The notes: generated from the sequence alone by a model not told the origin. DNA of 64,000 nucleotides from Macrostomum lignano (GCA_002269645.1 NIVC01001567.1:124001-188000), one strand, 5' to 3'. Numbered from the stretch's first letter, positions 1 to 64,000 are shown. Program-made: numbers and translations.

Positions 1-2
1 CC

Positions 3-401
3 GCGACGCGCTCTGATCGCGCCGAGAAATATTGCGCGGAGTGTGCCATATGGTACAGGGATGCTGTGAAGCACGCCAAAAAGCATGCCCGTCTGTTATT
101 GTCGGCTGGTATACCGGCGGCAGATGCTGTTGAGGACATGGCACCGGAGGCGGCTCCGGCAGCAGCTTTATCATTGTCTCCACCTGCGCCTCAGTCAGCG
201 GCTCCACCTGTGCCTCAGTCAGCGGCTCCACCTGTGCCTCAGTCAGCGGCTCCACCTGTGCCTTCGTCGGCTTTGGCGGTGGCTACGCCTGCATTATCCG
301 CTATCCCGCTGCCGCCGCTGCCGCTTCCCCTTCCCCTTCCACCGTGCTGTCGGCTTACTGCGGCGACAACAGGCGTCTATTGTGCCAGTTATAGAGTATA
401 G
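3..401 (+). CDS. Window-truncated ORF with a C2H2-like zinc finger and Pro/Ala-rich tail; probably the N-terminal part of the downstream recombinase gene
   Basis: Frame 3 is open from base 3: ATRSDRAEKYCAECAIWYRDAVKHAKKH (C-x2-C-x9-H-x3-H), continuing into the track ORF 66..401. Confidence 0.4.
   Translation, partial: ATRSDRAEKYCAECAIWYRDAVKHAKKHARLLLSAGIPAADAVEDMAPEAAPAAALSLSPPAPQSAAPPVPQSAAPPVPQSAAPPVPSSALAVATPALSAIPLPPLPLPLPLPPCCRLTAATTGVYCASYRV
188..263 (+). repeat. 24-bp tandem repeat x3 (GCCTCAGTCAGCGGCTCCACCTGT), encoding PQSAAPPV
   Basis: Three consecutive copies read directly. Confidence 0.95.
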
Positions 402-526
402 AGTACAGAGTATCTTTACTGGCACCTCTATAATAGAGTATCTTTACTGGCACCCATCCAATGGCATTTGAAATCCCGATATTGAGGGCTACTGCGATGC
501 GCTGGACGCCCTGCTGCGCCTGTTAG

Positions 527-1680
527 GTGTCCCTGTTTGGCAAAATTGCGTCGGTGGCATCTGCTGAAACTGTTGCGGCGGCGGCGGCGGCGGCCGCTGT
601 CGATCTCGACGCTGACGACGAATTGCAGGCAAACATCTCTCGAGCGCGTCAGCTTCATCATCAAGTATTCTTTGAGTATTGTCTGGCCGAGCCGTCAGAG
701 GCTGCCGCTGCCGCCGAGCTGTCGCGCACCAGTACGAGCAGCGGGACTGTGCGCAATCGTTCGGAGGCACAGATAAAGTGGATGAAAATTACTGAAATGT
801 TCGTCGAGTATGATCCCGGCAAACATCGCCACTATCTGTACATCGGCGGTTGGATGCAGCTGCCGGTAGAGCTGACTGTCGTGCTGAGCAAGCGGTGCGC
901 CATGTTTTTGAAACGAATACGCACACTGCGGCAGACGCACGACTTTCGCTACAAGCTCGACGCACCGAAGCATCACGCTAAAAAGTGAAAGAAGCTGCTG
1001 ACTGATGACAAATGGCGCATTATCCTAGCTGACTACGTTGATCTGCTCGCGCAAAGCAGCAGCAGCAGCGAGCGCAACAGATTGGTCGTGCATGCGACTA
1101 TGCAGCATCCGCAACGCATTCGACCATGGATAGGACTGCGCTGGGATTACATTCAACCCGACAGTGTCTACCGGATGGACAATCCGGAGAACAACTATTC
1201 GACCATCAGCGTGCCGGGTAGACGGGTTAGTCACAAGAAGCGTACGACCATCGGATGTAGCGTCCTCTGTGTGTCGACTGCATTCGTTGAGTTGCTGCGG
1301 TCATGGCGCAATTCGCTGACAGCCGCTGCTTATTCGTCTGCATTCGCCGCTGCCGCCGCCGCATGTCCGTTTGTATTTTGTATGCGCGCTGGCAAGATGT
1401 CAGTCGGCACATACAGCCACGCGGTGGAATCACATGCTGCCCGCCTGTTAAATCGCAGAGGCGTAGGGCTGACAGTGTTCCGCAGCTCCAAAACGACCAT
1501 CTTGACCGCCAGTCATCCTGAGCTGACAAGATCACTAGCCAGCCTGATGAAGACGTTGAAGGCCTTGCTGTTTAGGCATTATGCCACTGACTCTATGTTG
1601 TCCAATAAGACCAATATGCAGGCAACGATTGCTGCGCTGGTGGCTGGACGTGCCGCCGCTGAAGCCAGTTCTGTATCTAG

Positions 1681-1711
<31 letters not shown>

Positions 1712-1825
1712 AAGCAATCTGAGCGTCGTCAGCGGCCACCAGCCGGTAGTAGACGTCGTCGAAGGCCGCTGCCACAAAAGTCTAGTTCTTCGGAGGATGA
1801 AGCCGCCGCCGCCGCCGATGATTAG
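527..1825 (+). pseudogene. Tyrosine recombinase (HKT-type) with one in-frame TGA at 986-988
   Basis: ORFs 527..988 and 1082..1825 share a frame and are separated only by TGA 986-988. Motifs occur in YR order: QHPQR (Arg I), SHKKRTTIG (HKT-like Lys), FVF..AGK, GLTVFRSSKTT (HxxR-like), LASLMKT..LFRHY (Tyr). Two His positions are degenerate. Confidence 0.7.
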
Positions 1826-2825
1826 CAGCTCGCTACTACTGTTGTTGACAGGCCAGATAAAAGCGGTGCAGCGTCGTCGTTTCTATCGCTTTCGCAGCCG
1901 ACAACTTATGATCAGAAGCAGTGTCGGCAGGCAGCAATCATGGCATCCAGCTGCATCGAGCAGATGTCCCCATCGCCATCATCTAGATCGTCGAGGTTTT
2001 TTGTTGCTTGACATCAGCGGCCGTAAGAACTTGATTTATTGACAACTCGACCATAAACCATAGAAAATACTATTATAAAATTGAACCTATTGAAACGCTA
2101 TATGTATACAGAACAGAGCTAGCACAAAATGGGCTCATTTTTATGTCACAATATGTAGGACCAGATAATAGACGAAAATAAAAAACTGGAGATTACGACA
2201 AGATTCACGTCGCAAAATTAGTGTTTCTTGAGGTGAATGAATTAATTAATAAGTAGCTATTCACATAACATAATTAAGTAGTAATTGTGAAATCTTGATG
2301 ATGCTTTTTTGTTGTAACTTTCTCATGTCTCATTTATATGTATGCCCCAATATTTTTCAATATTTTCATCTCATAACTACAATGCATCTGCGCCTTATAT
2401 TGCGCGCATTGTTGTGCATCATCGCTCGTTCTCTCCCTCTTTCTCATTGTTTACACCCATTGGTAGAACATTTTCCTAGCGCTTATTAGACTAGAAGTAT
2501 ATTGTTGGTTTAAATATTAGCAGTAGCTAGTTCGTCGGCTGGTTGGTTGGACATGGCTGCAGGTTGAAGGGTTGAGCGCTTTGAAATAGTGCTTGGCACT
2601 TCGGCAACTCTGTGCCAAGCACTATTTCTAGCGCTCAATGTTGCATGGCATTTAAAACTAGTATAGCTGTACAATTTCAGATTGATAACTTTTACTTGCT
2701 GTTTGCTATCGATCTAGGGTATGTCGCACACTATTTGGGAATTATGCTAAGCTCAATTTCCTTAAAATATAGCCAATAGTCTTCCAGCCAGCCATTTTTA
2801 TAAGTACTACAGATACATAGCTCGT

Positions 2826-2829
<4 letters not shown>

Positions 2830-2868
<39 letters not shown>

Positions 2869-2881
2869 ATGTATATATATA
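2830..2881. repeat. (TA)n microsatellite
   Basis: Read directly. Confidence 0.95.
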
Positions 2882-4099
2882 ATCTTTAAAGGGAATATTT
2901 GTGCTACGCAAACTTTCGCAATTGTGCTTTTATTCTCTATATTGCTTGGTTTTTTATTGTCGTATACACCACACCACCTTCAGTCATAAAATATTCAGTC
3001 TCTATGTTGTAAGTTTTATGATAAAACATAGTTACTTTTTTGTCTATGGCCGCAACCGAATTCACGCACGCTCTATAGCCCACATAAACGCACTCGGCAG
3101 GATAACATTGAATTTCCATAAACAGGCTGAGATTGACACTAACTCTCGCTTCACTTGCAATACTGCGAGCTTCTGGCAAAAGTAATCGTTCTCATCCATG
3201 TAATCATCACTTAACTCTATGATGTATGAAGCATCCACGGTATGTAACAAATGCGTGCATGGCTATACATGGCTATTATGCATTGTACGGAAATTGGACG
3301 CCAAAAATCCACTGCACGGAACTTCAAGAGGAGACACGAAAATCATACCATGCTTACCGAGCGGCGAAATAGTCAGCAAACAATGCTCAATTAAGCCAGG
3401 TCATTTGCGATGTCATCGGCAATGGAGCTCAAAGCTCAGATGATGAGTTCGAACGACTGCCAGTGAGAGCTCCAAATTTTGGCAGTAAGCGTATGGAACT
3501 TTACAACCTCATGCTGATTGAGGAAGCCTTTGAGGTTTTCAACGAGGTCTTTGACGACGAGCAGCAACCTCCTGCCATCGATGAGCAGCAGCAGCAACCT
3601 AAAGACGAGATGGCTGAGGCGCTCCTCGACTTTTTATTGAAGGACAAGCCGATGCTTGCCCCAGTTTTCTAACAATGAACCCGATTGTTGCCCCAGAGTC
3701 GATTCCTGTAAGCAGTGTCAGCAGCCGGCTACAGCTTGTCCTACCACCAATTTCTTGTGCTGGATATTTCATTATTGTTGGAAATAACACATTTGCATTA
3801 GTTTTATTGTGAGCTTCTTATTTTTTAAACTACGAGCGTAATAATGGGTTTTCAAGTTGCTTTAGTTCAATGTAACTTTTCTAGTGCAAAATTCTATGAG
3901 TTTGTATGTACAAGCTACAAGAATTCCCTGTTCTATGTATATTACTATTACTAAGCGATATTGCCAAGATTTTGGTCTGTTCGTCATGGTGGCCATTAAA
4001 GCAATTATTTCGTAGCAAGAATGGTAGTAATGAGGTAGCACAGGGAAGTTTTCCGAGATAATCGCTAGTGTCTAAAAGTGGTTCTAAAATCGCCTGATT

Positions 4100-4591
4100 T
4101 GAGAGGCAAAAAAGCGTCAACACGCTTGATGGACCAATATACGTAGGTCAGTGCGTCCTTGATCTATCCGAGTTGGTTATGCATTCGCTGTGGTACAACA
4201 AGCTGAAACCATAGTTTGTAGACGAGAAAGTTCGGCTGCAGTTCAGTGGGGACACCGACTCTTTTTCATATGCATCAGGAATATTAACCCTGTGCACGAG
4301 TTCCTGCCAGAGTTGATCAAAAGGCGGATTTTTGACATATCAAACTTTGTTGACGGCCACTGGCTAAAATCTGACGAGTTGAAAGCCAAACTTGGCTGTG
4401 TCAAAGACGAATCCTGCGGAATCGAATACAAAGAGTGGATTCCCCTCCGACAAAAACTGTACAGTTTCCAAAGCTCCGCCGCTTCCGCTGATAAGGTCGC
4501 AAAAGAAATTCAGAAAGCCATACTGAAGCAGTACATTAATCCCGCAAAATATGTTGCTGCATTTGAATCACTCAAGACGCTTGATATGTGA
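4100..4591 (+). pseudogene. Protein-primed family B DNA polymerase (Polinton-type), palm/thumb fragment
   Basis: PIYVGQCVLDLSELVMHSLWYNKLKP*F...FSGDTDSF (DTDS at 4251-4262), then a frameshift into FDISNF..HWLKS..KAKLGCVKDESCG..LRQKLYSF..KVAKEI. The usual C-terminal DDKR motif is missing. Confidence 0.9.
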
Positions 4592-5413
4592 TACGCACCG
4601 CATTGAAAGCTTTCAATGCGGGATGGGGGATGAGGGATGGAGCATTGACATTTATTTGAAAGACTTAGCGCATCAGTTAAAGTTGTTCAAAATATAGTCA
4701 GTCCTACTATTCATTTCCTCGTACTTTCGTCGTTCATCACCAATATATTAAAAAATTGTACATCGCATTTTATTTTCACCATAGCATACCAATGAAATTC
4801 ATTTTCTAAACTAACGCAAACGAGCGTAAGCTTTGATTTATAAAAATAACGTGACTTCAATGCAGCCATTTGTATTTCTGCTTTTTTACACATCTGGTAG
4901 CTATCTCTATACATACAAACTTATAGAATTTTGGTATACTCTTGTGGTACATGTAATTTTATTTTCACGCTTTAGTCACATTTCGTTACAAACCCAAATT
5001 TTTTCATAATTTCATTAATTATCATCGAATTTGTTACTAATATTTTTACAGCTTACGAGCTCGTAGCTATTTTAACATGTAAATTTTATTAGATGTCAGG
5101 CTATGGATAATTTTCTTAATTTTCTCTTTCCTTTTGAGATAGGTTCCTGTAGACAGACTAGATTGTAAATGCCCAGCGAGAAGACTAATTCGAACCTCGC
5201 TAAATTGGAAACTCGAAGGAAAAGAGATCGCCGCCGAGCAAAAAGCATCAGTTCAGAAATGAAGCGATTGAGCAAATTATACGAGCAAATTAAGGTTGAA
5301 AATGGCATACTTGTTATTGAAAAAGTAATTAACAAAGTTTTATTGCCAGTGTCGCAAATTATCTAATTGCGGGTTATTTAATAATGCTACGAATGTAGAC
5401 TACCTATTGGCAC

Positions 5414-5825
5414 TTACCGGTGCCTTGGCTGCTTAGCTGTTTCAGCGATATTCTTCCTGTGGTCCGCAACTGTTTCTAGCTTTTCTCTTATGATATTTCT
5501 GGCGATTTCTAGTCTCGGCGTGATATGTGACAAAAGCTGTGCAGCCTGATTATTGATTTGGCTGGTGTATTTGACTATCCATTGGCAGCACAGGTTCCCT
5601 TTAAATAACAGGAAATGGGGTAAATAGCCTGTGGTTTGATTCACACGTGTGTATTGCAACAAGTGCTGCGGGAATCATCAAATCACAATTGCTGTGGTCC
5701 TTCTTGATTGGATTTGTAAAGATGGATTTTACTTGTTTGTTAAACCTCTCTACCAAGCCATTACTTTAGGCATGGTACGGGGTGGTACAAGTGTGCTTAA
5801 CATTGTACAGATCGCAATCGTTATT
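5414..5825 (-). mobile_element. Ty3/Gypsy integrase C-terminal core fragment, related to the 11.7-14.8 kb element
   Basis: Minus strand: LYNVKHTCTTPYHA*SNGLVERFNKQVKS..DLMIPAALVAI, then frameshift to NQTTGYLPHFLLF..LEIARNIIREKLE. Colinear with 13740-13950. Confidence 0.9.
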
Positions 5826-5827
5826 TT

Positions 5828-6964
5828 TTGCGTGTTTGCCAGCTGAATATCATTGAGGATATCGCCTTTACTCAAGCTAATTTGGCGTTCAAAGCCGTTG
5901 GCAGACTTTTTCCTAAAGCTGGTGGAAGGATCGAACATTTTGAGACAATTTGCAAGGAAGACCTGGAAAAGCTATATAGCTATTTTGATCGGTCAACCCC
6001 AACTGTACTTCTGCACGAGGTTTACTTCGTACTCATTTACTTTTTTTGGTCAACGTGGACGAGAGTGGATTCGTGGTTTGACAGTTGAGTCTGGAAATTG
6101 AGGACAATCCTGTTTGTGGCGCAATTATTAGACTTCGCATTCGGCTGCAAAAGACTTTGGGTACTACTAAGATTTCATTTCATGCAAAAAGCGAAAACAA
6201 GGAAGCGGTGATCCGGGCTACTGATGGAGGACAATGTCCTTTACAAGCCGTCAAGCTGTATCTTGAGAAGCGTGGCGCCACTGTGAGATTATTGAAAGAT
6301 GCACCGTTGTTTTTGTCCCCCAATAAAAATGTAGCATTCAGTGCTGCTTGGTTTACCAAGGTCCCGCTCGGTGTGAACAGTCTCGGTGGAATGATGAGGG
6401 CTATATCGAGCGCGGCAGGACTGTCGAAGGGATACACAGCTTACTGCATTCGTCCAACTGTTATCTCTGATCTTCACGAAGCTGGATTTAGTCTGGAGCA
6501 AATTTGCAAGATTACGGGTCACAGATAGACCAAGACAGTTCAAAGATTAGTAAAACGGAAAACATGCATAATTTTTTTCTATGCTACCTTTATGCCTTTC
6601 TTGCTATAACCTACAACTTAGGTACCTGACGCATGGAAAGCGCAAGGCTACGGAGATAGGTAACATGTCGGACGCACTATCAGCCACGCTGTATGGATCC
6701 ACCAGCAAAACCAATGAACCTGAACAGAATTCTTTGACCATTGCTAATTCTAGCTCCATGACTGCTACCTCTGCTGACGTTGCCCAACAGCCGGACCCAA
6801 AAGTGGTCGTGCCTGTCACCAAGCTCGGACCTTTTTTCTCCAGTCAGCACCTTATGAACCAGGTGATTGACGTGGATTCCACCAACGTAGAAGGGAACCG
6901 TTCAGCGTTTTCGCTTAACTTCAATAGAACTTTTGCGAACTGCGTGTTTAATTTCAAGCCCTAG
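5828..6964 (+). mobile_element. Crypton-type (DUF3504) tyrosine recombinase, C-terminal half, decayed, with one intron (6546-6621)
   Basis: NIIEDIAFTQANLAF..FDRSTP..EVYF; CPLQAVKLYLEK..LFL..WF..PLGVNSLGGMM..AGLSKGYTAYCIRPT..ITGHR*..TVQ; after the intron RYLTHG and an FANCVFNF tail typical of DUF3504 proteins. Confidence 0.9.
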
Positions 6965-7789
6965 GATGCAACCTGACATCGTCAGTGCTATTCAAACAAA
7001 AAAACTACTAAGTTTTACCGAAATTTATTTTAGTAGTATTGCAGTTATGTTTTAAATTCCTGTGGTTTTGACGTTAGAATACTGTATCAATTTCCAGTTC
7101 AACTTGAATAACAATAAGTATTCTAAAAAAAGGAGCGGGCAGCAACGGGACGTTGCCGCACGCAAATTGGACGTTGCGGCACCTTGTCTATGGTAAAAAC
7201 ATTCACTAATGCACTGCCAAATCGTTGGTCAATAGGAACGATTGCATGGACGCCTGAATGGGACATCCTATTTTATTTCCAAACACGTAATACACTCAGA
7301 GATGTACTTCTCAATGACTGTCACTAAGTCAGGTCTCCAGAAACTTTCTTCAACATTTTGGGGCCTATAACTTTAACACTATTTTGTTCCACCTTCAGTA
7401 CGTCCTTTTTTGTTTCCTCATTACTTTTATATTAGGTGTGCATGTGCGTGTATTTGTGTATGTCTTCATTAAATAATAAATTCGTGAATCAAAGACAGAA
7501 CGATGCATTTGAATTCTGCAAGATTTTGTTAGTTCAGTTAAGCTTCAAAATATCCTCTAATGACTTAAAGGTGTTGGTGGTAATTGGTGAGGACAATTCG
7601 CGCCTAATACCGTTTTCATTTGGATTGAGCGTTGGCATGACTATTAAGGAACATCTCGACACATCGAGGACACCGGCACCATCTGGGACATCTGCGAATG
7701 CTAGTCAAGTAGGTAATCGACGTTGCAAAGCGGCTCTACTGCTCAATAGAAGTCAGAAAATGCTGTCTCTGTGAATCCGTCTCAACAAT

Positions 7790-8260
7790 CACTGGTATCT
7801 CCAGGAAATCCAAGAACATGAAGGCTCCCCTGCCATGCACGGTCACGCGCTTAACCACTTACAGCAGAAAGCCGGGCTTCTCTGCGAAACACTGCCTGCC
7901 CAGTGCTGAAATCTGCAGCTGGCCTCTGGGGTTTTTCATGATGGATAAGTACATTACTTTCAAGCTCATTGTTCGCAACCAGTTTCCCTTGAATAATATA
8001 TGCTGAGTCAGCATCACCAAAAAGCATGACAAATGATGCGAGATTCTAGTGAAAAAATTCGCATTGAAGCAGATCACGGGGCTTAATGTTTGCCTCGATG
8101 TTGGATGGAAATCACTGGGCAGATGCACAACTAGACTGCTTAGCTCTGCATGGCCTGCCTGTGAGATCCCTCTGCCAGGCTTCACATCAAGCATGACGTC
8201 TCTGTACTGGATCAGGTGTTTGACAAAAGTTGTTTTTCCTGCATTGGCAGGCCGGAGAAA
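7790..8260 (-). pseudogene. Polinton/PLV A32-FtsK-like DNA packaging ATPase, internally deleted
   Basis: Walker A PANAGKTTFVKHLI, then FFTRISHH..LTQHILFKG..RTMSL..MKNPRGQLQISALGRQ, matching the SHH / QN / KNPRD motifs of Polinton ATPases. The Walker B acidic pair is not visible. Confidence 0.85.
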
Positions 8261-9373
8261 ATCATGCAGCTTCCTGCCTGAGGCGGATATCGTAGCAAAC
8301 TCGCTTTTCTTCTGCCTATTGCATAAATAACTGTTGAAAAAAATCACGAACACCTTCTTAAGTTGGCTTCAAACCTCCGAAAAATTAAATTATTTAAATG
8401 ATTTTTTTATTAAAATGTTTCAAAATCCACCCAAATGATCGATTGAACAGAAATTTTTGATAAGAAATATATACATGCAAAACATTCCGCATTTATTTGA
8501 GTTTAAACATTGAATTTTGTTTATATTGCTTCGGAGCCAAAAGCTAGTTATTTTAATCTCTCGAACAAAATTATAAACCATAGACAAAATTTCTGGTTCC
8601 TAGCCTAGGCAGTTCAGCAACACAATGGAATTTCTTTGCTCAATATAGCATACAACCCAGATATCAAATGGGGAATCGTAATTACACTTATACCCAGACG
8701 CAATAACAAAATGTTTTGCTATTATTCCACACATTTTAGGTTCTAGGCCATAATACATAAGGAGTTGAAATAACGTAGTTATTATTAAGTGTATTTTAAC
8801 AGATTAACTTGTGACCCATTTGAACAGTAAATTATTCATTGTGATATTATATACTTATTAATTGATATCAAACAAATGCAATGTTGAAAACGCCAAATTG
8901 CACGAAAGAGATTGCATGCACCGCTGGCTCGGGCGTTTTATCAGAGAGCTAAACCAATTTATGCCTCGTACTTGTTGGGTAAAGAAGCGCAGGTTTGAGG
9001 GAACAGACTGCCTTCTTTGCAATCTGACGGGAGTAGCGACATGCATTTCTTCACAAGTCCCGCTTCTTTCCATACAGCCTCGCTTAATTTGACATGTCGT
9101 ACTTGAAACGCGTTAGGGCAGAACTTTGATTCTTTGCGGGCAGATTCGGAAGCGCAAAGTAGACTCTACTGTGACGTTGCTAGTTTAAGTGGTCCCGCAA
9201 AAGGGCCGTTGGACTATAGTTTCCCTTGCAATTTCTCATTTTAATTTCTCCAATAGTTTATTTCAACGTTTACTTGTAGTAGCGTGCAAACAATCTGTAT
9301 CAACTGCTAATTCACTGTGTATTTGGTAGGCCTTGTGCTCGACTGTAAATTTTAGCACGATCGATAATTTCAA

Positions 9374-9927
9374 GTTATCTCGCCAGCCAATGAAAACCCC
9401 GCTCATGTTTTAGGCTAGCCCTCGCGCGCCCCTTTATTAACCCCCCGTCTGGCGGCGGGCTGGGTTTTTCACTTCTTTCTCTTGTTTTCCTTCTCTCTCT
9501 CTTGGCTGCCTCGAGCCTCCTTATCTCTCGCCACGGCTCCTCTGTCTGGGCCAGCCTGTTACACACACTGTGTTCCACTTGTACTTCTACTACGGCTAAC
9601 GCCAGCTCACTACCGTTCTGCCTACTCACGACCGCTACTCACTGCCATTGCCTCATTGCCATCCTTCATCGTCTACTCATCTGATCATTAACTCGTTGTT
9701 GCAGCCGCCAGTGCCCATACTGTTATCGCCTCTGTAACTCTATTATTATTTTGAGAAAATATAAGAGCCAGACTACAACGAATTTCTATTCTCTATTAAT
9801 AAGTGCTACCGCTACACGAAACCGCTACACCGCCATTGTTCAATTAACCTTCCTTTTGGACTACAACGACAACTCTCGTTAAAACGGCCCTCTTGAGGAC
9901 CATAGCCACTACGCCAATAACGTGACA
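9374..9927 (+). mobile_element. LTR-like sequence (solo or 3' LTR remnant) abutting the Crypton fragment
   Basis: CCAAT and TATA-like motifs, a pyrimidine-rich tract, and a terminus ...ATAACGTGACA where the adjacent Crypton coding sequence breaks off. No TSD or second copy found. Confidence 0.4.
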
Positions 9928-9929
9928 CT

Positions 9930-10620
9930 ACCATCGGCATCCACCTGCTCTACCAGACTGCTCGTAGACTTCAGTTCCGGCAAATGCTCTTGCATTCCCA
10001 AGCTCCCCGCACACATACAAAATAGTGAACACGACTTTCTTCTGAAGCTTTTCAGTGGTACTCCGATCAAAAAAGCCTCTTAGCTTAATTAAGTCATCTT
10101 CCTCGATCGCTTCGAATTGTTTTGATGTGCCACTAGCATTGTGAAACTCGTACCCTGACCCTGAGCATGCGATTCGCACTTGCAAATTCTTCTCCTCCTA
10201 CGATGCTGATCGACCGCTTTAGAATAAGGTTAAAGTACCGGTGAATCGCGGCACAAATGCATACGAGACTCGATGGCGGATAAATTCCACCGTCCTGCTT
10301 TTGCAAACCGTAATAAAGTATCGCAAATACTCGTTGAGCTTCCATGCCTCCACTGTCCCTGGCAACTCTGGAGTGTTCTCAGTGAGAAATTGAACGAACG
10401 CTTCGCCGTGCCGATTCATCTGTTCAACCGTTGATTTCAGAAGTGACTGTAGCTCGGCGCTACCTATTGTCGAGAGAAACTGCTAATTGAAGCCATCCAC
10501 TTCCGGCAGTTCTTCAGTTCCACGGTTGTTCTCAATCCAATCAATGAAATCCCGCAAGGCCTGGTCATCATGATGGTCCGTTGAACTAAGCTCAGACAGC
10601 AGTGTAGTGTGAGCATCTTG
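9930..10620 (-). mobile_element. Crypton-type (DUF3504) recombinase, N-terminal half, frameshifted
   Basis: KLNEYLRY / YYGLQKQDGGIYPPSSLVCICAAIHRY..IVGGEEFASANRML / FEAIEEDDLIKLRGFFDRSTTEKLQKKVVF across three track ORFs. Confidence 0.85.
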
Positions 10621-10799
10621 CGTGAATTTCTGTTTTATTATGAATTTCTATTAGCTAGTAGTTGTATTGTTGATAATTATTTTGCTCTATTTTAGTCACG
10701 CGTTTTTCAAAGTACTTCTTAGTTTAGAGTTTATTTTTTGTGTAAACAAGCCAAAATAGCTAGACGCAATTTTCAGTCAAGAGGGTCGACAGTTTGCAG

Positions 10800-11224
10800 T
10801 GTACCCCGGCTTTGCGCGACCAGCCAATCACGATCGGCCTGGACCCCTGGCGCGTGGCAAAACAAGTCTACCCGGCCTAAGAGAGCGCCTCGGGTCCAAT
10901 GCAAGTCGGATTAGCAAGCGGCCGGCCAGACACCCACCACCCGGCTTGAGGGGGAAGGGGTTGGAAGGGTTTAAAAGTTACTATATACGAAAGTGTGTTT
11001 TGGCGGTCGGATCTCACTTCTGTTTTTCCTGGACTTGAGTATGTCCCGTTCCCGGCCTTTCTACCTCTTGTCGCGCTTTGAGGCGCTCGATTTGAATCGA
11101 TCCCCGGTCTTAGCTTTGTTCCCTGCCCAACCGCAATAGTTTTGCTGACGTAACGCTCGCGATAACCTTGTCCAGAGAGCGTCGTTGGCAAGCGCGGTTA
11201 GATAGGAACTGACGATTTTGACAC
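10800..11224 (+). mobile_element. Probable 5' LTR of the downstream Gypsy element
   Basis: Begins TGTA, contains CCAAT and TATATA followed by a pyrimidine-rich tract, and lies upstream of pol. The right boundary and PBS are not identified and there is no 3' partner. Confidence 0.35.
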
Positions 11225-11708
11225 ATTACGTGACCTTGACCCCGAGGGCCTCAGTGTTTCATTGAAGGGCAGAGCTGGTAGGACTTAGCCAGAGCTCCGC
11301 TGAACTGTCAATCCGTCAGGGTCCTCGCCTGAGAGTAGGCTTTGGGTTTAGGTCAGTGGTTAGGGATCTTTCTCCGTGGTCCTGTGTCGGTCTTCTCTTC
11401 TTCCGTTCTTCAGAGCTGAGATCCACTCACCAATTTGCGTTAACTAAATACGAGCTCGTATATCGTTTTTACTATCAGTGCTCGAATATTAAGTGCGTTG
11501 CGAATTTACGTTATTAACAATTGTGTAATCTGAATCAACTAAATTAAAGCGTCAGAGTCTTATCAGCCATTATCAATTAGGATTATCACTCTCTAAATCT
11601 GCCTGGAACCGCTTTAAATCGCGTACCGTACCGTACTTTTACCGTACCTGCGACTATTCGAGAAAGTCTGGTAGGACTCGCAGACCAGCGATAGGTAACT
11701 AGGACTAG

Positions 11709-14700
11709 GCTTTCTCCACCCTAACTAGAGGCCAATTCGAATATCAAGTAATGGCCCAAGGACTTTCCAATGCCCCCGGAACCTTCCAACGTCTAATGAA
11801 TTTAGTACTATTAGGAATCCAACACAAGTACGCCATGTCCTATATAGATGACATAATAACTTATTCGCAATCTTTTGCCGACCATCTAGAGCATCTAAGA
11901 GAAGTGTTCAAGCGACTAATTGCCGCAGGTCTAAAACTGAGACCCAAAAAGTGCAACCTTTTTACATCACGAGTTAAAGTATTTAGGACACGTGATTGGC
12001 TGACAAGGCATTCAAACAGACAAAACAAAGATTAAAGCTATCCAAACTTGGCCCCGTCCCAAGGACGTAAAATAACTACGCAGTTTTCTTGGCCTATGCA
12101 ATTATTATTGCCGATTTGTGAAGAATTATGCCGAAGTGGCTCACCCCCTATTTACACTAACCCGAAAAGGAGTTCAGAATTTTCAATCTAAGTGGAGCAA
12201 AGTGCATGATGAAGCCTTTGAAACTATAAAGCAGCGAATGATGTCCACTGAAGTATTAGCCTACCCCGAATATGTCGATGATGAGAATGTGAAGATGGTG
12301 CTCGACACAGATGCCGGTGATGACAGGATTGGCGCATGCCTTGGCCAAATCCAAAGTGATGGCATAGAGCGACCAATAGCCAATCGCTTTAGTAGAGCGA
12401 TGAAAGAATCTGAGAAGCGATACCCCATTACTCGGAAAGAATTATTTGCCCTTGTCGACGCTATGAGGCATTTCAGATTTTTACTGATCGGCAAGAAATT
12501 CTTAGCCCGAACTGACCACAAGGCAATTATTTGGCTCATGAGACAGACTGAAGCGACTGGAATCTTAGGTAGATGGATAGAGCGTCTAAATGAATTCAGG
12601 TTCGACATTGAACACAGAAGCAGCGCAAAGCATTCCAATGCCGACGGATTGTCGAGAAGACCAGCTGAGACAGCTGAAGCCCCTGAAGCCCCTGAAGTAT
12701 CTCCTGAAGCAGCCCCTGAACTTGCTAAAATAGTCTTTGAAGTCTCTGAAATCCCTGACGCAGCCCCTGAGCCTGCTGAAGCGATCCTTGAAGCCCCTGA
12801 AGCATTTGAAGTAATTTCTGAGAATCTTGAGCCAATCCGTGAGAAATTTGAGAAGTTGACCACTGTTCTCCTGAGAGATGAGAGCGCTCCCGCTGAAACT
12901 ATGGACAACTCCATGTCCCAGTCACCTGAAGCCCCGACAGAAAGCGAGACCCAGCCTGAATGTCCCGAATTAAGGACAAAGCTAAATGTCTCAGAAGTGG
13001 TAGAAGCAGAAGAAGAAGAGACAGGAAAGCGTTAAAAGTTGCTAACTGATTAGCTCCCCTGCCCTCTGAAGAAAGAACAGATTCAAGAAGCCCAAGCTGC
13101 TGATCCCATCATTAAAGTTCTATTAGAAGCTAAAGCCCAGAAACTGAGCCAATTTCATAAATCACCGGACGTGCCAGAGAAAATCGGTAAATATTTTGAA
13201 CTGATAAGAATCGATAATGGATTATTGACAATTGCAGAAGACGGGAAAACCAAAGTAGTTTTGCTCCATCCCTAGACAAAACAGTCTTTACTGACTTACA
13301 CTGCAGCCCCCTTGCAGGACATCTAGGAAGAGATAAGACGCTCCAGAGAATAAGAGAAAGATTTTGGCGACCCGGACTGAGCACCTCAGTTGAGCAGTTG
13401 ATTGCTGAGTGCATCCCCTGTCTCGAGAGTAAGAAAGGCCACTTTGTGCCCCTATCCAATCGTTCCCCATTGGCGAAGCTTTCAGCCCCCTGCACATAGA
13501 CATTATCGGCCCAATTTCTAAAGAAAGCAAGCGAGGTCACAAATATGTTCTAACAGTTGTGGATAGCACCACTCGATACCCCTTCGCCTTCCCCATTAGA
13601 AACCAAAAATCAGACAGTCATTAAAATACTACTTGAACGAATAGTAGCAGAGTACGGACAGCAAGCGTGGATTCACACAGAAAATGGAAAAACTTTTGCT
13701 AGCAGACAGTTTAAGGCATTCTGTGAATTATATAATATTCACCACACTTTCACTACCCCCTATCATGCCTAATCTAACGGACTAGTAGAGCGATTTAACA
13801 AACAAGTGAAATCACTCATCACCTGCCTGATCATAAAGGATCATGGTGATGGGGATTTACTAATACCCGCAGCCTTAGTAGCAGTTCGCACTAGCCCCAA
13901 TGCGACAACAGGTTTTTCCCCACATTTCCTATTATTTGGTAGAGAAGCCACCTTACCCCTAGACACCCAGATCAGAAGTGCAGCAGAACACGCTGATTAC
14001 TCCGCCTACATCTCCAAGCATGCCGAAAGCTTAGAAGAAGCCCATAAAAGTAAAGAAGAAATTAGAAAAGGTAGTTGAGAAGAGACAAGTCTCGGCTGAA
14101 ACTAACAAACTACCCCCTAGAATCCCCATAGGCTGCCTTGCACTGATTAATAACCCTCAGTTAGATAGCGAAGAACCCCACAAGTTCCATCGAAAGAAGA
14201 GATCCGCCTTTAGAGTGTTAGCTCAACTATCAGAGGTAGTCTTCAAAGTTCAGAAAGAAGGAGAATTAGTAGGAAAAGAAATGCTTGTGCACCGAGATAA
14301 TCTAACTCCAGTCCCAAATTCAAAAATTCAACTGCAGAACAAATCATTAAGGAAGGCCAGCGAGATGCCCATATTTAAGCCCCCGCTCCTAATTCCGCTC
14401 CCGTTCCAATTCCCACTCCCGCTCCAATTCCCGCCTCTACTAAACCTAAGAGACAACCTGCAATTAAGGAAGGCCACCCCCGCCGGAAATCCCCAAAATT
14501 AAACTCGGTTGAATCTGAAGAATCACCCGATGAAGAAGGACCTAATTGGAGATGCCAACTTAGAGAAGCAGAGAACGAAGAGTTAGGAGAAGAAGACAAT
14601 GAAGCCCAGCCAGAAGAACGGAATGAAGCCCAGACAGAGGAAGCGAATGAAACAACCGATGAGTCAGAGAGTGAGGCCCCGAAGGAAGAAATCCCTGAGC

Positions 14701-14810
14701 CCCAACCCCCCTCTCCTGCCCCGCGAGATACCGAACCCCCGCGCCGTCACCCCTACAATTTAAGGCCCCCACCCCAAAATAAACAGCGTTGCAACCGCCA
14801 TCTAGACAGC
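11709..14810 (+). mobile_element. Ty3/Gypsy pol (RT C-half, RNase H, integrase), degenerate
   Basis: AFST..GQFEY..GLSNAPGTFQRLMN..SYIDDII; RNase H LDTDAGDD..ELFALVDAMRHF..TDHKAI..HSNADGLSR; integrase LHIDIIGP, TENGKTF, TPYHA*SNGLVERFN, TTGFSPHFLLFG; terminal PYNLRP. Multiple stops and frameshifts. Confidence 0.95.
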
Positions 14811-15849
14811 CTACTATTAGCACTAAACCTCTTGCGCAACTTCGAGTTTTAGCCCGTCTACACCTTTCTACCCTTCCCTCGCCGTCCCCAGTCGCCCATC
14901 AGACCCCAAATTTTAGACAAAGAATGCTCTTGACTAGACCTTTGTTAATGTACAAAAGGATTTTCAATTTATCGATCGAGAAGGAAACTAGAGCCCAAAG
15001 AACGTAGAAAATGAGGTGGGCTACGAAAATTAGAGGATCCCCACTGTTAGTAATGGGAAGTCCGTAAATATAAGCATTTTCGAGCCGTTGCACAATCAGA
15101 TTTGCAAAAGCTAGAAGACCACTAAAGCTCTCTTTTGAGGTATAGCAAGTGATCCTAGCTCAAAAATTAACCTAGCTATTTAAATTTCTAAAAATACACT
15201 ATTTAGATTAGGAAAAATTAAATTTAATTTTTCTAAGACTCAAACTTAATCCAAAATTTTTTTACTAATTTTCATTAGCTGCAGCTACTTTAAATCTCTC
15301 TTTTGAGACCTCTCTTTAGTTTTACAATCTTTTGATATTTTAAAATCCGCGCCAGATAAAAATAGCGACAAGTTACTGCCAATTTTTATAATTATACATA
15401 GCCACGCCAGTTACATTTGCACCCAGTGTGCTCTTTGTGTCTGAGTTTATTTTTGTATTCGTGACTAACTTCTTTTTTCTACACAAAGCTACTTTGGTAT
15501 ACAGGGAGAGAGTATTTTTTTACTATAAGCACCATTTCCAACTTAGTAAAAGACAATCAATCACTCTCATAGGAAAGGTGGGTACAGCTGTCGGTTCCGT
15601 TGCTTCAGCCGTTAAGGTTGGCATAGACGCAGCTAAGTCTGCAGATTACTTAAATTTATCGGTTTTAGAGCCGGAATTGTGAAAACGGCACTTTTTCACA
15701 AAATTATAAAATCACAAAATTCGCCCGTTCAGACCATTTTTACATATTTTTAGTCATTTTTTCACCGACGTTTAGTGATTTTCCAAATAAGTGGGGGCAT
15801 GAGGGCGAGGGCATCCCCCTTTTAAAAGTACAAAAGTTTCTTTAAAAAA

Positions 15850-16722
15850 CCAGTGTATATGTAATATACAGGGGCCGTATCCTCAAAGTTCTCTCTGGAT
15901 TCTATCAAGAAGGCCATCCAGAGCTTCTTTGACGGCGTCCGAAAGCGCAAGAGGTCCGGACCAACAGTCGTGGAGAGTGCCAGTGTGGGGAAGCGACCAC
16001 GACAACGGAATAGCCGAGGTGGCGCCTCTGCCGCCTCCTTTGATGTATCCTCCGATGACTCCGGGTGATATGTGTAGTAATCGATTATGCAGCCGGTTGG
16101 CTCACCGCAAAAATCTAGCTCGTAGCTAGCTACGAGCGTAGCTTTTGCATTCGTATTCTGTATCGCATCGTATTTCGTATTGCCTTTATATTTGTTCTGT
16201 ACACACTGTATGTTCTGCATAAATTACATTGCAAATCAATAATTATAATTACATAATCAACCTTGCATTGATTAAATTAAGTAGCCAAAAATCACTGTGC
16301 TGCAGGCAGAAAAATGTTTAATAACATTATTTTTCTACTTTGATACCGATTTGATTTCCTAATTTCCATTTTATATGCTTCAGACGTGATGCGGCCTATA
16401 CCAAAATACATGTGCACGTTTTTCATTTTTATTTAGTTTTGCAGTTTTGATTTTGAACTACTCAAGCCGATAAAGTCCGTTTTATTGAGAACTTGCATTA
16501 AATTTGTAACGGTTTTACGAGCTAGATGGATGAAGATTCCAAAAAGGGTTATGATTATGGAAAAAATTCTGAAAAATACAACAATCGTATTTTAGTCGGA
16601 TTTTAGCGTCACTTTCCGATCGGAAAACTCCGACCAGAAAACGATCGGATTGCACGAGCCACTTTGCTGACAAATTCCAACCGGACATTCCGATCGGATT
16701 CCGACTACCCTTTTTTACTGGG
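15850..16722 (+). mobile_element. Probable right end of a CCCAG-terminated DNA transposon with the tail of its accessory ORF
   Basis: Ends ...TTTTTTACTGGG (16722), resembling the termini at 45084/50081. Repeated subterminal TCCGATCGGA-type motifs at 16590-16705. ORF tail DSIKKAIQSFFDGVRKRKR. Left end not found. Confidence 0.4.
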
Positions 16723-16925
16723 ATGATTTCACCCTTGCCTAATCATACACCATCTTTAAACCATGAAACTGTACGAACATTTCAATCCATTATTTTTTTC
16801 TTAGAAGCCATGAACTATATGTATTTTCTTTTCACCATTACAATTCAATATTTCTTTTTTCTTACGCCAACTGATTACGAACCCATATAAGTACATCCAT
16901 ATTTAGCTAATTTATAGGACAATTA

Positions 16926-18271
16926 CGAGGGTCATCCCAAAAGTTCTCTGTATTGGGCTGTAAATTCTGTTTGGGGTAAAAGCTGGCCCTGAAAATGCAG
17001 GCATTCAGAATTGTATAAGAGCTGAGCAAAGTCCAAAATTTTTGACAGAAAATTCTGCACTGTTTGATTTCAGCAGCCAAATTAAATCAGCACTTATGGA
17101 TCAAATGGCCATGCAAGAAAGTTTTTCGAAAACGGATGTTCGCCAACTGATAAAATTTCACCTGCTGCTGGGAAAATCGGTCACCGAAACGCACTCAAGC
17201 CTGCAAGATGGACTGGGACCCTGCTGTCCATCATACGAGACAGTCAGAAAGTGGCACTAGCAGTTCAAGACCGGCTCAGCCGAAGTCCAAGATGCTGCAC
17301 GAACAGGACGTCCGAGTACTGCTCGTGACGACGAGCACGTGGCTCTTGTCAGCGCATGGCTTGAGCAGGACAGCCGGTTGACCTGTGAGGAACTCGCTGA
17401 ACTGTCTGACATCAGCGCTTCTACTGTGCACAGAACTCTGACAGAGCAGCTTCACAAGCGCAAAGTGGCTGCAAAATGGATCCCGCATGTGCTGACAGCT
17501 GAGCAGCTCGGCAACCGAATGCGGATTTCTGCAATGCATCTCCGTCGATTTCGTCGCCAGAGCAACAAGTTCTTGCATCGCATTGTTGCTGGCGATGAAA
17601 CATGGGCCAGGGATTTTGAGCCTGAGCTGAAGCGTCAGTCAGCAGAGTGGATTGGTGAGGGCGAACAGCGGCCAGCGAAGGCAATCAGAAGTCAGACGCC
17701 GATCAAGTCGATGCACATTGTTTTCTTCGATGCGCAGGGGCTCCTGGTTGAACACGCTGTGCCACGTGGCACTACAGTCAATGGAGAGTACTACACACCC
17801 TTCATTCGCAATCATCTGAGGCCTGCCATTCGCAAGAAGCGCCCTAATTTGCTAGGAAAAGGCCCAATTCTTCTGCATGACAACGCGGCTCCGCACACTT
17901 GTCGAGCAGTCGTGCAGCTTCTCACGGAGGAGTACGACTGGGAAATTCTCGAACACCCTGCGTACTCACCGGACTTATCGCCATGCGACTTTTACTTCTT
18001 TTCGCAGGTCAAGAACGAGCTTCGGGGCCATCGGTTTTCTTCTGTGGAGGAGCTCGATGGCGCTTTTCATCAGCAGTGCATCAGCTTGGCCAAGCGCGGT
18101 TTGAGTGCCGGCATTGACGGCTTGGTGACACGCTGGACGAAGTGCGTTGAGCTTGACGGTCAATACACTGAGTGACTGGATGTTTAACTATCAGCTGAAC
18201 TTGTTTTTTAAGCAATATCGTATTTTGTTTTAGTCTTTTACACAAATAGAGAACTTTTGGGATGACCCTCG
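16926..18271 (+). mobile_element. Full-length mariner element (1346 bp) with 24-bp perfect TIRs and TA TSD
   Basis: TA|CGAGGGTCATCCCAAAAGTTCTCT ... AGAGAACTTTTGGGATGACCCTCG|TA. Confidence 0.97.
17096..18175 (+). pseudogene. Mariner transposase with a single premature TAG (17258-17260); DD35D spacing
   Basis: HTH region, WIPHVL, IVAGDETW, HDNAAPH and YSPDLSPCDF motifs. Track ORFs 17042..17260 and 17339..18175 are in the same frame. Confidence 0.95.
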
Positions 18272-20312
18272 TATTCAGCACACCACAGCTTTGTCGCGAA
18301 TTACTGGGGGGGGGGGGGGGTAGCCTCGGTCCTAGCACCGTCCCTGATTCCACTTTTTGGGCTGGCGGTGTCTTGTACCACAGGCTTGGGCTAGTAGCTC
18401 CAAAATTCCCCCTGGCCTGACGCCAAGGCCCAAACAGGAGGGTATCTCGGTGTAGAGAACAGTAAGTTATAACAAAACGCACTACTTAAAGTAATATTTT
18501 AACTAAATCAATTTAAACTCGCAATCTATTTTTAGAATGAGTCATGATGAGTCATATCTATTTTTAGAACGAGTCACATGCAAACAGAAGTGACTCAGAG
18601 CCCTACGTAGGACCGACGTTTATTTGATCAAAAAACCGGTTCTCGTGAGTTTTATTTGCTTAATTCCATATATGGTAATGCTCAAACATGCATGACCGCT
18701 TAATCAAACATTTTTGACCTAAGTAAATACCCAATCCCAAACCGGTCTTTCTCCAAAATTTTGCTATAAATATAAGTGAAAATTCAAGTCAAAAATTCAG
18801 ACTCGGAGCGGTCTCTAAGAAGACACTGAAGAAATAAGAAGACCAATCTCTGAGGGACCATACCTGTCTAATTGGTAAGCGTTAACCCGATTTAGTTAAT
18901 TGTTAATAGCGCTAATAAAGTGATTAATTGAGTTTACGAGAGCCACTTATCGTCGACACATTTGAGAAAGGCCTCCTTGTTTCCTAGGATACATTCCTAG
19001 AGGATTTATTGAATTGAATTGAGTTATCCGTTACGTTTCGGACGTAACGAAGAAGACGCCCTTCAGGAGGACCTATCACAGAAAATTAGAGAATTTAATT
19101 GTTCATTAGGGCGCACGTTCTACTGTTAATTCCGAGCTCGAGGACTGTCAAGAAATTCCGATTCGCTCTCGTTTTTGGTCGACCCACAGATAAAAGTCAA
19201 GGACTACCGGAGGTACTGAGTCACCTAAGCCAAACCAAGAAGCCTACAAGCCACTAAAGGATCCGCTGCAGTAAGTTATTTGAACTGGTAAATACCTAGG
19301 CACTTGTTCCCCAGTGTCTAGAAGTGGGAGTTTCTGAGTGACTGATCACCACTCTTAAACTCTTCATCGGGCTTAGGCCCCTGGAAGTGCCCCTCAGCGG
19401 CAGAGCCCCCCAGGGCTGATCCGCGGGAAGCAAGTTCTTTCCACCCCCGTTTAACAACAAAGACTTAAGACTAAAGCTCTTTGCCGAAAAGACGGTCTCT
19501 TTCAATTATTTTTTCTGCTTTTTTGGCCATGGCCTTCTTTTAGGAGCTTTAGGATCTAATCCATTAGATTTCGCGTATTTGATTTAGCCGGCTTAAGGTT
19601 TCCAGGAATCACTTAAGCCGTTTTAGGTCGTTATGTGGCAGTTGGGGGCTGCCACTGACTATTTAAATTAACGCTTAATATTTTAGTTGAAATTTTAATT
19701 TTTTATCTATTAGACCACCCCATGACCCTTCTCCGCTGTCCCCAGTTTTGGCCTATTGTGTCCACCCTGTGCCCCCAGATGTTGGGATATTTCATCTTTT
19801 TCTCCTGTTCCTGCGCTGGTCACCTCGCCCCTTTTTCTGGCCTTGCGCGTCCCTTGTTTGGTATTTTGTTTGTGTCCATGTATTTCCGTGATGATTTCTT
19901 CCGTTTAATGCTTGGTCACCGCGACCACCTTTTGCCTCCAGCGTTTGACCACATTCGTCCATTTGCTGCGACTTTATTTTCTATTTAATGGTGCCCCCTG
20001 GAGTTGCCTAACTTTCGTGCTGCTTCGGCTTCGTCTTCTTTTTCTCCTTCTCCTTCCTTCTTTTCCCCCGGCTCCGGCCCCCTCCCTTACCTGAACCTTA
20101 CCTTCCTTCCCTTAATTCCCTCAAAAGCCATTCAATTTATCTACTAATATTTAAATCCGCCCGACTCACTTTGCGACAAGTGTTTAAGTCGATTGTTTAT
20201 TAGTTGGTTATTAGTGCACCGCGGCACCGCCCGAATCATCCGCCGGATTAGGCTCGAGTATTCCCATTACTCCGTCACTTGGACATCTCTAGCGTCTTTT
20301 ATTAATTTTGAT

Positions 20313-20322
20313 ACGGTCGCCA
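20313..20322 (-). other. PBS-like motif TGGCGACCGT (complementary to the tRNA-Arg 3' end) on the minus strand
   Basis: 10-nt match to the common Gypsy PBS TGGCGACCGTGACAGG. It suggests 19.3-20.3 kb is the 5' internal region of an oppositely oriented LTR element whose LTR is missing. Confidence 0.4.
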
Positions 20323-20344
20323 GTTTAATTTAGTCGCCTGCGGT

Positions 20345-22127
20345 ATGTCCACACCAGACGGACAAACTTATGTCTTCACCAGAGCCCCAATGGGTCTACA
20401 GACCTCACTAGCAGCCCTCTCTAGAGCAGCTAGCCTAATCCTTCAAGGGATTAACAGAGTTTCAACATACGTAGATGACCTACTTGTCTTCAATGAAACA
20501 TTTGAAGACCATCTCGAGACATTGAAAGGTACCATAGAAGCTCTAGGAAAGTACGGCATGAAGTTGAAATTACAGAAGTGCAAATTCGCGAAGCCCACCA
20601 TCACCTTTCTAGGACACAAGATAGACAAAGATGGAATACAGATTGATAGAGCTCTAGTTGACAAAGTGCAGAAGGTACCAAAGCCACAAAATGTCACACA
20701 GCTTAGATGTTTCCTAGGACTCTGCAATTTTTTCGCAAACACGTACCTAACTACGCCAAGAAAGTCAAGCCACTCACAGACCTGCTTAAGGGCACACCGA
20801 ACACTAAGGCTCAAGCATCCAAAACCCCACTAAAGTGGACAGAAAAAGCGACCCAGACCTTTGAAGACATAAAAAAATGGATAGCAGAAGATCTCAGGCT
20901 CACTCACCCTGACTTTAATAAACAGTTCATTGTCTCCAGCGACGCTTCTACAAAAGGCATAGGTGCAATGCTCTCACAGAAAAATGAGACAGGAAAGGAA
21001 AAACCAATAGCGTTCACGAGTCGACAACTGAGAGAGGAAGAGACGAGATATGCTGTCACCCATCTAGAACTCTTAGCCGTCTTTTACGCATTCAATACAT
21101 TCGAACAATTTCTCTACGCAGCACAAATACCCACATTGCTAAGAATAGATCATGCACCACTCAGAGATCTACTCACAGGGAAAACCCTGCGGAACAATCA
21201 GGTACTCAGATGGCTTCTATATTTACAACAGTTTCAAATGCAAATTGAGTACGTCCCAGGCGCATCCACCAAACACGCAGTCCCAGATGCACTTTCAAGA
21301 CTATACGAGGACCAAGAGGCACCTATCAACTTTGTCACGATCAAGAACCCGATACCACACCTGCAAGCTTTAAAAGAGGCTCAAGCGGAAGACCCATTCT
21401 GTCAAGGCATACGAGCGCTATGGAAACAAAAGCCCATGGATGACAGCTTAGCTATGAGATACAAAAGACACATCCAGCGACATCTATCGGACTATGCGGA
21501 CATTCACGGAATCATTCACAGGACAGCAGATCACGCCCAAAAGTGCTCCCATTCAAGTACCGGGAAACAATCTGCCACTCGTTACACGCACTACCACTAG
21601 CAGCGCACTTAGGCTTTGAAAAAACCCTAGAAAGAATTAGGCGACACTATTTTTGGATCTCAATGGTTTCTGATATTCGAACCTTCTGTCAAGACTGCAT
21701 GGATTGCGCTAAGAACAAATCCGGCCAACTTCATAAGGGACTCGTCCAAATGCCTGAAATTCCGATGAAACCAATGGACAAGCTATCAGTAGACCTAGTA
21801 GGACCCATGGTCCCCACGAAAATCCGGAACGAGCCCGTCACCCACATCCTGACTATCCTGTGTTGTTTTTCAAAATTCGCCTTTGCATTCCCGATTCCAG
21901 ATTTATCAGCAGAAACCACAGCCGAAACTTTGTTCCAAGTCTTCTGTATGTTTGGAATCCCCGAACATTGGCAACGCCAACACAGGCAACTGTTCAGCAA
22001 GGAAGTGGGCGTACAAGCTGATGACGAGACGCTCGCGGACACAGTTAGAAAGAAGTACAATCTGAGGAGCAAACCCATACTCCGACAAATGATGTCAGGA
22101 GATGGGGGGAGAGTACAGAGACTATAA
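20345..22127 (+). mobile_element. Second Ty3/Gypsy pol (RT C-half, RNase H, integrase HHCC with the catalytic core deleted)
   Basis: STPDGQTYVFTRAPMGL..TYVDDLL; SSDASTKGIGAMLSQ..YAVTHLELLAV..IDHAPL..PDALSR; H..HLGFEKT..C..C; VDLVGP; the sequence jumps from FGIPE directly to the KYNLRS terminus. Confidence 0.95.
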
Positions 22128-22393
22128 AGACTATTTGATTTACGTATTCATTCGTTGGCGTGCTGTGCACACTAGATATAGATATCCACACTAACTATTT
22201 ACTCAAATATTAATACTTAATTTTACCCTTCTAAAATTACTCATTATCCCAGATTCATGACCGACAGCTCGATACGCTAGATGACTGTACCCTGGGAGAC
22301 GAAGATACCCAGACACCGTGTCCTATAGTTCGACCTCTCTTCAAGCCAACATCTCACACCGAAACTGATGACCCTAAGTGGCCCGAGCAAGAT

Positions 22394-23270
22394 ATGTCAA
22401 CATGGACAGAACAACAGCTGGACAAGCTACGACAGGAATGGCAACGACGCCGACCTACGCTTCCACGACAAGCAAGCACTGCAACATCGGCGAGCAACGA
22501 TTTCCACCTGGCTAAAACACTCGCAGAGCGATTCCAAACAGTTCTGGCGGCACAGACGGTAGTTCAAAGCAAGCCGGCGCGGTATGATGAAATGAAACTG
22601 TTTGACATTCACCAGCAGATGCTTGACATGCCACTAATACCCGCTAACATCGTCACACACCTCACTACGCGACGCATCCTGTCAGATCCTAAAGACCCAC
22701 GCTGGTTACTCTCTGACTATTCTATCTTGAACTTCAACACCACGCTCTTTTTCCTCTACGACGACACAGCTGCGTTCTCTTGTCTCCGTATCATAGTATG
22801 GAATAGCAGGGTGACGACAATTCTAATCCATCCTCGTGGACCGACCAGCACACTATCACTCTAAGCCTACATGTTTATCACTTATCTACTCAACACCTTA
22901 AATTATCACGGCATCGAAATCAAACCCAAGGAACGGCAATCGATAGCCACGATTGCGTATTCACCGGCCAACCTACAATGGCACCACCTTTTCACAGCGT
23001 TGAAAGCAGCAGAAGGCCCCAACCTGGACCCTTGAGGTGCTAGGAAGGCCCGGTTGCAAGAGAACAAAAGTGATAATACAAGGGATGAAATCCTGCCCTA
23101 GGGTTGTAGCGAATTGGTGGGATACCAATCCGCCTCATCCCTGAGGCACCTTCACCCACAGGTACGCTCCTTTGTTCAATGCAGCCTCACAGCAGGGCGG
23201 TCTACTCTTGGGATAAGACTAGACCAAACGAAAGTGAATTTTTTTGAAGCGAGCTACAACGCTATATAAT
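22394..23270 (+). pseudogene. Extra ORF of unknown function downstream of pol (frameshifted)
   Basis: 156-aa ATG ORF 22394..22864 with protein-like composition, plus a further protein-like stretch in another frame (LLNTLNYHGIEIKPKERQSIATIAY...). Confidence 0.35.
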
Positions 23271-23516
23271 CTAACACTAACCACATTAACCTTGAAACAA
23301 ATTGTATCCACAAATATTGCTCATCCTGATAATTTTTGCACCCGAATTGTATCTCTCGATATATTCTCTATGTTACTCTTTATTCTCAACGTCGTGATAT
23401 TCAACGCCCACTGACACTTATACACCCGATTGATAACCATGTTTATGACATACAAAATAGGCTTCCCGAATTTATATTGTTATTAAATAATCTAATCAAT
23501 GCAATCATTTTGCTCA

Positions 23517-23804
23517 CTAGGCAGGTAGGGCCTGGTAACGACGCCGGTAGAGGCAGCAGAATAATAGCACTAGGAGTAGACACAAGAGGAGGCCGCCGCC
23601 CCCCACTCCGCCCAGCCAACCTTGTAGCGTACGTAGCCCATAATCTTGCGAAACCGATCGTGATTCCAAGTAAAGCAGTCGCCGCTCGAGACCGACAGAC
23701 CGGTCTTCCACGGCGTGTAGACGCTCCTTCAACTCGCCAATAATACGAATCAGACGTTGCATAGCAAACTCAGACATAATGAGATCAGTTAGCGTTAAGG
23801 GCAA
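23517..23804 (-). CDS. Small coiled-coil + C-terminal transmembrane protein, antisense to pol
   Basis: LIRIIGELKERLHAVEDRSVGLERRLLYLE (heptads), GLLLCLLLVLLFCCLY (TM), RRRYQ (positive-inside tail). No internal stops. Confidence 0.45.
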   Translation of the reverse strand: MPLTLTDLIMSEFAMQRLIRIIGELKERLHAVEDRSVGLERRLLYLESRSVSQDYGLRTLQGWLGGVGGGGLLLCLLLVLLFCCLYRRRYQALPA

Positions 23805-24667
23805 TCGGAAAACAAGCTGAATAGCTAACTTTAGGGGCTACTCTCACATGCGCCGCGTTTAAAAACGGAAGGAGCCGACGATTAGAAAAGAAAGGACCCC
23901 CCTGCGGCTCCAAGTCCAGATTCAAAACCCCTCCCCATGCGTCCCGCCACACCCACCACCCCATGTACGCAGGGGATAGATCTAATGTACAGCAGATCGC
24001 TAAGAGAAGCTATGGGCCGAGAAAGATACACGCTAAACCACCACACGCAAGAATCAATAAAATACTCTCGTTTACTTTCAGCGCTTAAATCATGGCAGCA
24101 TACACCATCGATAAAGCTTACGCCCGGCGACTGGGCCAGGCCTTTGTGGACGTGAATATCCATGTCCACAAGTGCGTTAAAAAGGACGCACAAACACAGG
24201 TCGCCGAGTACGACATCGACAGTGGCCACTCGGTGGCCACGCAAACCGCCGAACAAGACAAGGAATGGGGACGCGTGTTAACCCCCAAAAAGACTCCATG
24301 AGACGGAGGCCCCTACAAGGCCTCCGCGACCAGCCGGCCGTGGCCCACGTCACAGGGCTACCGCCAATATCTATGGTCCAAAGGCACCCGCCCAGAGGAC
24401 GAGGAAGGCTACAATAATTGAAGCTGCCTCTCTATAACACTGAAAAACTTTGACATAACTATTTATAGATCTCCGCTAGCACATCCTTCTCTACCTCAAA
24501 TTTTACCTCCAATTTACCTCTACCTCTAATTTTACCCCTACTTCTAATACAAAGTTTTACTGCCTTCTGCAGATTTCTAACATCTTATATCTTACTATAA
24601 CAGATAACACACCGATAATACATGAATCAAATCCTTGTTAGCAAAAGGATTTCGAAAAAAAATGGGA

Positions 24668-25668
24668 ATCATAAAAGAGTTAGAAATCTGAAGTTTAGCT
24701 ATCAGTTAGAAGATAGGTAGAAATTTATGAAATGCCCAGGCGCAGTGAAGGGCGAGGCAGAAGAGCACAATGGAACCCTTAGATAGCTATTAAAAGAGCA
24801 AATAGAAGCAGCTTTAAGATAATTAATCAACTGTCAAGTCAATTTGAATAGCCGAATCTAACAAAGCCTCTTTCCATTCCAGTTAGTAGCGTCACCCCGC
24901 CGCGGGCACAATGGCGACTAAACCGGCCGGGAAAAGCAAACTGAGCAGCGGCCTGACTTAGAGAACAACGCGGCACGCGGCATCTTCTGGCGCAACCTGA
25001 GGGAGAAAACGTGAGGCCCACCTAGAGACTCCTACCCAACCCGAAGCTGCCCAAGAAGGCGAGATCAACCCCAAGCTGCCTGACAACCGAGAGAAACAGA
25101 GGACTGTTTAATCATTCATGGACAGAGTTAAGAGACAGAAAACTAAGCACTTTTTCTATAATCTTTCTATCCCAAATTTTATCCAACTCAACACATAGAT
25201 TTGCGAAAGCCCGAATAATCTCTAACCTTCACACTTAGCAAACTATTAGAACTAACTAATTTCATGTACTATTAGGGGACTGAGTCCCAGTTTGTTATTG
25301 CTCAAAACCCCCCGCCGTTGCTAACAACGCGAAGACACCCCACCGGTGGCGGGGGAGGCCAAAAATGCTAATTGGTACAAATAGACGCTCATCTCAAACT
25401 GGAGCGGCGCTTCGTTTTTTCTGCGCAGTTTTCAATCTTGAATCGCTCCATTTGAATTAGTTTCTGGATTATCCAGTTGGCACAAATCCAAGTCTTAATC
25501 AATTATTTGCCTTAACTATTGCATAGAGCAAATACTAGACAGAATCAAACTCAGCTTAGATACTAGGAGATCCCGTCAGTTTATACGGTTTTCTCTGACG
25601 GCCTGATAGGAGAGACTAAGAGCTGTAAGAACCTTAGACCGCTAGACATCTATCTCAAGAAAGTGAGA
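24668..25668 (+). repeat. Non-coding dispersed repeat, copy 1 (inverted relative to 34432-35950)
   Basis: Long colinear matches to the reverse complement of 34432-35950, e.g. GAAATGCCCAGG.GCAGTGAAGGGCGAGGCAGAAGAGCACAA and CTCAGCTTAGATACT..G.CCCGTCAGTT.ATACGGTTTTCTCTGACGGCCTGATAG. This copy lacks a ~650-bp internal segment. Confidence 0.9.
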
Positions 25669-25699
25669 ACACAAACTCAAAGGCCCTAGTGAAAAACGC

Positions 25700-25915
25700 G
25701 TATAAGTTTACCAGAATAGCCCACCGGCAAGGCGTTGTGTCCCGGAATGTGCTCGATCTCGGATTAGCCTCCGGTGACCTCGTCTTCTACGTGCAAGACT
25801 TTAAAGTGGGCTCTGATATGGATAGTGACCATCTCCCAATTATACTCACTCTGGCGAGTAACTCCTCAGATTGGCAAGGGCCGGAGAAGGCTCGAAATTT
25901 CGCCAAAACCAACTT
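25700..25915 (+). mobile_element. Non-LTR retrotransposon APE/EEP endonuclease C-terminal fragment
   Basis: NVLDLGL..FKVGSDMDSDHLPIILTL..RNFAKTNF (SDH motif and post-EN RNF.K.N motif). Confidence 0.75.
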
Positions 25916-25919
25916 TGCC

Positions 25920-28397
25920 ACAGAAGCCACAGGATATTGTGGCACAGATGCCAAGGAAAAATATGTTGATAGAATGGTTGAAATTTATCAACAAATAAAG
26001 AATGGTCTTAAGGAGCCTAAGCATATTAATCATAATTTGACAGCACAAGAGGAGGCTTCTTTCTGTAAGGCTAAACAATGCTACATATGTGAGAAGGGGT
26101 TTGATATGGTTCCAGTTATGAAGGTGCATGTGAAGGAAATTGACAGTAAAGTTACTATAGAACCTTGGTGCAAAAAAATGTCTCAACAAGAGCAATAATA
26201 TCAGTAAATATAATATTACAAAGAAACAATGGAAAGAGTTTTACAAGGCTGAAAATGTGCGAATTGTAAAAATGACTTTACACTTAAGCTAGGTAAGGTA
26301 AGAGAACATTGTCACTATAGTGACAAATATAGAGGGGCTGCCTGTAAATCTTGCAATGCTCTCGAGAATAAGAAGCGAGTAATCCCAATCTACTTCCAGA
26401 ATGGATCCGACTGACTTTCACTTCTTAGTCACACACTTAAAGAGCAAAGAGGTAGGATAAATTATTTCCTCCACTATCTAAAACTTCTGAAGAGTACATT
26501 TCTCTCGAGTTTGGATGTAACAAAGTAGTACTGAGGTTTCTAGATTCATACAGGTTCTTGGCTTCCTCGCTGGATATCTGCGCAAAGTCCCTGAAGGATG
26601 AAGACTATCATAACAAAGAAATACTTAAAAAACGACAGCGATTTTCAATATGTGAAGCGCAAGGGTGTATTCCCATATGAGTATATCAGAAGCTTTGGAA
26701 GATTAGCAGAAACTGAGTTACCACCATACTCGAGGTTGAAAGGTGAAGATATTTCTTCAGAAGAATATGATTTTGCAAAACAAATGTGGAAAACTTTTAA
26801 TTGTAAGAATTTGGAGGACTAAATGATGCTGTATCTTAAAGTTGACGTTCTATTATTAACATATGTATTCGAACGCTATAGAACATTCTTCCTGTAACAC
26901 TTTCAGATTGATCCAGCCAGATGCTTCTCAGCACCAGGATTGATTTGGAATGCTGGATTGAAGAAAAGTAAAGTTGAGTTAGACTTGCTGGCGGATATCG
27001 ATATGATTCATATGATTGATAGTGGAATAAGAGGTGGATTTAGTGGAGTTCTAGGGTCAAGATATGTAAAGGCAAATAATCCATATCTTCCAGACTATGA
27101 TTCAAAAAAGCCAACTTCCTACTTACTTTACGTTGATTGTACAAAGCTCAATGGTTACAGAATGTTGGAACCTCTTCCTTTTTCTGACTTTAAATTGGAA
27201 ACTGATTCCAACTATTATAAAAATCCTCCAGAAGGACGTGGCTGTCTTGTTGAATGTGATCTTGAATATACAAAAGAATCAAAAAAGAAAACGTATGCCT
27301 TCACATTAGCACCTGAAAGTACAACGGTGTCAGAAAGTGAATTGAGTGAATATCAGAAAGGATGTCTAAAATTCGAAATGAAAAAGATTGGAAAAGTTCC
27401 TAAATTGATCCTTAATTGAAAAAATATATCAAAATATGTTGTACATCATAAGCTATTGCGATTCTATGAAGAGATGGGCTTGATAGTGACAAAAGTACAT
27501 AGGACGATTTCATTCAATGAAAAGCCATGGTTAAAGGAGTATATCGAGTTTAATACGATAGAAAGAAAGAAGGCAAAAAAAGCAAAAATTGAGTTCGAAG
27601 ACAATCAGTTCAAAATTCTTCATGTAAGCATCTTTGGCAAGACAATGGAGGATGTTAAAAAGAGTAAGCGATTTGAGTTGCTGACAAGTGAGGATGAGAT
27701 AATTAAGATAATATCCAAGCCAGATTTCATAGACTTCAAAATTTTTAATGAAAATCTAATTTGCATTCACCAGCGACCTAAGAATATCCCTCTTGGAACA
27801 AAGCCAACATACGCTGGACAAGCAATTCTATGAAACGTATGAAACGTTTTACAAAGTTTTCAAGTACAAATGGGGTGATAATGTTGAGATTGTTACCTCT
27901 GACACCGACTCATTCATCCTTCATGTAAAGACAGAAAATATTTATAAAGACATTGCTCAGATGAAGGAGCATTTTGATTTGTCGCTGCATACTAAAAAAT
28001 TTCCGATTGATTTACATGATATGACTAATTGTGGAAAGCTGGGGACATTCAAGGATGAATTGGCAAAATATGATTGCATAATGACAGAGTAACCGCTCTA
28101 AGATCGAAAGCATATTCATTTAAAACAGTTTGTGTCAGAACTCAAAAGGAAGGGAAGGAGGAGAAAAATTTAAAGGGAATCTCAAAGTCAACAGTGAAGC
28201 ATCATGTACAATATGATGACTATAGAAGTATACTACTTGATTATAACGAACCAGTCTATAGGAAAGTGTATAGCCTTAGATCAGACAAGCATAACATGAC
28301 TTTAATAGAACAAAATAAGAGGGCTATTAGTCCTTTCGATGACAAACGATACATTGAATCCAATGGAATTATAACACATCCTCATGGATTCAAATAA
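25920..28397 (+). pseudogene. Near full-length protein-primed PolB with an embedded endonuclease VII/HNH-like zinc domain (Polinton-type), multiply frameshifted
   Basis: CYIC / CANC..KVREHCHYSDKYRGAACKSCN; RFLDSYRFLASSLD; RKGVFPYEY; LYLKVDVLLL; GIRGG; YLLYVD (motif A); FK..SIFGKTME (motif B); SDTDSF (27901-27912); GKLGTFKDE; LRSKAYS; SPFDDKRY..THPHG. Confidence 0.97.
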
Positions 28398-28399
28398 GT

Positions 28400-28621
28400 T
28401 TAAAAAACCAAACAATTCAATTGCTTAAGAAGTTTTTCGCGTTGATCAATTAACTCTACATACTTCCTGATCTCTTTTATTTTTTTAACTAACTTGTCGA
28501 TTTTATCTTCAATAAATGCTTCTGCAAAAACAATAGCAGTTTCAAGAAAACATTTGCGATCACATAATTTATCAATAGATCTATAATCCGGATCTATTAT
28601 TCCACGATGTGTATGAACCAC
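28400..28621 (-). CDS. Small hypothetical ORF convergent with PolB
   Basis: 73-aa ATG ORF with an amphipathic Lys/Ile-rich helix, ending two bases from the PolB stop. No recognised domain. Confidence 0.25.
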   Translation of the reverse strand: MVHTHRGIIDPDYRSIDKLCDRKCFLETAIVFAEAFIEDKIDKLVKKIKEIRKYVELIDQREKLLKQLNCLVF

Positions 28622-28789
28622 CCTAAAGTTTTTTCTTTAATTCACCCTAAAGTACTCTCTGCCATCGCCATGATGATCAACCTAATCGAGAGTCGACAAC
28701 CCAAGCCGCCGCTAAATCAGCGATTGAATCTAACGAGAGACGAGCGAAATCTCTTAGCGTTCTATGAACAATTGGAAGTCTGAGACGAC

Positions 28790-31700
28790 GGACTATTAGT
28801 CATCCATCTCGACGATGTTGGCGAAGAGGATAAAGCGAGGATTGTCCTGCCGAAGAGTCTCGATGTCACGGTGTTCGCCGACCTGTATGGTCTCTTCAAA
28901 ATGTACGCCGGAACAGGTGTACCAAATTTTCAACCCGAGCACTGACCGAGAAAAAAAATAAATCGATTGCCCGAGGCCTGAGGATGACATCTGACCGAGT
29001 ATCAGAACTCCTAGAACGTGGTGACGCCTTTGCTAAATTTCGTTGTCAAGTGAAGACTCATTGTTCGACTAGCAAGACCCACAGAGATGCTGTGGATACC
29101 TATGTTAAAAACCAGAAAGAGCAGACGCGTCAGGGCAGAGCCGTGCGCACCCTGCTACGATGCGCCATTGCTACTATTGAAATGGCAGCTGCTGGTTCGC
29201 ACTATGAGACATTGATGAGTCTTTTGAACGCTTCAGACTGCGAAATTGGACAGCACGGCCATGGCTTGTAAGTTCTCTTAGATTTATTGCTCATAAAAAT
29301 AGCATTCTCTTACACCAGTTCTGTCTTCTTCGCACGCAGCGCATTCTGCAAGGAACTCTGGAAACTTCTTTATGCATGCGTCAATGACGAAACGGCCGAG
29401 TTTCTAGAGACTCCGCTGCCATCCACGGGGCAGCCGCCCCTGCTGACCATCACCTGCGATAAGAGCACGCCTAGTCGCACAACAAATCAGGCTGCAATTA
29501 TCCTTGCTCGATGCAGCACTGGCCCAGCCGTAGCCATTCCTGCTGGTGCACCTGCCGTCTATGACAGCAAAATGGAAGCCGATGGCGACACCCTGGCAAA
29601 GCGACTTATGGAGACACTGAAGGTAACTCTTTCCCATAACTCTTTCCCATCCCATTTTTTTCGTATGGTTGTTTTTATTCATGTACAACAAATTTACAAG
29701 GTCTGTTAATTTCGTGTAACTACTCAGGTACTACGACCACCCAAAGAAAACATCGTTGGTGTCGTGGCCGATGGCCAGTATCAAGCGGCAACATTTTGTA
29801 GAGCGATTCGGACGTCGACGTCGCCTGTCGACGATCTTGACAAGATCCCTGTAACATGGGATGCCGCGCACTACATAAATCTAGCTGTCACCGATGTCCG
29901 CGACGGGCCCGAAGGAGAAACGCTGCGATGTTTCATTAAGCGCGCCAATCATTTCGGAAGCCTCTTCAGCCGGGGACGGGGGCACGCTGCACTGCAAGCG
30001 GCCTCTGATGGCTTAGCTAGGGCTATGTCTTATTTCGCTAGCCAGCGATTCACGAGCTCGGCAGTAAAGTGAGTAAATAGCTTGGTTTCGTTCTAGTACC
30101 CCGTGTTTAATTGCATCACATATGTACATCTAATGCTAGCAATACTAATAATTCTTTGACAGGCAGTGGGCCGCGATTGAGCAGTGCTATGGAATGCTGC
30201 ACACTGCCTTCCGAGAAGAGAACCCATGGTGCTCAGACGATGAAGAGTTGCAGTACGCTATGTTCGGCAGCGACTTCGTCTTCGACCTCCTGTGCCTACA
30301 GGACCTAATATCTCCGACAGTTTCGCTAATGGAGATCGCCCAGGACTTGCAGCTGCCCCATTGGAAGGTGTCGCTGTTGGCCGATAACGTCGTGCAGCAT
30401 CTGGCAGAGCGCGCGGAAGCAGTTCGGATTGAGGATTACCCGCGACTGCAGGTAACAATGTAACAACTTATTCATACTTTTCATTTACAAATGCCTACTA
30501 ATTTCATCAACTCATCTTAGAATCAAAGACTTCGAAACTTTATGAAATATTTTGTTTATTTTAAGGCGTGCCACAAGTCAGTTCGGCCCGGAGGCTCATA
30601 CCAGTCGGTTGAATTGCTCAGTGGCTGGCTAGCTCTCCCGAATAAGCCGACGGTACGCTCTCGAGGTGGCCCGCGAACTGGTAAACCCAGTAGTACCGTC
30701 AATTGGCGCTGCCGAGATTTAAAGGACATGAAGAAGGTTATTGTCAATATTGATTTCAAAAAAGGAAAATGCCCATAAATCTTACACATTTTACCTTTTC
30801 TGACCCTGGCATTTTCAAACACCCCTCCGAATACTAAGGACACCGTCCAGCTGGCTGCAGCACTTCGCGATTCGTTCGTTGCACGGCTGCAAAAGTGCTG
30901 CAAATCGGACCCTTCTGTTGCCATGGACGCTGCTCGAGCCGTGAGCCTCCTGACTGCAGATGACATCGAAGAGTCGGTCGAAAAGGTGGCACACTCCGAA
31001 GAAGCCAAGAAGCTTGTGCATCTGGCCATTCAGCACGAGCGATTGGCCCCACATCTGAAGGTGTCCCTGTCGCGCAAGTACTCAGAATCGTTCATTTTGA
31101 CAATCCACGAAACGATTCTCTCCGGTGAAGGCCGGGAAGACTGGCTCCACCCTGCCGTCGAAGGTCGGATCGCCAAAGTTGCCATGGTTTCATAGAAGCC
31201 AGGCGACTTGTCACTGTGGCTGCAACTGACAATGGAGTCCGGTGAAGCGATCAGTGCGAGGCTTAATGAAGAGGCAATTTACGCTTCGTTCTACAGCGAC
31301 CCCAGGGTTTTTGGCCATGCTGGTCAGTCGATGTGCCTGCTACTTGATTATGGACCTTCACCGTGGTGGCACAGGTAAGCATTGTTATTTATTAACTATT
31401 GACAGAATTTTTAAGTATACCTGTACTGCAAAACTGCATTAATTCCTTCGAGTATTGTTTTCGAATCTTTCAGAGGCAATCGTTGAATCCTTCTACGCTA
31501 TGATGCAGTCTCAGCAAAAGATCAGCAGGCAGCTGAACGACACTTTGGAGCTGCAAACGAAGCTGCGGTGGATGCTGCCCCTAGTAGGTACCAACACAAG
31601 CGAGCAGCTCCTGGCTTGGGCAGCGAAGCTTTACTATGCTGGCGATCGTGAGCGGGGCTTGCGGCAGCATCCCGGTCCATTTTTGTCGACTCCAAGGCCA

Positions 31701-31820
31701 GGGCTGCTCGCAAGTATGACACCAGCAAAGTTGTTCACCCGCGTCGCACACTGGGGGCTTGGTGTCCATTCGTTGGAATTGATAAGTCGCTGGCAGAGTC
31801 TGACTGAAAACAATGATTAA
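28790..31820 (+). mobile_element. Intron-containing hAT-like DDE transposase (at least 6 GT-AG introns), slightly degenerate
   Basis: Splicing introns 29268-29339, 29623-29727, 30069-30162 and later ones joins CDKSTP (D), VADGQY (D), WDAAH, QRF, GW..W and GGTE|AIVESFY (E) in hAT order. Frameshifts are apparent near the start and near 31350. TIRs not found. Confidence 0.75.
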
Positions 31821-34185
31821 TGATTTTTGCTTCCCTTTTGCTGCTTTTTGCTTATCTATGAAACGTTTGAGCGTAGTTTAGGTATTGAATAAGACTCTTA
31901 TTTTACGGTTATGTTTAAGCTGCTTAATACATTTTGAGATAGTTGATAGAAAATATACAAAAACAATTTGGCATACCTGTGGGGTTTGGAAAATTGAGTT
32001 CCGAAAGATCGGCATACATCAGCCTGCACATGAAGCCTTTCCTCGACGTACATTCCAGGGTGTATGGGATACCTTCCTGACTATAGGGAGCACTCACATG
32101 TCAATTAAAAGCAAGGGCATGTGTAAACTTTAGATTGAAATTTAACTGACAACAAACAAATACTTTTAGCAGAGTAGGAGTTTCTTTTTTATTTAGAGTT
32201 GAGCAGGAAATATGCAAGCATGCTTTAAACACAAAACTGCCTGTAGAGTCAGCACAATATTATATGTATAACACATATTGTTGTTGCCAAGATGGGCATA
32301 AAGGTATAGAAATTATTTTCTATTCAAAAAGATCTTTATAAAGTTGGGAAAATTCCTTTAAAACTTAAAGCAGAGTAATAAAACTGCAACTTTGTGTTGC
32401 TAAACTATAGTTTTGTGGCATTTCTTCTTCAACCATAAAAAATTAAATTTTTAGATAAATAGAAAGCTCCTAGATGCATAAAAAGATGGCTAAAATACAG
32501 TCTGCATTGAATATCTTTTTTAAACAGAATACTTGTTTACTTGAATTGTCTGTCTAGATATCTGTCGGGAAATCACTACATTCAAAATCTTGCCCCCAAT
32601 TTTTGGATTTTGTCTTAAAATTAATTGTTTATTAATGAAAAATGTAAAACAAAAAATTGCAAATAGGTTAACTTGGACTTTTTTAATGTTTTATGTGGTT
32701 TTTTACTGATTTATTTAATGATATAAAGCATGAAAGCAAAAGTTTTTATCTAGAACTATTTTTAAAGACTTAGGCAAGTTAGGCTATCTTTTAAAAAGCT
32801 TTTTTAGATACATTACCATCTATCAAATGTCCACAGATTTGTTTTACCATTTTATCCTACATTTTTGGATTTTACCATATTATATTTATAGCATTCTTTG
32901 GCTATTTATAGCCAAAGATGAAAACTATAAATAAGGCCTAGAATCCCTAGTTTGAATTATTATATAATTATTATTAATATTACAAAATTTTTCTAATCAA
33001 GTCGAAACATGATTAGATAAGTTAAATAATTATAACAATGCAAAACAGTACATTACTAATTACCATTTATATTATATCAAGATCAAAATAAGCAAAGTAA
33101 AGTAGTAGGCCTAGGCCCTGCCTCTAGGTAGGGCCAGCATGGCTATCAATTATTTTTTTTCTATCATTTATTTCTATAGCCCTAGCGGCTAGCCTAACAA
33201 TAGCACTAACCACTAATTAATTAGGCTAGGCAGCAATATATTTAACTTCGGTAATTGACTTACCAGAGCAGAGTCTGGGCGTAAAGGGAAGAGAAAGATT
33301 AGAATTTTTTAGCGGATCCGGGTAAACTTTACCACGGTTTGCATTGCGTAACTGATACGTAGTATAACGAAGTGTTTATAAGTAAGAGATGCAAACAAAA
33401 GCGAAAGTAATAAGGTTTTTATACGCATATAAAAATTAATTAGGTAATATTTTTAGTTCAATTAAATTTATTAGAACTGGATTGGGATCCCCATGTCAAA
33501 TTATCGGTCCCCTAGCTAGTTGTTGAAATTGAAGATTCTTGGTATACGTATTACTGTTTTTTAATTTTATCATATCTCATATTTGATCATGCAGACTGCT
33601 GGGTCCCTAGAAGACATTGACTTGTAGATTCTAAGTAGATATTTTGTCTATCTTCGTGTTGCTGCGCAAGTACTTGCAAAGAACGTTGCAAGATCTTCGC
33701 TATAATAATATTTAGGTAAACTTACCAGATCTGGGCGACTTGCTACATCGTACAAGATCTTTGCTTTTATATCTTTTTATAGCTTCGAATCGCATATTTT
33801 ATGTGGAGGCATTGAGCTAGAGAGCTGTTTATTAATACATTTGTCAAGTCGCGCCCAGAAAACGATGACAAGGCCGCCCGTGGGCTTCATTTGAGTCAAG
33901 TACGAAGTTGTGTATTTGAGACGAGCGAAATATTGCAATATACGTGAGATACGAGGTGGTAGGTGGCGAGACCAATATATAGGCTTAAAAGACAAACAAG
34001 CTCAGCATCGATCACTACTGAATATTATCATGTCAAGGGGGAGAGAGGGAAAGTACGCAGAGCAGCGTACACCGGAGGCCGGTTTGGTTAGTTAGGCTGG
34101 CTGGCTAGTTAGAGTTACTCATTATTGGACTCAGGTGAGTCAGGTGCAGTGTAGTATTGTACATCAAAACACGCCCGGCACCTCA

Positions 34186-34313
34186 ACATTAATACCCATG
34201 CTTTAAGGGCGTTAATGGGAAAATCAGAGGGCGCCGTAATGTACTAATCCTCGGGCGCCTAACGGCGCCCTCTGATTTTCCCCTTAACGCCCTTAAAGCA
34301 TGGGTATTAATGT
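34186..34313. repeat. 128-bp inverted repeat (52-bp arms, one mismatch, 24-nt spacer); MITE-like
   Basis: Arm 34186-34237 versus the reverse complement of 34262-34313 differs at one base. Confidence 0.9.
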
Positions 34314-34431
34314 ATTAATAAACAGCTCTCTAGCTCAATGCCTCCACATAAAAATAAAAACTGTGAAGCGTATTTTAAGGGGTTAAAAATGTCTTCTGAC
34401 CACAGATACTAGATATAATTAATGTACGCGT

Positions 34432-35950
34432 TTACTTTCTGCAAATAGGTCTAGCGGTCTAAGGTTCTGAAAGCTCTTTGACTCTTCTATCAGGCCGTCA
34501 GAGAAAACCGTATGAACTGACGGGACCTCTTAGTATCTAAGCTGAGTGAGAATCTTTCTGGTATTTTCTCTGTGAGTAGAGATCTCCAAGCCTAGTTGGC
34601 TACTAAAAATAGTAAGATAAAAACATGAATACTATTTAAAAACTAACATGCATCATACTCTATATTTTCAGTAATACATGCAATATTACATAAACAGCAA
34701 GTAATCATTACATAGTCCGAAAAACCGGTTTTCAACCTATATTTCCAAATATGTGATGGGTTTCGACCTTCCGGCCCCCTTGTGGGGAAGCCTTCGGGCC
34801 TCAGGTCTCAGAAATAAATCAATTAGTCCTGGCCCCCCACTCCTGTCAGATGGTCAGCCCCATGGTAGCTTGATCGTGTGGCGAGCAGTCTAGGTCCTGT
34901 AGCTAAGAGAGGAATTTTGAAAGTACGAGCTAGAAATTAGCTAATCCGCAGATCAACTAACTTGCTGCCACCAGCCCGTGCGCCCTGGCTCACCACACCG
35001 GGACTCTCGAAATCGGGCTTCCGACTAGAAGGGGCTTTGCACTTACCTGCCAACTAGTGTCTTTTTGCTGTCTATCTCGAAGTCATAGCCGATGATAAGT
35101 AAGTGAACACTGATTTTTGTTCCCAGGCTTGAGGTCTGGAAGTGGGAGTTCGTGCGTTTAGACACTAGACTTTCTCTCTCTCTTCTCTTTCTCTCTCTCT
35201 CTCTTTTCATGTGCAACGTTAAGGCAAATGATTGATTTAGGACTTAGATTTGAGCCAACTGGAAAGTCCAGAGACCAATTCAAAGGAGCAATTCGAGATC
35301 AAAAACCGCGCAAGAAAACAGAAGCGCCGCTCCATTTTCGAGATGGCCGTCTATTTATACCGATTTAGCATTTTGACCCCCCCCGCCGCTTCGCGTGGTT
35401 AGCAACGGCGGGGGGTTTTAAGCAATAAAAAGCTGGGACTTAGTCCCCTAGTTGTACATGAATTTAGTTAGTTCTAGTATGTCGCCAAGTGTGAGGATTA
35501 GAGATTATTCGGGGTTTTGAAAATCTGTGTTGTGAGTTGGATAAAGTTTGGGATAGACAGATTATTAGAAAAAGAGCTTAGTTCTCCGTCTCTTGACTCT
35601 GTCCATGGATGATTAGACAGTCCTCTCTCTCTCTCGGTTGTCAAGCTACTTGGGGTTGATCTCGCCTTCTTGGGCAGCTTTGGGTTGGATAGAAGTCTGT
35701 AGGCGGGCCGAACGTTTTCTCCCCCAGGGTGCGCCAGAATCGGAAAGAGGCTTTCTATTAGATTCGGTTATTCATATCTGACTTGGCAGTTGAATAATTG
35801 TCTTAATGCTGCTTCTGTTTGCCCTTCTAATAGCTATCTAAGGGGTTCCCTTGTGCTCTTCTGCCTCGCCCTTCACTGCACCTGGGCATTTCATAAATTG
35901 CTACCTATCGTCTGGGTTAGGGTAAAACTTCAGATTTTAAACTCTTATGC
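34432..35950 (-). repeat. Non-coding dispersed repeat, copy 2 (longer, inverted)
   Basis: Reverse complement matches 24668-25668; carries an extra 34560-35215 segment. Confidence 0.9.
34730..34820 (-). ncRNA. Candidate degenerate type I hammerhead ribozyme
   Basis: Minus strand: CTGA-GACCT..[structured]..AGGTC-GAAAC. The core lacks NGA of CUGANGA and stem I is weak. Confidence 0.35.
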
Positions 35951-36649
35951 TAGAATAACTAGATGGACCACTCAGCACATTTGCTTATAAGCTATTTTCA
36001 GTTCAGTAGTAAGTTAAACTGAAGTATTTTAATGTATTTTAATGCCAATCAGGCTTATTTTGGCTCTTATACCCGCGCCTTTCCGCACACTACCCCCGCC
36101 CCACCGCAATTTTTATTGCCTTTCTCAGAATTCCAGCTTAAAGCTGCCACGTACATTTCAGTAAACTGCGCTAATGCACATTCGTACATATTATTGCTGA
36201 ACCAATTCTCAAGTTGTTTACGCCTGCAAGCTAGCTTTGGGCTTCTAAGCTTATCAAAGTTATTTCAGTTGTCTTAATTTATTTTTATAAAATAGCTAGC
36301 CTACGTGTATTCTTCTTTGCTACTGAACTGAAAGTAGACAAATAAAAGCTGCATTTTGACTAAGTATATGTGCCTGAGTGGCCTATCTAGTCATTCTAGT
36401 ATCTGCGCTGCTGACTGACGTGACATTTTGGCATTACTGAGAGTTAATTAGTCGAGTCATTAAAATTATGATACACTCACGAAAAATCTGCAGTATCTTT
36501 CTTCGTTTCAACTATATCTGTATATCGCGGTATATTGTGTGTACTTATAGTTTCTTTTATGCACTAATTTATAGTGACTTAATAAACTCTGCTTCCATAT
36601 ATGTCTGAGCCGACGATCTCGCACTGCCTGCTGTTCTCAAACTGTCAAG

Positions 36650-37190
36650 GCCGGTGCTGGACAATTTGGTTGCTAGCTGTTGTTGCGGCGAGTGTCGGCC
36701 TATAGTGGGTCAACACGCAGAAGAACCGTTGTGCTCTGCGTCCCGGCGGGATGACATTTATAGGCTGATTGTGTCAATATATGCTGGCGAGGAAACTTCC
36801 ATTCTGGTTCTCAACTTAACATCCGCTATACGAGCTGTCGATGCGGGCTTGACTGGGTCGAGTCTTGTCCTTTTGTTCTGTGAGCATCGACGTCATATAC
36901 TGTATGCAAGTCCGAAGGTTCAGCTTGACTGACCACAAGTTTCGGTAGTGGTCAAGACTAGCTAGCATGTGCCCTGCCTCTTACAATGCTGAGACCTGGA
37001 CGCTGGCGGACTCCTGAAAGATAGTGAGATCGGCAACGAGCGAGTTACCAACGTACTGCGCGCTGTATCGTCACGTTGAACCAAACATGTTGCATCGTGA
37101 AGGCGACTCGACAGCCTGGCAGGCCACATCATCCGCGCCGAGTAAAGTAGTTCCGTCATCTAGTGGCCTCGCGGTCACTGGAATTCCATG
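36650..37190 (+). mobile_element. RTE-like LINE ORF2 3' fragment, heavily decayed
   Basis: VGL*.VNTQK, YNAETWTL, VTN.L and RRL..LAGHIIR remnants in the order typical of the RTE RT C-terminus. Confidence 0.6.
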
Positions 37191-37808
37191 TTAATCCGCG
37201 TCAACTTTTGATATTTTGATTGGTTGGCTGCAGTGCCCCTTCTGTTAATTCCCTCTTTTTCAGTGGAGCAATAACACTTTCGATTTACTTTTTGTTTTTA
37301 TGCTGAACTCCAGGCCGAATAAATTCAATTTAAAACAGCGAAAATTTTGACTCAATTTCGAGAGGAAGTGTGACATTAGTTAGATCAATAAATATTTCTT
37401 TTTTATTTTTATTTTTTTTATTTTAATAAGAGACTCACGAGCGTAAGAATACATGTACCAGATGAAGTCCTCTCTGTCCCTGCATGGTCAATGGTCAATC
37501 CAGTTACATACCAGTGTCCCACAGTTATATCTGCTAATGACTTCAAGATGGACAGCTAAATAAAATATTCAATATTTTCTAAAATCAACAAGCGCCTCTT
37601 CAGACTAAATTAACGAAAATTTTCATGTATAAAATTGAGTTTAACCTCAGTGAATAAAACTGAGTGATCGCTGAAGCACAACTGCCACTTTTTTTATCGA
37701 GAATTTAATAGCCTTAGTGGCGATCATATTGTTTATTTACTATTTCCTGTAATCGAAGTAGCTACAAGTTCGAAGTATAATCGAAGTATTTTTATGCGGT
37801 CAATTGTA

Positions 37809-38852
37809 TCATGGCAACTGGCGAAAGAACTCGACAATCTGCTTTTCCGTCATTGAGGCGTTGGCCAGCCCCACAGCTCTCACGGTGCCTCGCAGAGTCG
37901 AGCCGCTTCCGGAGAACCGGCGGCCCACCGACAGGACAAGGCAGGAATGAAAAGTATTTGCAACGCTGCGAATTCCACCGGCCTCTACAAAGCTGCCGTC
38001 ATAAAAAAGTGCTGATGAAGATACTTCGCCAAATTTCACGGAGACTCCAATGTTGATCCACGCTTTACTGCTCGCTGGCAGCAGATTTATAGTTTGGGAG
38101 TAGAATAAAAAGTTTCTGCTGTCTGAGGAGGGACCCGCTTTGTTGAAGTACAGTCTATTTGCGGAATTATGTTCCCAAAGATGAGGTCCGAAGGAGCTCA
38201 TGTCTGAGCAGGAAACGGCTTCTAAGAATGGCTGGACCTTCGGCTCCCTCCTGAGCCTCATCAGCCACGTGAAGCTGGCCGACGGGTCGCTCGAGACGAA
38301 GCGACTGTCGTTGAGCAGCGCGTACGACGATGTCCCGTCGAAGCTGGCGCCCTCCTCAGTCCACTGCAGGTTCGCGCTCTCCAGTCGGTGGCCGCCGCCC
38401 CCGCCGCTGTCGTTCTGGCACACCAGGTTGCTGAACCGGCTGCTCCCACCTGCCAGCCACACGCCCACCAGCTGAGCGTCGAGCGAGGCGTCGCAGCTCG
38501 CCAACGACAACGCACGATACACCGAGCACTGCGACTGCTGCACTGCAGCTCCAGCTCCAATCGCGACGGCACCGCTTGCCTGCATCGTGCGACACACCTG
38601 CTGGTAGTGGAAGAGCGAGCACACACCTGTCTGCTTGTTCCACTCAAGCACCAGGCCGTCAGGCTCGCTGCTCGCTTTCAACACGCAGGCTTGCAGGCTT
38701 TGCGAGCTCCATCGAGTCAGCGCCGAGGTCTCGTTGAGGCAGTGCGGCATCCGGTACTGGCACCAGCGCCTGCCGCAGCTGCTTTTAGACGTGCCCTTTC
38801 CCACTGCCAATAAAAGCACCATCAGGAAAGCAAAGATATCTTTTGTTCTCAT
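37809..38852 (-). CDS. Secreted PAN-like + LamG/ConA-like protein, paralog A (347 aa, intronless)
   Basis: Signal peptide; SLQAC..WNKQTGVCSL (PAN/apple-like); LVGVW..FDGTSSY..SFT..WINIGV..LFYDG..LSVG..LRGTVRAV..MTEKQI (Laminin_G_3-like). Confidence 0.85.
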   Translation of the reverse strand: MRTKDIFAFLMVLLLAVGKGTSKSSCGRRWCQYRMPHCLNETSALTRWSSQSLQACVLKASSEPDGLVLEWNKQTGVCSLFHYQQVCRTMQASGAVAIGAGAAVQQSQCSVYRALSLASCDASLDAQLVGVWLAGGSSRFSNLVCQNDSGGGGGHRLESANLQWTEEGASFDGTSSYALLNDSRFVSSDPSASFTWLMRLRREPKVQPFLEAVSCSDMSSFGPHLWEHNSANRLYFNKAGPSSDSRNFLFYSQTINLLPASSKAWINIGVSVKFGEVSSSALFYDGSFVEAGGIRSVANTFHSCLVLSVGRRFSGSGSTLRGTVRAVGLANASMTEKQIVEFFRQLP

Positions 38853-39718
38853 TTAGGTGCGAATTTTAAAACTGATGGACAGTCAGAATTTTCGACAACA
38901 GAACCGATAGCTGAAGCTAAGGCCGCAGTTGCAGAATAGCAGAAGAGCCGTTGAGAATGCTGGAGGGTTTCCTTAAATAAGAAAGACACTCGAATGATTG
39001 ATATAGCTAAGAGTGTTTGCAGGCCTGCTTTGCACAGCTGTCGTTGAACAAGCTCAAATACTTCAAATAGACATGTATTACAAGGAAACTGGCTATTTGA
39101 CTTGTTGGGTTGTGGATTCTGCTGGGCACTCATTGCAAGCGATAAGCCCTTTTTACATAGTCGATGAGTGTCAGTTTTTTGGCGTTTGCATTGTTTGCAA
39201 AAGCCATACTTACTTTTTACCAAATAATTGATTCATTCTTGGATCCCGGCATGTCTTATTACCAAAGAGAATAGCTGACGTGAAGACTCGACATCATCAT
39301 TCTCAAATTCTGGCTTTAAGATCCATCCAGCCACTCGCACTCACACCCAATCAGACTCGTCTTTCGTCTTTCAGTGTTGCCGCTATGTTTAGAGTCTGTT
39401 TTTAAACAGAAAGCTGTGTAGCTCGTGGGCTCTGTTCGGTAACGAGGATAGGGCCTGTCGACTTAAGCTGATAAAATGGAGCCCGATCGAGTAACCGATA
39501 TATGCAAATGATACGTCATTCTGCTCACAGTCGTGACTCCAGAAAGCTAAGTTTGGCAAAAAAGCGACAAATTTGGAACTGTAAATAATTTAAGGACTGT
39601 TATGTACACTTTATGAGCTCAAGTTGACAGGCCCTTTAATTTGCCATTACGAGTTGTGTCAAAATCAAAGTTTCCAAGCTTTTCTTCTAAAATACATGCA
39701 TGCATTCAACAAACGGTA

Positions 39719-40467
39719 CCCAGGCCAAGAAGCGTCCCGGAGTCACTTGCGTCGCCCCAGAGTCGTTGCAGACGCGTTGCAGATGACAGGTCAAATAGAA
39801 AAGAAGTGACTCTAAACGACTCTAAAACGACGAGATTTCCCGGTACAAGTCGCCAAAAATTCTGGGGCGACTCTAGTGATTCTGGGGCGACTCTAGTGAC
39901 TCTGGGGCAACTCTAGTGACTCTGGGGCGACTCTAGTGACTCTGGGGCGACTCTAGTGACTCTAGGGCAACTCTAGTGACTCTGGGGCGACGCTAGTGAC
40001 TCTAGGGCGACTCTAGTGACTCTGGGGCGACTCTAGTGACTCTGGGGCGACGGTACAACGATTCTGGAGCCGTAGAGTCGTATGTGAGGCGTTCCAGAGT
40101 CGCATCAGAGTCACTGAGTTGTGTTTGAAGCGTATTTGCGTGGCTTGATGAATTAGAGTCACATTTCCGGCGTTTCAGCGGCATTCTGCAGTTGCATAAA
40201 AGTCGCAGAAGAAGCGCTTTAGCTTCACTGTAGAATCGTTAGTGCGTCACTTCTGAGGCGTTCTGGACGCGTTACAGAGTCGGTACTACCGGCCTCAAAC
40301 AGACTGTTGGATCGCCATTTCGAATAGAAAATGCATGCTCATCGACTCCAGCTCTACAGCGACGCTGTGTTTTCTACGTTTGACCTCGTATTTGACCTGT
40401 CATCTGCAACGCGTCTGCAACGACTCTGGGGCGACGCAAGTGACTCCGGGACGCTTCTTGGCCTGGG
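39719..40467. mobile_element. 749-bp MITE with 79-bp perfect TIRs, CCCAGG...CCTGGG ends and TA TSD (CACTA/EnSpm-like)
   Basis: 39719-39797 is the exact reverse complement of 40389-40467, with TA on both sides. Confidence 0.93.
39861..40052 (+). repeat. 20-bp tandem repeat (TCTGGGGCGACTCTAGTGAC), about 9-10 copies, inside the MITE
   Basis: Read directly. The unit shares GACTCTGGGGCGAC with the TIR. Confidence 0.95.
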
Positions 40468-40874
40468 TACCGTTTTCACCGGGTATAGTCTGCCTTTCGT
40501 TTTCGTGTTTCCTTTCGTGCTGGCTGACGCGGGCGGCTCTCTGTCTGCTTATGTCCGTGCCCTAACCCAGTGACTGTTGCAGCAGTTTTCCTTCAAAACT
40601 TAACTGAAAGCGTCATATTGAAGTTCCATCGCAACATATGCATTTTACAGGTTTCGCAAAGACCGGTGCAGGTAAAATGCCTAAGATGTGGCACCTTCAA
40701 AATACATTGCTAACCAAGGTAAGACGCTAAACTAGTAAATTGTGAATATTGTGAAAATTGTGAAAGCCTGAGACCGCAAAGAATAAAGTTGAGAGAGATT
40801 TAAAGCCAAAATTTTTATCAAATAAAATTGGGGAAGTGCCTGCAAAACCAGTGCAGTCTTGCATTAAATGAATG

Positions 40875-41335
40875 TCCCGATCTAGCACCTGTCTCAATCT
40901 AGCACACCTATTCCGATCTATCTAGCACACTTGTCCTGATCTAGCACACCTGTACTGATACACACCTGGTACTGATCTAGCACACTGAACCTGTCCCGAT
41001 CTAGCACCTGTCTCAATCTAGCAGACCCCTATTCCGATCTATCTAGCACACCTTTCCCGATCTAGCATACCTGTCCCGATCTATCACACCTGTCCCAATC
41101 TAGCACACCCATCCCAATCTAGCACACCCATCCCAATCTAGCACACCCATCCCAATCTAGAACACCCATCCCAATCTAGCACACCCATCCCAATCTAGCA
41201 CACCCATCCCAATCTAGCACACCCATTCCAATATAGAATACCCATCCCAATCTAGAATACCCATCCCAATCTAGAATACCCATCCCAGTCTAGCACACCC
41301 ATCCCAATCTAGCACACCCATCCCAATCTAGCACG
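40875..41335 (+). repeat. 19-bp minisatellite (TCTAGCACACCCATCCCAA)
   Basis: Read directly. Degenerate on the left, homogeneous on the right. Confidence 0.9.
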
Positions 41336-42510
41336 CATTCACCCCTATCTAGATGTATTTTTGGGACGGCTTTTACATAATATTGTGCTAGATATTAGTT
41401 TCGGGCTTTGGATTGAACCATTTAATTATCGGTATTTATTGGTGAATTGTACATAAAACAAGTAATAAATGCTTCTTTCAAATAGTTATAGTCTATTAAA
41501 AGCCTCCAAATATTTATTAATCAAATGGGTAAAAGGTTTGAAACAATCTGCAGATATATTTCAGAGTAGTACTGTCCGGACTAAAGGTATTCAAGTATAC
41601 CGCGGAAGTAATTAGCGAAAAAATCCAATTTAACAAAAAATTTCCTGTCAAGATTCCGATTAATATTAATTGGCAAGTCTTCCAGTTACCATTGTTCCGT
41701 GAATTCCTAGCAGCTGGACATAATGGATTCTTAAGAGCTATTGTAGTTGCAGTTGCCCTGCAGTTGTTAGTAACTATGGCATCCGTCTTGAAGCCTCGCC
41801 AAAGAAGAATGAAGCGACTCGTTGCAATCACGTGATGTTTTTCATTTCAGCCTTTTTTACTCAAGGAAAAGTTCATCTCCCCCAGCGCCCTTGAGCAGGG
41901 GAAATTAGTTAGTCCAGTAGGCTTGGAAAAAATCCTAATTGCAAAGATTCATTTGGGGTTAAGGTAGAGTTGATCATTGACTCTCTTATGGTATGGCTCT
42001 GTATTAGGTGCCAAAGAGTAGCCACCCCTTAACCGGTAAAAGTCTGCGCAGTTGTTTATGAAGATTTGCCTAAAAATAGTTTCTTGCCGTGTGGCAGCTC
42101 AACAAGCTACTCAATAATTAACGTTATAGAATAAAATCAAATGGGCTTTTCAGAATTGATGGTAGCAGAACTGCCGGTGGATATTCAGTTGGAGAGAAAT
42201 AAAACAAAAAATCCAACTGGCCCCATTGAATGCCGGCAGCTGGCGGAGGGGCTCTGGGGGTGTTGGAGGCACAGGGGGGGACGGCTGCTTCAGCTGCTTC
42301 CCACAAACGCTGAGGCAGAGCAAATAAAACCCGTGGAAAAAAGCAGCCGAAAATGCGCTCAAAACTTTTTCAGACCAGCACGAAACCTCCAGCCGCTCAT
42401 TTCTGTCAAGCGGAGTAACAAGGACACTCAATTGAAGGTCCAAATTCGAAACGAATACAAGAAAGAGTAAAATACTATAACTATTTACCGAAACAGCTGC
42501 AGTTAATGAG

Positions 42511-43554
42511 ATGACCAACAGCAAAATTATCGCTCCAGTAATTCAGCTGCTCCTCTGCCTTTTCATCGGGGCTGAGTCGGCAACGAGCTGCAGCAGGCGC
42601 TGGTGCCAGTACCGGATGCCGCACTGCCTCAACGAGACCTCGGCGCTGACTCGATGGAGCTCGCAAAGCCTGCAAGCCTGCGTGTTGAAAGCGAGCAGCG
42701 AGCCTGACGACCTGGTGCTTGAGTGGAACAAGCAGACAGGTGTGTGCTCGCTCTTCCACTACCAGCAGGTGTGTCGCACGATGCAGGCAAGCGGTGCCGT
42801 CGCGATCGGAGCTGGAGCTGCAGTGCAGCAGTCGCAGTGCTCGGTGTATCGCGCGTTGTCGTTGGCGAGCTGCGACGCCTCGCTCGACGCTCAGCTGGTG
42901 GGCGTGTGGCTGGCAGGTGGGAGCAGCCGGTTCAGCAACCTGGTGTGCCAGAGCGACAGCGGCGGTGGCGGCGGCAGCCACCGACTGGAGAGCGCGAACC
43001 TGCAGTGGACTGAGGAGGGCGCCCGCTTCGACGGGACATCGTCGTACGCGCTGCTCAACGACAGCCGATTCGTCTCTATCGATACTTTTACCGGCTTTAC
43101 TTGGCTGATGAGGCTCAAAAGGGAGCCGAGGGTCCAGCCTTTCATAGCAGTGGTTTCGTGTTCGGATTTCTCTATTATCGGTCCATTTTTTGTTGAATTT
43201 AATTCTGCCAACAAACTTTATTTCGGCACGAGCAACAGGCTGGCTCAGAAAGTCCTCTTGCACTCCTCTGGTGAATTTCTTACCAGCAGCTCCAGCTCAT
43301 GGGTGAACATCGCAGTCAGCATTGGCGCCGACGCTATCAGCAGCAATCTGTTCAGTGGCTCGTCCTTTGACTACAACGTGACTCGAAACGTCGGTGCTTC
43401 ATACTCGCAGCTCTTCTGCCCGGCGATTCTGATCGGCAGATACCAGACTCCATCGGTAAACTTCACCCTGCAGGGCACGGTGAGCGCCATCGCCATTGCC
43501 AACGGCTCACTGACCGAGCAGCAGATTCGCGCTTTTTTCAATCTGCTTCCTTGA
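42511..43554 (+). CDS. Secreted PAN-like + LamG/ConA-like protein, paralog B (347 aa, intronless, inverted relative to the others)
   Basis: Same architecture as paralog A. Central block nearly identical; signal peptide and C-terminal ~150 aa very different. Confidence 0.85.
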   Translation: MTNSKIIAPVIQLLLCLFIGAESATSCSRRWCQYRMPHCLNETSALTRWSSQSLQACVLKASSEPDDLVLEWNKQTGVCSLFHYQQVCRTMQASGAVAIGAGAAVQQSQCSVYRALSLASCDASLDAQLVGVWLAGGSSRFSNLVCQSDSGGGGGSHRLESANLQWTEEGARFDGTSSYALLNDSRFVSIDTFTGFTWLMRLKREPRVQPFIAVVSCSDFSIIGPFFVEFNSANKLYFGTSNRLAQKVLLHSSGEFLTSSSSSWVNIAVSIGADAISSNLFSGSSFDYNVTRNVGASYSQLFCPAILIGRYQTPSVNFTLQGTVSAIAIANGSLTEQQIRAFFNLLP

Positions 43555-45594
43555 GCTGCATGTACTTTACAGTGTCCCAATGACGGCCGGTTTACATACT
43601 CAAGTAGAAAGACGGGAACTATTAGGTTTCTTGGAAAATTTTAGAAGGCAGGTTTAGTTAGGGAGGCAAAATTCTATGGCGGCAACCGGAAACTTTCGTA
43701 TAGGAGCGTATTTAGCCCCGAATATTGTTATTGCATTTGATATATGATCAATTGTTTATCTTTCGATATGTCTTCCCGATCCCTATTGATATTCATAGGG
43801 CTTTTCGAATGTGAATCTATTTTGTCATTCTGTTTCACATTTTTTAACGCAGTCAGTTAAGAATAATGAACTAGCTAACTAAGAATAATTCTGTTCTATG
43901 AGTATCAATAGAGCTATGAGACGTGAAGACATATCAAAAGATGAACATTGGGTCTGCCTCTATAAAAGGTAATAACAAATTTTGTGCTGAAAAAATGAAA
44001 ACCATCATTCTCCGCAATGTAATTTTTTCGGTGTCTCCTAAAACTTTTTTGAACAAAATGTTGTTTACCGTCATTCTACTTGAGTAGTACTTATAATTGC
44101 CACCTGAGCAATCTTCTCAACAATGAGTAGTCTTTATTTTCTGCAAACTTCGACTAAATGTGCAATGTTTTATCTGCACAGACTATGTGAGTCTTCTGCT
44201 CAAGTGTGGATATAAAATCAAGGTGCCACTGGGGGTAGGGAAGAAGGGTAGCTGTATGGCCCCCTAGTGACAATTGGAGGCCAAGTTTTATAGAAAAATA
44301 TTGGCTGTTGTGCTAAAATGAGACTATAGCAGGTATGAGAGACAGAAATGGAACTTCCTTCCTAAAAAGTTCTGTCGATATTGATAAGTTGTTAGAATAC
44401 AAAAGAAATATGATCTATGTTCTGTATATCTTAGATATATATGAATAATGTTAATAAATGTTATTTTATATTTATAAAATTACAATTAAATGTAACTTTA
44501 ATAATATTCCTTGATCAGCTCGAGAACCGAACCAGCACCCAAAATTGCACCTATTCGTTGCATTAAAATAGACGTGTTTTTAACGTGTTTTTTAGATTAA
44601 ACTAGCAATGCCTTCGCTAGCGCCTGAGTTTTTTGTGTTGTTTCCCGACCCCAAAGTCTATATAAATGTCTTATAGTTTTAATTTAACTTTCCTGCTGCT
44701 CTTTTTTGATACTTTTGCGATGCCTATTTAACTACTCATATTTGTTTATCTGCCTTGTAACTTTTCTTTGCTTCGATTGACCTGATCGATTTTTATCCGG
44801 TTCCGGAATCCTGATATAAATTCTCAATAATATAATTTACAGACTTATCTTCTTATACTGTAGTTATAACTAACAAATAACTAATTAACTATCTAACTAG
44901 TTGCAGTACACTCTACCTTTCGCATTGCGCCCTTGTCTATTTATAATGTAGCTACATCAAGCTAGTGTACATCCACAATACTTAAGTGCATGTTGCTCTT
45001 TGAGCGAACGCTTGGATCTCAAATACATTAAATCACAATCAAACCCCAGTGGAGGCTAACTTCTAATTCGGCAAATTCTACTACCCAGTGGAAAAAAATG
45101 GCTCGGGCCACCGGTGGCCATTCGATGGCCAGTTGGCCTTATGGTGGCCATTACAAAAACTTACGTATGCCCCTATGTGACATTATAACACCATTATAGG
45201 TATCTGCTTTGTCATTAATCACATCGTTTAACATAAAAATGCAAGATAATTCAACCTCGGCAAATGCATGGCACTTCTTCGGCTTGGCCATACAAAAGGC
45301 AAAGCGCTGGTCATGCCGTGGCCAAACTATCTGCAAACCAGTCATACTACTCATAGTAAACAACTAGGTATGCGGAGATATTTGTATAAAATTTATTTAT
45401 TTTAGAGAAATGAGAAAATATTAATTTTCTCAATTCGAGATTGTGGCAGCTGAGGCAAGCATCCGGGTGGAGTGCTACTGGGTGGAGTACTAATCTGGGC
45501 AGAGTGCTAACTGGGCAGAGTGCTAATCTGGGCGGAGTGCTGGTAATCTGAGGGTGGGTGGTGTTAATCTGGGGGAGTAATGCTGGGGCTGGGG

Positions 45595-45950
45595 GGATGC
45601 TTGCTATCTGGGCTGGGCGGATGCTTGCTATCAGGGAATGCTTGCTATCAGGGGATGCTTGGCTATCAGGGGATGCTTGCTATCAGGGGATGCTTGTTAT
45701 CAGGGGATGCTTGCTATCAGGGGATGCTTGTTATCAGGGGATGCTTGCTATCAGGGGATGCTTGCTATCAGGGGATGCTTGCTATCAGGGAATGCTTGCT
45801 ATCAGGGGATGCTTGCTATCAGGGGATGCTTGCTATCAGGGGATGCTTGCTATCAGGGGATGCTTGCTACCAGGAGATGCTTGCTACGAGCCGTACAAGG
45901 AAATGCTTGCTATTAGAAGATGCTTGCTATCAGGAAATGCTTGCTATCTG
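45595..45950 (+). repeat. 17-bp minisatellite (GGGGATGCTTGCTATCA), about 20 copies
   Basis: Read directly. Explains the 17-aa periodic spurious ORFs. Confidence 0.95.
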
Positions 45951-46269
45951 CGCAGGGGTGTCGGAACCGGGGGGGGGGGGGGGCACAGGGGTGCTGAAGC
46001 CCCCCACCAACTTTTTTGCATGATCCTCCAAATGCCCTTTTTGAATTTCAAGCAATTGTCATCCAGTTTTCGGCTTTGGCTTTAGTGAGTCTTGGAAGCG
46101 AAGGGTACCAGCTGATATAATAGTTCAGTTCAGTTTTTATCTAATGTGCCTAAGCCTAGTGCTTTTAGTGCAAGGGTCAGCAAACTTTTTACCTCAAGGG
46201 CCGGATTGAGAACAGCGCATGACTGCCCTTCTTTTGCCCTCTTAGAAGGCCAAACTTTTGCCCTCAACA

Positions 46270-47907
46270 GCATCTTCCGGCAGCTGCACATCACCCGAGT
46301 AGAGCTGAAGTCTCAGATGGAGCAACAAGTGCAGCAGATGAGGGCAGAAATGCAGCGCCTGCGTCGCGATCTCCTGGCTGCGATTGGAGGGCATGGTGGG
46401 CAAGCCGTTGCAGCTGAGACCGAGCCGGTGCCAGTAGGGTCATGGAGGGAGTACGCGAACTTCGTCACATCTTCTGAGGCGATGATGGCGCGGGTAAGGG
46501 ACAATCTGGATTGAACAATATTTTTGTAGCACAGAAGTTCCCTCTCCTTATTCACAACTCAACAGTGTACAATTTGACAAGGCTACCGATTTGACAGAGT
46601 CGTATCTTAGTGCAGTGCTCACTCTGCAGTCGGCAGAGTGTAATCTCTATTTTATGCTTCATCCGCTCCATTGTTTCTGAGCATGCATTGGAAGGACAAA
46701 ATTCGGATTACTTTTAGACTTATATGTGCAACTGTTTGCTACTGTTAGTAAATCAAAAGCACTGTGGAAGGATTTTTCAAACATAATTATAAAATCTTTA
46801 CTTTTTCGCACGTCTAGCTCGTTGTACAAGTCAGCCTCAACCTTCTAAGTTTAAGGAGACAAACTTGACTTTTGACAATTCGATCAGTTTGTATTTTTGT
46901 GGGAATAGCCTAGTGGGTATAGCTGTTATGTATGATTTGACTGCTCTACTCAAAGCAAATAGAGAAAATAAAAATATTACAATAACATAGCATGCTAATT
47001 CAACCTGACTGTACATGAAGGCACTTTTTTATATCTTTTTCTAAACAATTGCTATATCGCTCCTTTTCATGCAGGTGCCATATCTCTTAGCCTGCAAATC
47101 GGCCACCACATATAACACCGTCCGTCGAATGGTGGACAAATGCCTCACAGTCGAGATGCAGCAGCAGGTGAACTACAGCGGCCGAGATCTCCAGAAGAGG
47201 AGTCAGTTGGAGCTCTCCGACACCCTTCTGGCATTCGAATGCCCTGCCTGCTTTCCAAGGTGAGCATGTTTCTTCTTTTGGATCATAGCCATCAGTCAGT
47301 TGGTACACCAAATTATGCACAAGTCTTCGCCTTGCTTTCATTATCACCGGCCGCTCTCTTTATTAAACTTTCATGCTTCAGTGGGGAGTCGTATCTTAGT
47401 GCAGTGCTTAGTGCTGTCGGCAGAGTGTAATCTCTTTATCTTATGCTTAATCCGCTCCATTGTTTTTGGGCATGCATTGGAAGGACAAAATTCGGATTTC
47501 TTTTAGGACTTATATGTTCAATTTTTAGCTACTGTTAGTAGACCAAAAGCACTGTGGAAGGATTTTTCCAACATAATTATGGAATCTTTACTTTTTCGTA
47601 CGCCTAGCCCATTGTACAAGTGATGCAATATTCCTACACTTATTTTGCTTCAGCTGCCATCTCGAAGATGCACGGAGGTCAGAGGCCTGCCGAGCGCGAT
47701 GTGGAGATAGCAGTCATCTCCGTCCTGAAAAACGCGCACGACAGAGCGGGAGGCCGTCAAAAGCGTCGCGATTCCTCAGCGGCGGCGGCTGTAGTGGCGC
47801 AGGCAAACAACGACCAGCAAGGAGGAAGACGAACTGCAGATGCGGACCGTCCTCGGAAGCGAACGCGGGAAAGCAGTTCCGAGGACGATTCACTCACATT
47901 TGAGTGA
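46270..47907 (+). pseudogene. DUF4806/BEN-like transposon accessory protein, 3 exons (~46270-46493, 47075-47259, 47654-47907)
   Basis: Coiled coil + PVGSWREY; NTVRRMVDKCL..NYSGR..KR; ERDVEIAVISVLKNAHDRAGGRQKRR. GT-AG introns; a 1-nt phase conflict near 47240. Confidence 0.6.
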
Positions 47908-47943
47908 TTCAGCCCTTTGTAGCCTTAATTGCTTGCATGAGTT

Positions 47944-48576
47944 CCACTGACTTATTTACCACTGAATGTCTTGTATTTCCACTGACTTATTTACCACTGA
48001 ATGTCTTGTATTTCCACTGACTTATTTACCACTGAATGTCTTGTATTTCCACTGACTTATTTACCACTGAATGTCTTGTATTTCCACTGACTTATTTACC
48101 ACTGAATGTCTTGTATTTCCACTGACTTATTTACCACTGAATGTCTTGTATTTCCACTGACTTATTTACCACTGAATGTCTTGTATTTCCACTGACTTAT
48201 TTACCACTGAGTGTCTTGTATTTCCACTGACTTATTTACCACTGAATGTCTTGTATTTCCACTGATTTATTTACCACTGAATGTCTTGTATTTCCACTGA
48301 CTTATTTACCACTGAATGTCTTGTATTTCCACTGATTTATTTACCACTGAATGTCTTGTATTTCCACTGACTTATTTACCACTGAATGTCTTGTATTTCC
48401 ACTGACTTATTTACCACTGAATGTCTTGTATTTCCACTGACTTATTTACCACTGAATGTCTTGTATTTCCACTGACTTATTTACCACTGAATGTCTTGTA
48501 TTTCCACTGACTTATTTACCACTGAATGTCTTGTATTTCCACTGACTTATTTACCACTGAATGTCTTGTATTTCCA
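47944..48576 (+). repeat. 35-bp minisatellite (CCACTGACTTATTTACCACTGAATGTCTTGTATTT), about 18 near-identical copies
   Basis: Read directly. The unit is a 15+20 dimer of CCACTGA. Confidence 0.97.
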
Positions 48577-50096
48577 ATGACCTTTTTAGCCAAAAATGTA
48601 TACCGCAAGAAGAATGTAAAAATAAAAATACAATGCGTATATATTGTCCGCTTGACAATTCGTTCTCCGACAAACTTTAAATTGCCAAAAGTTACGTTTT
48701 GAATTTTGGCGCGAAATGTAAATGTTCGAGCCAAGTACATGTTTCCTGTACTTTTGTTGGTGCTATTGAGGTGGGGGGGGGAGAAAATAAAAATCTTGAA
48801 CTTGGGAGCTTGGAGCGGTTTTCTTTAAACTTTAAACTGCCGCATTCGTGATCTTCGGCACTTGTAAAGCCGAAAAAAAATTTTGCAGAAAATTCGGACG
48901 CATTTCTCCTGCTTTACTCCGACTGCCGGGTTCCTCAGGTCCGGGGGGAGGGTAGTCGTAATCGTAACAGAGCGGTCGTTAGAGCGGCACGGTCGTTCAG
49001 ATGGTAGACACCGTAGATTTTGACACCGTAGAATTTGCGCGTTGAATGTGCTGATCTGCTTACTTTCAGTAGGGTAGAGCTGCCACCACCGTAATTTACG
49101 TATTACGGAACGTTGAAGTCTCAGACTTTCTTTGAGTTGAGAACTTGTTGTTTTACGCCCCACGGGCAAATAACTTAATATAGACTAACGAGGCTTCAGT
49201 TAATTGATAGGAAAATTAATAGCAGACTGTTTACGGTTTTATTAAGTCGACAAACGATAGTGAATAAGTATTGATGCGACAGAGAGCGAGATACGATCGA
49301 TGAAGTGCATCCGGCGTGCCGGGGTGCTAAACTAACTTATGATTCTTAAGCTTTATTGATAGACTAAACAGCTAATTAAAAGCTAAACACAAGAGGCAGA
49401 GGGGTAGGAGGATGAGAGGAGGAAAAGGTGGAGGAGGAAGAAGAAAAAATAAAAAGTAAAAAAGTAGGAAAGTTAGTAAAACGCTGCGATTTCGCATTGA
49501 TTAAATAATACACGGAGAAGTTAGGACACAAGTTGGGGTGAACAAGGCCAACACTGAGATCAGTTACGGGATCCAGCGGTGGTGCATCGATTGGAAAAAA
49601 CAAAATATTGAACCGAAAATAAGCAAAGTAAATTTGGCACGGGGGTGGGGCAACAGAAGGGACCACAGACGGGAAAGGGACAAACCACACAAGGGCGCAA
49701 CCGCGGGACCAACCAAAGGGGCAAACCCGGGAACGAGAGATGGCGGGACACGTCATTTCGCACCTCATGGTGGACAAAATGGGCCTAACCCGGGGACAAA
49801 GCAAAAAAACACCGGTGGTAGCCCACCTACCACACTATGCTGTGTGCACAGTGCAAACTCACACTGTCTCTGATGATTTATAGGCACGGTAGGTGGAACT
49901 ATAATAGAATAAAATTACCAGTAGAATGGGGCAAAAATAAAAGACGCGAAAAATAGGAGGCAAAGCGCTGGCGCGCTGGTGGCGGGCCAGCGTTGGGTCG
50001 AGCCAGATTTAGCTGTGCATTGCCACCCTCGGCCCGAGCCAGACACCCCTCCGGTGGCCCGAGCCCTTTTTTTCCACTGGGTAGCCTCACGTCATT

Positions 50097-50100
50097 ACTA

Positions 50101-50135
<35 letters not shown>

Positions 50136-50194
50136 CTAACTAACAAACTAAATAACTAACTGACTGACTAACTAACTAACTAACTAACTAACTG

Positions 50195-50227
<33 letters not shown>

Positions 50228-50327
50228 ATAACTAACTAACTAACCATCTAACTAACTAACTAACTATCTAACTAACTATCTAACTAACTAACCATCTAAC
50301 TAACTAACTAACTATCTAACTAACTAT

Positions 50328-50389
<62 letters not shown>

Positions 50390-50390
50390 G

Positions 50391-50429
<39 letters not shown>

Positions 50430-50502
50430 GACTAACTAACTAACTAACTAACTAAATAACTAACTGACTGACTAACTAACTAACTAACTAAATAACTAAC
50501 TG

Positions 50503-50539
<37 letters not shown>

Positions 50540-50554
50540 ATAACTAACTAACTG

Positions 50555-50590
<36 letters not shown>
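50097..50590 (+). repeat. (TAAC)n microsatellite, about 490 bp
   Basis: Read directly. Starts about 15 bp outside the right TIR. Confidence 0.97.
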
Positions 50591-50591
<1 letters not shown>

Positions 50592-50895
50592 GTAACTGGC
50601 AATATTCTGATTTAATATTCTCATGCAAAACATTTTTCTTCCTTTTTATTTATCCGCAGACGCAGACACAGAAGATAAGAAAGCTTAGCAACTACTAAAA
50701 TTGAATATTAAAAACGAGTTCAGTCAGAAACAATGGCAGTATAAAATCAGGGTACCTTCGGCACTGTGAGCAAAACATTTGCAAATTCGCACTTCTAAAT
50801 ATAAATAAAGCATATAACTCAAGAGGGAGATGCAGAGAGGCCAATAAGCTTTACAAAATGTCGTAGAGCTTATGAAAAATTTCTAATCGGGTCAA

Positions 50896-51948
50896 CTAAG
50901 GTAACGAAGAGAAAAAGTGTCGTATCTCAGCCTCTGCCATGGAAGCGTTGGCGATCGCTAGAGCTCTGATCACTCCCTTCAAAAATAAGTTGTTACCGTA
51001 AAAACGCCGGCCCACCGACAAGTAGAAGCAGCTATGCCGAACACTTGGGACAGGGTCGAGTTGCGTACTTCCTACGAAGCTGCCGCTGAAGTACAGAATT
51101 GCCGGCGCTGAGCTGCTGGGTTTGAAAACAATCCCAATGTCGATCCAAGACTCGCTGCTCGCCGGGAGCACATTTAATTGTGACTCTACTCGAAAATTTT
51201 CAGCCTCTGAACTTGTGCCAGAATTTGTGAAGTAGAACTGATTTGAGGAGCTATACTCCCAAAGATGAGGTCCGTAGGTGTTCTTGTCTGAGCAGGAAAC
51301 GGCTTCTAAGAACGGCTGGACCTTCGGCTGCCTCCTGAGCCTCATCAGCCACGTGAAGCTGGCCGACGGGTCGCTCGAGACGAAGCGACTGTCGTTGAGC
51401 AGCGCGTACGACGATGTCCCGTCGAAGCGGGCGCCCTCCTCAGTCCACTGCAGGTTCGCGCTCTCCAGTCGGTGGCTGCCGCCGCCGCCGCTGTCGCTCT
51501 GGCACACCAGGTTGCTGAACCGGCTGCTCCCACCTGCCAGCCACACGCCCACCAGCTGAGCGTCGAGCGAGGCGTCGCAGCTCGCCAACGACAACGCGCG
51601 ATACACCGAGCACTGCGACTGCTGCACTGCAGCTCCAGCTCCGATCGCGACGGCACCGCTTGCCTGCATCGTGCGACACACCTGCTGGTAGTGGAAGAGC
51701 GAGCACACACCTGTCTGCTTGTTCCACTCAAGCACCAGGTCGTCAGGCTCGCTGCTCGCTTTCAACACGCAGGCTTGCAGGCTTTGTGAGCTCCATCGAG
51801 TCAGCGCCGAGGTCTCGTTGAGGCAGTGCGGCATCCGGTACTGGCACCAGCGCCTGCGGCAGCTCGTCGAGTCAGCAAGAGGCAGCAGCAGAAGAAGAGC
51901 GGCTGTCAAGACGACTTTGCAGCTGTGGGTTTTGCCCGGTGACTCCAT
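50896..51948 (-). CDS. Secreted PAN-like + LamG/ConA-like protein, paralog C (350 aa from MESPGK)
   Basis: ATG at 51948; signal peptide VVLTAALLLLLPLADS; same domain motifs; ends in TAG. Confidence 0.85.
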   Translation of the reverse strand: MESPGKTHSCKVVLTAALLLLLPLADSTSCRRRWCQYRMPHCLNETSALTRWSSQSLQACVLKASSEPDDLVLEWNKQTGVCSLFHYQQVCRTMQASGAVAIGAGAAVQQSQCSVYRALSLASCDASLDAQLVGVWLAGGSSRFSNLVCQSDSGGGGSHRLESANLQWTEEGARFDGTSSYALLNDSRFVSSDPSASFTWLMRLRRQPKVQPFLEAVSCSDKNTYGPHLWEYSSSNQFYFTNSGTSSEAENFRVESQLNVLPASSESWIDIGIVFKPSSSAPAILYFSGSFVGSTQLDPVPSVRHSCFYLSVGRRFYGNNLFLKGVIRALAIANASMAEAEIRHFFSSLP

Positions 51949-54233
51949 TTTGCTTTGCGGCCTAGCGGTGCTGAGCACGAGAAGTTGCGCGTGGGTTTTG
52001 CCGCTCCGTTCTGACTAAATTGCTTCAGCTTGTCTTCTCTGGCTCTCCGCAGCGGAGTGGGGAGGGGAGTGGCTTGGCCATAGCGACAGGGGAGCTCGCT
52101 TGCTTCTTATGAGATGCGGGCAAAGCGTTGATGGGCTGCGCTGGGGTAGTCAGTGGGGTGGCCAGCAGTTTCCAGCCATTGCCATTAATCAGCTGCATTT
52201 TATTTGATGCGGGGGCCAGAGCTCTGCAGGCTCCCTGCGTGGGCAGCAGGTTCTCTTCATCATCGCTATTGAAGTTGCTTTATGTCTCTCTTGATTAGTC
52301 CCTATCTCCATCCTCCCATCCCGTGGGCAGTTGTTGCAGCTCTGAATTTTTCATGAGTCAGCAAGGGTGCGATATAGGCTGCGTGCTATAGCTGGTTTTA
52401 TAGCCATTAGCTGCCACGATGCAAAGGCTGTTGAGGTTGTTGTTGTTGATGTTGAGGCAGCATGTAGATGTGCATTGTGGCCTGGGTAAGGGGGCAATAA
52501 CGGCATCCAAGGTTCAACCCTTCTACTTACTTACATGGATGTCCATGTTAAAGTCGGGGTGGGCATGTTAAAAGGTAATTACCATTAGTTTAAAAAAATT
52601 TTTTAATTTGTTAATGAGCAATGATATGCGAGCTATCTCTATGCTCTCTGCGGGTGAATATGTAACAGTGTACTTCCGAGTGCATCGCACATGTAGTTGC
52701 AAAGGGGTAGTGGTTAACGTCTCTTGCATCGAGGAATGAGGTTCCCGACGAGGCCAATTGACAATGTAGACGGGCCGGAATTTTCAGCAGGACGTTGAAT
52801 CCGAACAAGATCATGGGGATCTGGCAGAGCCGGTACAGCTGCAGAAGAAGCACAATCGCTCGAGTGGTAAGTCTCGCCAAAGTCTCGATTACATGTAGGC
52901 TGTCCAGTCCAGGCAAAGTCTTTAGCGACGCAGGGATCGCAGCAGAAATATGTTGGTCAGCACGGCGACGGCTACCGGAGTGACCGTCTGCAGCCCGTAG
53001 TTCTCCATGGTTTTGTACTGGGAACACGTGGACAGTGGATTACCAAAGTAGCCGAGCTCACTCTCCAGATGAAGAAAGCCAAGCAGGCGGCTGTCCGGTT
53101 TCTGGAGAACCACAGTTTGGCGCGGATAGGCCAGCGAATCTTGACGCCGCGCACCTCAGAACAGCATTGTCCAGCTGTGCGCGGTCAGAAACGGCGCCCC
53201 CAGCACCAACGCAATCGAGTGAGCCTACACGACAAAGTTGACGAACTCGGAGCTCCAAGCCGGCACAGACTCCAGCGTGTGACAGGCGTTGTCGATGGTG
53301 TTTCCGAGCATGAAATATCGTGTCCGTAACGGCCAGAGCCACAAAAGCGATGCAGTTGCACACCACCGCCACAACAACAACACAAGGCACACCAAATTCT
53401 GGAGAATGTTAAACGTTACGTAGAACAAGATGGGCAAGAGTTGATTCTGGTGCGACCAGCGCTGATGCTCAGCTTCTGCTTTGCGACTAGCTGCCAAGGC
53501 TGGTCGATGCTGAGCTGAGCAGTTCAATAGGCATCTATGTTTTATATTATGCGATTTCTACTCGTAATATAATGCACCAGATCTCTAGGTTATCGGCGAA
53601 TGAGACTGTTTGGCTTCATCTAGCGATGCTTGAGAAACTTCATCCCATAAAAGATTCTTCTTCTACAGTTCTGCAACCAACATACTTTATTGTTGGAATT
53701 TTGGTCACCTCAGAGGTGCTTGTCAAGAATTGATATTTAATAATTATGTAGCGATAGCAGATTTCAAGCAGACGATTTCATAACGCGTAGAGACGAAGAG
53801 AGTACAGTACTATCTTTTGTGAGCTGCGTCATTTACGTAGTATTTTCAAAGTCAGTATTTATGTAGTTTTTCATCGGTGCCCCGACAGTGACCCCATTGG
53901 TCACCATACAGCGCCTCCATCAGTAAAACTACAGCGCCTCCATCAGTGACCCTCCAACGACCTGACCAATGTCTGCTATTCAACGATCTTTATTAAGCAA
54001 CACCTGAATAACAGCAAACACTCCGGTTTCAGCTGTCAATTGGACTAGCCAACCCCAATAGGGACACTTGAGTAAGCGAAAAAAAGTTTTTTTTTCAACA
54101 GCCAATATCGCGATGTGGGAATTAAGGGTTGGACTGACGGACACCATCAAGTATATAAATACTGACGGGACAGTGTTGGGTGAAACAGCATCCGAAAGGC
54201 AGACTAGTGAGTATGTTTTTGAAGGCCTTGACA

Positions 54234-56398
<2,165 letters not shown>

Positions 56399-57120
56399 AC
56401 CAGAACTGAGTTCAAAACTCAGAATTTTAAGAAAACTACGCGCCGATTTACGCTTTACAATTCAATGAGACTGGGGCATCTCAAATCTAAACTTAAGTAC
56501 CTTTGTTTGGAAAAATTATATAAACTTGTCCAGTAACAGGCATAAATTTTCAATACAATGTTCCTATTGACTTTGAGAATGAGATTGACAGCATCGAGAG
56601 TTTTGTAGGGCGCTTCTCCGTGAAATTAAAAGTGAATAAGGGCCTGGGGCTAATAAACAAGATGGACTAAGCTGACATTGATAAGCCTCATCTCAATGTG
56701 TCTGAGTCCTGTGCCAACATGGCTATTTTTTTGTACTCAACAACTCCTCAAAACAAGTTCTCGCAAAACAAGAATGAGAATCTACACACCTGGGCAGGAT
56801 TGCCGTCAGCACTGGATATTGTGGGCCAGCAATGGAGGGTTCACCTAAAGTCATTAGACACAGAACAGGTAAACCAAGGCTTCACAGAAATTGAATTGAA
56901 CTCCTCTGAAAGTCCAAGGGCAACTTTCATGCCACGTGTTTGTGATCTTGTGATCGTTTCATTAGATTAATTTTTGTGCAACGCCAATCAGGTACAGAAT
57001 TTAGCTTGGGTGGGGATATATTGAAAAAGCGAAGAATGAAGTAAGCGGCTTTAATATTTGGCTTTAATAGTTTGAGTTTCTTGTCTGACTATCAAGCTGC
57101 AATTAAAGCGGCCGATGTTT

Positions 57121-58176
57121 TCAAGGCAGCACAGAGAAGAACTCATTGATTTCTGCCAGCGTCATTGAGGTGTTGGCGACAGCCACGGCTCGAACGACTC
57201 CATTGAGACTGGTGCCTCCTCCGGCGAACCTGCGACCCACCGACAGGAACTGGTAGGGCAGCTGATGATCGGCTTGTTCAGTGGCGCTGCTGACAGAGAC
57301 AAAACTGCCGCTAAAGTACATTGACGACAGAGTTGAGTTGCCGGCTTTGACGGTGACCCCGATGTTGATCCACGATTCGTCGCTCGCTGGCAGCAGATTT
57401 TCATTGTCGGAGTACAGCACGAACCTGCTGCTTTCGGAATTTTATATCGTTTTGCTGATATAAAGCCTATTGACCGAATCGTACTCCCAAAAGTGGGACC
57501 CCACTATAACCAAGTTTGAGCAGGACACAGCCTCCATGAAGGGCTGGATCCTCGACTGCCTCTTGAGCCTCATCAGCCACGTGAAGCTGGCCGACGGGTC
57601 GCTCGAGACGAAGCGATTGTCGTTGAGCAGCGCGTACGACGATGTCCCGTCGAAGCGGGCGCCCTCCTCAGTCCACTGCAGGTTCGCGCTCTCCAGTCGG
57701 TGGCTGCCGCCGCCGCCGCTGTCGCTCTGGCACACCAGGTTGCTGAACCGGCTGCTCCCACCTGCCAGCCACACGCCCACCAGCTGAGCGTCGAGCGAGG
57801 CGTCGCAGCTCGCCAACGACAACGCGCGATACACCGAGCACTGCGACTGCTGCACTGCAGCTCCAGCTCCGATCGCGACGGCACCACTTGCCTGCATCGT
57901 GCGACACACCTGCTGGTAGTGGAAGAGCGAGCACACACCTGTCTGCTTGTTCCACTCAAGCACCAGGTCGTCAGGCTCGTTGCTCGCTTTCAACACGCAG
58001 GCTTGCAGGCTTTGCGAGCTCCATCGAGTCAGCGCCGAGGTCTCGTTGAGGCAGTGCGGCATCCGGTACTGGCACCAGCGCCTGCGGCAGCTCGTCGAGT
58101 CAGCAAGAGGCAGCAGCAGAAGAAGAGCGGCTGTCATGATGATTTTGCAGCTGTAATTTTTGCCCGGTGACTCCAT
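57121..58176 (-). pseudogene. PAN-like + LamG paralog D with a 1-nt deletion near 57445 (or an assembly error)
   Basis: Track ORFs 57442..58203 and 57121..57420 join into a full-length paralog if one base is restored at LYISKT-xx-NSESSRF. Confidence 0.85.
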
Positions 58177-59239
58177 TTTTTGCGGCTTAGCGGTGCTGAG
58201 CACGAGAAGTTGCGCTTGGGTTTTCGCCGCTCCGTTCCAATTAAATGGCTTCAGCTTGTCTTCTCTGGCTCTCCGCAGCGGAGTGGGGAGGGGAGTGGCG
58301 TGGCCATAGCGACATCCAGTGGCGGCTCCTGATCTGCATGAGCCTCTGCATCCAGCAGCTTACTCGATCTAGTTCCCATTCCCAGTGAGGCAGGGAGTCC
58401 TGCATTTGTCAAGAGGTGGGGAGGGGCAGCCCTGGCATGTTGCCGCAACAAGCAGTAAAGCGTATCAGGGGTGGCCCAGTATCGATTAATTCGGTGTACA
58501 TCGGTAAGCTCAGTTCTCAAATAAGTTGACTTGTGGCTCACTGTTGAGAGCAAAGCTTTTTAGAGGCAGAAGCAGCGAAATCCTAAGGATGCAACCTCAA
58601 CTGCCCGGACTTCCGCGTTGCCATTCCACTGATAGCTAAATCAGAAGGACACCCCACTCTTCCACTTTCGCTGGAAGTTGTTTTCGCTTCTACATATAAA
58701 TGCATTGGGAAGTCCTCTGTTTCTAGCGAAACTTCCGGTTTCAAACTCAAGTAAATCTCACAAGAGACCCCAAATGCTCAAAACTGAAAACTTTCTATCT
58801 GACTAAACGTATGAGCAATGGGCAGTGAAAACTGGCTTCAATGCGAAATTCGAACCACTTGGTCCTATCTTAGAAGTTTTCACGTTGCTTTGATATGAAG
58901 AATTCTATTTTTTCCTATTATTATGTTCTAAGATCGATCAGAAATACGAGTAAAAAGGTTTTCTGAACTGAAACTTGTTGAACGTCAGTTCCGAAAACAG
59001 GGCCTTCGACTGCTGTCCAACGTTTTCGTGGGAATCTCAATGTGACTTTCAAATGATCCTTTAATAAAAACTTACGGGGCAACTGCATTCAATGATTTTA
59101 ATTTCAAAATTTCTTTGAAACCAAGTCTCAGGGGATTTCGCTCGATTTCGACTGCTTATTGCAGTCAAGAGACGTTGTCCAGTTCTGCTAGCTGTTCAGA
59201 CAGGGAGCTGCGGCAACTGCGGTGCCATGACTCGATTAG

Positions 59240-59382
59240 GCAAAGTTGGCAACTCGGCTCTCTTCTGAGCCTCATCAGTCACGTGAAGCTGGCCGACGGG
59301 TCGCTGGAGACGAACCGACTGTCTTTGAGCCGCGCGTACGACGATGTCCCGTCGAAGCGGTCGCCCTCCTCAGTCCACTGAC
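59240..59382 (-). pseudogene. PAN-like + LamG paralog E, short remnant
   Basis: QWTEEGDRFDGTSSYARLKDSRFVSSDPSASFT*LMRLRREP on the minus strand. Confidence 0.85.
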
Positions 59383-60605
59383 TTTATCGGCCATTGCGTG
59401 AAGTTCGGAGCAGCGGTAAAGTGTAGTCGTTATCTTGCACAGTACCATTCATTTCCTTGTAGCTTCCAACCTGCCCTTTTCAAATCAAAGCAACCAACCA
59501 CCCAGTGCTTCAGTCAGGTTTCTTCTCAATAGCTCGAATTAGCTACCCCAATGAGAGCAGGGGCGCGCCGGGGATTTTATGGTGTGGGGAGAGCAAAGTC
59601 AAGAATTCTACATGACTAAATTCCAACATGTACATTTTTTTGAGAATCGGTGTTGCTAGCGCTCATATTGGCACCCTGAAGCAAATTATTGATTTCCACA
59701 ACGGCTCACAAGGTGGGGGTTGGGGGGACAAAGCATTGGCATGTCCTCCATAGCCTTTACTGGGAGGGGGCTTGGGGCATATCCTGTCAGTGGAGACTAT
59801 AGCAAGCCCACCTGGCTCTCATTAATAATTAATATACACAATTTAGCTTGACTTACTATCAGTGAAGATAGATAGTTATAACGAGAAGCCATTGTCCAGA
59901 GTTTTACAATCTTTATGGAGGCACGAAATAGCAGAGTTTAATAGCTGGAATGCATGAATAAGCGTCTACAAGCTTCGTGATAGGAATTTTTGTCCTTGAA
60001 AGCAGTGAAGTTTTAAAATCATCTGTAGTCCAACAGTCATTTTTATAGCTTGGTGTCTACCCAATGACACCTCAGGCTGGTGCTGCCGGCCCTCCGGCCT
60101 GTTTCTCCTCTGCAACCTAATACATATGTATATGCGATATGTCTACTCACGTATAATTTCTGTGCTTGTATGGTGGACTGCTAAAGTCCCGACGTGTTTA
60201 ATGTGGTCTGATGTACCTATGATGTAGTCTGATGTGTATTTGATGCAGTCTGATGTGTCCGTGATGTTTTCTGATGTGTCTAGCTAAGAGGATCAATATT
60301 ATAGCTTCATACTTCACCCTTTGACAACGTAATATTTCAGCTGAATTTCAGTACAATGTAAAGTGCTCATTTTTCAGCGACGTCGATAAACAGTTAACAC
60401 ACCTGACTTCTTCCAGAAAATTTTTGAAACAATATTTTAGTAAACTCGTGTTAGCAAGGCTAGCTATGCCCCGTTTAAACAAATTAATTGGTCGATTGAT
60501 TAAAGATCGCTTTTTAATAAAAACAGTAAAGATTACTTCAATAACTTATAGTACGACAATTAAGTAATATAAATCTAAACATTTATATTAAAAAAATATT
60601 CTGAG

Positions 60606-61675
60606 TCAGGATAGGCCGTGGAACGGCGGAGCCCTGCCAGTCTGCAACCAATCCGACACCAGTCGAGCATTTTGCGCCACATTCAGCATCTGACGCGACA
60701 TCACGCTGGCCAAATCGTTCTGACGCAACCGCTGCTCTGTTGTGTCTCTGCGCACTCGCCTGGTCAGGTCAAGTAGCCACTCGGCGTTGGCAAGACGATC
60801 GCGAACCTGTCCACAGTCATCGCACCTGGCGGGATCGTGACCCGTGGCTGAAAGCAGCCGACGACCTCCGCGACGGAGACTGTCGACTCGAAGCTGTTCA
60901 ATTGCTAGGCGAGGTACTTCGAAGTTGACGGCGTTGAACAAAACGGAAAGTAGTAGCAGCTCGATGGCGGAGGATCCATTGCGGTTGATTCGGCAGTCGA
61001 AGGCTGCCTCAGTCGAAGTCGCCTCAGCAGCGCCGCAGCAGCTGCCTCAGCGGTTCGCTCGTCGTACACGTATCCGGGCTTCAGCATCGCTGCTGGCTGA
61101 GTTGCCTGCGACGACACTGTTGACTCCGACGAGTCGCTGTCAGCCAGTCGAATCAAACGCTCGCGAGCGTTGTCCAAGAAGCGATGCTCCGCCTGGCCCT
61201 CGGCGTGCGCCTCCGTCAACTCTTCGATAAAGATTATGTGCATTCGACTCATCGTGCGGTTTAAAGCGTCGCTACTTGAAGAGGACGAGTTGCTCCGACT
61301 TCTGCTGCTACTGCTGCTGCTGGTTGCAGTTGGTCGGCGGCGAGTACCTGTGCCAGTGCCAGTGCCTGTGCCTGTGCCTGTGCCTGTTGTTGTCGCCTCA
61401 AAGCTGCTCGAGTAGCTCGCGTTGATGGTTGAACGCCGGGACCTCGCGGTCAGCTGATCAGCGGGCTGCTGATGATGTTGGCCAGGTCGATCAGCGACAC
61501 TGTCTACTTCTAAATCGCTGCTCTCGTCCGAGACTTCTTCGAATTCCGGCGCATATATGCAGATCAAACGCTTGGATTGCCTGTCGTGATGGCGATATGA
61601 TACGGCAGGCTGCTTGTTCAGCTCGTCTTTTACGAACGACGAAGACTGAGTTTCAGACTGCTTTGAGTTCGAGGA

Positions 61676-61707
<32 letters not shown>

Positions 61708-61768
61708 TAGCGATGGAGCTCTGAAAGTCTTCCGCATAGCTGCCAGCGGTCGCCAATGAGTCAGTCAT
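60606..61768 (-). CDS. Intronless Ser/Thr-rich hypothetical protein, apparently frameshifted near 61030
   Basis: 287-aa ATG ORF overlapping a second frame (AAFDCRINRNG..ELLLLSVLFNAVNFEVPRL..CDDCGQVRDRL..). GC-rich with poly-Ser and (TG)n runs. No domain recognised. Confidence 0.4.
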
Positions 61769-63876
61769 GCTTTCAATATTTTTTACCTTTTCCTTAGCTT
61801 CATTTAGCTTAGTGGTGACTACAGCTTTAATACGAGATAAATGGAAAAGACTAGCTTAAATTAGTGACCGTGCGGTTCTCTCTACATTCTCTTCCTGCTC
61901 TGCTCCGCAGCACGGGCTGTTCAAAGCAGGGGGTGAGCTGTACTGAGTGTACTCTCTGCTAATTGTACAGCTTACCTGTAGAGAAAAGGACGAATTTGCT
62001 TTCCTATCCTATCCTGCAGAGCTACCTTCATGTAGCACTGTACACTGTACAGTCCTGCCCGGCCCCGCGGTACTGATGATGAGCAAGGTCGAGCAGCAAA
62101 GCCTCCTCCTCTGCGGCAGTTCAATCTCTCTTTAAAAATCGCAAGCTTTCTATCACACCTTACACTACTAGCGTAAATGGCCAGTCTTATTCTAAACATC
62201 GTTCTTCATCTTTCTACGATTTAGAAGTATGTCGCGCGCTGTCGTTTCATTTACATCTGTATCCGCCATTTACCTTCCGTAGCCTAGAGAGAAAGATTCA
62301 TGTGGACTTTGTGGAATGGAAGATGCATGGGAGGTCACCCCTCGCTGCTCGTATTTCAAGCCGAAGATCAGATTTTTACGTGATCAATAGCTAGGCTAAA
62401 CGGTGTTCGCTATTAATGTAAAAGTATTGAGATTACACAGCTTTGCTCATTCAGCGCCTAAATATTTCGGTTGGTTGCATTTTTGCATCAAAGACGACAG
62501 ACGTGGATCTTCAGGTCCGGCCCTCAATGCATGTATATGCTCATGCAGAGCTAATATCAGGCTGATGCATAATTGGATCCTTTCTTCCCTATTTGTGATC
62601 ATTTTGGATGCCTGTGGCATAACCAAGCCAGTATCATTATAAAAATTCATTACATGTATATTATTACCAATTGGCGGAGTTGGTGCAGACTGCTGCAGGT
62701 GTTAAGCTGTTTGCGAGAGTTTTGAGTTTTTGAGAGTTTCATGCGCTTATGCACTCTTAGCATTTGGGCTAATTGTTGACTAAAATGGATGGGTGCGAAG
62801 TATGTATAGTGTGCCATTGTGCATAAATAATAGGAGCTTCATTTACTGAACATGCAGTTATACTGCCTTACATAGTTTACTGAAATACGTACCATCAGTT
62901 ACAAAATTTCCAGAGTATAGATGTTATCTAGATGTTACCCGCGCATCTCGTCATCTCATGACGTTTCTGCATGCTGTTTAAGCAGTTTAATGAATATCGA
63001 CACAATGAGTTGCAAGAGGAAATATTTTGTGCTGGATGAGTAAAAATTAAGTCTACAAGATTAAATGACGATGAGTTACATGAAAATCGGCCTCCAACAT
63101 TTTCTTTAATCGCCAATTTTTTACTCAGTATTTCTTTTCCGGCTTGTCCTTGCGTTTTTTGTTTTTACTACTAGTGCTAATTGGTTCGTTTTTGAATGTT
63201 TAAGGACTTGTACCGCTAGCGATTCAGTTGAGAAAAAATAGTTTTATTTTGTGCAGCGATTATTGTAAGATGATTTGTCCGGAACATTGAAACTTCAAAG
63301 CTAATGACGAGGAATCGTAATTTTTTTTACAAAACTAGAACACTTTCGATTGCATTTTTAAAAGTAGTTATTTTACAGAGTTTTAAACAGCAGTGTTCAT
63401 TTGTTTTACGCTGCAAAAATATGCTTATATTTTAAATCACGCATTTGAACTCTAACTATATATATGTTTTAACATTCGACTGACTGATCGATGATATGAT
63501 ATTGATAATAATGATAATGATACATTTATTTTGGGTTCCAGCACTCTAAGCTGAATATCCAGTCTTAGTTAATTATTCGATTTTAGGAATATAATATCTA
63601 TTTAAATAATATATTTTAATATACATTAGGCCTATGCAACAATAAATTTAAAGATAGTAAAAAACATTAGACAATCAAATTTCCTGTAAAAAAAAAAAAA
63701 CTGATTCAATGCACTATGCACACAATAGTGCTTAATTTCTATTTAAATAGTAGGGAGTTAAGTCATAGGGACTCCAGTAAGATTTTGAGGTTATTTTTAG
63801 TAATTCTTCTCCTTTCATTTGGATGTAGTGTAGCCTCATTTAGGCCTATCATGTAATATGGCAACAAAGATATTTT

Positions 63877-64000
63877 CAGTGGCGCAACCAGGGGGGGGAT
63901 GCGGGGGGGGGGGGCGGTCGCCCCCCCTTAGGCGGGGGACCGAAAAAAAATAAAAAGGGGGACCAAGCGAATTTTTGCCAAAAACAGAGCCACCCCTCCG
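63877..64000 (+). mobile_element. Probable left end of a hAT-type MITE (CAGTGGCG + G/C-run terminus), cut by the window edge
   Basis: CAGTGGCGCAACCAGGGGGGG...CGCCCCCCC. Similar G/C-run ends occur at about 45955 and 59557. Confidence 0.35.

Follow-up and report, generated by a model that had tools for sequence, protein, structure and literature searches.

In a 64,000-nucleotide stretch of Macrostomum lignano DNA (hereafter the window), we found a cluster of paralogous genes that are nearly identical over a GC-rich 5' block and strongly diverged over the 3' part of the coding sequence. The reading that best accommodates the data, to which we assign a probability of roughly 0.75, is that these are old paralogs whose 5' block has been homogenized by recurrent, localized, GC-biased non-allelic gene conversion, and that this layout is shared across the family. 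The mechanism itself is already known; the protein family is undescribed.

An array of intronless paralogs in the window

An earlier note on this DNA had listed four paralogs (A to D) and a remnant (E), and all five elements were found where it had placed them (Table 1). The four paralogs are intronless, with ORFs that are uninterrupted apart from the single stop in D. Paralog B is oriented opposite to A, C, and D, and the open frame of paralog C reaches a GTG at 51978. Given its premature TAA, D is, as read from the sequence, a recent pseudogene or null allele. Fragment E corresponds to the 3' end of the constant block (QWTEEG..LMRLRREP), and its homology to the other copies stops at the same boundary as theirs.

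Table 1. Gene copies in the window and the extent of their constant blocks (positions counted from the first nucleotide of the window)
Feature	Position	Strand	Description
Paralog A	37809-38852	(-)	Intact 347-aa ORF; signal-peptide-like N-terminus, Cys-rich N-module, ConA-like/LamG domain
Paralog B	42511-43554	(+)	Intact 347-aa ORF; most divergent tip
Paralog C	50896-51948	(-)	Intact 350-aa ORF from ATG
Paralog D	57121-58176	(-)	One frame throughout, with a premature TAA at 57442-57444
Fragment E	59246-59380	(-)	135 bp, ~45 codons, contains an in-frame stop
Constant block of A	38289-38780	(-)	Near-identity to C runs on down to 38202
Constant block of B	42586-43080	(+)	Shortest tract, diverges from ~RFVS|I; (GGC)n run longer by one GGC
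Constant block of C	51373-51864	(-)	492-nt core alignment
Constant block of D	57601-58092	(-)	98-99% identical to the other copies despite the broken gene

Paralogs C and D have a common signal peptide and ~140 nt of common upstream sequence. Apart from this upstream stretch, a search of ±1.5 kb around the copies revealed no flank homology, and the codons of the signal peptide could not be aligned between copies outside the C-D pair. That neither flanks nor signal-peptide codons can be aligned indicates that the loci are old.

The constant block and the tip differ sharply in divergence

We defined the core as the segment from SC.RRW to RFVS (492 aligned nt) and the tip as everything after SCSD (the 3' ~390 bp). 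Between pairs of paralogs A to D, the core was 97.4 to 99.2% identical at the nucleotide level and 96 to 99% identical at third codon positions. The near-identical core of ~495 bp that the earlier note had described was thus recovered, although A and B differ there by 13 nt and one 3-nt indel and not at the "about 8" positions that it had counted. Fragment E was 85 to 93% identical to the cores, and the block contains a length-variable (GGC)4-5 run. In the tip, the same pairs shared 44 to 59% of nucleotides, 34 to 50% of third positions, and 33 to 48% of amino acids, close to the 30 to 50% protein identity previously estimated by eye. This contrast between core and tip at third positions was significant for every pair (Fisher, p 1e-23 to 1e-34). 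The proposed check on synonymous divergence pointed the same way, since dS (Nei-Gojobori) was 0.018 to 0.064 in the core and at least 1.26, up to saturation, in the tip, and so was not equally low in the two parts. Overall, the near-identical stretch (0.49 to 0.58 kb) encodes the N-module plus the opening strands of the sandwich described below, and the last ~130 codons are synonymously saturated. The structural anchors noticed previously in the tip are real features of the family, as W.NIG, LG.R, and G..RA..IAN..MT..EI..FF are kept across 26 members.

The boundary is predicted to lie within a ConA-like sandwich

The products are probably secreted, and probably glycosylated, two-module proteins, with a ~70-residue Cys-rich N-module followed by a ~240-residue ConA-like/LamG β-sandwich. 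Among the window copies, only C passed the threshold of the Laminin_G_3 profile (PF13385; cut-off, 27.6 bits), with 28.5 bits for the whole protein and 30.8 bits for the C-terminal part, while A and B alone fell short; 8 of the 26 family members matched it at E ≤ 0.01. An AlphaFold2 (AF2) model based on the alignment of the 26 sequences reached a pLDDT of 76 and a pTM of 0.69 (the three window paralogs alone gave a pLDDT of 35, which was unusable). With this model, Foldseek returned 264 PDB matches at E ≤ 0.001, the top ones all being ConA-like jelly rolls; the best were the Hc-N jelly rolls of clostridial neurotoxins and trypanosomal (trans-)sialidases (E ~1e-8, probability 1.0, ~240 columns). 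The best PDB matches by sequence were weak and fell on CBM40 sialidase modules (E ~0.1). Together, the profile match of C and the ConA-like structural matches bear out the assignment of the C-terminal part as LamG/ConA-like.

The division of the protein into a constant module and a variable LamG half as separate domains, as had been suggested, does not hold, since the Laminin_G_3 match begins at DGTSSY, within the constant block. Likewise, the Foldseek alignment to ConA-like sandwiches covers ~240 of 350 residues, which implies that the constant block includes the first sandwich strands. On the predicted model, the constant/variable boundary is therefore placed inside the ConA-like/LamG sandwich and not between domains.

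For the N-module, the PAN-like identity given in the earlier note found no support from Pfam, from a PDB profile search, or from hhalign. Pfam gave no match to PAN even at E ≤ 10, a profile built from nine N-modules returned one chance match only from the PDB, and comparison with a neighboring PAN-like ORF gave an hhalign probability of 0.3%. In the AF2 model, residues 31 to 97 form a strand-strand-helix-strand-strand-helix arrangement with five invariant Cys. The TWLxRxKR strand is invariant as well and, together with the Cys-rich N-module, is specific to this family.

The same layout recurs in other gene groups

The layout recurs in three further groups, namely two M. lignano subfamilies and one group from a second organism, each with its own constant block that stops immediately past the TWLxRxKR strand in every case; the constant/variable arrangement proposed for the array is thus a property of the family. 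The M. lignano pairs P0005/P0044 and P0019/P0021 break at this same motif, and in the second organism, 100%-identical segments alternate with 50 to 60%-identical ones between L001 and L002. Two sequence cassettes occur there in all four combinations, which points to recombination. Trees of block and tip showed short branches for the cores and long, star-like branches for the tips, which were monophyletic within each group. Each group has its own core, and tips likewise group by lineage.

The repeated block also has practical consequences, as it fragments short-read assemblies and yields chimeric gene models. The short genomic contigs L003 to L009 begin inside the constant block, as would be expected of an assembler that breaks on repeats, and P0001, P0002, and P0004 are chimeric models. 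The window proteins had no entry in the protein collection searched, and looking up A, C, and P0001 by exact sequence retrieved no contigs; the M. lignano model P0001 has a 33-aa, 97% match to the window in addition to out-of-frame matches. The end of L001 is an artifact of a short-read loop and is uninformative on polyadenylation. The flanks of the JGI contigs of the second organism contained AT-rich repeats only.

Tract ends and base composition argue for gene conversion

Several features of the block point to copying between loci. The ends of the near-identical tract are specific to each copy: B exits at approximately column 195 and D at approximately column 207, and A and C are identical up to column 224. 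A Sawyer-type permutation run test was significant for A-C (p = 0.0004), A-D (p = 0.004), and C-D (p < 0.0002), and neighboring codon columns support incompatible groupings (AB|CD at column 210 and AC|BD at column 212). GC3 was 0.84 in the block, compared to 0.55 to 0.65 in the tip, and in the linker it was 0.59 in B, which is unconverted there, compared to 0.83 to 0.93 in A, C, and D, where the linker is converted. The same contrast in GC3 was seen in the second organism (0.62 to 0.75 versus 0.43 to 0.60). Furthermore, both the broken copy D and fragment E retain the block, indicating that its similarity results from recent copying and not from constraint. Conversion that homogenizes a GC-rich 5' segment of paralogs, as put forward in the earlier note, is accordingly the best fit to the dS values, tract ends, GC3, and unalignable flanks.

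Mechanistically, recurrent localized GC-biased non-allelic conversion would keep the N-module and the first sandwich strands alike, and every copy would end up with its own tract end. The process probably limits itself, since a tip this diverged would offer too little homology for a tract to extend further.

Selection on the tip and possible role

If conversion maintains the block, it can be asked whether positive selection diversifies the tip. Under such a reading, the family would be an adaptive recognition system serving immunity, allorecognition, or reproduction, with positive selection acting on the LamG tip and conversion preserving a constant effector or scaffold half. We consider this possible but unlikely. 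In its favor, fast divergence of tips after duplication would more readily account for one boundary reappearing in four groups, each with monophyletic tips, and the lectin-like fold has sugar-binding structural neighbors. The most suggestive observation comes from an allele-like pair in the second organism (L007/L008), for which tip dN/dS was 1.63, above 0.3 (p = 1e-4), with replacements clustering in two loops; however, this value was not significantly greater than 1 (p = 0.21). A strand-versus-loop comparison on the predicted structure also showed loops to be more variable than strands (p = 4e-4), but this is true of most proteins. Among the old paralogs of the window, tip dN/dS was 0.17 to 0.36 with dS saturated, so that age and weaker constraint may be all that sets the tips apart. 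In addition, the finding of one pseudogene among four window copies, plus a fragment, fits neutral birth-and-death. The adaptive diversification of the tip that had been proposed for this array, and that would align it with FREP-like or Sp185/333-like recognition families, thus finds no clear support in the low ratios in the window or in the single elevated pair.

With recurrent conversion of the block as the preferred reading, the products would make up a secreted lectin-fold repertoire whose members share the N-terminal half and differ in the C-terminal half of the sandwich, and we propose that the differing halves would probably have different ligand preferences. Extended to macrostomid-type flatworms in general, this could amount to a large germline-encoded ConA-fold repertoire in which the N-terminal half is fixed by conversion (possibly for oligomerization, effector docking, or RxKR processing) and the C-terminal half, in some groups together with a patch of the N-module, is diversified by selection, i.e., a previously unknown constant/variable recognition family acting in immunity, self/non-self discrimination, or sexual conflict. 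This extension strikes us as doubtful.

Other explanations of the near-identical block

The block could also be kept by purifying selection at the nucleotide level, for instance because of an overlapping reading frame, antisense transcription, or RNA structure, with no copying involved. Its synonymous sites are indeed conserved, and alternative frames are open in all copies (128 aa in sense frame +1 and 105 to 156 aa in antisense, up to 260 aa in B). However, shuffling the codon order gave similar open frames, with one of the five frames at p = 0.02, uncorrected, and the idea of an overlapping ORF was dropped after these controls. Inter-copy differences alter the protein of the alternative frames, the pseudogene and fragment E retain the block, and the block ends at a different place in each copy, with GC3 following the tract ends. 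We regard selection of this kind as very improbable.

Equally poor is the fit of a young array in which the block reflects the true age of the copies and the tips, along with the signal peptides, changed through locally raised mutation or very fast sequence evolution. Long star-like branches of tips that are monophyletic per group, next to short-branched cores, are what such a history would give. Against this, the non-coding flanks of A, B, and C/D are unalignable on both sides, which makes the loci old; the exception within each locus is the block and not the tip; and the tract ends differ per copy.

Finally, repeats of ~0.5 kb at 97 to 99% identity are prone to mis-polishing, but that the cores are an artifact of reads from several copies collapsed into one consensus is scarcely credible, given that they are not identical and carry private substitutions (for example, seven in A, besides the extra GGC in B), that yet another variant of the block is present in the M. 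lignano model P0001, which was built separately, and that the second organism, assembled from other data, has the same layout, with contigs breaking at the block.

Novelty and significance of the family

The suggestion that this family had not been described before agrees with our searches. Pfam gave the weak Laminin_G_3 match only, a protein search outside flatworm-type sequences found generic Laminin_G_3 similarity only, a full-text search for Macrostomum lignano with laminin G returned no paper, and nothing on this family was found in the Macrostomum literature on laminin G, concanavalin A-like proteins, and gene conversion. Immunity and sexual conflict are studied in M. lignano, a hermaphroditic model flatworm capable of regeneration, but its known receptor families are few. 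Should the tips bind different ligands, the family would add a new recognition repertoire specific to this lineage. Whatever the function, it offers a clean natural case of a conversion tract that halts at the same point within a domain in several independent gene groups, and lends itself to the study of how a gene comes to be partitioned by conversion, GC bias, and selection.

Comparison with known systems

In fold, the proteins match the ConA-like lectin/glucanase superfamily (Laminin_G_3, CBM40 sialidase, trans-sialidase, and Hc-N), whereas sequence identity to it is 10 to 17% and no ligand-binding residues matched.

In genetic behavior, the array resembles two other clustered families. The early chorion ErA family of the silk moth is the classic example of localized gene conversion (Hibner, Burke and Eickbush 1991, as cited in PMC2576457), and the polymorphic mucins of the flatworm Schistosoma mansoni (SmPoMuc) are secreted glycoproteins in which homogenization affects repeat units and introns, and which have been shown to play a part in host-parasite compatibility (PMC2576457). 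As in these families, clustered paralogs here have one segment that evolves in concert and is near-identical, next to neighboring segments that differ. It has been proposed that simple-sequence runs initiate conversion, and the (GGC)4-5 run would be the counterpart in the Macrostomum block. Unlike chorion proteins and SmPoMuc, the Macrostomum protein combines a Cys-rich module with a ConA-like sandwich and is neither a mucin nor a chorion protein; its genes lack introns, and conversion affects a coding tract with its end within a folded domain.

A further parallel is with the FREPs of Biomphalaria and similar invertebrate lectin families that have constant and variable parts. FREPs combine IgSF and fibrinogen domains, are immune-induced, and reportedly diversify somatically (PMC12074976, PMC7588048). 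Like them, the Macrostomum proteins belong to a multigene family, are of a secreted lectin type, and join a more conserved part to a diversified one with a sugar-binding fold, and in both cases gene conversion is invoked. In FREPs, however, conversion is regarded as a source of diversity, whereas in the Macrostomum family it homogenizes.

Block and tip identity in the paralog array

Four full-length paralogs of a predicted secreted, lectin-like type (A to D) and one fragment (E) were located by ORF listing and tblastn at exactly the coordinates of the earlier note (Table). In a codon alignment, we compared the block from SC.RRW to RFVS (492 nt) with the region after SCSD, here called the tip. 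Identity was 97.4-99.2% in the block versus 44-59% in the tip for nucleotides, 96-99% versus 34-50% for third positions, and 96-99% versus 33-48% for amino acids. Nei-Gojobori dS was 0.018-0.064 for the block; tip values ran from 1.26 to saturation. The third-position difference was significant in every pair (Fisher p = 1e-23 to 1e-34). These results confirmed the previously noted contrast between a near-identical core and diverged tips, with one adjustment: the A and B blocks, thought to differ at about 8 sites, differed at 13, with a 3-nt indel in addition.

Table. Paralogs and other features in the window (window positions)
Feature	Position	Strand	Remarks
Paralog A	37809-38852	-	full length
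Paralog B	42511-43554	+	full length
Paralog C	50896-51948	-	full length
Paralog D	57121-58176	-	full length, one frame throughout, single TAA at 57442-57444
Fragment E	59246-59380	-	45 codons, contains a stop
(GGC)4-5 run in B	~42955-42975		core codon columns 156-160
Boundary strand in C	~51331-51357		residues 198-206
Degraded GPCR paralog	52600-53530	-	frameshifts and stops
Non-family gene	54180-56400	+	ORF 54180-54581
(TCTG)86 microsatellite	54834-55177		in non-family gene
21-nt minisatellite	55740-56034		in non-family gene
Inter-paralog satellites	39861-40051, 40920-41334, 45619-45886, 47942-48588, 50101-50597		periods 20, 19, 17, 35 and 4
Transposable-element remains	12118-13035, 17339-18175, 20345-22127		

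The non-family gene lies within the array. Its ORF has a signal- or TM-like start and sub-threshold matches to PAN_1 (E=0.008) and PAN_4 (E=0.027), followed downstream by WxxW motifs and a sub-threshold TSP_1 match (E=0.003), and the gene is broken by the two satellites. The transposable-element remains comprise two RT-RNaseH/integrase-type retroelement ORF sets and a mariner-like DDE transposase.

Probable gene conversion within old loci

When each gene was searched by blastn with 1.5 kb of flank on either side, homology began abruptly 72 nt past the ATG, directly after the signal peptide, and stopped 575-750 nt beyond its start. Flanks and signal-peptide codons gave no alignment between copies in these searches, the C/D pair excepted, which has ~140 nt of upstream sequence in common. 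The block forms an island in loci that are old; a young array with fast-evolving tips is unlikely because it would have alignable flanks. Mini- and microsatellites are dense between the paralogs, and several directly adjoin a gene copy.

On its 3' side, the identical tract ends at copy-specific points: B exits at about RFVS, before the following I, D ~12 codons further on, and A/C identity extends to SCSD. Sawyer-type permutation of polymorphic sites revealed pair-specific runs for A-C (p=0.0004) and A-D (p=0.004), and none of 5000 permutations gave a run as long as that observed for C-D. The groupings at codon columns 210 and 212 were mutually incompatible. Block GC3 was 0.84, against 0.55-0.65 for the tip, and in the 29-codon linker GC3 was 0.59 in B (unconverted) versus 0.83-0.93 in A, C and D (converted), which is the pattern expected under GC-biased conversion. 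A different explanation, that the block is conserved by constraint, could draw on the alternative reading frames that stay open across it, but codon-order shuffles of this GC-rich block yielded similar open frames. Furthermore, the block is retained in the broken copies, at 98-99% identity in D and 85-93% in fragment E, so that selection on the product cannot account for it. The signatures favor conversion instead, and this part of the earlier interpretation is well supported. The GGC run codes for GGGG(G); its length differs among the copies and also in P0001, a chimeric M. lignano UniRef model.

Position of the boundary in the predicted fold

Read directly from the sequence, the N-termini of all ORFs appear signal-peptide-like (basic n-region, 10-13-residue hydrophobic stretch, small-residue c-region), with conserved N-x-S/T sequons downstream. 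Pfam Laminin_G_3 matched C at residues 176-342 (28.5-30.8 bits, cut-off 27.6) and was found in 8 of 26 family members. An AlphaFold2 model from a 26-sequence alignment (pLDDT 76, pTM 0.69) was compared with the PDB using Foldseek, and the top matches were all ConA-like jelly rolls (E ~1e-8, ~240 aligned columns), namely trypanosomal (trans-)sialidase lectin-like domains and the clostridial neurotoxin Hc-N subdomain. At the sequence level, the best PDB matches, CBM40 sialidase lectin modules, did not reach significance (E ~0.1). Since ~240 of 350 residues align in Foldseek, we infer that the beta-sandwich covers approximately residues 110-350; the block would then consist of an N-module (~residues 31-100) plus the first sandwich strands, and the constant/variable boundary would fall inside the fold, directly after the strand FTWLMRLRR.

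Five cysteines are invariant in the N-module, which is modeled as strand-strand-helix-strand-strand-helix. A PAN domain found no support there from Pfam, PDB profile search or hhalign. The domain labels proposed previously thus need correction: the PAN-like label for the core is unsupported, and the LamG assignment of the tip agrees with the Laminin_G_3 and ConA-like matches, but the sandwich is predicted to begin within the constant block, not at a boundary between domains. The boundary strand ends in a near-invariant furin-type dibasic motif, R-x-[KR]-R, at the matching position in 26 relatives. AlphaFold2 places it within a high-confidence beta-strand, and it may be structural; processing there is a possibility.

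Recurrence of the layout

Searched exhaustively with HMMER, a collection of 1.84 billion representatives yielded 43 relatives of three kinds. Some are additional M. lignano members hidden within chimeric models, ~20 are proteins of JGI samples whose contigs measure 0.9-1.8 kb, and the others are generic multi-LamG_3 proteins with weak matches. The only close database match was P0001, with 33 block residues at 97% identity and out-of-frame translations of further block sequence, joined to a GPCR. This match assigns the window to M. lignano or a near relation of it. A degraded paralog of that GPCR lies in the window, 54-77% identical to the P0001 part versus 97% for the block fragment. As the P0001 GPCR continues into a block copy, a second GPCR-plus-lectin locus is suggested elsewhere in the genome. 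In the public M. lignano proteome, P0001, P0002, P0004, P0007, P0019 and P0023 all hold family members inside chimeric models with misleading names, the fusion partners including a GPCR, clathrin heavy chain and a P450-like part; in P0002 two tandem cores are joined exactly at the boundary motif.

The JGI proteins share a constant block particular to them (VWVMSDDEDASKSNLVC..GAKFDGTSSKMTLENVNFG..TWLLRLKR), beyond which their tips are unrelated. Identity within the M. lignano pairs P0005/P0044 and P0019/P0021 is 94-100% as far as ..LRMKR / ..HLKR and 19-42% beyond it, so that four groups break at the same strand. In neighbor-joining trees, core branches were short and tip branches long within each group, and tips clustered by group. 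The constant/variable layout is a family trait.

Two JGI contigs, L001 and L002, were 100% identical in DNA over the 5' leader and signal peptide, 50-60% over the N-module patch that follows, 100% past it, 54% in the linker, ~99% thereafter and 45-50% in the tip. This second hypervariable patch of ~40 residues (L001/L002 columns 54-98; also P0002 and P0005) is flanked by 100%-identical segments in the JGI organism and M. lignano subfamily 2, and is constant in the window family. The multi-residue cassettes QQ or PK occurred with SGVEWTK or INVTFTS in all four combinations in JGI proteins, indicating recombination. The genomic contigs L003-L009 start within the block, reflecting short-read assembler behavior at a repeat, and extend into AT-rich, repeat-bearing flanks.

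Tests for selection on the tips

The dN/dS values did not demonstrate diversifying selection on the tip. Among the window paralogs, tip dN/dS was 0.17-0.36 with dS saturated. Strands were more conserved than loops (entropy 1.93 vs 2.56, p=4e-4), as they are in most proteins. L007 and L008, an allele-like pair from two samples (94.5% identical across gene and flank), had 24.7 replacement and 4.3 silent changes in the tip, concentrated for replacements just past the boundary and in one loop; the resulting dN/dS of 1.63 was well above 0.3 (p=1e-4) but not significantly above 1 (p=0.21). A neutral reading is viable, in which the tips diverged and only the block could still be homogenized, because conversion requires homology that diverged tips have lost. 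Recurrence of the same boundary in four groups with monophyletic tips leans somewhat toward fast tip divergence after duplication. An adaptive recognition system is possible.

Comparison with known systems

The protein family is undescribed, in agreement with the earlier note: borderline Laminin_G_3 is its sole Pfam match, no database source examined gives it a name, and our literature search found no published description. The mechanism, localized gene conversion among members of a multigene family, is a known one, with examples in silk-moth chorion ErA and in SmPoMuc, a group of flatworm mucins (PMC2576457). For those gene families, a role of simple repeats in initiating conversion has been proposed (PMC2576457), and the window block has its length-variable (GGC)4-5 run. 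In outline, the layout of the window family, known here from sequence, resembles that of the snail FREPs, a constant/variable lectin family.
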